Of a stretch of DNA of 55,093 nucleotides, positions 1 through 55,093 are shown piece by piece (the stretch's first letter is position 1; each line of letters begins with the position of its first letter). The DNA comes from Deltaproteobacteria bacterium RIFOXYD12_FULL_55_16. GTDB lineage: Bacteria > Desulfobacterota > Desulfobulbia > Desulfobulbales > Desulfurivibrionaceae. Location: contig MGTC01000035.1 of assembly GCA_001799255.1 (NCBI GenBank), forward strand, positions 65,024 through 120,116. The letters are read 5' to 3'. The position numbers and the translations under genes are program-made. Under the pieces are notes generated by a model. That model was not told the DNA's origin. It saw nothing but the letters and a program-made list of their open reading frames with translations, and did no database searches.

Positions 1-842
1 TCCGGCTGGCCCAGACCCAGAGACCGCTCCTTTTCTATCTGCCTATCCACCCTGGGGGAAACCGACCTGGCTCCCTTGAAGGCGATAACGTAACGCATGG
101 AACCGCCATGGGTGGTCTGAGGCTCCACATCGATAATTTCCATGCCGTATTTTTCAAACAGATACCGAACCGAGGTCACCGAAAAAAGGAAGGTGTGCTC
201 GTCATAAATCTGGTCATAGGAGGTCTTTTCCAGCACCTCCCCCAGGTAGGGATCCTCAAACAGCACCACACCCGTGGGTTTGAGCAGGATTTTAATTCCT
301 TCCACAATGGCATGAATATAGGGGATATGACACATGACGTTGGCGGCAAGAAAGGCATCGGCCTGGCCATAATCGGCCACGATGCGCCGGGCCAGCGCCG
401 CCTCAAAAAACCGGGTCACAGTGTTGATTCCCTTATCCATTGCCACCTGAGCCACGTTCCTGGACGGCTCGATCCCCAGATGTCTGATCCTAGCTCCGGC
501 GAAATTCTGCAGCATGATCCCGTCGTTGCTGCCCATCTCCACCACAAAGGGATCAGAACCGGGAAGATAATCGGCCATGACATGCTCGGCAAAGGCCTTG
601 AAATGAAGGGCCATGTAGCGGGAGGTGCCGGAAAAAAAGGCGTAGTTTTCGTGAAACATCCGCTCCCGGTCAGGCTGCTCAAGAAGCTGCACCATGGTGC
701 AGACCGGGCAGAAACCAACCCGCATGGGAAAACGATACTCTTCGGCAAACTCCTGGGGCAGCAGAAAACCGTTACCTAGGGGCATATTGCCGAAATCAAT
801 AAACGGCTCTATTGGGGTTTGACAAATCAGGCATTTTTTCAT
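1..842 (-). CDS. NDP-hexose C3-methyltransferase-like SAM-dependent C-methyltransferase (3' end runs off the window)
   Basis: Manual translation from ATG at 842: MKKCLICQTPIEPFIDFGNMPLGNGFL...CPVCTMVQL...VVEMGSNDGIML...AANVMCHIP...YDQIYDEH...HGGSMR. Has Zn-binding CxxC pairs, the E(I/M)GSNDG SAM motif and YDEH/HGGS motifs. Not in the ORF track. Confidence 0.85.
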   Translation of the reverse strand, partial: MKKCLICQTPIEPFIDFGNMPLGNGFLLPQEFAEEYRFPMRVGFCPVCTMVQLLEQPDRERMFHENYAFFSGTSRYMALHFKAFAEHVMADYLPGSDPFVVEMGSNDGIMLQNFAGARIRHLGIEPSRNVAQVAMDKGINTVTRFFEAALARRIVADYGQADAFLAANVMCHIPYIHAIVEGIKILLKPTGVVLFEDPYLGEVLEKTSYDQIYDEHTFLFSVTSVRYLFEKYGMEIIDVEPQTTHGGSMRYVIAFKGARSVSPRVDRQIEKERSLGLGQP

Positions 843-918
843 AGCAATCTCAATCTGTTATTTTATTTAATCCATACTTCCATTTCATAAAAATGACAAT
901 CTGGTTCTTTCTTCAACG

Positions 919-1065
919 GTCAGCCCTCAGCCCTTTTGCTTTTGTGGACAGGGTGGACGGGGTGGACGGAGTGGACTTACTGAGTCCCGATCACTCAGCC
1001 TTCAGCCTGCTTTACCCTCAGCCTTCAGCCTTCAGCCCTCAGCCTGCTTTACCTTCAGCCTGCTT
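919..1065 (+). repeat. Composite repeat, copy 1: (GTGGACnnn)x4 + TTACTGAGTnCCGATCACTCAG core in TCAGCC(C/T) heptamers
   Basis: Read directly; the heptamers overlap the lhgO 3' end. Confidence 0.85.
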
Positions 1066-2271
1066 TACCCCCAATCCATACTCCTCAACAATCCAGGCGG
1101 CAAAAGGAAAGGCACAGGTAAAAGCCGGACTTACCGCATTAAGAACATGCACTGAGTTTTGATCCGCTTCGACCAGGAAATCCTGAACCAGACTCATCTT
1201 GGCCACGTCCAGCAACTGGGCCCGGATGCCAGGCCTGGTCCAGTGCCGGAACTGTTCCGGCTCCAGATGCCGCACCAGTCGGGCCGCCGAAGCGATCAAA
1301 AAGCTCTGGCGAAACTTTTTCATCTCCTCCAGAGCCAGGGCGCGAAAACCGAAGGAGTCGGCCCAGAAGAGCCGCGCCTCCTGGCCGACAATCTCTACAA
1401 ACTCGTCCAGCCGAAAACCTTCCAGCCCCTGGTAATTTTCCCGCCACAGGGCTGGAATGGCGGTCGGCCCGATCTTGACCAGGCCCTTGCCGGTGAGGGT
1501 GAAGTGAACGCCAAGAAAAGGGTTGCGAAGATTAGGCACCGGATAGACATTGGTTCGCACCGGCGGGATCTGGCCCGAACATTCCAGATAGACCCCCTTG
1601 AAGGGCATGATCCGGTACTGCATCCCCAGGCCGAAGTCCCTGGCGATCCGGTCGGCATAGAGACCGGCGGCGTTGATCAGCCTGCCGAACTCGATCACCA
1701 GGGCGCCGGAGGTCTCCACCGCATGGTCGCCCTTTCTGCTCCGATATCCTTCTTTGAAATAAAAAACCGCGCCTTGCCGCCGGAGCAGATCCCGAAGGCA
1801 GCTACAGACCTGAATCGGATCAACGCTGGCCGTGGTCGGAGAGTGGAGGGCTTTCTGCACGGTTCTGGCATTGGGTTCGATTTCGGCAAGCTCCTGTTCG
1901 TCGACAAGCGTCACCTCCACCCCGTTGCACCGCCCGCGCCGCTCCAGTTCAAACAGCGCCTCCAACTCCTCTTCCCGGGTGGCCACCACCACCTTGCCGC
2001 ATTCGTTCACCAGCAGATTGTTCTCCCGGCAAAAAGTCCGCATGGCCTGGTTCCCCTCCCTGGTAAACCGGGCCTTGAGGGAATCCGCCGTATAATAAAA
2101 ACCGGCATGCAGCACCCCGCTGTTACGCCCGCTGCCATGCCGGGCCACATCCTCTTCCTTGTCGATGAGCACCAGAGAAAGAGCAGGGTTGCGGGCCAGC
2201 AGTTCACGGGCCAGGGCCATGCCCATGATCCCAGCGCCGATGATGAGGATGTCGGTTTTAATGGTCTGCAT
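1039..2271 (-). CDS. lhgO: L-2-hydroxyglutarate oxidase-like FAD-dependent oxidoreductase
   Basis: GAGIMG FAD motif, SGRNSGVLHAGFYY, PFLGVHFT and NAVSPAFT motifs. Confidence 0.85.
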   Translation of the reverse strand: MQTIKTDILIIGAGIMGMALARELLARNPALSLVLIDKEEDVARHGSGRNSGVLHAGFYYTADSLKARFTREGNQAMRTFCRENNLLVNECGKVVVATREEELEALFELERRGRCNGVEVTLVDEQELAEIEPNARTVQKALHSPTTASVDPIQVCSCLRDLLRRQGAVFYFKEGYRSRKGDHAVETSGALVIEFGRLINAAGLYADRIARDFGLGMQYRIMPFKGVYLECSGQIPPVRTNVYPVPNLRNPFLGVHFTLTGKGLVKIGPTAIPALWRENYQGLEGFRLDEFVEIVGQEARLFWADSFGFRALALEEMKKFRQSFLIASAARLVRHLEPEQFRHWTRPGIRAQLLDVAKMSLVQDFLVEADQNSVHVLNAVSPAFTCAFPFAAWIVEEYGLGVKQAEGKAG

Positions 2272-2374
2272 CGTTTTAAACCGTCGATTAAATTTTTCCA
2301 GACAGGATAGCTAACTCAGATATACGGCTTTCAACAGAACAGGGGTTTCGCGGAAAGAAATTTCGGTGCCAAAA

Positions 2375-3463
2375 TTATCGCCCCTTGTAAGATTGAAGCA
2401 ACACATACATTGGCATTAAAATTCTTTTTTGCAGGATAACTCCCAGCAAACGAAGCTTATCCTTCCATGACGGATCCGTCCCGAAATTAAGACAGCGAAA
2501 ACAGGTTGTCGTCACCTCGGGATAAAAATCCTTCTTGAAAAATTTCAAACGTGAATTAACATATTGCTGGCCGAACCAGATATCATGAAAAGACTGGGTA
2601 AGAAGATCACCGAAAGTACTGTTCTTGTCCCACGTCCCGCAACAAGGAAGCACCTTGCCATCAACGGTAACCACAAGATCGGTGAAAAGTTCGGCACATA
2701 TCCCCTTAAAAACTGGATAATGAATCTCATTCTTGTATCGTTCGCAGATGTATTTCTGATTTCTGCCAAGCCAATGCGCCTTCCGCTGTTCCAGAGTTGT
2801 ATCCAGTTCCACATCCACAAGATTATCTGACACGTCCATGAGTTTCAAATCCAGAGTGACCCCAAGATTAATGGCCATAGCCTTGGCCGTGTCGATCTCA
2901 TCTTCGTTAAAACGGTTAACAAGAAACTGCCATATTATCTCCGGCGTTTTACTGTGAACTCGCTTTTTAGCGGCCACCATTTTCTTCATATTATCCAGCA
3001 CAAGTTCAAAATTGCCGTCGACCCGGTAGGTTGCATACGTTTCTTCACAAGTGCCATCGAGGGAGATAATCAAGCGGTTCAGACCGGAGGCGACCAAGTC
3101 ATCGAAAAACTCGTCCGGCTTGGCAAAACTGAAGTTGCTGCTGATAAAAACATAAATATCCTTGGCGCTGGCAAACCGAATCATTCTCTGCAGGTCTGGA
3201 TTAAGAAATGGTTCACCTGCTCGGTAAAGTCCTATAATTTTAACGAATGGTAGCTTTGCAAGAATTGCCTGAAAGGTCTCAAAAGACATGCTCTGCGGCG
3301 CGTAATTCAGCTTGCGCAACCCGGTCGGACATAGAGGGCATCTGAGCTGGCAGACGTTGATCGGCTCAATGTGAAGGGCAATCGGGTACGGCAGCCAATT
3401 AGCCGCCAACTGACTAAAAAAATGTGATTCGTATTTCTTCAAAGCATTGGAAAATTTCAACAT
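2375..3463 (-). CDS. Radical SAM/SPASM-domain protein
   Basis: CQLRCPLC (CxxxCxxC), GEP motif, C-terminal C...DGKVLPCC...G...CFRC; visibly AT-richer than its flanks. Confidence 0.85.
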   Translation of the reverse strand: MLKFSNALKKYESHFFSQLAANWLPYPIALHIEPINVCQLRCPLCPTGLRKLNYAPQSMSFETFQAILAKLPFVKIIGLYRAGEPFLNPDLQRMIRFASAKDIYVFISSNFSFAKPDEFFDDLVASGLNRLIISLDGTCEETYATYRVDGNFELVLDNMKKMVAAKKRVHSKTPEIIWQFLVNRFNEDEIDTAKAMAINLGVTLDLKLMDVSDNLVDVELDTTLEQRKAHWLGRNQKYICERYKNEIHYPVFKGICAELFTDLVVTVDGKVLPCCGTWDKNSTFGDLLTQSFHDIWFGQQYVNSRLKFFKKDFYPEVTTTCFRCLNFGTDPSWKDKLRLLGVILQKRILMPMYVLLQSYKGR

Positions 3464-3514
3464 AAAAAAGAACCTCGCGGATAATTTTTTCTTATTGCAG
3501 AAAATATTTTTCCT

Positions 3515-4855
3515 TTACCAGACCTTCGGGTAGAGCATGGCTCTGGTCAACATCAACCCGGTTCTGAACAGGGGCTTGAACAGGAAACAGGTGCCATGGG
3601 CGGCAAACCAGTAAGAAATCAGGGTCGCGACAACCGCGCCCATCCCGCCGTAGAGAGGGATCAGCAGATAATTGAGGCCGATATTCAACACCCCGCCCAG
3701 GATCAAGGTCACAAAATGAAGCCTGGTCCAGTTCATACTGGTGAGAAAGGAACTCCTGGCTATTTCAAGGCTGGTGAAAAGATTGGCCCAGATGAGCAGG
3801 GCCAGCATGAGGCCGGCCCGCGCATAAACCTCGCCAAAGATGACGCCGACCAACCAGTCGGAAAGAAAGGTCACAGGAACGGCCACCGCGTAGGCAGCCA
3901 GAACGATCAGGTTGTACAGCTTTTGCAGCCGTTCGTAGAACAGCTCCTCATTAACCGCCTTGGCTTCCACTATGGCAGGAAACACAGACCAGTAAATAAC
4001 TCCCGGGATAAAAATCCCGACCTCGGCCAGTCGCACCGCTACGGAATAGACGCCCACCTCGTGGCTGCCGACCATTTGTCCAAGCATGATCTGGTCGATA
4101 CGAAGGTAGACAACAGTGGCGATATTCGAAAGAATCAGGGGCCAGCTGTCGCGCAGCATTTCCCTGGCCCGATCTATTCTCCCCCGCCAGGCCTTTAGCC
4201 GGTTGCCCTTCCTTCTGTAAACGATGACCAGCCCCATGGCGCCCATCGCTATTTCCACCAGGGCAACCCAGGCAAAGGCAACCAGGGGAGCCCCTGTCAG
4301 GATCAAGCCTATCTTGATGCCACAGGAGAGAAGAAAGGCTCCATCCCGGGCGATAACCACATAACGGGCCTGAACCTGGGAGTTAAACCAGAATTCGATG
4401 ACATTAAAGGATTGAAAAATAAAGCCTGCGGCAATGATCCCCACCAGCCAGAGACTGAGGCTGTCTTGGGGGCGGAGCAGAAAAATCGCGGCCATCGCCC
4501 CCAAAAAAGCCAGCAAACCGCCCAACAGTTTCAAATAAAAGGCAGTGCCCAGAGTTTCCTCCCGGCAGACAGGATCGCGGACCATGTTGCGAACAACGAT
4601 ATCGTCCAAGCCAAGGGCGGCAACCGCAGAAAACAGAGCGACAAGGGCCAGAGCGTAGCTGAGCAGCCCGAACTGTTCCGGCCCCAGATAACGGGCCAGC
4701 CAGACCCCAACCACAAGACCGCCCCCCAGGCGCACGAGATTGTCAGCGAACTGCCAACCCGTGTTGGCTACCACGTTCTGCAAATAAGCGCGACCCTCAA
4801 GCTGCACCCTGAAAGGCCGTGGCAGGAATCTGACCCAGGCTTGATTCATCTTCAT
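3515..4855 (-). CDS. Wzx-type polysaccharide flippase
   Basis: Multi-TM protein with ARYLGPEQFG and RIDQIMLG...VGVYSVA motifs; start moved to MKMNQ, next to the upstream stop. Confidence 0.85.
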   Translation of the reverse strand: MKMNQAWVRFLPRPFRVQLEGRAYLQNVVANTGWQFADNLVRLGGGLVVGVWLARYLGPEQFGLLSYALALVALFSAVAALGLDDIVVRNMVRDPVCREETLGTAFYLKLLGGLLAFLGAMAAIFLLRPQDSLSLWLVGIIAAGFIFQSFNVIEFWFNSQVQARYVVIARDGAFLLSCGIKIGLILTGAPLVAFAWVALVEIAMGAMGLVIVYRRKGNRLKAWRGRIDRAREMLRDSWPLILSNIATVVYLRIDQIMLGQMVGSHEVGVYSVAVRLAEVGIFIPGVIYWSVFPAIVEAKAVNEELFYERLQKLYNLIVLAAYAVAVPVTFLSDWLVGVIFGEVYARAGLMLALLIWANLFTSLEIARSSFLTSMNWTRLHFVTLILGGVLNIGLNYLLIPLYGGMGAVVATLISYWFAAHGTCFLFKPLFRTGLMLTRAMLYPKVW

Positions 4856-4856
4856 C

Positions 4857-6542
4857 TTAACCACCCAACTCAGAAGCGATCTTTGCGGCCGCACCACCAG
4901 GATTCTGCTCACAGAATCTCCGCCACATGGCGCGGTATTCCTTTTCCAGCGTGCGGGTGAAGCCCCTGGCCTCGGTCAGCGGCGAGTTGCGCAGCCTGGC
5001 GCGCATGGTTTTCCGCAGTTCCGCAAGCCTAAGCTGATCTGTGGCCAGTTGCACGGCAATCCGGAGATATTCCTCCTCGTCGGCGGCAATCATTTCCCCA
5101 AGGCCCGCCGCCGACAACAGGCTAACGCCAACTCTTCCGGCATGCGCTTCTCCGGCCAGGGCCACGACCGGCACCCCCATCCATAAGGCTTCGCAGGTAG
5201 TGGTGGCGCCATTGTAGGGGAAGGTATCCAGGGCTATGTCCACCTCCCCGTACAGCTCCAGGTGTTCACTAAACGAAGCCGTTCTCTGGGCCAGCGCAAG
5301 CCGATCCCGGGCGAGGCCCTGTTCGGCAAACATTTGCAGGACGCGTTCTTGCAGGTTTTGGTCGATGGCGATCGAGCCCTTGATCAGCAGGCGGGCCGTG
5401 GGCAGCCGGTGCAGAATCTCCGCCCAGACCCGCACCACCTGCGCATTGATCTTGGTCAGGTTGTTGAAAGAGGCAAAGGTAATCCGCCCCGCTTTCCCGG
5501 CTGGCAACGCTGAAACATCAGGACTATTATCCGGAGGGGCATAACAGAGAAAGCAGCCCGGCAAACGCACCAGGGTTTCACTATGCCACTGTTCCGTTTT
5601 TCCTTCCGGGTCGGCCTGCGCATCGGTCAGCCGGTAGTCGATGGCGGTAAGCCCGGTGGTATTCGGATAGCCTATCCAGGTCACCTGAATCGGGGCGGGT
5701 TTTCTGGCCAGCATGGGGAGGCGGTTGTCGCTGAAATGTCCAGCCAGATCGACGAGAATGTCAATCCCATCGGCACGGATTCTGGCGGCCAGCTGGTCAT
5801 CGGGCATCTCCCGACAGGGCAGGAAATGATCGACAGAGTCCATGATCCGCCGGGTAACCGCATCCTGAAAGGTATGGTTGTAATAACAGAAAATTTCAAC
5901 CTGGGCTCGGTCGTGATGGGCAAGAATCGGCTCGATAAAAAAGGCCACGGAGTGCTGGCAGAAATCCGGGGAAAGATAGCCGATCTTCAATCTCCTTTCC
6001 GGATAGCGGGCGTTGGCATGGGCCAGCCACAAGGGCTTCAGGGGCGCCTCGAACCGCGCCGCGAAGCCAAGATGTTCGGCCTTTATTTCTGCGGGTGCAG
6101 CTGAAGGCAGGTAATGGGAGACCAGCAGCTTGTTGCTGTAAGCCTCTGCGTAGTCAGGTTTAAGGGCCAGGGCCTGAGCGAAACTGGCCAGCGCCTCTTC
6201 GATCAGGCCCCGCATGACGAGGATAATGCCCAGGTTGTAATGGGCCTCTGCCAGGGCCGGATCCGCCAGGATAGCTTTTTTGATCAGCGCCAGCCCCTCA
6301 TCCTCCTTGCCCAGCAGTCTGGCGACAACCGCAGAAAGACAATAGGTTTCCGCCTGGCCAGGATCCAGAGAAACTATCCGACGGCAGATATCCTCCGCCA
6401 CCAATAACTGTCCTGCGGCAAAATGTTTCAGGGCCAGCTGATAAGCCTGAGCGAGGGGGAGGTTTTGTGAGGCAGACCGAATGGTTTTTTGGCCAAGGCC
6501 GGTTTTCTTTTTTGCCTGTTTTCTTTTCAGACTGCGTAGCAT
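4857..6542 (-). CDS. TPR-containing O-GlcNAc transferase-like glycosyltransferase (GT41/SPINDLY family)
   Basis: N-terminal TPRs; RLKIGYLSPDF..HSV, DILVDLAGH, APIQVTWIGYPNTTG, DTFPYNGATTTCEALWMGVPV. Confidence 0.9.
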   Translation of the reverse strand: MLRSLKRKQAKKKTGLGQKTIRSASQNLPLAQAYQLALKHFAAGQLLVAEDICRRIVSLDPGQAETYCLSAVVARLLGKEDEGLALIKKAILADPALAEAHYNLGIILVMRGLIEEALASFAQALALKPDYAEAYSNKLLVSHYLPSAAPAEIKAEHLGFAARFEAPLKPLWLAHANARYPERRLKIGYLSPDFCQHSVAFFIEPILAHHDRAQVEIFCYYNHTFQDAVTRRIMDSVDHFLPCREMPDDQLAARIRADGIDILVDLAGHFSDNRLPMLARKPAPIQVTWIGYPNTTGLTAIDYRLTDAQADPEGKTEQWHSETLVRLPGCFLCYAPPDNSPDVSALPAGKAGRITFASFNNLTKINAQVVRVWAEILHRLPTARLLIKGSIAIDQNLQERVLQMFAEQGLARDRLALAQRTASFSEHLELYGEVDIALDTFPYNGATTTCEALWMGVPVVALAGEAHAGRVGVSLLSAAGLGEMIAADEEEYLRIAVQLATDQLRLAELRKTMRARLRNSPLTEARGFTRTLEKEYRAMWRRFCEQNPGGAAAKIASELGG

Positions 6543-6630
6543 GCACGATTCCTTCGACAGGAAAAATTCCCTTGGCAGGGAAGATAGGGTGAGGAAAATC
6601 GGCAGAGATGACCATGCTATGCTGGACCTT

Positions 6631-6816
6631 CACCCACCCCCCATCCCCCTCCCGTCAAGGGAGGGGGGGGCCTATACCGGTCAATCTCAGTTGAGGCCGG
6701 TAAGATTATTACTATTGCTTGGAAAAATCCCCTCTCGAGAGTCAAGTTAATTAACGGATACACTCAAACGATAAGGGGATACCCCTCCCCTCGCGGGAGG
6801 GGGCTGGGGGTGGGGG
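6631..6816. repeat. Inverted pair of REP-like palindromes (CCCCTCCC-N4-6-GGGAGGGG) at 6631-6670 and 6782-6816
   Basis: The two GC-rich hairpins are near reverse complements of each other; a degenerate related copy lies at about 25361-25382. Confidence 0.65.
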
Positions 6817-6828
6817 TAGAGAATTACC

Positions 6829-7170
6829 TCAAAGACACCTCTGCCTGATAATCTCAAGCACCCCAGTCAAGTTCTCAAAAACTTCGTTATTCCAAAATCT
6901 CAAGACGCTAAATCCATTCATGGCAAGACAGGCATCACGTTGTTGATCTCTGCGCTCTGCCTCCGCATGTTGCCCTTCGTCAAGCTCTATAACGATCCGT
7001 TTGTCAAAAGAGACGAAGTCAACGATATACATTTCAATCGGTTGCTGACGACGGAATTTCACGCCTTCAATCTGGCTGTTCCGTAAATGCTGCCAGAGAC
7101 AACGTTCCGCATCAGTAAGATTATTGCGAAGTTTACCTGCTCGGTCATGCAAGGGATGCCGTGATTTCAT
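6829..7170 (-). CDS. DUF559 (Vsr-like) endonuclease-domain protein
   Basis: LRNNLTDAE..LW..LR, KFRRQQPI..YIVDF, IELDEGQH, RD..L...GF.VLRFWNNEV. Confidence 0.9.
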   Translation of the reverse strand: MKSRHPLHDRAGKLRNNLTDAERCLWQHLRNSQIEGVKFRRQQPIEMYIVDFVSFDKRIVIELDEGQHAEAERRDQQRDACLAMNGFSVLRFWNNEVFENLTGVLEIIRQRCL

Positions 7171-7204
7171 AGCCGTTTTTCCCTACGGACATGACTCCGC
7201 TTCA

Positions 7205-9328
7205 TCATTTATCGCAGGGCCGACTCATGAAATCCGCGAGCTGCCGGGCCTGCTGCAAATCAAGCTGCTGCAGGGCTGCGAGTTCCCGCCTGGCCATGGC
7301 GCTGTCTCCTAGGCAGTGCGCCGCCAGAGCAAAGGCCCTGCGGGCATCGGGCCGATTGGCAAGCGCGGGAAGACGAGGGGAGAGCAGAGCCAGGCTTTCC
7401 GGATAGCGCCTTTCCCGGTTCAAGGCCTCAGCAAGCCGGACCAGGGCGTTGCCGTAATCAGGGGAAATCGCCACGGCCCGCTGCAGGGCGACAATGGCAT
7501 CGTTGTTGCGACCAGCCAAAAGAGAGGCCTGCCCCAGGTTGTACCAGGCCCGCTCAAAATCAGGCTCCAGGCGCACCGCCTCGGCAAGGATGGGAATGGC
7601 CTCCTCATATCGACCAGTAAGGGTCAGGGCAAGGCCCAGGTTATTACGGGCCTCGACATTATCAGGCTTCAACGCCACTGCCCGGGAGAGCACGGCAATG
7701 GCTTCCTCCAGCCTGCCCAGCGAGGCCAGCGCCGCCCCAAGGTTGACATAAGGATCCGGGTTGGCCGGGTCAAGCCGCACGGCAGTAGTAAGAACCGCCA
7801 CAGCCTCTTCCATTCTGCCCAGTTTCCCCAGGGAAGCGCCCAGATTGATCTGGGGCCGGGCCTTGTTGGGTGATTTGGCCACCACATCCTGCCACATATT
7901 AAGCTCACTCTGCCAGATGATATTCCGCTTCCAGGTCGCCGAGCCCAGAATCAGGACAACCACCGCCACCCCTGCCAGCAAGACCCTGGCCAAGGTCTGA
8001 TTGCGGATCCTGTGCAACAGCAGAACAAAGGCCACAGCCGCAGCCATGATGGCGCCCACCGAGGGAAGATAGAGCCGGTACTCAAAGATCACATCCACGA
8101 TGGGGATAAGGCTAGATTCAACTGAGAGGGCCAGAAAAAACCAGAGGATGCCGAAGGAGATCAGGCGTAGCTCTATTAAAGGCTGAGAGCTGAGGGCTGA
8201 GTGATCGGAACTCAGTAAGTCGTCCACCCCGTCCACCCCGTCCACACTGTCCACTAAGAGTTGAGGCTTGACAGAACGAACGTACAGATAAACAGCCAAG
8301 GCAACAAGAGAGGCCAGCAAGAGAAAGGAGAGAAAGACCGGCGGGGTGAAAAAGCTGGTGAAAAGGGGATAATCGTAGTCCAGGTTCTGATTGACAGGAA
8401 AAACCAGCAAGCGCAGGTAGGTGACAATCACCCTGAACTCAGTAAAAAGATAGTCCAGCCGCGCCATTTCGCTCTGAACCCTTACCTGACCAACCAGGCC
8501 ATCGGACGAGGCAAGAATACTCAAGGGGACAATGGGCAGGGTCATGAGCAGGGGGAACAGGGAGAGGATTCGCTGTTTCCAGGCCCCCTGGAAAAAAAAC
8601 AGCTCATACAGGGCAATGGCCAGAGGCAGGGTAAAGGCGATCTCCTTGGTCTTCATGGCCAGAATCGCCGAGAGAACCGAACCGGCAAGCAGAAGCACAG
8701 AAACTTTCCCGCCCCCTGCCTTCAGTCTTCCACCTTCAGCCTTCAGCCTCCCCAAAACATACAGCACCAGCGCCAGCAAGGAAAACAGAGCGGCCAGAGA
8801 GGTCAACCGTTGCACGACAAAAGTGACCGCCATGGTCTGCACCGGATGAACCAGAAAAATCAGGGCCGTCAACAGAGCCGTCAGCCAGGACTGCGGAGCC
8901 AGCCTGCTTTCGCGCAGATGCGGGGTGCGAAAGGTAAGAAGCACCACGGCATAGACCAGCAGGGAGTTCGCGAGATGAACAGCCAGATTGAAGAGATGGT
9001 AACCGACAACCTCAAGCCCGCCGAAATGGTAATTAAGGGCAAGAGTCAGATAGCCGATAACGCGACGAGGATTGAAATCGTATCCGGAGCTGTTGGCGTA
9101 AAAATTTTCCAGGCTCCTGATCGTCGGATTCTCAGGGATAGAGTGAATATCACTGAAAAGAAAAGGCCCCCCGAAGGAGTTGGCATAAGCGAGAAAACCG
9201 GCAACAAGAAGCAAAAGGACTGCGGCCAAGGGGGAAGAAAAGAAAAGCGCCAGTGAAGGGAGATACCCTGGCGCATCCTCGCTGCCCCTTGCCGTCTTAT
9301 TTTCTTCGCTGTCCACTATCTCCTCCAT
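7205..9328 (-). CDS. TMTC-like membrane glycosyltransferase (GT-C fold) with C-terminal TPRs
   Basis: About 11 TM segments with YHLFNLAVH, HPVQTMAV, KE, EYRLYLPS and RN..W motifs, then TPR repeats. Confidence 0.8.
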   Translation of the reverse strand: MEEIVDSEENKTARGSEDAPGYLPSLALFFSSPLAAVLLLLVAGFLAYANSFGGPFLFSDIHSIPENPTIRSLENFYANSSGYDFNPRRVIGYLTLALNYHFGGLEVVGYHLFNLAVHLANSLLVYAVVLLTFRTPHLRESRLAPQSWLTALLTALIFLVHPVQTMAVTFVVQRLTSLAALFSLLALVLYVLGRLKAEGGRLKAGGGKVSVLLLAGSVLSAILAMKTKEIAFTLPLAIALYELFFFQGAWKQRILSLFPLLMTLPIVPLSILASSDGLVGQVRVQSEMARLDYLFTEFRVIVTYLRLLVFPVNQNLDYDYPLFTSFFTPPVFLSFLLLASLVALAVYLYVRSVKPQLLVDSVDGVDGVDDLLSSDHSALSSQPLIELRLISFGILWFFLALSVESSLIPIVDVIFEYRLYLPSVGAIMAAAVAFVLLLHRIRNQTLARVLLAGVAVVVLILGSATWKRNIIWQSELNMWQDVVAKSPNKARPQINLGASLGKLGRMEEAVAVLTTAVRLDPANPDPYVNLGAALASLGRLEEAIAVLSRAVALKPDNVEARNNLGLALTLTGRYEEAIPILAEAVRLEPDFERAWYNLGQASLLAGRNNDAIVALQRAVAISPDYGNALVRLAEALNRERRYPESLALLSPRLPALANRPDARRAFALAAHCLGDSAMARRELAALQQLDLQQARQLADFMSRPCDK
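8181..8270 (-). repeat. Composite repeat, copy 2, in frame inside the TMTC-like CDS
   Basis: Encodes LLVDSVDGVDGVDDLLSSDHSALSSQP. Confidence 0.85.
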
Positions 9329-9354
9329 TGTCGATCTTTATCTCAACCTTAAAT

Positions 9355-9488
9355 CTTTTGTGGACGGGGTGGACAGTGTGGACAAGGTGGACTTATTGAA
9401 TTCCGATCACTCAGCACTATGCCTTCAGCCCTCAGCCCTCAGCCTCCTGCCCCTCAGCCCTCAGCCTTCAGCCCTCAGCCTCCTGCCC
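9355..9488 (+). repeat. Composite repeat, copy 3
   Basis: GTGGAC 9-mers, TTATTGAATTCCGATCACTCAG core, TCAGCCC heptamers. Confidence 0.85.
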
Positions 9489-9490
9489 AA

Positions 9491-10762
9491 TCAAACATGA
9501 CACTTCTCGCACAACTTGTTCTGATTAACGGCGAAGCGTTCGGGCAGCCTGTCGTAATAGGCCCGCCTGGTTTCGCTCTCGCTGCGGCCCATGTGGTATT
9601 CAGGCGGCGCCCCATTGTTGTTGCCGGGGTAGTTGCCGTTATAGGTCAGCAGAGAAGATTCGTTGTTCCAGCGCAGGGCGTAGCGCCAGCCCGAGGCGTG
9701 CGCCCGATGGCAGGTAAGGCAGCCAACCCGATCCTGACTGGTGGGGCCAGCCAGATTAGCATCGTTGGAACGAGCCATGGCGGCCAGGGCGTTACGATCA
9801 GCCGCGCTGTTCCCCAGATAAGACTCAAACGGCAATAAGGACAGGAAGGCAGCGGTGCCTGTCCCGGAAAGGTCGCCGGTCTTGAGGTAGGCATTATAAC
9901 GAGTGGCGATCACGCTGCCGAGCGTCCCTTCCACCGGATGGGTAAAACGGGTGCCAACATGACCGGTAATGGAGCCGTGGCAGTTGACACACCAGGAGGC
10001 GACCCCGTTCCCATAGGCAACCCTGGTCTGGGTTACAGTTTCGCTGCGGTTGTAATCCGTAGGCGACATGGCTGCCGGCGGGTCATAGTTGAAAACCGGC
10101 GCCGAAACCAAGGGCGGCGGCTTATAGCCAGTCCCGGCCAGCAGCCGATAGACGCCGACCGCCCTGCCTGCCTGGGAGGGATTGGCGGCAATGCCGTTGT
10201 CGCTGTAGGAGCCTGATGATTGAATCGCGCCGCCGCTGATGCCAACAGTGCTGTCAAAGCGCACCCGATACAGACCGTGGGGATCGTGACAACTGATGCA
10301 GTGCAGACTGTTGGCCGGATAGGTACCGCCCGGCGCCGTGCTGTTGAGGTTATCCACCTGATAGCCGAATTCAGAGGAGATGATGTTGTGACCATGACGA
10401 TCACCATGTTCATTCTGAATGGTGCCATACAGCCAGGAATAGCTCTTCTTCAGCCAGGCAAAATCACCGCCGGGAGTCATCATCTGCGGGGGCAGCCCGA
10501 CCACGAGCGCCGAACCGGCCGTGGACACCCGGTAGCTCGAAATAGTGGTGCCCTCATGACAGTTGAGACAGATCGTACTGAAACCGGCCGCCTGGAGCAG
10601 ATAGGGATTGGCCGTGCCACCAGACTGATTGTGCATGGTATGACAGCCTTCGCAGAGCGCGCTCCCACCGTTATGAAACGCTCTGGCCGGAAGCGCGGCC
10701 AGAAGCAGGCAGGCAACAAGAGCAAAAAGCGCTGTTTTTCTTCTGGCAGAAATAGGCATCAT
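9491..10762 (-). CDS. OmcS/OmcT-family hexaheme c-type cytochrome (paralogue)
   Basis: Signal peptide, then FHNGGSALCEGCHTMH; 6 CxxCH; GGDF, GHNI, CHDPHG, HP, CLTCHRAHASG...RW. Confidence 0.9.
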   Translation of the reverse strand: MMPISARRKTALFALVACLLLAALPARAFHNGGSALCEGCHTMHNQSGGTANPYLLQAAGFSTICLNCHEGTTISSYRVSTAGSALVVGLPPQMMTPGGDFAWLKKSYSWLYGTIQNEHGDRHGHNIISSEFGYQVDNLNSTAPGGTYPANSLHCISCHDPHGLYRVRFDSTVGISGGAIQSSGSYSDNGIAANPSQAGRAVGVYRLLAGTGYKPPPLVSAPVFNYDPPAAMSPTDYNRSETVTQTRVAYGNGVASWCVNCHGSITGHVGTRFTHPVEGTLGSVIATRYNAYLKTGDLSGTGTAAFLSLLPFESYLGNSAADRNALAAMARSNDANLAGPTSQDRVGCLTCHRAHASGWRYALRWNNESSLLTYNGNYPGNNNGAPPEYHMGRSESETRRAYYDRLPERFAVNQNKLCEKCHV

Positions 10763-10858
10763 GGTTGACTCAGGTTGGGATTGCGCAGGATACCGCGTCC
10801 TGCTGGCGTCCACAGCTGATTTGTCCGGCCAGAGTTCACGGTTAGAGGGCCACCCGCC

Positions 10859-11764
10859 CTACCTCGCCATCCGGTAAATCTGAACCCGGTTGTTGTCACG
10901 ATCAGCAATAACCGCCTCATCATTATCCGTAAGGCAGAGTTGGCAGGGATAATAGAGCAGTCCGGCCTTCCAGCCCATCTCCAGTTGCCGCCCCCGGTAG
11001 TAACCGTCCTGCCCGATCTTGACGATGCCGGCCCCGTTACGATCCACCACCAGCAAACCACCCCGGCCATCCGAGGTGAGATTGGTCGGAAAGGTCGCAT
11101 ACTGACGGAGATCATTGGTAAGTGGAGAGAAGGTCTTCGCCCCCCTGGCGGCAGCGTGGACAGCCGCATTGACACTGTCCAGAACAAAAACCGTTCCTTT
11201 GGGATCAAGGGCCACATCGGCAAAGGCCTTGCCCTGCTTGGGCAGGGGAATTTCCCGCTGAAAAGCGCCGACCGGATTAGTGACAATGACCCGCTTGCCA
11301 AACAGATCAAGAAGATAAAGATTATCCTCCGCATCCAGGGCAAAGGCCCGCACCATCAGCGTGGAACCGCCGGGCACGCCCTGGGGCTGCACCATTCCCA
11401 GCACCTTGCCCTCCGCATCAAGGCGGACGATGCGACGCGACTGGCCGTCCAGAACCAGAATCTCTCCCTTGCTACTGAAATGAACCTGCATAGGACGAGC
11501 AGCCTGCGGGATAACAATCACCAGCCCCCCGTCAAGTTCACCTCGGGTTAGGACGAAGCGCAACAACCGGCCATTGCCGGTGTCAGCAACAACAAAGGTC
11601 TTGTCGCGGTAGGCCACGCCTTCTGGATGGAGTAATTTTACCCCCTTGCCGTCCGCCTGGATAGCGCGGTCATAGGTCAGACGGAAGGATTCCGCTCCCT
11701 GGCCGACATGCGGCCAGAAGAACAGGACAGCGAGAATCATTGGAAGCACCATTTTCTTGGTCAC
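10859..11764 (-). CDS. NHL-repeat beta-propeller protein, exported
   Basis: Signal peptide; repeats such as PEGVA...VADTGNGR and ADRDNNRVQIY. Confidence 0.85.
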   Translation of the reverse strand: MTKKMVLPMILAVLFFWPHVGQGAESFRLTYDRAIQADGKGVKLLHPEGVAYRDKTFVVADTGNGRLLRFVLTRGELDGGLVIVIPQAARPMQVHFSSKGEILVLDGQSRRIVRLDAEGKVLGMVQPQGVPGGSTLMVRAFALDAEDNLYLLDLFGKRVIVTNPVGAFQREIPLPKQGKAFADVALDPKGTVFVLDSVNAAVHAAARGAKTFSPLTNDLRQYATFPTNLTSDGRGGLLVVDRNGAGIVKIGQDGYYRGRQLEMGWKAGLLYYPCQLCLTDNDEAVIADRDNNRVQIYRMAR

Positions 11765-11803
11765 GAAATTATCTCCTTAAGTAAGACGAAAAGCTTGCTG
11801 TTC

Positions 11804-13084
11804 TTATCTCCTGAGCTGTTCATGGCACTGGACGCAGAGGTTGGTCACGGTGGGAAAGGGAATCATCTTGGCAAATTCCGTCCCGTGGGAACGATGACAG
11901 CTCAGGCAGTCCATCTTCAGATTGGAATTGCGCATGTCATTGTACTTGTCACCGATAGGATGCGTGGAATGCTTCATCCATTCATGACAGGTGCCGCACA
12001 TGGCAATAACGGAGGGCTCTTTCAACAGAAAGGGGTTGGACGAGGCATGCGGATTGTGGCAGGCTGCGCACTCCCCCTTTTGAACAGGCTGATGCTTGGC
12101 AGGTGAGCGCTCCTGACGTTTGATCGTGTCGCTGTGACAACTGCCGCAGACCTTCAGCATCGAACCCTTGATCAGCTTGGAAGCCCTGGAGGCATGGGGA
12201 TCATGACAATCCAGACAGCCGTTGCCGCCAGCCACCGGCCAGTGGATGCGTTCGGCGATAAAGATTTTATTGACCAGCTCGTTGTGGCAGCCCCGGCAGA
12301 GCTCAAAGCCCTTGCGCTTGAGAGCCAGAGGGGTAGCTGAGGTGGCCTCCTCATGACACTGGTTGCACATCTTTTTCGCCACCGGGGAATGAACCTCATC
12401 ATAGAGGATGGCCTTGCGGTTGGAACCGTGCGGATCATGACATTTCACACAGGAAACCTGGGCCACGGGATAGCCCATATGCACGGCGCTGAACTTCTTG
12501 CCTGCGGTATCGTGGCATTTGCTGCACAGGGCAGGCGGATCAGCGCTCAAAAGAAAGTCGCCCCCTTTGGAGCTGTGCGGGTTATGGCAGGCAGTACAGT
12601 CTGCCACCGGCTTGTGGGGAAACTTCTGGCTCTTAAGGGCGTCGGCCACACTCTGATGACAGCCGAAACAGAGCTCCTTGCCGCTACGAAGCAGATTGTT
12701 CTTGTTGTCAGAGGCATGGGCATCATGACAGAGGGCGCAACTGCCGTCCACCACCACCTTATGCGTGCTGCGGGCATCCTTGACAATCATGCTGCTATGA
12801 CAGAGCGAACAGATCTCGCCCTTGGCCGCGGCCAGCAACTTGCCATGATCCGAGGTGTGGGGATTGTGGCAACCGGCGCAATCCCCGCTCTTTACCGGAG
12901 TATGAACAAATTTTTTGGCAATCTTGTCAGGCAGATCCACATGACAGCCAAGACAGATCTTGCCGCTGGCTCCCGGCAGGAGCTTAAAATCCCCCTTTTT
13001 AGGCGCGGACGCGCCATAGGCAGTCAAGGGTAAAAGAAGCAGAACAGGAAGGACTCTTCTGATAATTTTCAATCGCAGATTCAT
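11804..13084 (-). CDS. 16-heme c-type cytochrome (doubled-CXXCH repeat family)
   Basis: 16 CxxCH counted, in H-x-P...CxxCH-x-PH...LCxxCH units; signal peptide from MNLRL. Confidence 0.9.
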   Translation of the reverse strand: MNLRLKIIRRVLPVLLLLPLTAYGASAPKKGDFKLLPGASGKICLGCHVDLPDKIAKKFVHTPVKSGDCAGCHNPHTSDHGKLLAAAKGEICSLCHSSMIVKDARSTHKVVVDGSCALCHDAHASDNKNNLLRSGKELCFGCHQSVADALKSQKFPHKPVADCTACHNPHSSKGGDFLLSADPPALCSKCHDTAGKKFSAVHMGYPVAQVSCVKCHDPHGSNRKAILYDEVHSPVAKKMCNQCHEEATSATPLALKRKGFELCRGCHNELVNKIFIAERIHWPVAGGNGCLDCHDPHASRASKLIKGSMLKVCGSCHSDTIKRQERSPAKHQPVQKGECAACHNPHASSNPFLLKEPSVIAMCGTCHEWMKHSTHPIGDKYNDMRNSNLKMDCLSCHRSHGTEFAKMIPFPTVTNLCVQCHEQLRR

Positions 13085-13112
13085 ACTGGTTCTCTCTCTC
13101 GTTCTGGGCGGA

Positions 13113-15089
13113 CTATTTCGCCACCGTATGACATTCATTACAGGATCTGCCGGCAAATGGAGCATGCACCGTCTGCCGGAAAAACTTGGGATCCTTGGAG
13201 GAATGGGGATCATGACATTTCTGGCAGGTCATGATCTTGGGATCGATGCCAAGATGGTTTTTCCCAAAATTGGCGTCTGTCAACTCATGACACTGCGCAC
13301 ACAACTGGTTAACCGGCTGGCTCAGGAGGGAGACTTCCTTGGAAGCGTGGGGCTGATGGCAGCCTCCGCAGCTTTCCGTGGCCGGAAAGTGGATCTTCTC
13401 GCCCTTGAGCTTGGCGCCCATCTTCTTGTGGCAAGCCAGACACATCTCCGTCCCCGTAACCAGCAGCAGCTTTTCCTGCTTGGCATAATGCGGACTGTGA
13501 CATTTGCTGCATTCACCGTTCACCAGCGGCGCGTGCTTGCTGCGCCCTTCCTGCAGGGCCTTATCCACCTTGGCATGACAACCTCCACACAACTCCTGCT
13601 GGGGCTTCTGCGTCATGCCCTTGTGACTGCTGGCATGAGGGTTGTGACAGACCATGCAGTCGTTTTTCACAAAGGGCGGATGGTTGGACTTGGCATTCTT
13701 CACCCCCATAAGATTATCGTGACATTTCCGGCACAGCTCTGCGGGCGGGGCCTTGAGCAGAGCCGACAGGGCAGTGCCATGGGCATCGTGACAGGCGCCG
13801 CAAAGCGAGGTGGCCACCGGCTGATGGACGAAGGTCTTGGCAAACCTGGTCTCGGCGTCGGCGTGACAGCTGTAGCAGAGACTGTCCATGCGCATCGTCA
13901 GCATGCCCGGCATGTTGGAGCCATGAGGCGCATGACAGGTGCCGCACATATTGTCGGCAAAGGGAGGATGCACCTTGGCCACCTTCTGCTTCAAGGCGGT
14001 GGCGGCATGGCAGGAGAAGCACAGTTCACTCTGACTCTTCACCAGCAGTTTCTTCTGCGAAGCGGCATGGGGCTTGTGGCAGGAGAGGCAGCCTTCCTTT
14101 TCCGTCATGGCCTTATGCGGAACGCTGACCTTCTGGGCCTTTTCATCATGGCAGGTAAAACAGACCTTATTGCCCTTGGCCGTTAGCAGCTTGGCATTGC
14201 GCGCCGTGTGCGGGTCATGACAGGACAGACATTCTCCTGCGGCAAAGGGCGCATGCTCCTGGGTGCCCCCACCCTTCATGGCTTTCTCGTCGTGACACTG
14301 ATAACAGAGTTTCCCCCCTGAACTCCCGGTGGCAAAGGGCTTTCCCTCCGAAGCCGGATTATGGCAGGCGTCGCAGCTTCCTTCCTGCAGGGCCGAATGG
14401 AGCCCGCCAAGCAGCAGGCCCTTGGCCGGGGAAGAATGGGAGAGATGGCAGCCGGAACAGATAGCCTGTTCCACCGGATAACCGCCGTGCGCCTTCTTGA
14501 AGGAGGCCTTGCCGCTTTCATGACAGGTAAGGCAGAGCTGCGGTTCATCCTTGATCAGCAGATTTTTCTGATCAGAGCCATGAGCCAGATGGCAGGAGCC
14601 GCATCCCTCTTGAGCCAGGGGCGCATGCTGGACCTTTTGCGTAAAGACAGCCTTGTCATGGCAAGTAAAGCAGAGCTGGGCAGTGTCCGCGCTCTTGAGC
14701 AGATGCGGGGCGTCTGAGCCATGGGGATTATGACAGGAGATGCACTTGCCATCCTTGAGCGCGGTATGGACATTCTTTTTGTCCATGCCAATACTCGCCT
14801 TGCTGTGGCAACGGATACAGAGCTTGTTGCCCGTATCCTTCAGGAGCTTCTGGGGAACCCGGCCATGGCGCAGATGACATTCCGTGCATTTCCCCTCCTT
14901 GACCATGGAATGGAGGCTCTTCTTGCCCAGATAGGCGCTGCTGAACTTCTGATGACAGTCCAGACACCCTTTTGCGACAAACTTGCTCGCCGCCTCGGTG
15001 GAACTGGTAAAGACCGCTGGCACAAGACTGAAAATCACCAATGCCCAGAGGCCGATAACAGACCTGTTTGTTTGCTGCCAGAAACGCAT
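13113..15089 (-). CDS. 26-heme c-type cytochrome (doubled-CXXCH repeat family)
   Basis: 26 CxxCH counted; signal peptide; GAGGA RBS. Confidence 0.92.
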   Translation of the reverse strand: MRFWQQTNRSVIGLWALVIFSLVPAVFTSSTEAASKFVAKGCLDCHQKFSSAYLGKKSLHSMVKEGKCTECHLRHGRVPQKLLKDTGNKLCIRCHSKASIGMDKKNVHTALKDGKCISCHNPHGSDAPHLLKSADTAQLCFTCHDKAVFTQKVQHAPLAQEGCGSCHLAHGSDQKNLLIKDEPQLCLTCHESGKASFKKAHGGYPVEQAICSGCHLSHSSPAKGLLLGGLHSALQEGSCDACHNPASEGKPFATGSSGGKLCYQCHDEKAMKGGGTQEHAPFAAGECLSCHDPHTARNAKLLTAKGNKVCFTCHDEKAQKVSVPHKAMTEKEGCLSCHKPHAASQKKLLVKSQSELCFSCHAATALKQKVAKVHPPFADNMCGTCHAPHGSNMPGMLTMRMDSLCYSCHADAETRFAKTFVHQPVATSLCGACHDAHGTALSALLKAPPAELCRKCHDNLMGVKNAKSNHPPFVKNDCMVCHNPHASSHKGMTQKPQQELCGGCHAKVDKALQEGRSKHAPLVNGECSKCHSPHYAKQEKLLLVTGTEMCLACHKKMGAKLKGEKIHFPATESCGGCHQPHASKEVSLLSQPVNQLCAQCHELTDANFGKNHLGIDPKIMTCQKCHDPHSSKDPKFFRQTVHAPFAGRSCNECHTVAK

Positions 15090-15141
15090 GGCTCTTCCTC
15101 AAGTATTAAATATTTAGATGTTTAGGTGTACAAGCTGAAGA

Positions 15142-15380
15142 AACCTTCAACCTTCAACCTTCAACCTTCAACCTTCAACCTTCAACCTTCAACCTTCAAC
15201 CTTCAACCTTCAACCCTTTGTGGACAGTGTGGACGGGGTGGACGAGGTGGACTTAATAAATCCCTCAGCCCTCAGCCCTCAGCCCTCAGCCTGCTGTTCT
15301 CAGCCCTCAGCCTGCTGTTCTCAGCCCTCAGCCTGCTGTTCTCAGCCTTCAGCCTGCTGTTCTCAGCCCTCAGCCTGCCC
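15142..15380 (+). repeat. Composite repeat, copy 4, with (CTTCAAC)n array and 23-bp tandem repeats
   Basis: About ten ACCTTCA heptamers, GTGGAC 9-mers, repeated CTCAGCCCTCAGCCTGCTGTT units. Confidence 0.85.
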
Positions 15381-17264
15381 TTACAATTCCTTCTTATTAA
15401 ATCCTTTCACATACACCTCCACCTTGTAGACCTTCCGCAGCTTCTTGCCCCAGTCAAGCATCCCCGTGTCCACCTTCTGGTTAAAGACCGTACGCAGTAT
15501 CGTACTCTGCACCGCTTCAAAGGGCTGAACACCTGGCGGAACAAGCTTGTCCACCAGCAGCACATAAAAAAACTCCTTGCCGTCCGCGTAGAGGCGGGAC
15601 TCGCCAAGCGCGGCCCCGACCAGGGCCGAAGAAATATCTTTAGACAGCGTAGAAGCGGCAAACAACTGCCCCTCAAGATCAAGGCGATTAGGAGTGTCTA
15701 CCGGCACCAAACCTTCACTCGTGGACTGCAGCCAATTGAACTCCGTGCCCCGTCTCAGAGAAGCAAGAGCCTCCTGAGCCTTGGCCTGATCGCGAAAAAC
15801 CATACCCCGCAAGCCGATCATTTCCGGCGAAACATAGTCTTTGATATTCTTTTTATAATAGTTGCGCAAATCATCCATGCTAACCTGGATGGAGGGGATC
15901 ACGACCTTCTGCACAAAAGCGCCGAAGATGACGGAATCCTCATACTCCTCCACCTGGCGCTTGAACTCCTCGGTCTGGTCGATGCCCTGCTCTTTGGCCT
16001 CAAGCATCCAGGAGCGTTTTAACAGCTCGTCATTCAGGATCTTGAATCGGTCCTGCTTAATCTTCCCCTGGTCAATGGCATTCTGCACCCCATGGTAATA
16101 CTTGGCCTTCAAGCCCTCTGTCAGATCGCTCACCGTAAAAGGCTCCTCGCCCTTTATTTCCGCCAGCACCCGCTTGTCCTGCCGCAGCGCTTCAAAATCA
16201 GCGCTGAAATCCAGACTATCAAACAGCTTCTGGTCCACAACCACATACTTGAGCAACAGTTTTTGGGTTAGACTCACCAGAGCCTTATTCCCGGCAAAGT
16301 TCTTGGCCCGCTGCTCAGCCTCCCGCCGGAGCTGCGGCTTTTCCGGAAGACGCGTTTCTATAAGCTGAATCACGGCAAACTGCTTATTCTGGGGCAGAAC
16401 CTGCGTTACCTGTCCAGGAGCAAGCAGGATGATGGCTTTTGCCAGTTCCGACTGCATCTCCTGATGGCGGACAAATTCCCCTTCCGCCCCGACCTTTTTT
16501 TCTCCCTTGCCTGCCTCGACAAACCTGGCTGCCAGCTCGTCAAAACTGTCGGCCTCCTGCAACTGACTGGAAAAATCCTGAGCCTCGGCCTCCTCTTTAA
16601 AGAGCATGGCCTTGAGGCGTGATTCACGCGCCATCTCATCATATACGCGCTCAATCTCAAGCGGATCAACCTTGACTACGGCCAGATGCTGCCTGGCCAG
16701 TTCCTGGCGCAGTTTCTGCCTGCGGAAGACATCCACCATCTGGGCTACTTCCGGCACCTGGTCAAGACCAATTTCCCTGGCCTCGCGCACTATGACCAGA
16801 CTGTTGACCAACCGCTCAAAGAGAATGGCCGGATCCTGCTTGGCAACAGTGACCGCGATCTCCCCTTTCTCGTCCAGTTCAGCAGCCAGGGTTTTGCGGA
16901 ACTCGCCCACGGTCAGGGGAAAGGCGTCAATCACCGCCATGGGCAGGGAGGCAAATTTATCATCAATCACCCGCACCTGCGCAGTTACCGTGGCCGTGGC
17001 CGAAGGCTTTTTCTTGCCCGCCCCTTTCTTGACAACGCCTTTTTTCACCAGCACTTCCGACAGATCCTGATCGGCAAGCAAGGGTGAATCCTTAGGAAAC
17101 TCCAGGGTCACCAGCAGATCATCGATCTTTGCGGCCTGCAGGAGAGGAGCATGCTCGTGCATACCTTCCCCGCCGGCAGGCGGCATGGCTGCCACTGGCG
17201 CGACCACCAGCAGTGAGGCGAAAAGAAATGCCGTAAAGAATACAGAGCCTATCGTCTTGCGCAT
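15381..17264 (-). CDS. SurA/PpiC-like periplasmic chaperone / peptidyl-prolyl isomerase
   Basis: Signal peptide; two repeats of SurA-like helical plus rotamase-like segments (EAREIGLD, SFDELAARF, EAKEQGID, PFEAV). Confidence 0.7.
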   Translation of the reverse strand: MRKTIGSVFFTAFLFASLLVVAPVAAMPPAGGEGMHEHAPLLQAAKIDDLLVTLEFPKDSPLLADQDLSEVLVKKGVVKKGAGKKKPSATATVTAQVRVIDDKFASLPMAVIDAFPLTVGEFRKTLAAELDEKGEIAVTVAKQDPAILFERLVNSLVIVREAREIGLDQVPEVAQMVDVFRRQKLRQELARQHLAVVKVDPLEIERVYDEMARESRLKAMLFKEEAEAQDFSSQLQEADSFDELAARFVEAGKGEKKVGAEGEFVRHQEMQSELAKAIILLAPGQVTQVLPQNKQFAVIQLIETRLPEKPQLRREAEQRAKNFAGNKALVSLTQKLLLKYVVVDQKLFDSLDFSADFEALRQDKRVLAEIKGEEPFTVSDLTEGLKAKYYHGVQNAIDQGKIKQDRFKILNDELLKRSWMLEAKEQGIDQTEEFKRQVEEYEDSVIFGAFVQKVVIPSIQVSMDDLRNYYKKNIKDYVSPEMIGLRGMVFRDQAKAQEALASLRRGTEFNWLQSTSEGLVPVDTPNRLDLEGQLFAASTLSKDISSALVGAALGESRLYADGKEFFYVLLVDKLVPPGVQPFEAVQSTILRTVFNQKVDTGMLDWGKKLRKVYKVEVYVKGFNKKEL

Positions 17265-17445
17265 GAAATACCTCAGGTTTAGATTTGTTGAAATCGCTGT
17301 CAATCATCAGCAGAAGTGCCGATAACAAGCCGCGATTACAACGGGTATTAGTTGGTAACTCGTTAATTTCGTGTCACAATCCTGTAAACTTTTTCCTTTC
17401 TTGCGAGTGTATCATATTTCTGGGTTCAACAGTTCAGGTGTCAGT

Positions 17446-18069
17446 CTATTTCACTGCAAACAGGCGATCAAGAAGGTCCTGACAAACTCTTCTCGTTATT
17501 TCATCCATAGGTTGGCCACCGCCACCAAACAGGCGGTCGGTAAAGGAAATCCCTCCCCTGGTGGCAGAACCGGTCCAGACCACGGCGCCGGACTCCTTGT
17601 CCAGCATCTGCAGGCTCAAGGACATGACGTTGGCGGTGGCTGAGGCAAGGCGAACCTCACCATACTCCCGCACCACGCCGGTAATCACCGCATCCACCTG
17701 GGTTATGCCGGCAAACTTCTTGACCTCCTCCAGCGACGGCTGGGACGGGATAACCATATTGACACGATTGATGCCCCTGGCCGTTTCTCCCGGCGGCACA
17801 ACATAAATACCGCCATCCGCCAGCAGCATGGTGGTGAAGGTATCGCGCGCCCGTTCCGCAGCCGCCTGATCCTTGGACAGATTAAAAAAGGGCAGGACAG
17901 CCACGGTCTTCACGGAAGCAAAATCCATCAAGGGATCATGAAAGGTATCGCCCACAAGGGTATTGCCCACCCAAGCGCAGCCGCCGGAAAAAAGGAGCAA
18001 CAGCAAAAAAACCGACATGGGGCCGAAAAGGGATTTTCTTAATCCGCACATCTTGCTCGTCAGTAACAT
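17446..18069 (-). CDS. PelC/CsgG-like lipoprotein
   Basis: Lipobox SGGC; VAVLPFFN...VDAVITGVVREY...SG.VVW signature. Confidence 0.7.
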   Translation of the reverse strand: MLLTSKMCGLRKSLFGPMSVFLLLLLFSGGCAWVGNTLVGDTFHDPLMDFASVKTVAVLPFFNLSKDQAAAERARDTFTTMLLADGGIYVVPPGETARGINRVNMVIPSQPSLEEVKKFAGITQVDAVITGVVREYGEVRLASATANVMSLSLQMLDKESGAVVWTGSATRGGISFTDRLFGGGGQPMDEITRRVCQDLLDRLFAVK

Positions 18070-18159
18070 TTCTTTAATTTCCTTCCTCAAATAATGTGTT
18101 AAAAATACCGACAATACCCATGAAGCACAAGAGAAATCTATAAACTACTCTCAGGCGGA

Positions 18160-18347
18160 GGGCTGAGAACAGCAGGCTGAAGGCTGAAGGCTGAAGTAAA
18201 AGCTAAAACTCCATCCTCAACTCTCAACTTTCAACTTTTTGTGGACAGTGTGGACGGGGTGGACGACTAACTAAGTTCCAATCACTCAGCCCTCAGCACT
18301 CCGCACTCATCCCTCAGCCTGCTGTTCTCAGCCCTCAGCCTGCTGTT
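18160..18347 (+). repeat. Composite repeat, copy 5
   Basis: GTGGACAGTGTGGACGGGGTGGAC...AGTTCCAATCACTCAGCCC with flanking heptamers. Confidence 0.8.
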
Positions 18348-20609
18348 CTAAAACATTACCCTTAGTCTGGCGCTGAGGGTTACAATCTCCGTCTCCTCCA
18401 GAGGCGTGCTGGAACTGCTCAGGGCATAATTGAGATCCAGAGAGGTTCCTCGGCGAATCTGCCAGGTCAGGTTGGGAGAGAACACCCTGGACAACGCCTG
18501 GCTCTCCGGCTGCACCGTTTCAAAGTAGGAAAGGCCCACCTGCAAGGTTCCATCCCGGAAAGGCGACCAGTTCATGCCGTAGTTCTGCAGGGTATGAATC
18601 TCTTCGTCTCTGATCACCACATCGTGAGCAGCAAAGATGCTCAGAGCCGACACCGGACTGTATGAAACACTGATCTGCCCCCGGCGCTCGCTGCTCGTCA
18701 AGTCGGGCCGGTCCCCGCCCTGGCTGCTGGTGCTGCTCAAAAAACCAATCAGATTCGCACTTACAGTCCGATGCGGCGCGATGCTCAGGCCCAGGTTGTA
18801 CTGGGAACTTTCCGACTGCACCTTGGTCGTGGCATTGGAGGCAAAGGTAAGGGCACCGCCCAGGAGCAGGTCGAGCCCGGGATAAAGCGCGGCCCGGTTG
18901 TTCAGGGAAAAAGAGTTCGAGCCCAACTGGGTGCCGGACTGCTGGGCCGTACGGCCACTGTAATTCAGGTTGCTGTGCAAGGTGGGCAGAGGCTGAGCGG
19001 TGAAGCTGGCCCCGTAACGATAAGCCATGTCTGGATCTTTCTGGTCGGTCTGCATGGCATCATCCCTGCCAAACATGACGTTGCCGGTAAGCCAGGGGGT
19101 CAACCGATGAGAAAGGGAGGAACCATTGGAAACATAGAGCCGGTAAAGATTGCCGGGATTGCTCAGTCGATAGAACATAGAAAAGTTGTAATCCAGGCCC
19201 GGATTCTCCAGCAGCCTGATCCGGCTGCCCAGGTTGAGGTTGTACGTCTGCGAAAGAGAGGTCGTTTTATTCCCGGCTGTAGCGGTGGCCTGCCGATACA
19301 AGGTTTCCACGGTCGTGATATTGAACGGGGTATTGCCAAACTTCAGCGGCGTAACAACCACCTTGAGATACTGGGCCTTCTGGGACGGAAAACGTAGTTC
19401 AAATTTCCTTTCCCCGTACAACGAAGTGTAGACCACGGATTGTAGGGAGATTTCCTGCCATTCGTTGTTGGCGTTCACCCCGAAAATCTTCCAGGTAAAG
19501 GAGGCTGCGGACAGGCCGCTGGGCAGGTCAGGGGAAGGGTCAGAAGGCAAATAAAGCCGCACCACATTGGTCGTCGCCTCCGGGCCAAAATCCAGGGCGA
19601 TGTGCAGTGGTTCAATGATCGCCGGATCGGTAAGGGGCAAGACAAGAGGCGCGGAAATCGTGGTGCTGGGAAAAGCCCCCACGGGAAAAAGAGGGTCATT
19701 GGGCGGGATGGAGGTCAGAGGCTGCCTCGGCGTCAAGACACTAAGGGATTCATTGTACGACTTTAGGTTGTAGAAGGGCACCCCTATATCAAACTCCCCG
19801 CCCGCGCCGCTGATGACCTCGTTGCTTTGCTGGTTCACCGCATAGGAGGAGGCAATATTCAGCAGGTTGCGAAAAAAACGATCCTCATAGGAGACCCGAC
19901 CGCTTTGGCTCATGCCTCTGATTTCCGTATCGTCCAGTAAATTATGGTTACGGTCAAGGTTGGCGGAATAGCTGAGACCCGTAGTTCTATGGGGATGATA
20001 ACTGGAGCTGAACTGGAGCTGATCCTGCACCGTGTTTGAGGTCAGCCGGTTTTCGTCATAGCTCTCGGCATGGGTGGTCCGCAGACTGAAAGAGGGCAGC
20101 TCCAGCGGTCTCCAGCCCAAAGAGGCGGTATACATATCCCTGGTCTGGAAGGTTCGCGTCCCATCGCTGCCCCGCGCTTCGTCCTGATAACGGTTAACGC
20201 CCAGGCTGGCGGAAATCACGGGTGAACCCAGCACCAGATCCAAAAAAGGATTCTTTCGGATATTGGTGGAAACGCCGCTCGAAACGCCATCGCTCTCGCC
20301 GCTGGAATCAATACGCGTGAAGCTGCCTCCGCCCCGCAGAACCAGAGAAGGATACAATATCTTGTCAAAGAACAGCCGGTATTCCTGAGAAAAATTGTCG
20401 CCACTACTCTGGCTGGTTGCCGCCGACGACTTGAGTGTCCCATCGCTGTTGCGTGTTTCACTGATGGTTGTTTCACTGCTGGAGGTGCTGTAGCCATAAT
20501 CCATCGAAAAAGTCAGACTGTCCGCCCTGGCCGATTCCAGCCGGAAGCAGCCGGTCAAGACCAGAATGGCCAGAAGCAGGGGCGCTCTTCTGCCCAGGGT
20601 ATTGTTCAA
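18348..20609 (-). CDS. Outer-membrane beta-barrel protein with internal inserted domain
   Basis: Signal peptide, S/Y/N/G-rich amphipathic strands, C-terminal ...LSARLRVMF ending in Phe. Confidence 0.75.
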   Translation of the reverse strand: MNNTLGRRAPLLLAILVLTGCFRLESARADSLTFSMDYGYSTSSSETTISETRNSDGTLKSSAATSQSSGDNFSQEYRLFFDKILYPSLVLRGGGSFTRIDSSGESDGVSSGVSTNIRKNPFLDLVLGSPVISASLGVNRYQDEARGSDGTRTFQTRDMYTASLGWRPLELPSFSLRTTHAESYDENRLTSNTVQDQLQFSSSYHPHRTTGLSYSANLDRNHNLLDDTEIRGMSQSGRVSYEDRFFRNLLNIASSYAVNQQSNEVISGAGGEFDIGVPFYNLKSYNESLSVLTPRQPLTSIPPNDPLFPVGAFPSTTISAPLVLPLTDPAIIEPLHIALDFGPEATTNVVRLYLPSDPSPDLPSGLSAASFTWKIFGVNANNEWQEISLQSVVYTSLYGERKFELRFPSQKAQYLKVVVTPLKFGNTPFNITTVETLYRQATATAGNKTTSLSQTYNLNLGSRIRLLENPGLDYNFSMFYRLSNPGNLYRLYVSNGSSLSHRLTPWLTGNVMFGRDDAMQTDQKDPDMAYRYGASFTAQPLPTLHSNLNYSGRTAQQSGTQLGSNSFSLNNRAALYPGLDLLLGGALTFASNATTKVQSESSQYNLGLSIAPHRTVSANLIGFLSSTSSQGGDRPDLTSSERRGQISVSYSPVSALSIFAAHDVVIRDEEIHTLQNYGMNWSPFRDGTLQVGLSYFETVQPESQALSRVFSPNLTWQIRRGTSLDLNYALSSSSTPLEETEIVTLSARLRVMF

Positions 20610-22045
20610 GGACGCGCTCCTACCACGGCCAGATCCTGAGGAACGGCGCCCGCCTCCATCCGGCCAACAACCTGACGGCTGATGAGATCCACCGCCGCCA
20701 CTCCTGCCTGCGCGGGCAAGGCCAGCAGCAGCCGGTTCTCCTCGTCGGCAATAACCATCTCCACCGGCCCGCCAGTTCCTTCGAGAAAATCAATGGGCAT
20801 CCTGGAAAAGGAGGAATAGACCTCCAGGCGGTTTTCGTCATGATGCCCCAGATAGAGCAGATCGGTGCGCGAGTCGATCAGCAGGGCGCTGCCGCCCATG
20901 CCCACCTGCAGCCGATCCAGCAAAGCGAGAGAACGGGTATCCAGCACCGACAGGTAAGGCGAGCCATGATGCAGAACATAGAGACGGCTGCCGTCGCGGT
21001 TAAGAGTACCCCGGAGGGGGCCGGCCTCCAGCTGAATCGTGGCGACAAATCTCTGACGAACGAGATCCAGCACCGTAATCGTGTCGGTACGTTTACTGAA
21101 GACATAAGCTCGCTGGCTGCGACGATCGGGCAGAATAAAAATCGGCTCCTCGCCCACCGGAATCCGGGCCAGCTCCAACTGGGTGCGGGAATCAAGACAA
21201 AGCACGGTATTAATCCCGGAGCAGGCCACCAGCAGCAGACGGCCATCAGGGCTTAAGGCCATAGTCCCGGGGCGGTCTCCGGGCCGCAGGAGAATGCGAC
21301 CGACCGCCTCGCCGGTGACCAGATCCAGAACCTCCACCAGATCTTCGTCAGGCATGGCCACATAGAGGCGGCGCTGGCGATCATCAACCGCCACGCCAGC
21401 GGGGATTTCCCTGCCCGTGCCAATGGCGCTGTGCACATTCAGGGTCTTGCGGTCAAAGATGAGCAGGTACCCGGCCCTGGCGCAGTTCAGAATCCCGGTT
21501 CGACCTTGCAGTGGCCTGTCCGGCGGATAGGCGGCAAGTCTGGGGGTGAACTGAAAGCCCTGGCGGACAGAGCCTTCATGCTGATAGGCCATCTCCAGCA
21601 GACCGGCCCGGCCCTCCCGCTGGACAAAACTGCTGAGTACCACCAGCGGTTCCTTCCCGACCTGCAAGGCCGCCTCGCCCTCTTCGGTCTTGGTCCAGGC
21701 CCCTTTGAAGGCCAGGCTGAAGCCGCGATAGACCCCGACGGGTAAGCGACCCGAGGCGAGGAGACGCTGGCGGTTGACCGTGGCGGAAGTGAGTTCGGGC
21801 AGATGCAGGGTCAGGGGCCAGAGGACGCCATGCTCATCAATGGCCGACACCTGGTCAAGAACCAGACGCAGACGGCCTGCCTCGGGCGGCATGGCTTTCA
21901 GGTACAAAAGAAAGGGGGTTCCCGCAGACAGACTCAGCTCCCGAGGCTGCATGACCGACTGACAGCCCACCGCAAGAAAGAGAACAGAGAGAAAGAGGAG
22001 CGGCAACCAGGGCCGGTATATTACCCGCAGAAGAACTGAGATCAT
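20606..22045 (-). CDS. YVTN/YncE-type beta-propeller lipoprotein
   Basis: Lipobox LAVGC; repeats such as LSPDGRLLLVA...NTV, IPVGEEP, DGSRLYV. Confidence 0.8.
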   Translation of the reverse strand: MISVLLRVIYRPWLPLLFLSVLFLAVGCQSVMQPRELSLSAGTPFLLYLKAMPPEAGRLRLVLDQVSAIDEHGVLWPLTLHLPELTSATVNRQRLLASGRLPVGVYRGFSLAFKGAWTKTEEGEAALQVGKEPLVVLSSFVQREGRAGLLEMAYQHEGSVRQGFQFTPRLAAYPPDRPLQGRTGILNCARAGYLLIFDRKTLNVHSAIGTGREIPAGVAVDDRQRRLYVAMPDEDLVEVLDLVTGEAVGRILLRPGDRPGTMALSPDGRLLLVACSGINTVLCLDSRTQLELARIPVGEEPIFILPDRRSQRAYVFSKRTDTITVLDLVRQRFVATIQLEAGPLRGTLNRDGSRLYVLHHGSPYLSVLDTRSLALLDRLQVGMGGSALLIDSRTDLLYLGHHDENRLEVYSSFSRMPIDFLEGTGGPVEMVIADEENRLLLALPAQAGVAAVDLISRQVVGRMEAGAVPQDLAVVGARP

Positions 22046-22061
22046 GGTCCGCCTGTCCCCA

Positions 22062-22140
22062 AAGTCAGGAATCAGAATTCTGAATCCTGACTTCTGACTT
22101 CTTAATTCTGACTTCTTAATTCAGCCTTCAGCCTTCAGCC
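22062..22140. repeat. Heptamer tandem repeats (TTCTGAC / TTCAGCC) without the GTGGAC core
   Basis: Read directly. Confidence 0.6.
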
Positions 22141-22199
22141 AAGTTTAAAGCCCCAGCTTACAAAGGCAAGCACAATTTTTACCGCGCAGGCAAGATAAA

Positions 22200-22235
22200 C
22201 CAAAGCCATGACCGGAGAACCGGTCATGGCTTTGG
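22200..22235 (-). terminator. Perfect 16-bp stem-loop downstream of omcS (terminator or mRNA stabiliser)
   Basis: CCAAAGCCATGACCGG-AGAA-CCGGTCATGGCTTTGG, followed on the minus strand by TTTATCTT. Confidence 0.8.
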
Positions 22236-22260
22236 GTAAGACTAGACTGCTGTGCCAGGA

Positions 22261-23592
22261 TTAATCTTTAGCGTGACACTTGTTGCACAGAGAACGCTGG
22301 GCAACGGCAAAGTCGGTAGACGGCTTGTTGTAGTAAGCAGCGAGCTGCTGATCAGTGTTCAAACCTGCCGTGGCCTTATAAGCGCCAGCAGTGTCGGTCA
22401 GCAATTCGTTGTTGACCTGGTCCCAACGGAGCATGCTTTCAAAGCCGGAAGCATGGGCGCGATGGCAGGAGAGACACATTACGTTGGCGGTGGCATCCGG
22501 GCCAGCGGTGGTGGCTTGCAGAGCGGTAAGAGCAGCGCGGCCAGCGGCGTCACCGATAGCGCCGGTCTCAAAGGCTACCAGGTTCAGGTTGGCGGTTGCC
22601 TGGCTGCCGGTCATGTCGCCGGTTTTCTTGTAAGCATTGTAGTTAGCAGCAATGGTAGCGCCCAGCTTGTTGCCGTTGCTTGCAGGATGCACGCCCATGG
22701 CGCCGGAGGTCTGGCTGGAGGTGCTGTGCATGGCGGTATGACAGTTGGCACACCACTCGGACATACCGGAGCCGTAAGCAACGCGTACACCGGCGGTGGC
22801 GCCAAGGGTAGTGGTGTTATAGGTGCTAGGGGCAAGAGCCACCGGAGGAGCGGCGGTAAAGGTCTTGTCAATACCAGCGTTGGTCAGAGACTTGGGGTTG
22901 TAGCCAACACCAGCCAGGAAACGGTAAACGCCAAGGTCATAAGCGCCGGTAGCTGCGGTAGTGGTGCTGGCATAAGAGCCAGAAGCGCCAATGGGCTTGC
23001 CAGTAGTGGTGGTCGCGCCTGCCGCATCTATCCGGTACTTGCCATGGGGATCATGACAGGAAGAACAGGCGAGGCGGGTATTAGGATAAGTACCGCCAGG
23101 AGCGACGGTCAGGGTTGCGTCAGCAGCCATGCTGAAGTCTGCGGCAACGATGTTGTGGCCGCGACGGTTGTTCCTGGTGGTATTACCCTGGCAGTCAACC
23201 ATGGTCCAGGAAAAGTCGCCACCCGGGCTCATCTGCTGCGGGACGCTGTTAGTAGTGGCGCCCTCGGTTTTGACATGGTAGGAACTGGTAGAGCTGCCAT
23301 CGCCATGACAGTTCAGACAGGCCGAGCTGGCGTCAGTGCCTTGGAGCAGCATGGTCTGAACAGAGGTGTTGCTGTTGGCGGTCTTAGAAGAAAGGTCGCC
23401 CGTGGTACCGATCATGGTCTTGCCGGAAAAGGAGTTATGCATGGTGTGACAGGACTCACATTTTGCAACACCACCAGAATGGAAGGCATTAGCCTGACCA
23501 ACCAGACCGAGGGTAAGAACACCTGCGCCAACCACAACACCAAGGGTCAAGATACTCGTTCCTGCAACAACCAGCTTCATCTGCTTCTTCAT
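22261..23592 (-). CDS. omcS: OmcS-type hexaheme nanowire cytochrome
   Basis: Mature N-terminus FHSGGVAKCESCHTMHNS and C-terminus QRSLCNKCHAKD closely match Geobacter OmcS as recalled; 6 CxxCH; start 23592 follows a GGAGGA RBS. Confidence 0.93.
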   Translation of the reverse strand: MKKQMKLVVAGTSILTLGVVVGAGVLTLGLVGQANAFHSGGVAKCESCHTMHNSFSGKTMIGTTGDLSSKTANSNTSVQTMLLQGTDASSACLNCHGDGSSTSSYHVKTEGATTNSVPQQMSPGGDFSWTMVDCQGNTTRNNRRGHNIVAADFSMAADATLTVAPGGTYPNTRLACSSCHDPHGKYRIDAAGATTTTGKPIGASGSYASTTTAATGAYDLGVYRFLAGVGYNPKSLTNAGIDKTFTAAPPVALAPSTYNTTTLGATAGVRVAYGSGMSEWCANCHTAMHSTSSQTSGAMGVHPASNGNKLGATIAANYNAYKKTGDMTGSQATANLNLVAFETGAIGDAAGRAALTALQATTAGPDATANVMCLSCHRAHASGFESMLRWDQVNNELLTDTAGAYKATAGLNTDQQLAAYYNKPSTDFAVAQRSLCNKCHAKD

Positions 23593-23621
23593 TTCTACAT
23601 CCTCCGGAATATTTTCCTTTG

Positions 23622-23702
23622 TTCCCGGTAGCCCGGCCATCCTGCTTGCAGAATCCGTCGGCTTTGTGTCCCCGCCTTACGACGGGTTTACCTTTTTCGG
23701 AA
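23622..23702 (-). ncRNA. GEMM-I (cyclic dinucleotide, c-di-GMP-I class) riboswitch
   Basis: Minus strand CCGAAAAAGGTAAACCCGTC-GTAA-GGCGGGGACACAAAGCC...GGCCGGGCTACCG: GYAAAC / GNRA loop / GACRCAAAGCC core. Confidence 0.9.
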
Positions 23703-23892
23703 GATGATTTACTCCCGGCCCAAAAACCGGAAGCCCTCTTTCACTATGACCTGCACACTGTACTTTACAGACAGCACTTCTTTTTCTTTTCTCTGAACTG
23801 CCCCGCTCCCTGTTTTTTTACCTCCTCTTTGCTTGGTGATATCCAAGGAGCGTTTCGTTCTGACCCACCCCCTTCCTTTGCCTTGTCCTGAA

Positions 23893-23908
23893 TGCAAGCG
23901 GCGTGCCA
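23893..23908 (-). promoter_or_regulatory. sigma54 (-24/-12) promoter of omcS
   Basis: Minus strand TGGCACGCCGCTTGCA matches consensus TGGCACG-N4-TTGC. Confidence 0.88.
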
Positions 23909-23937
23909 TAAGCGCATATTTCAATAAAGATCTAACA

Positions 23938-23950
23938 AATCAACTTGTTA
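23938..23950 (+). promoter_or_regulatory. IHF-binding site
   Basis: AATCAACTTGTTA matches WATCAA-N4-TTR and lies between the sigma54 promoter and the putative UAS. Confidence 0.7.
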
Positions 23951-23994
23951 TACAGATATTAGCATCGGGAAAAGGAAGAAGCGGGCGAGGAAAA

Positions 23995-24030
23995 TGGAAT
24001 TTTGACCAAATGCCTGTGGGCATATCACCA
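23995..24030. promoter_or_regulatory. Tandem TGG-N8-CCA palindromes, putative enhancer (UAS) for a sigma54 activator
   Basis: TGGAATTTTGACCA (23995-24008) and TGGGCATATCACCA (24017-24030), offset by 22 bp. Confidence 0.55.
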
Positions 24031-24043
24031 GATGGAGGGGAAA

Positions 24044-24240
24044 GGCTGAAAGCTGAGTGCTGAGTGCTGAGTGCTGAGTGCTGAGGGTTAAAGGCTGAGT
24101 GCTGAGTGATCGGAACTCAGTAAGTCCACCCCGTCCACACTGTCCACCCTGTCCACAAAAGGCTGAGGGTTGAAAGGGCTAGGCTGAAGGTTGAAGTGCT
24201 GAGGGCTGAGGGCTGAGGGTTTTTAACTTTTAACTCTTAA
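24044..24240 (-). repeat. Composite repeat, copy 6
   Basis: (GCTGAGT)n array, then CTGAGTGATCGGAACTCAGTAAGTCCAC...GTCCACAAAAG. Confidence 0.85.
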
Positions 24241-24243
24241 TTT

Positions 24244-25284
24244 TTAATTCTTAATTTCGCCTTCCCGCTGCTTCACCATAAAACGAAACACCTTGATCCC
24301 CTGTTTGCCCAACTGAGAGACGTAGAGCCTGCCGCTTTTGCTCACCGCCAGGTTCTTGGGCCCGATCAGGCTCGTCGGATGGAGGCCCCGGTAACCGAAT
24401 TCGACCAGAAAATTGAAATCCTGATCAAAAACAAGGACTGCGGATTTCAAAAGGTCAGAGACAAAGATCAACCCCTCCGGCCCGGCAGCAATGCCACCCA
24501 CCACGTTGAAGCGGCCTGGCGCCCCTCCAGCCCGGCCGAATTCTTCCAGTTCCTGGCCGGGCCGCAGACGATAGCCATGAAAACTGGTTGGCACCGTAAA
24601 GAGCAAGGCTCCGTCCTGATCCACATCAAAGCCGCCCAGATTAGCCTCAAGCGGACCTTCCTTCCTCAGCTCCAGCAGCCGGGCCAGGTCGAAATGTTCC
24701 ACAAACCTGCCCCGCAGGTCAAAAACCGCAGCCCGCATGTCGGTTATATCAGCCAGGTAGAGAAGGCCCTTGCGCAGAATCAGGCGATCGGCCCGAAATC
24801 CATCCATAACCGGGGGCAGACCCGTAAAAGCCATCTCCTCCTGCGGTTCGCCACGGTAATCGCAGCGCCAGAGAGTCGCTCCGCTTCCAGACGAGGAAGA
24901 GCAGAGCAGCAAAAGGTCGCCATCTTCAAGAAAAGCGAGGTCACTTACGCTGCCCAGACGGTCAGTATCAAAGCTGTAAATCAGCAGGCCAGAGGCATTA
25001 AAGACCAGCACCGAGTGTTCCGCCGGATTGAGGACATAGGCCTCCTGATGGGCCTCATCAATAATAATGGGCAGCCACTCGAAAGGAAGGGTGCCGGTGA
25101 AGGTGCCCAGATGGTGGAGGTAGCTGGTGGTCACCACCTGAGTGCCTGCGGATTCGACTGCAGCCAGGGTCAGGGTCGGGGCCAGGAGCAGGGTCAGAAA
25201 AAAGAGGGCCAGGAGTATTGGCCGCAGACCGCGCCGCGCCGTGGTCGACACCAGGTTAAAAATGAAGGCAAAAGACGGGATCAT
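24244..25284 (-). CDS. NHL-like beta-propeller protein upstream of omcS
   Basis: Signal peptide; FGRAGGAPGRF...GIA...IFVSD and FGYRG...P..LAV...LYVS repeats. Confidence 0.8.
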   Translation of the reverse strand: MIPSFAFIFNLVSTTARRGLRPILLALFFLTLLLAPTLTLAAVESAGTQVVTTSYLHHLGTFTGTLPFEWLPIIIDEAHQEAYVLNPAEHSVLVFNASGLLIYSFDTDRLGSVSDLAFLEDGDLLLLCSSSSGSGATLWRCDYRGEPQEEMAFTGLPPVMDGFRADRLILRKGLLYLADITDMRAAVFDLRGRFVEHFDLARLLELRKEGPLEANLGGFDVDQDGALLFTVPTSFHGYRLRPGQELEEFGRAGGAPGRFNVVGGIAAGPEGLIFVSDLLKSAVLVFDQDFNFLVEFGYRGLHPTSLIGPKNLAVSKSGRLYVSQLGKQGIKVFRFMVKQREGEIKN

Positions 25285-25386
25285 GCTGAACCGCTCCTGA
25301 TTATGCGCTGCCTGCTGGCAGCAGATACCCTTTGGGTGCTCTCCATTCTATCAAATTGAAACCCTCCCTTGACCGGAGGGGGCTTT

Positions 25387-25566
25387 ACTCAGCACTCAGC
25401 TTTCAGCCTTTTGTGGACAGGGTGGACGAGGTGGACAGGGTGGACTTACTGAGTTCCGATCCATCAGCACTCGGCACTAAAAGATCACCCGCCCACTTCG
25501 TCCAGACCGTCCACCCTGTCCACACCGTCCACTTCGTCCACACCGTCCACCTCGTCCACCCTGCAC
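25387..25566 (+). repeat. Composite repeat, copy 7, followed by an inverted GTCCAC 9-mer array
   Basis: Core at about 25408-25470; about eight GTCCACnnn units at 25490-25566. Confidence 0.85.
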
Positions 25567-25830
25567 CAGCAGGCGCATGATCTCGACCATCCCCCACTTT
25601 GGGGAATGCAGGTAAGAACACTATATATATGACAATAGCGAAGAGATAACAAGACCACTCTCAGCATTTTTTTGCAGCATCCGGCAAAGCCCAGCCGTCC
25701 AATCAAGACCTTTTTCCAGTTGACAGAGCAGAAGAGCTTCTTTATATATCATACTTCTCATCCCCCTGTTCTGCTCTGCACAGGCCAGAACAGGGGATGA
25801 AAGCAACCATCCGCGACGACAAGGGAGCCA

Positions 25831-27018
25831 ATGAAGACCACCTGGCCTGACCGTGCCCTGACCTGCCTGCTCCTGCTGCTGCTGGCGGCAGGACTGACCG
25901 GCTGCGCCCTGCCAGGGCAAACAACCGGGCCGGGGCAGGCCAATCTTGCCCCGCCGGAAATCTCCGACCCATCCCAAGCCCCTAATTCCCCGCAGAGGGA
26001 GCGCAGCGAAGAAGCTGCCTCCTCTCCCCGGATCGCCGTGCTTCCCTTCGTGAACCTCAGCGCCGCTCCCGCTCCCCTCAAGGAAATACGTCAGAAATTA
26101 CTGGAACTTCTGCGCGACCAGGGCATGAATCTGCTGGAGGAAAAAGAACTTCTTGCCCTCATGAAACGGCACCGGATGCGCAGCACCGCCGGGCTGACCA
26201 CGGAACTTGGCGAGGCCTTTCTAAAAGAGGCCGGGGTCACCGGGGTACTCATCACCCAGCTTACCCAATACCAGACATATTTCCCGCCTAAATTCGCCCT
26301 GACCAGCCGGCTGGTGACCACCGGGGAGAAACCGATGGTCGGCTGGGCGGACAGCCTGATTATGACCGGCGATGCCCAGCGGGGCCTGCTTGACCTTAAA
26401 CTGATCCGCGACTTCAACCAACTATACGGCCCCGGCCTTGCGCGGCTAGCCACCTCTCTGAGCCGCTCTTTTGAGGAACAGGCAAACGGCAACGAACGCA
26501 AATTCCTGAACCCTCGCAGCTTCTACCGTGCGCCCGCCCTGGCGCAACAGGACCGCCCCCTTACCGTGGCCATCCTGCCCTTTATCAACCAGAGCCAGAA
26601 CCGCTTTGCCAGCGACCTGATCGCCCTTGATTTTCTTCGCCACCTCAGCGCGGAGAATAAATTCCAGGTCCTGGATCCTGGCCTGCTAGAAGAACAGCTC
26701 CTGGGCTACCGGATCATCATGCCCTATGGCACTTCCCTGGACACAGCCGACATGCTTTTCAATTTTCTGGATGTTGACCTGCTCCTGGCCGGCAAGATTC
26801 TGGAATACGAGGAAGCCTCGGGAGTCAACGCGGTGCCCAGGGTGCATTTCACCGCCCAGATTATCCAGCGCCAGAACCACGAACTGGTCTGGTCATCCAT
26901 CAGCAGCAACTACGGCGACGAGGGGGTTTACTTCTTTGACTTCGGCCTGATCAAAACAGCCCGCGAACTGGCCTCCCGCATGGTCAGATCTACGGTGCGA
27001 CAAATGGCGCAGCCATGA
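25831..27018 (+). CDS. Lipoprotein with two tandem PelC/CsgG-like domains
   Basis: Lipobox LTGC; two RIAVLPFVN / TVAILPFIN domains. Confidence 0.7.
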   Translation: MKTTWPDRALTCLLLLLLAAGLTGCALPGQTTGPGQANLAPPEISDPSQAPNSPQRERSEEAASSPRIAVLPFVNLSAAPAPLKEIRQKLLELLRDQGMNLLEEKELLALMKRHRMRSTAGLTTELGEAFLKEAGVTGVLITQLTQYQTYFPPKFALTSRLVTTGEKPMVGWADSLIMTGDAQRGLLDLKLIRDFNQLYGPGLARLATSLSRSFEEQANGNERKFLNPRSFYRAPALAQQDRPLTVAILPFINQSQNRFASDLIALDFLRHLSAENKFQVLDPGLLEEQLLGYRIIMPYGTSLDTADMLFNFLDVDLLLAGKILEYEEASGVNAVPRVHFTAQIIQRQNHELVWSSISSNYGDEGVYFFDFGLIKTARELASRMVRSTVRQMAQP

Positions 27019-27066
27019 ACAGCGACCACAGACTCAGATGATCTGGACACAGACGACATAAATTCT

Positions 27067-28929
27067 ATGAGAATAAAAGCGATCATCGGCTTTATTATTC
27101 TGACCCTGCTTTTTTTCAGCGGCGGGATCTATATCACCACGGCCAACAATCGGGCCATCGAAAACCTGCAAAATGTCGTGCGCCTGCACGAGGTGGCCCA
27201 TCGCCGGGCCGACCTGCTGAACAAGATCAAGCTGGCGCAAGCTGATCTGCTGCTGGCCGACTCCCCCCACGCCGCCAGTCTCGACATCGTTATCACCCGT
27301 GGCGAGGAGATCGCTTCCTCGGTTAACACCTGCTTCAACTGCCACCACTCCAACGAAATACTGCAACGTTTCACCCTGATCAGAAACGCGATGAACGATT
27401 ACCTGCAGAAGCTGGGCTGGGCCTATGGCAGCGCCAGGGCCCAGCAAAGCAAAAGAATCTCCCCGGAAATATCCAACGACGCTTACAAGAGCGGAGAACG
27501 GCTTTACGAGGAGGTATTCGGGCTGTCCAATCTTTCGGCCCACAAGATCTCAGACAAGATTGCCCTGGCCGAGAAAGAGATCACCAGAGCCAAGCACCTG
27601 ATCCTGACCCTGGTGATCGGCGGCCCGTTCGTGACCCTGCTGCTGATCTTCTTTTTCATCAGACGCTTCACCACCTCCATTTCCGTACTCACCAGGGCAA
27701 CGGGCAGGATCAGGGAAGGCGACCTGACCCACACCATCACGGAACAACTCCATGACGAGTTTCAGGATCTGGCCACCGCCTTCAACCAGATGGCCGTCTC
27801 CCTGAAAAGGCAGTGCGACCAGGTGGCGGCTGCGGAAAATCGTTATAAAATCCTCTTTGAATCAGCGGTGGACGCCATCTTCATCCTGGAAGCGGAAGGA
27901 GAACAGGCGGGGAAGATCATCGCCGCCAATCAGGCGGCGGCAGACATGCACGGCTATTCGGTGAACGAACTGCTTCGCCTTAAAATCCAGGATCTTGCCC
28001 CCCAGGAAACCGGAACCATGCCCCCGGAACGCCTCAAGCGCCTGCTGAGCGGCGAAAAGATCGAGTACCGGACAGAACACCGGAAAAAAGACGGTGTCGC
28101 CTTTCCGGTGGACTTCAGCGCCGGTCTGCTGGAAATCGCAGACAGCAAGTACATTCTCGCCTTTTATCGGAACATCACCCTGCGGGTTCGCACCGAAGAA
28201 GCGCTGCAACGCTCCCGGCAGCTGGCCACGGTGGGACAGATGGCGGCAGGCCTGGCCCATGAGATAAAAAACCCCCTGGCCGGGATCAAGGTTTCCATGG
28301 AGGTTCTGGTAAGCGAGCTGGAACTTTCCCCCCAGGACAAGGAGGTATTCATCCGCATCGTCGGGGAGGTTCAGCGGATCGAGACCCTGCTCCGTAACCT
28401 GCTTAACTACGCCAGGCCTTCCCGTCCGGCTTTTTCCCTGATCGATCTGAACGTCCAGCTGGAAAACTGCGTCAGAAACGCGGAGATGATCCTTAAATCG
28501 CCTGAATATACCGGAGAGAACAGCAAACGGATCATCTTCCGCCGCGACATGGCGGCCAACCTCCCCCTGATCAACGCGGATCCCGATCAGTTGCAGCAGA
28601 TTTTCCTGAACCTGTTTTTAAACGCCATCGCGGCGACCCCTGGAAACGGGACTATCTCTGTGGCTACCCGGCCCGGCCCGAACAATACAGTGCTGGCGGA
28701 GGTGTCCGACACGGGCAAAGGCATGATGCCCCAGACCTGCGCCGAGATCTTCCAGCCGTTTTTCACGACCCGGCCCAAGGGCAACGGCCTGGGGCTGGCA
28801 ATCAGCAAACGGCTGATGGAACTGCACCAGGGCGAGATCAAGGTTTTCAGCCTGCCAGGCCAGGGCGCCACTTTTCTCCTCACCTTTCCCGTGGAACAGA
28901 CGAAGGAACAGGAGGCTGCGCACCCATGA
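27067..28929 (+). CDS. Sensor histidine kinase (periplasmic CxxCH, HAMP, PAS, HisKA, HATPase)
   Basis: 2 TM, CFNCHH between them, AHEIKNPL H-box, N/G1/F/G2 boxes. Confidence 0.92.
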   Translation: MRIKAIIGFIILTLLFFSGGIYITTANNRAIENLQNVVRLHEVAHRRADLLNKIKLAQADLLLADSPHAASLDIVITRGEEIASSVNTCFNCHHSNEILQRFTLIRNAMNDYLQKLGWAYGSARAQQSKRISPEISNDAYKSGERLYEEVFGLSNLSAHKISDKIALAEKEITRAKHLILTLVIGGPFVTLLLIFFFIRRFTTSISVLTRATGRIREGDLTHTITEQLHDEFQDLATAFNQMAVSLKRQCDQVAAAENRYKILFESAVDAIFILEAEGEQAGKIIAANQAAADMHGYSVNELLRLKIQDLAPQETGTMPPERLKRLLSGEKIEYRTEHRKKDGVAFPVDFSAGLLEIADSKYILAFYRNITLRVRTEEALQRSRQLATVGQMAAGLAHEIKNPLAGIKVSMEVLVSELELSPQDKEVFIRIVGEVQRIETLLRNLLNYARPSRPAFSLIDLNVQLENCVRNAEMILKSPEYTGENSKRIIFRRDMAANLPLINADPDQLQQIFLNLFLNAIAATPGNGTISVATRPGPNNTVLAEVSDTGKGMMPQTCAEIFQPFFTTRPKGNGLGLAISKRLMELHQGEIKVFSLPGQGATFLLTFPVEQTKEQEAAHP

Positions 28930-30323
28930 AAATCAAAGGAAGAATCTTTGCCGTAGACGATGACGAACTCATTGTGAGCATGCTTGCCAGGGCCTTGAAA
29001 AACGAGGGCTACGAGGTGCATTTCCAGACCACGACCAGGGAAGTGGTCGCTAACATCGCCGCCTGGCATCCCGACATCGTCTATCTTGACATCGACATCG
29101 ACGAGGAGATGAACGGGCTGGACATCCTTGCCGCCATCAAGAAGGAGGGCATTGCCACAAACGTGGTCATGCTCACCGGCGACGACTCGGCAGAATCAGC
29201 CATCCGGGCCATGAAGCTCGGGGCTATCGAGTACTTCACCAAGCCTTTCAATATCGAAGAAATAAAAATCGTCACCCACAACATCATCGAGAACAGCAGG
29301 CTGCGGGAGGAGGTCAATTACCTCCGGGAAAAGGACTCCCGCGCCCCGGACAAACAGTTTATCGGCGAATCCCCGCTCATCCAGAACATCCTGGCCAAGG
29401 CGAAAAAACTGGCTCTGGTGCATGCCGACACCATTCTCATCACCGGAGAATCAGGCACCGGCAAGGAAGTCCTGGCCCGCCAGATCCATACCTGGAAAGA
29501 AGCGGCTGGAGGCGCTGACCAGGAACACACCCCCTTTCTGGCAATCAACTGCACGGCTCTGCCGGAAAACCTCATTGAAAGCGAACTGTTCGGCCACACC
29601 AAGGGTGCCTTCACCGATGCCCGGGCCGACAAAAAGGGGGTTTTCGAGCTGGCCGCAGGCGGAACCCTGCTCCTGGACGAAATCGGGGACATGCGTCTGG
29701 ATCTGCAGGCGAAACTGCTGCGGGTGGTTGAGGATCGCAAGGTCAGGCGGCTGGGCGGCAGCATTGATCTGCCCATCAACACCACGGTGATCGCCACCAC
29801 GAACAAGGACATCAAGATTGCTGCGGAAAAAGGGGAGTTCCGCCGGGACCTCTTTTTCCGGCTGAGTACCTTCTCCGTCTGCCTACCGCCGCTGCGCGAA
29901 AGAGGCGACGACCTCCTCCTGCTGGCCAGGCATTTCCTCAAGTTTTTCGCCCAAAAGTACCTGAAAAAGAACATCAAGGGCTTTTCTGCAGAGGCGGAAA
30001 GGGAGATCCTGGCCTATTTCTGGCCGGGAAACGTGCGGGAGCTGCGCAATGTTATCGAACATTGCGTTGTCCTGGAGAACATGGAGACCGTGGAGTCGGA
30101 GCATCTGGCCCTGAGCCTGCCCAAGACCGAGAGCTTTGCCGAACGGCGCAAACTGACCCGCATCCTGCTGCCGGAAAACGGCATCTCCCTGGAAGAGGTG
30201 GAAAAGGATCTCATCACCCAGGCGCTGGAACGGGCAAACAACAACCAGACCAAGGCCGCCAAACTGCTGGGCATCTCCTACGACACCCTGCGCTATCAGG
30301 TGAAGAAGTTCGGGCTGGGTTGA
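28926..30323 (+). CDS. sigma54-dependent response regulator (NtrC family)
   Basis: REC domain, GESGTGKE, GAFTDA, WPGNVREL, Fis-type HTH. Confidence 0.95.
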   Translation: MKIKGRIFAVDDDELIVSMLARALKNEGYEVHFQTTTREVVANIAAWHPDIVYLDIDIDEEMNGLDILAAIKKEGIATNVVMLTGDDSAESAIRAMKLGAIEYFTKPFNIEEIKIVTHNIIENSRLREEVNYLREKDSRAPDKQFIGESPLIQNILAKAKKLALVHADTILITGESGTGKEVLARQIHTWKEAAGGADQEHTPFLAINCTALPENLIESELFGHTKGAFTDARADKKGVFELAAGGTLLLDEIGDMRLDLQAKLLRVVEDRKVRRLGGSIDLPINTTVIATTNKDIKIAAEKGEFRRDLFFRLSTFSVCLPPLRERGDDLLLLARHFLKFFAQKYLKKNIKGFSAEAEREILAYFWPGNVRELRNVIEHCVVLENMETVESEHLALSLPKTESFAERRKLTRILLPENGISLEEVEKDLITQALERANNNQTKAAKLLGISYDTLRYQVKKFGLG

Positions 30324-30329
30324 AAAGCG

Positions 30330-30510
30330 GAGTGCTTAGTGCTTAGTGCTGAGTACTGAGTGCTGAGTGCTAAGTGCTGAGTGCTGAGTGCTGAGTGCTA
30401 AGTGCTGAGTGATCGAAAACTCGGTAAGTCCACATTGTCCACCCCGTCCACACTGTCCACAAGCGAGGGTGATCAAGTCTGCTGTCTCAGCACTCAGCAC
30501 TCAGCACTAA
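30330..30510 (-). repeat. Composite repeat, copy 8
   Basis: (GTGCTGA)n array, then CTGAGTGATCGAAAACTCGGTAAGTCCAC...GTCCACAAG. Confidence 0.85.
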
Positions 30511-30514
30511 TCTT

Positions 30515-31228
30515 TCACGCAAACCTAACCCCGGCCCGGCAGGTTCGCTCGTCAATCATGGTACTCCAGGCAACCATCCCTGTCCGGCGCAGGCCGTCAT
30601 GCTCAAAACTGACCACCTGGGCGGAGCGCAGCGGGTACTCGGTAAAAAAACCTACCCCGTGCTCACTGAGGTCTATGGCCCTGGCCAGCAGTTGCAGGCG
30701 GCCGCCCTCGCCGTTTTCGATATCACTCATGGAATACCGGATATCCCCGGCAAAGGGCTTCCGCTCGTTTTTCCGCGCCTTTCTCTCAGGAAACTGCTCC
30801 ACGTTGAACCGGAAACCGGGGTGAAAATAACCGTCATCCGTGTGCAGGGCCCGCACCACGATCTCTTTTAATTCATGGAGATCGAAAGGCTTGGCGATGA
30901 ACTGCCAGGCGCCGCTCCCCAGCGTCTCCCTGAGATCTTCCCCCAGAATCGTGTCATCAACATAGCTGGCAGTCATGAGGATGATCCTGATGTTGGGGCA
31001 GAGATCCCTGATGGTCTTCATCAGCGCCAGATCATGCAAATCAGGCAGATGCACATCGAGCAGACAAAGATCATAGGAGGGGCAGGAGGAGAGTTTGCGA
31101 GCGGCCTCGGAAACCCCTGCGGCCGTGGCTACCACAACTCCTTCGGCTTGCAGGGCTTTTTCAAGCCCGTACAGAACGAGTTCGTCGTCATCGACTATCA
31201 GAATCTTTTTATGCACACGCCTCACCAT
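30515..31228 (-). CDS. Response regulator receiver fused to PilZ-like domain
   Basis: REC (VDDD...LLD...KPF) followed by RKNER (RxxxR) and DLSEHG (DxSxxG). Confidence 0.75.
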   Translation of the reverse strand: MVRRVHKKILIVDDDELVLYGLEKALQAEGVVVATAAGVSEAARKLSSCPSYDLCLLDVHLPDLHDLALMKTIRDLCPNIRIILMTASYVDDTILGEDLRETLGSGAWQFIAKPFDLHELKEIVVRALHTDDGYFHPGFRFNVEQFPERKARKNERKPFAGDIRYSMSDIENGEGGRLQLLARAIDLSEHGVGFFTEYPLRSAQVVSFEHDGLRRTGMVAWSTMIDERTCRAGVRFA

Positions 31229-31288
31229 TTCAGGATGGGTTAACAGGAGAAAAAGCAGGAATCAGCTCCGACCTCGTCATGGTTACCT

Positions 31289-31304
31289 AGCAATATATAT
31301 ACCA
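31289..31304 (-). promoter_or_regulatory. sigma54 promoter of the REC-PilZ gene
   Basis: Minus strand TGGTATATATATTGCT with correct GG-N10-GC spacing; TGG-N8-CCA site upstream at 31446-31459. Confidence 0.65.
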
Positions 31305-31625
31305 CCGCGCAGCCCAGGGCCACCATTCCTCTGAGATACGAGCAATCAGACGGAATTACAGCAAGATATCCAGCCCGCTGCGCCTGTGGCCTTTTCCCTC
31401 CCTAACGGAGCGGCAACAAATTTCTGTCATTTCCACAGCAGCTATTGGTATTTTTCCCAACCTGGCATGGTTCAGCATAGCTGCCGCGCGCGACAAGAGC
31501 AATCAAGATAAGTCCTGACTGCTGAATCAGTCAGCTTTCTGCGCCTGCTTTTTCCTTGCAACCCGTTTTTCGTCAGGTTATAAAAAATAACATCCAAACA
31601 CTTATCGATAAAACTGGAGGGAGCC

Positions 31626-32198
31626 ATGGGCCTTACCACACGGGAAAATTACCGGCTGTTTCTCTATCTGAAAACGTTCGGAATCATAGCGCTCGGCGCC
31701 CTGCTGGCCGGATGGGGAATATTCTGGCTGTTTCCGGCGGAGCTTGGCGAAAATTACAGCACTATAATGGCCTCAATGCGGGGGATAAGAAAGGTGCTGT
31801 ACTGGAAAGTTGCCTTACTCTACGCTGCGGTCGGGCTTCCCTGCATCCCGGCGATAGTGGCCCTGCACCTTTTCTATTCTCATCGCATCGCTGGCCCGAT
31901 ATACCGTCTCGGGGTGGAGGCGGGCAAAATCTCCCAGGGCTATCTCTGCGGCAATATCAAATTCCGGGCCAAGGACAATCTGACGGACATGGCCGACTCC
32001 CTGTGCCGCGTGGCCACCCACTACCAGGACAGCATCAACGCGATACGGAAAAGCCTGGCCGCAATCGAGAGCCAGTCACAAAGGGTCGTCAATCTCAGCC
32101 AGCAAGATAAGGACGAGCCGGAGCTAAGGCAGGCTTCGGAAGAAATTGCCAGCAACATAAAAAACATCGAACACAGCCTCATGGCAATAAGAACCTAA
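31626..32198 (+). CDS. Small 2-TM HAMP/coiled-coil protein (truncated MCP-like)
   Basis: 2 TM, SHRIAGPIYRL...G.L...FR..D.L HAMP segment, coiled coil. Confidence 0.7.
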   Translation: MGLTTRENYRLFLYLKTFGIIALGALLAGWGIFWLFPAELGENYSTIMASMRGIRKVLYWKVALLYAAVGLPCIPAIVALHLFYSHRIAGPIYRLGVEAGKISQGYLCGNIKFRAKDNLTDMADSLCRVATHYQDSINAIRKSLAAIESQSQRVVNLSQQDKDEPELRQASEEIASNIKNIEHSLMAIRT

Positions 32199-32210
32199 GG
32201 GGGTCCGAAT

Positions 32211-32807
32211 ATGTGGTTCAGCCCGTCCAGCAAACGAAAAATCTACTTCATCAAAAAAGATTTCCAGACCCGCTTCATCCTGAGGTTCGTCTTCGTGGCC
32301 ACCGCCTGGTCCGCAGCCACCGTGGGGCTGTACGCTTACCTGGCAAACAAGAAGCTGGAAAGATTGCGCTTTTCCAACCACATCGACATTACCACGACCA
32401 ACGAACTGCTGCTGCCCCTTACCGTCGGCGTCGCGACCATCTCGCTTCTCGTGTTCGCGCTCTTTCTGGCCTACACCTTCCACTCCTTGTGGAAGAGTCT
32501 CTCCCCGCCGCTGCTCATCATCAAGAAAGACCTTGCGAAAATGGCTGATGGAGAGCTTGCCAGCGCGATCAATCTCCCTGAACCTTATGAGTTCCAGGAC
32601 CTTGCCGCTGAACTGGACGAGATGCGGGAAGCGCTGCGAGAGAAAATAGTCCGGCTCAAGAACCAGCAGCTTATCCTGGCCGCTGCGGCCGCCGAACTAA
32701 ATGGAGCCATTGCCACAGGTTCGCCTTCGTCCGCCAGTGCGGCAGCGCTTCGCTTAGCACTGGCACAGATGCAGGTAGATGTCAATGCCTTCCATTATCC
32801 ACAGTGA
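32211..32807 (+). CDS. Small 2-TM HAMP/coiled-coil protein (truncated MCP-like)
   Basis: KR..YFIKKDFQ N-terminus, 2 TM, HAMP (MADGEL...EFQDLA). Confidence 0.7.
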   Translation: MWFSPSSKRKIYFIKKDFQTRFILRFVFVATAWSAATVGLYAYLANKKLERLRFSNHIDITTTNELLLPLTVGVATISLLVFALFLAYTFHSLWKSLSPPLLIIKKDLAKMADGELASAINLPEPYEFQDLAAELDEMREALREKIVRLKNQQLILAAAAAELNGAIATGSPSSASAAALRLALAQMQVDVNAFHYPQ

Positions 32808-32844
32808 TGAAGAAAGACCTGAAATCGGATTAGCGGGGGCACAC

Positions 32845-33279
32845 ATGATTTGTCAGGATAAAAAGAAACACCGGCTTCTTCTGAAGCCCGCGATGATTGC
32901 GGCGGCCGTGGCGCTAAGCATCGCGCTTCTCTATGCCGCTGAGGTCTATCATAACGGGGTGATGGTCGAGGAGGAAGGGACTACGGTTGATTGCCTGAAG
33001 TGTCACGACGGCTCGAAGGAACTCCGCCCTGGCAAGGGCAAGATCGCCCCGGTCAGGAGCCACAAGGTTCTGGTCAAATATCCTCCGCCCGGCAGGGGCA
33101 AGGCCTTCAAGCCGCTGGCCGAGGTGTTGAAAGCCGGGATCAGATTCGAAAACGGCATGATCACCTGTATTTCCTGCCACAACTTGAACAACCCAAATAA
33201 AAATCACTTTGCCGTCGAAACCAACAACAGCGGCTATGCCCAGAAACTTTGCTATGCCTGCCATCTCGATATCGGCTGA
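32845..33279 (+). CDS. Small triheme c-type cytochrome
   Basis: N-terminal hydrophobic anchor; CLKCH, CISCH, CYACH. Confidence 0.8.
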   Translation: MICQDKKKHRLLLKPAMIAAAVALSIALLYAAEVYHNGVMVEEEGTTVDCLKCHDGSKELRPGKGKIAPVRSHKVLVKYPPPGRGKAFKPLAEVLKAGIRFENGMITCISCHNLNNPNKNHFAVETNNSGYAQKLCYACHLDIG

Positions 33280-33346
33280 TTCGTTGAATCGAGCCGCTTT
33301 TATATCCGTCTGGAAGCATGCAACATAAGCCTGCTAACTGGCAGGG

Positions 33347-34744
33347 CTAGCCAACAAGGCCGAATTTCTTCACCTGCCACCGGATGGCATTGTAACTGAT
33401 GCCCAGCAATTTGGCGGCTTGGGCCTTATTCTGGTTTGCCTTCTGCATTGCCTGCCAGATCAGATTCTTCTCAAGATCATCCAGGGATATCCCGCCCTCC
33501 GGCAAAATGAAGTAGCAAACCCCTTCGACGTCTCCAGCAGTCAATAACGAATTGCTCCCCCCCTGCCTGAAAGGCAGATGCTCAGGGGTAATGATTTCTG
33601 CCTGCTCCAGCACGACTATTCGTTCGATCGCATTTTTCAGCTCCCGGATATTACCTGGCCAATCGTATGCTTTCATCGATGCTTCCGCCGCCGGCGAAAA
33701 TCTCTTCACATTTTTCTTGTTATATTTCTGAGAAATAATGGAAAGAAAATATTCCGCAAGCAAGGGAATATCCTCCTTAATCTCCCGCAAGGGTATGGTC
33801 TGCAGGGCAAAGCCGTTCAGACGATAAAACAGATCCATCCGGAAAGAGCCCTCGGCCACCATCTCCGCAAGATTCCTGTTCGTGGTCGCAATTACGGTCG
33901 CGTCAAGGGGGATTTCCTTGTTCCCGCCTATGCGCCTGATGGTTTTCTCCTCCAGCACCCGCAGCAGTTTACTCTGGAGATCAAGTTTCATCTCGCCAAT
34001 CTCATCAAGGAGAATCGATCCCCCGCAGGCCGCCTCAAACAACCCCTCCTTGTCAGATTTGGCGTCAGTAAAAGAACCCTTCTCGTAGCCAAACAGCTCG
34101 CTTTCAAGAATGGTTTCCGGCAACGCGGCGCAATTGACCGCGACAAAGGGCGCATGCCCTGAAGCGCAGCCGCCATAGCGCAACCGGTGGAGATAACGCG
34201 CCGTGACCTCCTTGCCGGTGCCGTTCTCTCCGGTAATCAGCACCGTGGAAACCCCGGCTTCGGCAATTCTACTGATTTCATTGCGCAGGTTTTTCACTGG
34301 TTCAGTCTGACCGATCAACTCCTTTTCAAAAATCGGGGCGCAGATTTTCCGGTAATAATCGACCTCATGCTTGAGTGTTCTGTTTTTTATGGTATTGCCG
34401 ATGACAATTACCACTTCGTCTATGTCGAAAGGCTTGGTTAAATAATCCCCAGCCCCGAGCTTCATCGCCTTGATGGCCGTTTCCGCCGTATCATCTGCGG
34501 TCAGCATCACCACTTCCGTGTCGATATCCTCCTGTTTGATTTCCTCCAGCAGTTCCAGACCATTTTTCCCCGGCATATTGATGTCGAGCAACAGAACATC
34601 TGGAGACCAGGCTCTCATCTTGCTCAGCAGGTTCTTGCTTTCGGCCACGGTGTGAACCTGATAGCCATTGTTGCTTAAGGCCTTCAAGAGCACGGTGACG
34701 ATAAGCGCATCATCGTCCATAAGGAGAATCTTGCCAAGGCTCAT
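33347..34744 (-). CDS. sigma54-dependent response regulator (NtrC family)
   Basis: REC domain, GENGTGKE, GSFTDA, WPGNIREL, HTH; paralogue of 28926..30323. Confidence 0.95.
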   Translation of the reverse strand: MSLGKILLMDDDALIVTVLLKALSNNGYQVHTVAESKNLLSKMRAWSPDVLLLDINMPGKNGLELLEEIKQEDIDTEVVMLTADDTAETAIKAMKLGAGDYLTKPFDIDEVVIVIGNTIKNRTLKHEVDYYRKICAPIFEKELIGQTEPVKNLRNEISRIAEAGVSTVLITGENGTGKEVTARYLHRLRYGGCASGHAPFVAVNCAALPETILESELFGYEKGSFTDAKSDKEGLFEAACGGSILLDEIGEMKLDLQSKLLRVLEEKTIRRIGGNKEIPLDATVIATTNRNLAEMVAEGSFRMDLFYRLNGFALQTIPLREIKEDIPLLAEYFLSIISQKYNKKNVKRFSPAAEASMKAYDWPGNIRELKNAIERIVVLEQAEIITPEHLPFRQGGSNSLLTAGDVEGVCYFILPEGGISLDDLEKNLIWQAMQKANQNKAQAAKLLGISYNAIRWQVKKFGLVG

Positions 34745-36192
34745 ACCTTTTCTATCCTTGCTTTTTGTTCGAGGGGAAAACGGATTTTAAACGCAGTGCC
34801 CGCCGCTTGACTGACTACAGTAATGCTGCCGCCAAATTGCTGAACAAGACGTTTGGTGGTTGCCAGGCCAAGACCGGTTCCCTTGGCTTTAGTGGTGAAA
34901 AATGGCTTGAAGATCTTGTCCGCAAGGCCTGCCGCAATTCCCTGGCCGGTATCGGCCACAACAACTTCCAGCCAATTTTCCTGAAAATTGCAGCGAGTTC
35001 TGACCGTCAAGACCCCGCCCTCCGGCATTGCATCTGCGGCATTGAGCATTAGATTCAAGAATATCTGCTGCTGTTGCAATGGATCAGTTGCCACCTCCGG
35101 CATATCTTCAGCGAACTCTTTAACGATTATGATCTTTTCCGGGCCGACCCTGGCAAAAGTAGGGTACCTGGGCAGCAGAACCATGATCTTATCGAGGAGT
35201 TCATTGAAATTTATCAGCATAAGACTGGGTTTGCTCGGTCGGGCATACAGCAGCAGCTCTTTCATCAGCGACTCGATGCGCCTGATCTCGCCGACTGCCT
35301 TCTCCAGGATAAGACGGTTTTCTGCCGGCATCTCGGTTTCAATCAGTTTCATAGCCCCCTTGATCCCGGCAAGGGGGGTTTTTATCTCGTGCGCCAGACC
35401 GGCGGCCATCTCTCCATACACGGTCAACTGTTCGGCTCGCTGCATCTCCTGGCATTGTTGATTGATTGAATAGGTCATCTCATTAAAAGCGTCCGCCAGT
35501 TCGGCAAATTCGTCTTCCAAATCTTCCTGAATCCGGTAATTCCACTCAGCATTCTTTATCCGTTTTGTCGCGCCAAGCAGGACACTGATCGGCCTGGCAA
35601 TGCTTCTGGCCAAGAGGATCCCCAGAGTGATGGCGATAAGCGGGCCTATGATTACGAGGGCAAAGAGGATCTTTTTGGAAAATTCTATGGCCTGAAGAGT
35701 TGTCTCGGTTTTTTTGCCCAGCTTTTCATTGGCAATTTCGATTATGACATTGACTTTTTTAACCAGTTCGTTGCCTTTCTGGAAAGCGGTGTCCTCTTCT
35801 TCCTCCAGCCTGGCAACATCAGCCCTGATCGTCAAAACCCTGCTTATGGCGTCCTGATATTGGCTGATGCCTTCCTGTAACTCGGTCAGGACGTCAACGA
35901 TATTGGCGGGATGATGACAACCGAAACATCTCCCCATGGTGGAACCCATGGTTCGCGCGTGGGTCACCATGATACTCGCTTCCCTGGCATAACGTGTATT
36001 CTTGAATTGCAGATCGGCTTGCACCCTTTTCAGATCCAGCAACAGGTGCTCGCGCAGCAGTTCAACCCGGTGCAGCTTGATGAGATTGTTCAGGGTTGTG
36101 ACGCCCCTTTCAATGGAAAAAACGATATAGCCGCCACTGATGAGAAAAAGGAGCGAAAAGACAAGCACTCCCAGGATGATCTTCTTTCTCAT
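34741..36192 (-). CDS. Sensor histidine kinase (periplasmic CxxCH, HAMP, HisKA, HATPase)
   Basis: 2 TM, CFGCHH, AHEIKTPL; no PAS domain. Confidence 0.92.
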   Translation of the reverse strand: MRKKIILGVLVFSLLFLISGGYIVFSIERGVTTLNNLIKLHRVELLREHLLLDLKRVQADLQFKNTRYAREASIMVTHARTMGSTMGRCFGCHHPANIVDVLTELQEGISQYQDAISRVLTIRADVARLEEEEDTAFQKGNELVKKVNVIIEIANEKLGKKTETTLQAIEFSKKILFALVIIGPLIAITLGILLARSIARPISVLLGATKRIKNAEWNYRIQEDLEDEFAELADAFNEMTYSINQQCQEMQRAEQLTVYGEMAAGLAHEIKTPLAGIKGAMKLIETEMPAENRLILEKAVGEIRRIESLMKELLLYARPSKPSLMLINFNELLDKIMVLLPRYPTFARVGPEKIIIVKEFAEDMPEVATDPLQQQQIFLNLMLNAADAMPEGGVLTVRTRCNFQENWLEVVVADTGQGIAAGLADKIFKPFFTTKAKGTGLGLATTKRLVQQFGGSITVVSQAAGTAFKIRFPLEQKARIEKV

Positions 36193-36238
36193 GTCTCACC
36201 TGCGATGAGATCGCGTTTCGCGACTTTCTGCGAGTTCA

Positions 36239-37147
36239 TCATTTATAATTATAGTTAGTCAGGTCAAGGTTGATTTCTTTAGCGTAGTTGTATACGACTT
36301 GGTAATCGAGGTCCTTTGTTTCTATGAATTTATTCGCCCCGAATTTCTTCAGGATTTTCCTGCCTTCCGGATCGAAGTGCATGGTCAGCAAGATGTCCTT
36401 CAACCTGTTTTTTGTTGCTTCGCTTATCCCCTCCCTCAAGGCCAGACAGTTTTCCGGGACCTCCGGGGATCTGGCAAGAATGGCGAGCTCATCGCTTATC
36501 TTGCTGTCATCCAGGACCATCCTTTCATAAACAGTGTCTTTTGCCGAGGTTATATCCGCCTTTCCATGCAGAACGTCATGGATCGCATCTTCGTGGGTTC
36601 CGGTATAATAGACTTCTCTAAGATAATTCTCATAATCAGCAATCCCGTGTCCTTTGAAATAGCGGAGCGGAAAGAGATACCCTGCGTATGTTCCCTTATC
36701 GACAAAGGCGAATCGCCTTCCTTTCATCTGGGTTACGTTTTTTATCCCGCTGTCTTTTCTGACCAGGATCAAACCATAGTAGGTGGATTTCCCCTCTTCA
36801 TCTTCGGGCCTGACGATTGCCTCAACCCCCAGCCTCGCATGCGCCAGAACATAGGTGAAGCTGCCAAAGATGGCGCCGTCCAGGCCGGCCTGGATGAAAT
36901 TATCAATAATGCTTCCATAGCGGGTCAGGACGATCAGCTTGATATTTATCCTGCTCTTCCGAGAGAGATACTCTATCAGAGGCTCATACCTGTCCAGCTG
37001 TTTGAAGATATTCTGCTCAGGGATGAGCCCTATCAGCAGGGTCTCCCGCTTTTCCTCCGCAGGAGGCGCCTCCGCCTTCTTGCAGCCAGACTGGGAAAAT
37101 ATGCACAGACAAGCCAGCGCCATGATGCCAAGCGATAATCTTTTCAT
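36239..37147 (-). CDS. PhnD-like phosphate/phosphonate-binding-family lipoprotein
   Basis: Lipobox-like QSGC; GLIPEQ, YYGLILVRKDSGI, FAFVD..T.AGYLFP, TGTHED motifs. Confidence 0.8.
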   Translation of the reverse strand: MKRLSLGIMALACLCIFSQSGCKKAEAPPAEEKRETLLIGLIPEQNIFKQLDRYEPLIEYLSRKSRINIKLIVLTRYGSIIDNFIQAGLDGAIFGSFTYVLAHARLGVEAIVRPEDEEGKSTYYGLILVRKDSGIKNVTQMKGRRFAFVDKGTYAGYLFPLRYFKGHGIADYENYLREVYYTGTHEDAIHDVLHGKADITSAKDTVYERMVLDDSKISDELAILARSPEVPENCLALREGISEATKNRLKDILLTMHFDPEGRKILKKFGANKFIETKDLDYQVVYNYAKEINLDLTNYNYK

Positions 37148-37163
37148 GCCTTCCCTCCATAAT

Positions 37164-37372
37164 TGATGGACTCGTAACAACTCATCTTTTAACGCGGAGT
37201 CGCAAAGCCGCAAAGTTTTACAGCTGAGTTGAGCAGCTTGCCGGATTTTATGCCCTTCAGGGTGCAAACGAAACTTATGCCCTCTGGGTGTAATCCTTTT
37301 ATTTCAAGATGTTGTGCCCAAAGGGTATAAGTTTCGTTTATCTTTGCGTCTCTGCGTTCTGCCGTTACGTTT
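37164..37372. repeat. Second short-repeat family (AAACGAAACTTATRCCCTYTGGG inverted pair), related copy at about 41174-41230
   Basis: Shared AGCTGAGTYGAGCAGCTTGC and CAAACGAAACTTAT blocks; internal inverted repeat. Confidence 0.6.
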
Positions 37373-37391
37373 TTCAGTTGTTACACCTCCA

Positions 37392-40300
37392 TCAAAGCTC
37401 ATGCTGGCCCTTCTGGTGGCAGCGAGTGCAAAGCACCCGGCGCATATTGCCACGGGTGAGTTTTTCATGATCAGAGGAGTGAGGATCATGGCAGCTCGCG
37501 CAGTCTATGAAACGCCCGGTCACTGCGTCCACATAAGGGCTTTTTCCCATGCCGTGCATGTGGGTTTGTTCAACCTTTTCATGGCACTGGAGACAAAGTG
37601 ATTTCATCTCCTTGGCCAGGAGCTTGGCCTGGCTGCCGCTATGAGCAAGATGACAGGTTCCGCAGCCCTCTTCGACCGCAGCATGCTTGTTTTTCTTGCC
37701 CATTATCTCCCTGTCGTGACAGTCGTAGCACAGGGCCGGAGAACTCCTCAGCAGTAGAGGCTTGGCCGCAGCCGCATGAGGAGAGTGACAGGTCAGGCAT
37801 TCCTTGCCGGAGGAAACAGGAGAATGCCGCACATCCCCTTCAAAGCCCTTCTTTCTGGCGACTTCATGGCAGTCCCAGCAGAGGGCTGGCACCTGCTTGC
37901 GCAACGCCTTGCTTCCCTCTGCGGCATGACAGGACACACACTTTTCTTCCGCATAGGGTTTATGCGCGAAGATGCCCTGATTAGCCTTGCTCCCTTTGAC
38001 GCCGCCATGGGGATCATGGCAACTGCTACAGTTGACGTCCGAGATATCGATGCCATGGTGCTTAGGTCTCAGCTTGACGGCATCATGACACTTAAAACAA
38101 AGAAGGGGAATACTCTTAGCCAGCAGCCTCTTGTTATTGGTGCCGTGCGGATCATGGCAGGCAGCGCAATTGCCGTCGGCTACCGGTTTATGCAATGATC
38201 TGTCAGCAAGTTTTTTCTTGAAGTCCTCATGACAGCTGAAACATAGGTCCTTGCCGGTCATTGCCAGCAGCCCCTTGTTGCTGGCGGAATGGTGGGCATG
38301 GCAGGCCACACAGTTGCCGTCCGCCAGCGGTTTGTGCTGGAACCTTCTCTCGGGGATGTCCGCCTTATCGCTGTGGCAGATGAAACAGAGTTTGGCGCCT
38401 TTTTTCACCAGCAACTTGTCCGCCGAGGCTGCGTGGGGATCATGGCAGGAAACGCAATCGCCACTCTTCACCGGCGCATGGACAACCGCGGCTTTAATAA
38501 TGTCTTTCTTGTCGTGACACTCGAAACAGAGCTTTTCCTTGGGCACGAGCAGGATGACAGCGCCTGCCGCGCCGGACGGCGCATGACAGGCGGCGCAGCC
38601 TCCATCCTTGAACGGTTCGTGCACCTTGCTCTTCAGCAGTTTTTTATTCGTGGAGGCATGAGGATCATGACAGGTTGCGCAATTGGATTTCTTGCTCGCC
38701 AGATTTTTATGCGCGCTACTGAGTTGTTCCTTGGCCAGATTATGACATCTGGAGCAGAGTTCGCCCACAGGCTTGACCAGCATCCCAGGGTTGGCGGTGC
38801 CGTGCGGGTCGTGGCAGACATTGCATTTTCCCAGTTGCACCGGAGAATGCACCGTCCCTTCCTTGAATCTTTTCTCTTCCTCCTTATGGCAGGAATAACA
38901 AAGTACTGTGCCCGCAGCGCTCAGCCCCTTCTCAAAATCTGCCGCATGCGGATTATGACAGCCCGTGCAATCGCCACGCGCCACAGGAGTATGCACATTC
39001 GCTGCGGCAAACGCCTGAGTCATTCCACCATGGCAGGTCAGGCAGAGGGTTTTCTGTTTATCACTCAGCAAGGCGCGGTTGTTGCTGCCATGGGGGTTGT
39101 GACAGCCGCCACAATCTTCCTGCGCCGGCGGATGCGGATATTTTTTCGTAAGAGTCTTTTTCAGCTCCGCATGGCAACTGAGGCAAAGCTCCTTGCCCAC
39201 AATCTTGGTCAACCCCTTACCCTCTGACCGGTGCGGCGTATGGCAGGCCGAGCAGCCCTTCTCCACCAGCGGCTTATGGGTATAGCGTGAACCGGCCTGC
39301 GCCTTTACTGCGGGGTGGCAACCGGCGCAGAGAGTGATCTCGACCGCCTTGAGCAGTTTTGGCGACAAAGCGCTGTGGGGCAGGTGGCAGGTCAGACAGC
39401 CATTTTTATCGAGCGCCAGGTGAAGGGTGCCGGGGCGCGCCAGCTCCTTGCTGATCTTGTCATGGCAGGACAGGCAGAGCTCCTTGCCCGCAGTCTTCAG
39501 CAGCACCTTGTTCGCGGAGCCGTGCACATCATGACAGGCGGCGCACTGGCCTGCCGCCAGAGGAGCGTGAACCTGCGGCTTGCTGAATTCGGCCTGCAAG
39601 GGCAGATGACACTCAAGACAGAGAACCTTCATCCCGCTCTTGAGCAGCGGCCGCACCGCGCTTTTATGAGGAGCATGGCAGACCATGCAATCTCCCTCCT
39701 TGGCCGGATAATGGATAACGGGTTTCACGGTCTGTTTGCTGATCTCATCATGACACCCGACACACAGCTCTTTCACTGGCGCGGTCAGGGAGTTCGCCCT
39801 GGCCGGCACGCTCGCGTGACAGATCGCACAGTCCCCCTGGGCGTATGGCCCATGAATTTCGGGCAGAACAGCGCTGGCTTTTACAGTGGCATGCGGGTCA
39901 TGACAATCGGCGCACAGCTGTTTCTGCACCGCCGCAAGATTATGGGGGGGCTTGACGATTGCCGCCTTGGCATGGCAGGTAAAACAGAGGTCATTGCCCT
40001 TGGCGACCAGCAGGCGATCCTGGTCGGTCGCGTGAGCAGGATGACACCTGGCGCATTCTCCCTTGGCGAAAGGCTGATGAATGCCAGCAAAAGACATTTT
40101 GGCCTTGAGCTGCAGATGGCAGGTAAAACAGACCGAGGTTTTGTCCTCCGTATCCCGGAGCAGATTTTTCGCATTCGAGGCGTGGGGGTTGTGGCAGGCG
40201 GTGCATTTCCCTTGCTTCACCGGGGCATGCACGGTCTTTTTATCGAAATTGGCCTTGCTTTCCTCATGGCAGGAAAAACACAGGGCCGCGCCTTCCTTTT

Positions 40301-40517
40301 TCAGGACAAGCCGGTTGGCAAAGCCATGCCGCTTGTGGCAGATTTCACAGTTCCCTTTGCCGACTGGCGCGTGGACAAAGGTTTTCACATGGGCCGCCTG
40401 GGCTTTTTTGTGACAGTCGTAACAGGTTTTTTCTGCGGCCAGACAGTTGCCAGCCCCTGAAATCATGAACCCGATCAGCGACAAAACCAGAATCTTCCAA
40501 GATCTTTCCATTCTCAC
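37392..40517 (-). CDS. 42-heme c-type cytochrome (doubled-CXXCH repeat family)
   Basis: 42 CxxCH counted in 1041 aa; signal peptide. Confidence 0.92.
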   Translation of the reverse strand: MRMERSWKILVLSLIGFMISGAGNCLAAEKTCYDCHKKAQAAHVKTFVHAPVGKGNCEICHKRHGFANRLVLKKEGAALCFSCHEESKANFDKKTVHAPVKQGKCTACHNPHASNAKNLLRDTEDKTSVCFTCHLQLKAKMSFAGIHQPFAKGECARCHPAHATDQDRLLVAKGNDLCFTCHAKAAIVKPPHNLAAVQKQLCADCHDPHATVKASAVLPEIHGPYAQGDCAICHASVPARANSLTAPVKELCVGCHDEISKQTVKPVIHYPAKEGDCMVCHAPHKSAVRPLLKSGMKVLCLECHLPLQAEFSKPQVHAPLAAGQCAACHDVHGSANKVLLKTAGKELCLSCHDKISKELARPGTLHLALDKNGCLTCHLPHSALSPKLLKAVEITLCAGCHPAVKAQAGSRYTHKPLVEKGCSACHTPHRSEGKGLTKIVGKELCLSCHAELKKTLTKKYPHPPAQEDCGGCHNPHGSNNRALLSDKQKTLCLTCHGGMTQAFAAANVHTPVARGDCTGCHNPHAADFEKGLSAAGTVLCYSCHKEEEKRFKEGTVHSPVQLGKCNVCHDPHGTANPGMLVKPVGELCSRCHNLAKEQLSSAHKNLASKKSNCATCHDPHASTNKKLLKSKVHEPFKDGGCAACHAPSGAAGAVILLVPKEKLCFECHDKKDIIKAAVVHAPVKSGDCVSCHDPHAASADKLLVKKGAKLCFICHSDKADIPERRFQHKPLADGNCVACHAHHSASNKGLLAMTGKDLCFSCHEDFKKKLADRSLHKPVADGNCAACHDPHGTNNKRLLAKSIPLLCFKCHDAVKLRPKHHGIDISDVNCSSCHDPHGGVKGSKANQGIFAHKPYAEEKCVSCHAAEGSKALRKQVPALCWDCHEVARKKGFEGDVRHSPVSSGKECLTCHSPHAAAAKPLLLRSSPALCYDCHDREIMGKKNKHAAVEEGCGTCHLAHSGSQAKLLAKEMKSLCLQCHEKVEQTHMHGMGKSPYVDAVTGRFIDCASCHDPHSSDHEKLTRGNMRRVLCTRCHQKGQHEL

Positions 40518-40577
40518 AACCTCATCTGAAAACCTGAAATTATTCCCGGCGCAGTCGAAGGACTGCGCCGGTACTCT

Positions 40578-41243
40578 CTATCGTTGGCCAAAGGCGGCGG
40601 CGCAGGAGCGCGCCAACTCGATGGCGACTTCTGCGGCCAGTTCATTGATGGATTTAATCCTGCCAATCCCAAAGACGACTTCCTTGTCGTTACCAGTGCG
40701 GTTGACATTGGCCGCCCAGACAATATTACCGGTCTGCGTCTCAAGAATCCGCACACTGATGGCCACCACCGGACTTTCCCCGGAGCCTCCCGCCCCGGAG
40801 AAACGCTTCACCTCGTACTCATGCACCACGCTCAACATGAGCAGATCGACCCCGAGATCCTTTCCCAGCTTGATGACGGTTTCCTTCGACATACTGGTGG
40901 CAAGCCTTACCCTGGCTTCCGACAGTACCGCCGAAACCTGGCCTGGCTCGACAATGGTAAAGATTGGGAAGCGGAGGAACTCCACCAGCACCAGATTCTC
41001 CATGGTCTTGGAAGCTCCCTGAGCCGCGCTCAGATTATCGAAAGGCAGAATCGCCATTTTCCCGGCCTTGAAACTGTCGCTGACATAAGGCCGCATGACA
41101 ACCTTGGAACATCCGGCCAGCGGCAGAGAGAAGACCAGCAGATAGAGCGAAAGAAAACAAAATCGCCTGATAAAGCTGAGTCGAGCAGCTTGCTTGCTCA
41201 AACGAAACTTATCTCCTTTGGGGATAACAGCACTTGCACACAT
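40578..41243 (-). CDS. PelC/CsgG-like lipoprotein
   Basis: Lipobox LAGC; MAILPFDNLS...GVDLL...V.EY...TGNIVW. Confidence 0.7.
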   Translation of the reverse strand: MCASAVIPKGDKFRLSKQAARLSFIRRFCFLSLYLLVFSLPLAGCSKVVMRPYVSDSFKAGKMAILPFDNLSAAQGASKTMENLVLVEFLRFPIFTIVEPGQVSAVLSEARVRLATSMSKETVIKLGKDLGVDLLMLSVVHEYEVKRFSGAGGSGESPVVAISVRILETQTGNIVWAANVNRTGNDKEVVFGIGRIKSINELAAEVAIELARSCAAAFGQR

Positions 41244-41299
41244 TCTTCTTCTCCTTTTAACCTCGAAGATTGTCAGGGTTGAATTGACACAGCCATTCC

Positions 41300-41926
41300 T
41301 TATTTCAGGCCTTCCAGCACGTCAAAAAAACTCTTCGGATACGCACTCTCAAAAAAGTTGCTGGCCATATCCTTGCAGATCTTCTGACTCAACTGCCCAA
41401 GGGTAAACGATTCACCGATGCTGACGATGGGGAGATTGGGCCCGCCGACCGCGCTCACCGTATTCTGCCAGACTATGGTTCCCGTAGGGGCGTCGATGAA
41501 TTTCAAGGTCATCGAAATCATGGGATACTGCTCCCCGCCAAGCTGGATCATCTTATAATCGTGAACCGTTCCCATGAAAAGCCCCTGCACCCCCGCCACC
41601 TGAGCAATCTGACCCAGATGGGTTGGGCTCAGCTCCTGACTGACGCCCGGCCCTGATATTTTGGCGACCTGGGCGACCACCCCGTTAAGCTGGCCGGTAT
41701 CCATCACCGCCAGGTTCCCCCAGATAAGCAGCTCGGTTATGAAATTCTCGATCAGCTTCTCCCCGGCAAAACGGTCTTCAGCCTGGTTGGTAAAGGGAAG
41801 CACGCCGACCTTCTGATAAAAGCTGAAATCCGACTCGGGATGAATAAAACTCCGGCTCTTGGTCATCGTACTGCACCCCGTGGCCAGGAACAGAAAAACC
41901 AGCAATATCCCCCATTTTTTTTTCAT
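41300..41926 (-). CDS. PelC/CsgG-like lipoprotein
   Basis: Lipobox LATGC; VGVLPFTN...GVQGLFMGTVHDY...TGTIVW; resembles 17446..18069. Confidence 0.7.
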   Translation of the reverse strand: MKKKWGILLVFLFLATGCSTMTKSRSFIHPESDFSFYQKVGVLPFTNQAEDRFAGEKLIENFITELLIWGNLAVMDTGQLNGVVAQVAKISGPGVSQELSPTHLGQIAQVAGVQGLFMGTVHDYKMIQLGGEQYPMISMTLKFIDAPTGTIVWQNTVSAVGGPNLPIVSIGESFTLGQLSQKICKDMASNFFESAYPKSFFDVLEGLK

Positions 41927-41965
41927 TGCTCTCACTCTGCACGTTTCGTTAATAGAATGACGCCT

Positions 41966-42097
41966 GCGCCTCTTGCAAGATGCGTCACCCCGGCGAAGGC
42001 CGGGGTCCAGTCTTGTCGCAACTTGTCGGAAACACTGGATTCCGGCCTTCGCCGGAATGACGAGTTGCTTGGGTTTTGTTCCTTTTGCAAAAGGCTC
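41966..42097. repeat. Palindromic REP/MITE-like element
   Basis: CGTCACCCCGGCGAAGGCCGGGGTCCAG ... CTGGATTCCGGCCTTCGCCGGAATGACG (41983-42062), inside outer imperfect inverted repeats GCGCCTCTTGCAAGA / TTTTGCAAAAGGCTC. Confidence 0.75.
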
Positions 42098-42102
42098 GCC
42101 TG

Positions 42103-43914
42103 CTAGAAGGATTTGCTCAAAGTGGCCCTGAATAAATGCGTCTGGTCTTCGCTGAACAATTGCGTGGTGCCGTATGTCAGTCCCAGGCTGATTCTTTTAA
42201 ACAGCGATATACTGACCCCCCCAAAAAAATTGTCCGTTGCCTTAAGAGCGGTAAATGTTTTACTGTAACTGCCAGTAAACTGATGGCCACGAAAGAAGCG
42301 GTAGGACATGCTCGCCGTGGTCGAGTAACTTGCCGCGCCAGTTTGCGGCAAGTTGGCCGAACCGCTGAGACTGTAACTGGTGCGCAGATTCGGCCTGTAG
42401 CTGAACGAACTGGTGGCGGTTCGGCTGCCGAGTTCCAGAAGATCAAGTTTCTCGGCGTTGGAATTTGCGGCAAGAGAAAGTGCCAGCGAGGTCTTGTCCG
42501 TAGGGATCATGTTGAACTGCACCGTCTTGGACACCGTGAACTGCTCGGTGAGCAGCACAAAATGAACAGGCAGCGACCAGTCAGTGGCATTATTCGTATT
42601 CACTAACTTAGTATAAAGTTCATTATTGATCGTGTCAAAAAAGGTGAAGCCGACCGGTCTGTCATTATAAAGATTCCGGTCGGCAAACGTTCCGGAGGCG
42701 CCAAAAAGTCTGGTATTGACAAAGCCGGGATTCTCGCTTCTACCGACATTGAAGTTGACCCGGGCGGAGATTCTGGGGGTTAGATCCATAGTCGAGTTGA
42801 GGCTGAAGCCATCCCTGATGTTGTCCCCCTGCTCTGGATCGAACTCGGCGCTGCGGGAGAGATTCAAACCCACCTGAATCTCGTCCCGCAGTCTGTCTGA
42901 AAAGGTAGCCGCCACTGTTCTGTAGTCCACGCTGCGCGTCAGCGCCACATCATCAAAGGTCCTGTTTCCCAGAGTTGCCGTAAATTGCAGGGAGGGAAAC
43001 GGGGAGAGCCTACCCGACACATCTATCGTCTGGCTGCCGGTGCTGGTGCCGGTAACAGCAAGCGTGCCCGTAGAATCTGCGAGGTCCTTTCTGAAATTTC
43101 CCGTCACCCCCAACCATTCCAGCGGGCTGCTGTTGAGATTCAAGCTCAGACCCTTGCTCGTATTCGTGGTCTGCTCCCCCCTCGAGCCCTGACTGGTGCT
43201 CTGATTAAGACTCACATCACCAGACAGCGTGGTCTGCGGCAAGATCTCGTAACTGCCGCCAGTTCCGAAAAAAATGGAATCAGAGGAAAAACTCAGGACT
43301 CCCTGGGAAAAACTTTCCTGGGTTGAATACCCGCCCCGGAAGTTCAGCCACTCGTACTGGTAATCCCCGAACAGGGAGATCGTGTCGGTCTGGGCCTCAT
43401 TGTTCCTTATCCCGGAAGTTGTGGTCTTGGTAGTGGTGTAATCGGCCGCAAGGCGCGGCAGATCCTGCGGCGCCAGACTGAACGCGGCCCTGGAGATTTT
43501 GGTGTCGACCAGATCCGCATTGGCGCTGAGAGTTGCATAGTTGCTGTGCCGCATATTGAAGCCGTATGAATCTCCGGTAAGATCAACCCCCAGGTTGCCA
43601 AAGGGCGCAGCGTTCCAACTCCCACTCCACAGGCTCTCCTTGCCCGAATCGATGAAATTAATCTTGGCATTGAGGAGGAGGCCAAGCCGTTTCGTCATCA
43701 CAGGGACTAGATCAAAATTAAGGCCTGCCTGAAAAAGATTGGAGCTGCTTTCAGGAGTAGTCACCTTGGTGTCTTCCATAGAAAAAGAGCCGCTCAATTT
43801 GGGGATGGCCGATCCCGACACGGGAAAAAAGAACAGAAGCGCCTGGGCCAGCAACGCAAACAGGAAGTATGGCAAAAGCCGCCTTCGGTAATCATCGCGG
43901 ATAGTTGACGACAT
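42103..43914 (-). CDS. Outer-membrane beta-barrel protein
   Basis: Signal peptide, S/T/G/F-rich alternating strands, C-terminal LFRATLSKSF; exact start uncertain (43914 or 43929). Confidence 0.75.
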   Translation of the reverse strand: MSSTIRDDYRRRLLPYFLFALLAQALLFFFPVSGSAIPKLSGSFSMEDTKVTTPESSSNLFQAGLNFDLVPVMTKRLGLLLNAKINFIDSGKESLWSGSWNAAPFGNLGVDLTGDSYGFNMRHSNYATLSANADLVDTKISRAAFSLAPQDLPRLAADYTTTKTTTSGIRNNEAQTDTISLFGDYQYEWLNFRGGYSTQESFSQGVLSFSSDSIFFGTGGSYEILPQTTLSGDVSLNQSTSQGSRGEQTTNTSKGLSLNLNSSPLEWLGVTGNFRKDLADSTGTLAVTGTSTGSQTIDVSGRLSPFPSLQFTATLGNRTFDDVALTRSVDYRTVAATFSDRLRDEIQVGLNLSRSAEFDPEQGDNIRDGFSLNSTMDLTPRISARVNFNVGRSENPGFVNTRLFGASGTFADRNLYNDRPVGFTFFDTINNELYTKLVNTNNATDWSLPVHFVLLTEQFTVSKTVQFNMIPTDKTSLALSLAANSNAEKLDLLELGSRTATSSFSYRPNLRTSYSLSGSANLPQTGAASYSTTASMSYRFFRGHQFTGSYSKTFTALKATDNFFGGVSISLFKRISLGLTYGTTQLFSEDQTHLFRATLSKSF

Positions 43915-45250
43915 AGGACTTGGAACCATGACAGGTCGAGGTACAGGATCCTCCTGCCGCAGTCATGCTGAAATTTCTAAGACCGGGATTTCTGCCAATA
44001 ACGATCAGCGCCCCGAATTGCGGGGAACCGTGGGATTCATGACAGGCATAACAGGAGAGGCGCTGCTGCCCCACATGCCAGACATGTTTGCCGAACCTGC
44101 TGTACGCCTGCTGGGCGGGCGCAGAAAGGGTGTCGGCATAGGTCGCGAAACTATGGCACCTGAAACAGAGATCGTCCCGGTTGCTGACTCTGCCAAGACC
44201 CTGCGTCTCGTAAGCGCTTTTGAGGAGCTTCGGAAACCTGGAGCCATGCGGCCCACGGATATCCGTTTCGTCGGAGCCATGACAATCACTGCAATGCACC
44301 AGGCTGAAGGAGTTCAAACCTCCCGCGAAAGAGAGCAGATTGATGTTGGCATTCTTCCCCTGCGCCTCCACCGGATGGAAGGAGGCGTTGGCTGGATTCA
44401 GCAGCAGGGCAATGTCCTGCTGCCCAGGTGGCTGCCGGGTCCAGGAGGAGTGGCATTTATAGCAGAGCTGATATTCCAGCAGCGGGGTGCTGTTGTCCCT
44501 TGCCGACACATATTCATAACGGGGCACAATGCCGGGGCCATTGTTCGTGACCCTGATTCTGCCAACCAGGGCATTCCGTCTGGAGGCTGCTGGCGCGATG
44601 GGCGGCACTGCGTCGCCGACAACGGCATGGGCGTTATGGCAGTCGCTGCAGTCGGCGTGCCGGTTGCCGCCTGAATACGAATAACGGGCGGGATCATCCG
44701 GGCCTGCGCTGTTAATCCGAGACATTCCCCTGTGGCTGTAAGGTTTGCGTATTTCCCTGGCAATGTCCTTCGTGGCCTTGCTTCCGTTATGGCAGGTAAG
44801 ACACAGGCTCTCCTCCCGGATACTCAGCAGACCGGAGATCTTGCCGATGCGGTCCTGTCGGCCATGAGGGTTATGACAGTTGAGGCATTTCCCGGCCGCA
44901 TTTGGTTCCCTGCGGGCGGAGGGAGTTGGCCCCGGCCAGATAAAGCGGGCGTCTGTCTTGTGGGCGGAAACCTCGTAAGCCGCACGGCCAGGATAACCGC
45001 CGGAAAGATTCTCCGCCGCATGACAGGCGTAGCAGAGATCGTTGTCGTTTTCCCGCCAGAGTTCTTTGGGAAATCTGGCCTTGCCGGAAACATGGCACTG
45101 ACGGCAGGAGCCCCTGGCCAGGGCCTGCTCCCGCTGGGGCCCGGTCAACGGATTGCCGTGCCCGGTCTCACTGTAGACCCCGGCTCCGGCCAGAGTCAGG
45201 CCACCAAGCAGGATCAGGAGAAGAAACGAAATTGCGGAAATTTTTCTCAT
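43892..45250 (-). CDS. Multiheme cytochrome c (9 CxxCH plus 1 CxxxCH)
   Basis: 9 canonical motifs and C-terminal CTSTCH; signal peptide. Confidence 0.88.
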   Translation of the reverse strand: MRKISAISFLLLILLGGLTLAGAGVYSETGHGNPLTGPQREQALARGSCRQCHVSGKARFPKELWRENDNDLCYACHAAENLSGGYPGRAAYEVSAHKTDARFIWPGPTPSARREPNAAGKCLNCHNPHGRQDRIGKISGLLSIREESLCLTCHNGSKATKDIAREIRKPYSHRGMSRINSAGPDDPARYSYSGGNRHADCSDCHNAHAVVGDAVPPIAPAASRRNALVGRIRVTNNGPGIVPRYEYVSARDNSTPLLEYQLCYKCHSSWTRQPPGQQDIALLLNPANASFHPVEAQGKNANINLLSFAGGLNSFSLVHCSDCHGSDETDIRGPHGSRFPKLLKSAYETQGLGRVSNRDDLCFRCHSFATYADTLSAPAQQAYSRFGKHVWHVGQQRLSCYACHESHGSPQFGALIVIGRNPGLRNFSMTAAGGSCTSTCHGSKSYVVNYPR

Positions 45251-45264
45251 CCCATCTTTTTCCA

Positions 45265-46311
45265 TCAAAAATTATGGCACTGCTGACAGCCGGAATTAGC
45301 ATCTGCGGGGCTGCCGCTTTCTTCCAGAGGCCAGACCAGGCCTTTCTTGTATTTACCGCCATGGGCCAGATGGCAACTGGCACAGATGACCTGGTTGCTG
45401 ACCCCAACCGTGGTCGCCGTGGCAAAGCTCGTGGCGTTTGCAACCTGAAAGCGCAGCCGTGGCACCCCTTCCTCGGTATCGCCAGTGACAGTGCCGAACC
45501 CGGAGCCGGTTCCGGCAGACCAATGGGCGGTGTCAACATTACTATAACCGGAGCCGTTGAGCGAAACATCGCTGAAATGATGCACCCGGTTGGAGGTGGT
45601 GTTGGCCGTCGGCTTAAGCAGCTCATGGCATTCGGCGCACCACAGGGAGGTCTTTGCCTTGTAGCCCTCGTTGGACTCCTTGTAAGCGGCGATGGAGCCC
45701 GTTGCCGAAGGGGGATCGCCTGGAGGGGAGGAACGAAAGACATCCTCGGCCATCAGGGGGGTAATCCCTGTCCCGCCTACGGGCGCGACCAGGAGATTAC
45801 GGTAACTGGCCGTGCCGTGCGGGTCATGGCAGGAGGCGCAGGAAAGGGTCATATTGGTCTTGGCGCTGTGAGGAACCGTGGCCGCGTTGACGCCCAGGTC
45901 GTGGCCGTTGACATTGGCTGTGCCGCTGGCGACGAAAAATCCGCCCCCTGAATGTTCATCGCCGCTGTTCTGATACATGGAAACGGAATCCAGAACATCC
46001 GGGGCGGTGGGGTCGCTGCCATCATGGCAGAACAGGCAGAGTTTATTGGTGGTACTCCGAATCCGCAGCTGTTGAAAAGGGCCGCCCGGCTCCGTCTTGC
46101 CTGGCCTCTGGCCGTCCTCGCTGTAATGCAGGGAATGACAGTCGTTGCACGGCTGTCTGTTGTTGGCAAGATCATGATAAAAGGCCGCGACCGCTTTGCT
46201 CGCCGACATCAACCCGGCGAGAAGAACAGCGGCGAAACCGTAAGCCAGAATGGCTCTGAGACAGAGGCGCCCCCCCGCCGTCTTGTTAGAAGTTGTCCCT
46301 CTGTTCATCAC
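45265..46311 (-). CDS. Short divergent OmcS-like hexaheme cytochrome
   Basis: AFYH...CNDCHSLH, GGGF...GHD, CASCHDPHG..YR.L, WCAECH, CASCHLAHG, CQQCH: 6 CxxCH in OmcS order. Confidence 0.8.
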   Translation of the reverse strand: MMNRGTTSNKTAGGRLCLRAILAYGFAAVLLAGLMSASKAVAAFYHDLANNRQPCNDCHSLHYSEDGQRPGKTEPGGPFQQLRIRSTTNKLCLFCHDGSDPTAPDVLDSVSMYQNSGDEHSGGGFFVASGTANVNGHDLGVNAATVPHSAKTNMTLSCASCHDPHGTASYRNLLVAPVGGTGITPLMAEDVFRSSPPGDPPSATGSIAAYKESNEGYKAKTSLWCAECHELLKPTANTTSNRVHHFSDVSLNGSGYSNVDTAHWSAGTGSGFGTVTGDTEEGVPRLRFQVANATSFATATTVGVSNQVICASCHLAHGGKYKKGLVWPLEESGSPADANSGCQQCHNF

Positions 46312-47339
46312 AGATCACTCACCTGAAAGATTTGAATCCGCTCCGCGCCCTTCTCAAGAACATACAACATGCCCTTCTCGCCAAAACAAAGATCAACCGG
46401 GAAGAAAAATCCCCCGGTATCAATCTCCAGCCTGCCGTAATTAAAAAGGTGCCTGCCATCCAGGGAAAAAACTCTCAGCCGGTGCTGAAAGGCGTCGGCG
46501 ATCCAGAGACGGCCCTTGGCATCCACGGCAAAACCGGTGGGAAAAGAGAAGATGTTGCTGCGCTCGGACGCCTCGCCATGGTCGCCAAAGGCCAGCAACG
46601 GAACCCCGGTCTGATCGAAGATATGCACCGCCCTGCCGTAAGCGCTGAGGCCGATGATTTTATCATTTACCACGGCGGCCTTCTGCAGGTAGGCAAATCC
46701 TCCCAGCGCCTGCAGGAAATCCCCCTGGAGGTTGAAGACCAGAATCTCATGGGCCCTGAGGTCGGCGATATAGAGGCGCCCATCCTGACCGATGGTGATC
46801 CGGCCAGGGGAAACCGGCCTGCCCACAACCAGGGAAAGGTCGATCCGATCCATCAGCGCCCCCCCCGGACTGAGTACCTTCAGCAGCCCGGTCTGAACCT
46901 CGCTGAGATAGATCCGGCCCGTCTCATCGAGAGCGACCCCGTACGGAGCGGTCAGCCCTACTTCCCGGCCGGCCTTGTTTACCAGGAAGCCCTTCGCATC
47001 CAGGATGATCAGCTCGCCGGAGCCGAAGCTCGTGATAAACAAATCGCCGTTTTTGACATCGCGGGCCAAGGCCAGCGGAGAGTACAGCAGCTTTTCACCA
47101 CCAACATTCTGGAAGGTCGCCAATCTGGTGATTTTCGGGGCCGCATATATAACTTCAGCGGTCGCAGTCGCTTTATTAACCTCAGGCGCCGCTTTCTTGA
47201 CCTCAGGTGCCGCTTTCTTGACCTCAGGCGACGCTTTCTTGACCTCAGGCGACGCAGCCCCGGCAATCAGACAGGGAAAAAGGAGGGCCAGCAACAACGC
47301 CAAGGCCCGGAAGCGATTTTTCCCTTTCCTGCTCATCAT
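46308..47339 (-). CDS. NHL-repeat protein with N-terminal PEVKKA repeats
   Basis: Signal peptide; PYGVALD, FSFPTGFAVD...WIAD, FFFPVDL repeats. Confidence 0.85.
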   Translation of the reverse strand: MMSRKGKNRFRALALLLALLFPCLIAGAASPEVKKASPEVKKAAPEVKKAAPEVNKATATAEVIYAAPKITRLATFQNVGGEKLLYSPLALARDVKNGDLFITSFGSGELIILDAKGFLVNKAGREVGLTAPYGVALDETGRIYLSEVQTGLLKVLSPGGALMDRIDLSLVVGRPVSPGRITIGQDGRLYIADLRAHEILVFNLQGDFLQALGGFAYLQKAAVVNDKIIGLSAYGRAVHIFDQTGVPLLAFGDHGEASERSNIFSFPTGFAVDAKGRLWIADAFQHRLRVFSLDGRHLFNYGRLEIDTGGFFFPVDLCFGEKGMLYVLEKGAERIQIFQVSDL

Positions 47340-47361
47340 GCCCTGCTCCAGGTCAAAACTC

Positions 47362-48294
47362 TCAAAACTCATTGATCCGAAATACCCTGATCAAGCCCGT
47401 GCCCTGCTCCAGCACATAGAGAAAACGATCGGCATCGAGCGTCAGATCCACAGCGGAGAGAAACGCCAATCTTCCCCCCTGGCTGAAGGGATAATCAAGA
47501 AGGAGATTGCCAAAGGTATCAAACACCTTGAGGCCCAGATTCGCCTCCTCCAGCACCCAGAGCCGTTCCCGGCGGTCAACCGCCAGAGCCTTGGCCCGCA
47601 ACGGCGTCGGAAACCGCCCCGGATCGGCGCCCAGGGTCCGCAACCTCCGGCCCTGCCCGTCATACACCCGGATCCCCCCGAAGCCGGGATCAGCGACATA
47701 AATCGTGTTGGCGCCGACCGCGACATCACTGGGATCCCCTATATCCGCAAGGGCGAACCTGAACCTCTGCTGCCGGTCGAGGACCAGAACCTGCCGGTTG
47801 CCGCGATCCACCACATACAGATTTCCCTCCCGATCCACATCCAGGGCAATGGCCTGCACCGCTGCCCGTTGCCGGTACGCGGAGAGATTCAGGTCGTGAA
47901 ATTCCTCACCGACGCCAGAATCATACTGCGACAAAACCTTGATGATTTCACTGTCCTGCATGGCCACAAACAGGGTGGAGTCCTTGCCGGCCGCCACTGT
48001 CCGAGGACGACGAAGATTGCCCGCCCGCCCCATGATCTTGAAGCTGTCGCCTTCCCGGCTGAGAAGATCAACGCGATGCGCTTCGGTGTTGGCAACAATG
48101 AAAAGACCGCGATAGGTGTCATAAACAAAGCCCTGGGGGGCCAGGAGCCCGCGCTCGGTTCCTCTGGGAGCAATAACCTCCATCTCCTCCAGACTCAAGG
48201 AAAAGCAGGGCGCAACACCAAGATGCAGCAGAAACAGAACCAGTCCTGTGCGCAGCGCCGGGCCGGGCCGGAATCCGGAGCGGGAAAGTCTCAT
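47362..48294 (-). CDS. NHL-repeat protein
   Basis: Signal peptide; LDVDREGNLYVVDRGNRQV and PSDVAV...YVADP repeats. Confidence 0.85.
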   Translation of the reverse strand: MRLSRSGFRPGPALRTGLVLFLLHLGVAPCFSLSLEEMEVIAPRGTERGLLAPQGFVYDTYRGLFIVANTEAHRVDLLSREGDSFKIMGRAGNLRRPRTVAAGKDSTLFVAMQDSEIIKVLSQYDSGVGEEFHDLNLSAYRQRAAVQAIALDVDREGNLYVVDRGNRQVLVLDRQQRFRFALADIGDPSDVAVGANTIYVADPGFGGIRVYDGQGRRLRTLGADPGRFPTPLRAKALAVDRRERLWVLEEANLGLKVFDTFGNLLLDYPFSQGGRLAFLSAVDLTLDADRFLYVLEQGTGLIRVFRINEF

Positions 48295-50600
48295 TTACCA
48301 GGCTCCTTCTCGCCGGTTTTCTTCATGGCCGCAGCCGGAGCGGCCTCGGGCGCCGCCGACGCTTTGGGCAGGAGAGGCTGCTTGCCGGAACCATCACTGC
48401 CCATAACCATCAGCTTCTCGCTGTTGTCGGCCAGCGAGGTATAGACGATCACCCCTTCCTCCGGCAGCAGGGCCGGAAAGACTGCGCCGTCTTCGGTCAG
48501 CCGACGCAGGGTGGCGTCGGCGATATCCACCGAGTAGATATTGGGCACGCCATTATCCGGGATGGTAAAGATGATCCGGGTGTCATCGAAGTTGAAAAAG
48601 GGCAGGCTGGTGTATTCGGGCAGGTACACCTGAAACTGGCTGTCCACCATCTGGGAGTGGAGCATTTTCGGCTCGGAGCCGTCCGCCTTCATGACCCAGA
48701 GCTGACGAAGCAGGTGTTTATCCGCAAACACCGTCAGGGTGAAGGCGATCATCTCACCCCGCGCCGACCAGACCGGGTAGGAGGCCAGAGCCGGTTGCTC
48801 CTTGCCGACACTGTTGCGCTCGGCATAGCTGGTCAGCAGGGTTCGTTTCGTGCCGTCCGCATTCATAATACAAATATCGATCCGGTCGGTGAAGGCGATT
48901 TTTTTGCCGTCCAGGGACCAGCGCGGCTGCATGTATAGCTCCGGCGCATATTCGCTGGGCTCTTTGGGAAAACGCAGATCGGTCTGGACAAACTTGCTGT
49001 CCACCGCCTCCAGCATATAAAGGCCGGGGGTCTCGCCAAAAGCGGGGATGGAAATAAGAAGCACCTTATCCTCCTGGATGGAGACATCCGCTCCCAGGAA
49101 CTCCCGGTGATCTTTCTGACCGGGAAAATCGATCCCCCCCTGCTCAGTGAAGGCCAACAGCCCCCGACTGGAATAAACCAGCAGGCCGTCGCTTTGCGGC
49201 AACCAGAAAATCCGGGTGTCGGCGGTCTGAGCAATGCCCGGATAAGAGGCGAGCTCGACGCCTTGCCGGTTAACGATGGTCAAGGCGTCAACCCGTTCTT
49301 TATTGGTGAAATAGGCGATTTTGGCTGAATCCTGCGCAGGCGTCGGCAGCCAGGCGGAAGCCCTGCTGGGAGTAAGCCGGACCAGAGCTGCAGAGGCCAG
49401 GTCGAGGCTGAAGATTTCCGTGGTGTAGCTCACCGGCATGAGCCCGACCAGCGTTATCTTCCTGCCATCCGGAGCAAGAGCGAAATCAGACACCTGGAAT
49501 TCCGGCGGCGAAACCCGCCTTTCGCTGCCGGTGGCAAGGTCGAGATACCACAGGGAGTTAAGACCAACCCGGTTGAAAGCGACCTTTTCCTTCTTGTGCA
49601 GCGGGGCAGCAGCCTCTGCGTCCTTCGTTGGTTCGTCCGCTTGTTTTTCAGCCTCCTTTGGCGCCAACCAGGAGAACAGACCCTTAAGCAAGCCGAGCAA
49701 GCCTTCCGGCTCGGTCACTATCTCAATATCCTGACCAAGATAGTAAACACCCTTGCCAGACGTGTCCCAGAGAAGATCCCTGCCAGCCAGCCTCGGCGAA
49801 GGATAGCTCTTGATCCCACTGCCGTCGAGCAGCATGGTCTGCACTTCAAACTCTCCGGGGTTGACGGGGTATGGATAGGCCACCAGACCGACCTGGGGAG
49901 AATAAACCGGGGTGCCGATATACTTGCCCAGCAATGATTTGCTTTCCATGGTCGACAGGTCGATTTCCCAGATCCCGACGCCATAGCTGTGGCTGCCCGC
50001 CTCGTAATATATCTTCCGGCTGTCCGGATGCCAGAACAGGCTGCGGATCCCTATCTTTTCGGTAACCGCCTCAAGTCGCGCCCCGTCGGCGGTGCCGATC
50101 CAGAGATTCCTGACCTTATCCTTGCCAGGAACAGTAAGGGCAAACAGTTTGCCGTCCGGAGAATAGACCGGCAGGTCGGCGCCGGTCGGCAGGCTCGTCA
50201 GACTCATTTCCTCCCCGCCGCCATCGGCCGCGATGGTCATAACCTCGGCAAAGCCCTTGCGGACGGTGGTAAAGCGGAGCGAGGCGCCGTCCTCCGCCCA
50301 GCGAAAGTTCCGGATCCCCCGCGTGGTCAGCCTTCTGGCGCCAGTACCGTCCGCATTCATAACCCAGAGGTCAGTCGGGGCATGCAGGGTCGAGGAAAGG
50401 AAGGCGATTCTACCGCCGTCGGGCGAAAAGGCAGAGCTGAAGCCCCCGTTAGGGCCAGCCGCCTCGTTTTTCGGCGAAACAGACGCCACCGTCATAGTCC
50501 CGGGGCTGACGGCTGTTTCCTTTGCCTCGACCGTGGTCAGGGCGGACAAACAACAGGCCAGCGCCAACAGGGCGCTGAACAAAAAGTGCTTTTTCATCAT
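48291..50600 (-). CDS. TolB-like (PD40/WD40-like) multi-propeller exported protein
   Basis: Signal peptide; many FSPDG..IAF / P.WS.DG / MNADG repeats. Confidence 0.85.
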   Translation of the reverse strand: MMKKHFLFSALLALACCLSALTTVEAKETAVSPGTMTVASVSPKNEAAGPNGGFSSAFSPDGGRIAFLSSTLHAPTDLWVMNADGTGARRLTTRGIRNFRWAEDGASLRFTTVRKGFAEVMTIAADGGGEEMSLTSLPTGADLPVYSPDGKLFALTVPGKDKVRNLWIGTADGARLEAVTEKIGIRSLFWHPDSRKIYYEAGSHSYGVGIWEIDLSTMESKSLLGKYIGTPVYSPQVGLVAYPYPVNPGEFEVQTMLLDGSGIKSYPSPRLAGRDLLWDTSGKGVYYLGQDIEIVTEPEGLLGLLKGLFSWLAPKEAEKQADEPTKDAEAAAPLHKKEKVAFNRVGLNSLWYLDLATGSERRVSPPEFQVSDFALAPDGRKITLVGLMPVSYTTEIFSLDLASAALVRLTPSRASAWLPTPAQDSAKIAYFTNKERVDALTIVNRQGVELASYPGIAQTADTRIFWLPQSDGLLVYSSRGLLAFTEQGGIDFPGQKDHREFLGADVSIQEDKVLLISIPAFGETPGLYMLEAVDSKFVQTDLRFPKEPSEYAPELYMQPRWSLDGKKIAFTDRIDICIMNADGTKRTLLTSYAERNSVGKEQPALASYPVWSARGEMIAFTLTVFADKHLLRQLWVMKADGSEPKMLHSQMVDSQFQVYLPEYTSLPFFNFDDTRIIFTIPDNGVPNIYSVDIADATLRRLTEDGAVFPALLPEEGVIVYTSLADNSEKLMVMGSDGSGKQPLLPKASAAPEAAPAAAMKKTGEKEPGK

Positions 50601-50878
50601 TCTCCCTTTCCCGACGCTTGGTTGCTGATCCCAGGCGACCCGATCATAATCTTGCTCTCACAGGCCAAGATTCTCCATAACCTCAATCAGCTGAGTTGTC
50701 CTGATAATAAAAGTCATCCATTAAGCCATATCCAGTGAAGAAAACTTCACAAAAGCCTGACCTGCCTTCACCATTATGATGGGCCAGCAACAATGCGAAA
50801 ATCGCTTCAACCCCTCATCCTGGCGAAGAAAGGCCCTACCCGGCGAACCGGTTGCCTGTTGGCTCTATACACACAAAT

Positions 50879-50919
50879 ACCGTTCTGACGGCAGGGACGT
50901 ACCCCACCGTCAGAACGGT
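50879..50919 (-). terminator. Stem-loop downstream of the divergent hexaheme gene
   Basis: ACCGTTCTGACGG-N15-CCGTCAGAACGGT, a perfect 13-bp inverted repeat; minus-strand tail ATTTGTGTGT. Confidence 0.7.
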
Positions 50920-50961
50920 CACACTACAGAGACACTGCTTAAACCAAAAAAGCAGGCAGGA

Positions 50962-52353
50962 TTAGAAATTCTTCACGAAAGCCGTTGCTCCACCCTTCTG
51001 ATGACATTTGCCACAACCGTATGCAGGGTTGTCGCCTTCAGCGGGGCCTGCGCCAACGCCGCTAACCGCGCCATTGGGCAGGAAGGAATGGGCATTGGCA
51101 TCCCAACGGGTCATGTTGTCGTACTGAGAGGCATGGGCCTTATGACAGGTCAGACACATGATCCGGCTGGTGCCAACCGCAGTCCCGGAAGTTGCCCAGG
51201 AAGCTGTAGCGCTCTTGACGGTGAAGTCGGCATTGTCCTGAACCAGGGGGTAACGATAATCATAACCTACAGGGTTGGGGGCAGTGCCCTGGGCGTTGCT
51301 GACCTGCTTGGTGTAGGTGGTGATAGAGTATTTACTGCCGCTCGGGTTCGAGCTGTTGGTCATGGTAACACCGGTTTCGTTCATCTTCATGTTGGTCGGA
51401 TGACGCTGCCAGGTGAGGCCGATGTTGGTCTTGCCGTTATCCGTGGCCCGAGTCTCGCCAGTGCCGCCGTGGAAGTCGCCGTGACAGGCCGAGCAGAAGG
51501 AACTGAAGCCGCCACGGTAGACGTTCTTGTTGGTGTCGGACTCAGGAAGCAGCAGATCGGCGCCCTCCAGGGGATTGCCGTCAGCGCGGACATTATTGTA
51601 ATTCGTACCAATAATATTACCACGAGAGTTGGACATGATCGGCTCAAATCCCGCTGAGGTGGCGCCGGAGGTGCCGCCAGTGGTTTCAACGGTGCCGGCG
51701 GTCTCATTACCGGTTACCACCTTGCCGTTAACCTTACGTTTGACCTGCCGCCAAGCTGAGTAGGTGTCACTGAAACGAGAGTGCATGCCGTGGCAGGAGT
51801 GACAGGACCACTCGCCGTCGGTGATGGCAACGCCGCCGGGGGGCAAGGCCTTGAGGGTCGGGTCAGACGGCATCAGCAGAGAGGTGCCAGACCCGGTCAG
51901 GACTGCGCCCTTGGTGTAGGACGGGTTGTGACCCTTCTTCGCATCCTGCTTTGAGAAAAAGAAGTCGCCAGCCGGCATGGAACCGCCAGTATAGGTGCCG
52001 TTAATGGACATAACCGGGGGCGCTAACCAGCCGGTATTTTCAACGCCAGCCAGCAGCGCCGTGGCAGAGGTATTAGAACCCTCAGTATGACAAGAAAGAC
52101 ACATGTCAGTCCAGTCGCCGCGCTTCAACAACTCGCGGTTCAGCTGGGTGCCGCCAAGGGTAGTATTATTAATGGTCGCGCCGTTTTCGCTATTATGGAG
52201 AGTATGACAGTCGGTACAGATCAGGCCGTCGTAGGAGTGATACTGCGCGGTGTTGGGGCCGGCTTTTCCTGTCCCCTGTACACCAGGGGCTGCGGCGTAG
52301 GCTACTGCGGCTGTCAGGCCAACAAGGGATACGGTCAAGTAAATCTTTTTCAT
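50962..52353 (-). CDS. Highly divergent OmcS-family hexaheme cytochrome (candidate filament subunit)
   Basis: Signal peptide; YHSYDGLICTDCHTLHNS, AGDF, KGHN, CHSCHGMH, CSACH, RHP, CLTCHKAHAS...RWD, CGKCH; T/G/A/N-rich. Confidence 0.85.
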   Translation of the reverse strand: MKKIYLTVSLVGLTAAVAYAAAPGVQGTGKAGPNTAQYHSYDGLICTDCHTLHNSENGATINNTTLGGTQLNRELLKRGDWTDMCLSCHTEGSNTSATALLAGVENTGWLAPPVMSINGTYTGGSMPAGDFFFSKQDAKKGHNPSYTKGAVLTGSGTSLLMPSDPTLKALPPGGVAITDGEWSCHSCHGMHSRFSDTYSAWRQVKRKVNGKVVTGNETAGTVETTGGTSGATSAGFEPIMSNSRGNIIGTNYNNVRADGNPLEGADLLLPESDTNKNVYRGGFSSFCSACHGDFHGGTGETRATDNGKTNIGLTWQRHPTNMKMNETGVTMTNSSNPSGSKYSITTYTKQVSNAQGTAPNPVGYDYRYPLVQDNADFTVKSATASWATSGTAVGTSRIMCLTCHKAHASQYDNMTRWDANAHSFLPNGAVSGVGAGPAEGDNPAYGCGKCHQKGGATAFVKNF

Positions 52354-52384
52354 TTTTTTTCCTCCGAAAAAATTTCTTTTTTTG

Positions 52385-52464
52385 CTCTGACAACCCGGCC
52401 GTCCTGGATTCAGGACCCGATCGGTTTTGCGTCCCCCGGTTACCCGAAGTTTGCCTTTTCAGAG
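52385..52464 (-). ncRNA. GEMM-I (c-di-GMP-I class) riboswitch
   Basis: Minus strand CTCTGAAAAGGCAAACTTCGG-GTAA-CCGGGGGACGCAAAACC...GTCCTG-AATC-CAGGACGGCCGGGTTGTCAGAG. Confidence 0.9.
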
Positions 52465-52639
52465 GATGGTAAGGTGTTTCTCCAAGATGCTGCCTTACTG
52501 CTTCCTCCCCATTTTTCCGATAATCGCACCTCCTTTTTTCGTTATGAAACTAAGCCAATGATGAAGGCGCCCAAAACCATTACGCCCCGTTTTTTTACCA
52601 GCCTGCTATACCTGGCCTCCACCGTGGGCGGCCAGGCGC

Positions 52640-53632
52640 TCACCCTGCCGTTTTTCCTTCCTGTGGGAACTCGACTTCAAAAACCTGCACCCGTTTAAGC
52701 GCGGTTTCCAGAACAAAGAGCCGGTTGCCACCGTTCATGGCAAGCTTGCCCGGCATATAGAACTGACCGTAGTTCTTACCAAGGCCGCCGAACTCCTCGA
52801 CGAATTCGCCCTCTGCGTCATAACAGAGGACCTTGTTGCGCACCGTGCTGGTTACGAAGATATGGCCCTGATTATCGGTGGCCAGACCAGCAGGCCTGGC
52901 GATCAGGCCATAGATAACGCCGGGTTTGCCGATCCGCTGAAAATTCTGCTCCTTGCTGTCGTAGCGCACCACCGAATAGGGCCGCATGTCGGAAAACAGG
53001 AAGCGGCCAGCCCGATCCATGGAGAAGCCGAAGATCTGATTGGGCCCCTCCTCCGTATTCTTGCCCTCGACCTTGATCTCCGCATGGGTCTGCCCCTCGG
53101 GATCGAGTCTGACCACGCCGCCTCGGGATTTCATGGCATATACCGCGCCGTCCGGGCCACCGGACGCCAGATACAGAGGCCGCACCGCCTTGCCGCCTTT
53201 CTCGTCGCTGGCCCCAGCCAGATCCAGCACCGCAAGCGGCGCCCCCTTATAGTCCAGAACGCTGATTCTGCTGCTGTTGCTGTAGCCGACATAGATCCGG
53301 CCCGCAGCGTCGCTGGAGACCATCATCGGCGCGCCTTCCTTGGATTTAAGCGGAATCCGGCCCGTATACATCCCATTGACGTCATAAATCATGATTGCGC
53401 CGTACCCTGGGTCAACCACATAAAGCGCCCCGGATTGGGGGTCAAAAGCAAGGTCAATGGGGTTTTTCAGCAATTCGCTCCGGCTGCCGACATCTTCGAT
53501 GGCATAAAGAAAGGTCACCCGCATGACGCCGCGGTCCTGACCGGCGGCAAAGACCGGGGTCGCCTGAACTGCCAGAACAAAAAGGAGCAGCAGCACAAAA
53601 AATGTTTTTCCTGATTTCCGGTTTGCCTTCAT
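52640..53632 (-). CDS. NHL-repeat protein, first gene of cluster 2
   Basis: Signal peptide from MKANRK; PAGLATD..GHIFV and EFGGLG..YGQFYMP repeats; same position as 24244..25284 in cluster 1. Confidence 0.85.
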   Translation of the reverse strand: MKANRKSGKTFFVLLLLFVLAVQATPVFAAGQDRGVMRVTFLYAIEDVGSRSELLKNPIDLAFDPQSGALYVVDPGYGAIMIYDVNGMYTGRIPLKSKEGAPMMVSSDAAGRIYVGYSNSSRISVLDYKGAPLAVLDLAGASDEKGGKAVRPLYLASGGPDGAVYAMKSRGGVVRLDPEGQTHAEIKVEGKNTEEGPNQIFGFSMDRAGRFLFSDMRPYSVVRYDSKEQNFQRIGKPGVIYGLIARPAGLATDNQGHIFVTSTVRNKVLCYDAEGEFVEEFGGLGKNYGQFYMPGKLAMNGGNRLFVLETALKRVQVFEVEFPQEGKTAG

Positions 53633-53669
53633 TGCTCGCTCCGCCTCTGTTTCAGTTGACCAGTACCCT

Positions 53670-53685
53670 TGCAATCACCGTGCCA
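53670..53685 (-). promoter_or_regulatory. sigma54 promoter of cluster 2
   Basis: Minus strand TGGCACGGTGATTGCA matches the consensus. Confidence 0.88.
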
Positions 53686-53943
53686 TCAAGAAAATATCAT
53701 ATAATATCTTTTAATAACAGTGAGTTATACTTAATCGTGGAAAATGACTTACGAAATAATCGGTTAATAACGCCAGAACCTGGTTGCTGTTATTGTTAAT
53801 AAGAACAGGTCTAGATTGTTTGCCCGGTCTCCGCCATGACCACAGAAAAAAAATCTTCCATCAGATGCCCTTTAGGTATAATAAAGATGTCCGACTCAGG
53901 CATCTTCCACCAAACGAAGAAATATTTTTCCAGGAAACCCGCC

Positions 53944-54183
53944 ATGAAAATCACCATCACCTACTGCAGCCAATGAAACTATCTGCCCCAGGCTTCCAGG
54001 CTGGAAGCCGAACTGAAGAAGCAATTTTCCGCCGAGATTGAACTTATCCCCGGCTCAGGCGGCATTTACGAGATCATGGCCGATGGTCGGCCAATCTTTT
54101 CAAAACAGATGGTCGGCCGCTTTGCCGAGCCCGAAGAAATCATCAACCTCATCAAAAAACACGGGCAGCCAGGCCCTGGGTAA
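53944..54183 (+). CDS. SelT/SelW/SelH (Rdx-family) selenoprotein, 79 aa, Sec at TGA 53974-53976
   Basis: MKITITYCSQ-U-NYLPQASRLEAELKKQF...ELIPGSGGIYEIMADGRPIFSK...RF.EPEEI; CxxU motif with a SECIS-like hairpin downstream. Confidence 0.9.
53991..54009 (+). promoter_or_regulatory. Putative bacterial SECIS hairpin
   Basis: GGCTTCCA-GGC-TGGAAGCC, separated from the UGA by 14 nt, with a G-containing apical loop. Confidence 0.7.
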
Positions 54184-54201
54184 CTCTTGGGAGTAAACAG
54201 C

Positions 54202-55035
54202 ATGTGGTCAGCAAAAGACGTGTATTACATCTCGGACAGCACCGGAATATTGGCAACCAATCTGGGTCAGGCCCTGATCTGCCAGTTCCCGGAAATCAAT
54301 TTTCACGAGGAAAGATTCCCCTTTGTCCATAACAGTGAAGAAGCAAAAAAAATTCTGAACTACATCCTGAAAAGATCCTCCGGCAGACGGCCCCTGATTT
54401 TCAGCACCATCATGACCAAGGAAATCCGCGATGTTTTCGATTCCCCGGAGGTGGAGCTTTTTGACGCCTTTGAGATATTCATGACCAGGCTGGAAGGCTG
54501 CCTTGAGGCAAAAGCCCTGGGTGTCCCCGGATTTTCCCGGCATATCGACAACCTGACCATGGCCAAACGGGTCGAGGCCATCCACTACTGCCTGGAACAC
54601 GACGACGGGGTCAACACCCATGAGCTGGACGAGGCCGAGGTCATCCTGCTGGGGGTTTCCCGCTCCGGCAAGACCCCGGTCAGCGTTTATCTGGCCACGC
54701 AGATGGGCCTGAAATCGGCAAACTTCCCCCTCACCGCCGAATATCTTAGGGAATACACCCTGCCGGAGGAAATAATCAGAAACAAAAAACGCGCCATCGG
54801 CCTGACCACCACCCCGGAAGTACTCCATAACGTGCGGGAAAAACGATACGCAGACAGCAACTATGCCAGACGCTCCACCTGCAGTGAAGAGATCCAGACC
54901 GCCGAAACCATCTTTCACAACCACCAGATCCCCATTGTCTCTACGGCGGGCAAATCCATCGAAGAGGTTGCCACCCAGGTTTCCCAGGAGCTGGGCCTTT
55001 CCAGAAAACCGACCTCACTGAACGAACGGGCGTAA
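54202..55035 (+). CDS. ppsR: PEP synthase / pyruvate phosphate dikinase regulatory protein (DUF299)
   Basis: ISDSTG, HDDG, LLGVSRSGKTP.S.YLA, KSIEEVA motifs. Confidence 0.9.
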   Translation: MWSAKDVYYISDSTGILATNLGQALICQFPEINFHEERFPFVHNSEEAKKILNYILKRSSGRRPLIFSTIMTKEIRDVFDSPEVELFDAFEIFMTRLEGCLEAKALGVPGFSRHIDNLTMAKRVEAIHYCLEHDDGVNTHELDEAEVILLGVSRSGKTPVSVYLATQMGLKSANFPLTAEYLREYTLPEEIIRNKKRAIGLTTTPEVLHNVREKRYADSNYARRSTCSEEIQTAETIFHNHQIPIVSTAGKSIEEVATQVSQELGLSRKPTSLNERA

Positions 55036-55093
55036 GGTTTTTTTGCAAAATGGCAGCAATCCAACCAGGCCCCCCCCCCCCCCCCCCCCCCCC

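What the first reader, a model, noticed from the sequence alone, without database searches (positions are those of the whole stretch)
50962..52353. Divergent hexaheme keeps the OmcS ligand scheme, including the polymerisation histidine
Seen: YH-x6-CTDCHTLH has the same spacing as OmcS FH-x6-CxxCHTMH. All six distal His positions have equivalents (YH, TLH, KGHN, CHGMH, RHP, CHKAH), and the GDF and RWD motifs are kept, while the intervening sequence is barely alignable by eye. Known: His16 of mature OmcS (the TMH His) ligates a heme of the neighbouring subunit. Unlike OmcS, whose mature chain starts at F1-H2, this protein has about 17 extra residues (AAPGVQGTGKAGPNTAQ) after the predicted signal cleavage. 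Inference: a new filament subunit, possibly with a propeptide or an altered interface.
Basis: partly seen in the sequence, partly recalled or inferred. Interest (0 to 1): 0.86.

Follow-up and report, generated by a model that had tools for sequence, protein, structure and literature searches.

The report
Second OmcS-type nanowire subunit family
This gene encodes a six-haem protein, predicted to share the fold of the Geobacter 'nanowire' subunit OmcS, that heads its own conserved cluster of likely export genes and likely builds a second kind of conductive filament, while sister copies with swapped haem ligands may show how such wires are capped.

The parts
50962..52353 (-). Hexahaem cytochrome P0001, 463 aa, predicted OmcS fold; likely major filament subunit
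52294..52353 (-). Predicted Sec signal peptide, residues 1-20 (ends A-Y-A)
   Evidence: sequence, rule of thumb; no predictor run
52243..52293 (-). N-terminal extension A21-Q37; variable front part, conserved G-x-N-T-x-x core
   Evidence: model pLDDT 69 and 82 for the first two blocks of ten
52195..52197 (-). His53, equivalent of OmcS His16; inferred ligand to haem 5 of the neighbouring subunit
50995..50997 (-). Lys453 (last CxxCH +2; OmcS K406); Met in all 17 relatives lacking His53 and in 4 that keep it
50965..51000 (-). 12-residue C-terminal tail ending F-V-K-x-F; 11 or more residues in 99 of 101 members, 0 of 114 OmcS-lineage rows
52386..52465 (-). GEMM-I (c-di-GMP-I, RF01051) riboswitch aptamer in the leader
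   Evidence: 55.1 bits, cut-off 35; also upstream in 7 of 9 related loci scanned
50879..50919 (-). 18-bp hairpin with T-rich tail right after the gene; terminator-like
52640..53674 (-). NHL beta-propeller, related to the NHL gene upstream of the window's omcS
   Evidence: E 5e-16 pairwise
48291..50600 (-). TolB-like PD40 propeller protein, no peptidase domain found
47362..48294 (-). NHL beta-propeller
46308..47372 (-). NHL beta-propeller
45265..46311 (-). Second hexahaem, 348 aa; keeps all six OmcS-type distal His plus three more conserved His; candidate minor or adaptor subunit
   Evidence: 10 of 10 orthologues
43892..45268 (-). Probable decahaem (9 CxxCH plus terminal CxxxCH); no His at +3 after the first motif; weakly MtrA-like; abuts the barrel gene
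42103..43929 (-). Predicted outer-membrane beta-barrel, 608 aa
   Evidence: model look-alikes include MtrB/PioB and TIGR03016 barrels; no Pfam hit
41300..41935 (-). LpoB/CsgG-like lipoprotein, related to the 222-aa lipoprotein of the omcS cluster
   Evidence: E 2e-18
40578..41243 (-). CsgG-like lipoprotein
37392..40517 (-). 42-haem cytochrome, 1041 aa; aligns end to end with the 26-haem plus 16-haem pair of the omcS cluster
22261..23640 (-). Canonical OmcS homologue heading the first cluster (about 9491-25284), with its own GEMM-I riboswitch at 23623-23701; comparison only
   Evidence: (E 7.4e-106)

Best explanation
The gene encodes a six-haem cytochrome with all twelve OmcS-type His ligand positions and a predicted OmcS fold, and it is likely the major subunit of a second cytochrome filament that would polymerise head to tail when His53 binds haem 5 of the neighbouring subunit. 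Inferred steps: the protein is exported by Sec and loaded with six haems in the periplasm (the genome has two CcsA-family genes). It is then passed out through the cluster's own barrel, lipoproteins and propellers. Eleven haem sites are filled within the chain; the twelfth, on haem 5, is filled by His53 of the next subunit. The N-terminal extension is likely kept in the mature protein, packing with the donor face, and the longer C-terminal tail likely extends the acceptor face, giving a remodelled interface rather than a propeptide. The decahaem, barrel and 42-haem cytochrome likely feed electrons from the periplasm. Output is likely switched by a cyclic dinucleotide through the riboswitch. 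Shown: sequence, conservation, gene context, riboswitch match and fold similarity of a model. Not shown: haem ligation, export, polymerisation, conductivity, expression.
Against: Only OmcS itself is known to form a wire among the four G. sulfurreducens OmcS-like hexahaems (PMC12977616, section 6), so fold plus ligands does not prove a filament. The His-loss/Met link rests on two independent events (sign test p 0.5), and AAG to ATG is a single-base change. In the OmcS lineage only 1 of 29 His-less rows has Met and 21 keep Lys, so the coupling is not general. Spare conserved His exist (H295 101 of 101, H422 91 of 101, H185 72 of 101) and could fill haem 5 within the chain. The models have no haems and I had no coordinates, so no His-Fe or Met-Fe distance was measured. 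Foldseek TM is only about 0.5 with rmsd 10.2. The cluster lacks the PPIase-domain gene of the omcS cluster, and the two barrels do not align by BLAST or phmmer. L010 has a different downstream order.
Confidence: 0.65

Rival explanations
1. It is not a homopolymer. It is a single or short-oligomer surface cytochrome of a porin-cytochrome conduit, in which His53 docks on a haem of another cluster cytochrome (348-aa hexahaem or decahaem), or a spare His fills haem 5 within the chain.
Against: H422 is absent from 6 of 7 basal members that keep His53 and Lys453, and present in 15 of 17 Met rows, where it would make Met redundant. H295 has an equivalent in OmcS. The riboswitch and hairpin bracket this gene alone, which fits a subunit made in excess (inference).
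Confidence: 0.22
2. The extension is a propeptide that blocks the interface and is cut off on export, leaving a Tyr38-His39 start like OmcS.
For: 0 of 101 members have a signal-peptidase-like site directly before the aromatic-His, against 81 of 114 OmcS-lineage rows (crude rule). OmcZ is processed by a protease (PMC9473688). Model residue 18 (Tyr38) aligns with OmcS residue 1.
Against: Length runs from about 4 to about 21 residues, also among tandem paralogues at one locus. There is no conserved basic or other cleavage motif. The conserved core lies next to Tyr38 and relaxes with loss of His53. The segment is modelled at pLDDT 69-82. No peptidase domain was found in the cluster's genes, nor in 5 of 5 TolB-like orthologues. 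Long extensions also occur in near-canonical OmcS sequences P0175 and P0211.
Confidence: 0.1
3. The filament has an adhesion or biofilm-scaffold role, and electron conduction is incidental.
For: Cyclic-dinucleotide riboswitch control and CsgG-like lipoproteins. The physiological role of cytochrome filaments is disputed (PMC11077965, abstract start in search listing only).
Against: The cluster carries a 42-haem and a 10-haem cytochrome beside a barrel, a large investment in an electron path.
Confidence: 0.08

Closest known systems
OmcS of Geobacter sulfurreducens (GSU2504; PDB 6EF8, 6NEF)
   Different: About 25% identity; 17-residue N-terminal extension; 12-residue C-terminal tail instead of 3; extra conserved His (H185, H422); a separate clade (101 of 101 rows on one side, support 99); filament not observed.
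osc (omcS-companion) cluster, GSU2505-2493 (Shen 2025; not readable here, seen second-hand in PMC13194489 and PMC12977616), and its copy in this window at about 9491-25284
   Same: NHL gene upstream of the subunit, further propellers, barrel, CsgG/LpoB-like lipoproteins, very large periplasmic multihaem, second hexahaem.
   Different: TolB-like 769-aa propeller; 26-haem and 16-haem proteins appear as one 42-haem chain; an added decahaem beside the barrel; no PPIase-domain gene; barrels not alignable by sequence.
DA_402 of Desulfurivibrio alkaliphilus (PMC12545173, passages and figure legend read)
   Different: Described with seven CX2-5CH motifs and a shifted haem 1 site; no named cultured organism appeared among the 111 subfamily hits. 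Direct comparison not done.
OmcE filaments and their clusters (PDB 7TFS; PMC13712944)
   Same: Intersubunit His-haem link; cluster of multihaems, propellers and barrel.

Membership tests
OmcS-type hexahaem filament subunit | Six CxxCH motifs in OmcS order | tested here: met
OmcS-type hexahaem filament subunit | Six distal His at OmcS-equivalent positions, including the His16 equivalent | tested here: met
   KGHN equivalence by order and motif, since HMMER placed a gap there
OmcS-type hexahaem filament subunit | OmcS fold | tested here: met
   haem-free model:
OmcS-type hexahaem filament subunit | Haem 5 ligated by a His of the neighbouring subunit | tested here: inconclusive
   indirect covariation only; control lineage does not show it; no coordinates
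OmcS-type hexahaem filament subunit | Forms a micrometre-long conductive homopolymer | not testable with these tools
   needs cryo-EM and conductivity
OmcS orthologue (strict) | Falls in the OmcS clade, with mature chain starting F-H and ending C-H-x-K-D | tested here: not met
   separate clade; both termini extended; the window's orthologue-like gene is 22261-23640
osc-type assembly cluster | Propellers, barrel, lipoprotein and large multihaem next to the subunit | tested here: met
osc-type assembly cluster | PPIase-type chaperone gene in the cluster | tested here: not met
   Rotamase hit only at 15381-17303 in the first cluster; none in 37392-53674
GEMM-I riboswitch | Rfam RF01051 above gathering score | tested here: met
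GEMM-I riboswitch | Ligand choice (c-di-GMP or 3',3'-cGAMP) | not testable with these tools
   G at the position I recall as G20, which would point to c-di-GMP or both; numbering recalled
Protease-matured filament (OmcZ type) | Processing protease encoded with the subunit | tested here: not met
   no peptidase family over its cut-off in the cluster; a protease elsewhere in the genome was not excluded

The most novel reading that the evidence does not exclude
OmcS-fold wires are built like pili from a graded set of paralogues told apart by two positions: the donor His (OmcS His16) and the residue two after the last CxxCH (OmcS Lys406). His+Lys is the repeating subunit (P0001). His+Met or His+His caps haem 5 and ends or anchors the wire (4 rows here; 5 and 9 rows in the OmcS lineage). 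No-His+Lys starts it (21 rows). No-His+Met is a self-sealed monomer. This subfamily with its own export cluster would then be a second, independent OmcS-type wire system, and the code would name the missing anchor and tip subunits from sequence alone.
Probability: 0.3. Interest if true: 0.82.

Novelty: new variant of a known kind. Interest (0 to 1): 0.55.

Why it matters
A second OmcS-type wire with its own export machine, side by side with a canonical one in a single genome, offers a natural comparison of what the subunit interface and the secretion cluster really need. How cytochrome wires start, stop and anchor is stated as open in PMC13712944 (Discussion). The Lys-to-Met/His swap gives named candidate caps and a one-residue test. 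The subfamily is rare and seen only in uncultured organisms among named records, so it also marks likely extracellular electron transfer that strict OmcS searches could miss.

Full report
Observation. The ORF at 50962-52353 (-) encodes 463 aa with six CxxCH motifs. Its only significant solved relative by sequence is OmcS, 6ef8 (E 2.8e-12; 2.2e-21 with the family profile). None of 20,000 shuffles reproduced the pattern. Seventeen residues separate a rule-of-thumb A-Y-A cleavage site from Tyr38.

Family. One search listed 120 of 121 hits: 111 relatives at 42-83% identity (E<=8.4e-85), then a drop to 3e-15. I aligned the query with 100 of them and dropped 11 fragments. On a 315-row FastTree all 101 lie on one side of a branch, support 99. 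Named records are MAGs of Nitrospirota, Desulfobulbaceae, Geobacteraceae, other Deltaproteobacteria, Krumholzibacteriota and Acidobacteriota. The gene was not found in 17 same-genus genomes; it was found in 1 of 200 genomes of the order and 0 of 400 of the phylum (samples, partly overlapping, some incomplete). The wider superfamily is large: 522 clusters at E<=1e-10 and 1,248 at 1e-3. A divergent OmcS-fold protein is therefore not surprising in itself, and one is in print as a predicted filament (DA_402; PMC12545173, passages and figure legend).

Context. A GEMM-I aptamer lies at 52386-52465 and an 18-bp hairpin right after the stop. Aptamers lie upstream in 7 of 9 related loci scanned (L001, L002 and L007 not scanned). 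Geobacter omcST is riboswitch-linked (PMC6456294, passages). The window holds a canonical OmcS (22261-23640, E 7.4e-106) with its companion cluster and its own aptamer. The finding heads a second cluster: NHL, subunit, TolB-like propeller, two NHL, 348-aa hexahaem, decahaem, barrel, two CsgG/LpoB-like lipoproteins and a 42-haem cytochrome. The NHL, lipoprotein and multihaem genes have pairwise matches in the first cluster; the barrels do not align and the PPIase gene has no counterpart. The order through the 348-aa hexahaem recurs in 7 of 11 genome loci. Three end too early and L010 differs (neighbours named mostly by length and sequence by eye, the TolB-like gene by Pfam in 5 loci). L016 and L018 show it too. 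The genome has two CcsA-family haem-attachment genes. The scan had noted this cluster in another genome (e1-695955); I had reached this reading before that look-up.

Is His53 the polymer ligand? Filman 2019 (PMC6584659, section 7) states that haems stack in sequence order, that 11 of 12 His ligands are intrachain, and that one, on haem 5, comes from the neighbour. That this is His16 is recalled. In the 101 rows the other five distal His are invariant. His53 is kept in 84: 80 have His53 with Lys453, 17 lack His53 and have Met453, and 4 have both His53 and Met. With those columns masked, the tree needs two losses of His53 and three gains of Met. Two events cannot reach significance (p 0.5), and Lys to Met is one base. 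Still, a haem-capable residue beside haems 5-6 appearing when a His at the other end of the chain disappears fits a ligand shared in trans (inference). The control is mixed. In 115 full-length rows around P0252 in the OmcS lineage, only 1 of 29 His-less rows has Met and 21 keep Lys; but 9 rows that keep the donor His have His, and 5 have Met, at that same position. Spare His could fill haem 5 within the chain. However, H422 is missing from 6 of 7 basal His+Lys rows and present in 15 of 17 no-His Met rows, and H295 has an OmcS equivalent.

The extension. No member has a signal-peptidase-like site directly before the aromatic-His (0 of 101, against 81 of 114 OmcS-lineage rows and 58 of 92 representatives; crude rule). 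Length varies from about 4 to 21 residues, also among tandem paralogues. The core next to Tyr38 is conserved: Thr/Ser35 in 84 of 84 His-keeping rows and 4 of 17 His-less rows. In the main His-less clade 9 of 16 lost positions fall in residues 21-95, against 6 of 18, 5 of 13 and 2 of 18 in three His-keeping clades. The segment is modelled with pLDDT 69-82, and no peptidase family reached its cut-off in the cluster. Long extensions also occur in near-canonical OmcS sequences. A retained, structural extension fits better than a propeptide. The tail is 11 or more residues in 99 of 101 rows against 0 of 114; in a head-to-tail polymer it would meet the next subunit's N-terminal face (inference).

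Novelty. It works like OmcS but is not an OmcS orthologue: a new variant of a known kind. The bolder reading is a two-position ligand code for repeat, cap and starter subunits (probability 0.3). PMC13712944 (sections 9 and 12 read) poses termination, anchor and tip as open and found no co-located candidate for OmcE. I saw no description of this subfamily or of the swap in the listings and passages. Shen 2025 could not be read, and Wang 2019 was not looked up; the osc gene roles come second-hand from PMC13194489 (passages). Other papers were seen as passages only: PMC12307469, PMC10954620, PMC9473688, PMC9094664. No supplements were read.

Verdict. Real, conserved and correctly spotted; filament likely but unproven; propeptide unlikely. 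Interest 0.55.

Noticed in passing
P0289, P0292, P0295, P0297, P0299, P0301, P0303, P0313, P0326: OmcS-lineage hexahaems ending C-H-V-H: donor His kept plus an extra His at the Lys406 position. They fit the 'one extra His' anchor proposed for OmcE in PMC13712944. Five more rows end in x-M-D.
   Followed up: partly
L004:1-4333: The His+Met paralogue P0080 lies directly behind an MtrB/PioB porin gene, about 5.7 kb upstream of the main subunit.
   Followed up: partly
L015:2211-3509: A no-His+Met paralogue (P0078) lies about 1.4 kb beyond the end of the large multihaem gene, on the opposite strand.
   Followed up: no
window 37392-40517: A single chain with 42 CxxCH motifs, equal to the 26+16 pair of the omcS cluster.
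   Followed up: partly
window 43892-45268: Decahaem lacks the +3 His in 72 of 72 close relatives, but 41 of 44 more distant relatives have it; those may be polymer-forming decahaems.
   Followed up: partly
window 9491-25284: Complete canonical omcS/osc-like cluster with riboswitch at 23623-23701. The Rfam match overlaps the longest ORF's start, so the true omcS start is probably the second or third Met.
   Followed up: partly
L001, L008 (three tandem paralogues); L004, L005 (two): Tandem paralogues all keep His+Lys but differ in extension length (about 16-18, 13 and 4 residues), so mixed filaments are possible.
   Followed up: partly
G000:C77:13877-14914: A further orphan OmcS-like hexahaem (345 aa) whose first motif lacks the +3 His.
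   Followed up: no
window 42034-42063: Short palindromic repeat found at high depth in unrelated contigs; REP-like.
   Followed up: no
window 25831-37267: Block of two-component and sigma-54-type regulators, a trihaem and a phosphonate-binding-like protein between the two clusters; similar regulators flank the cluster in L003, L004, L005, L008, L009 and L011.
   Followed up: no
P0147-type rows: Many OmcS-superfamily representatives have five CxxCH and lack the first H-x6 ligand, yet keep the TMH His.
   Followed up: no
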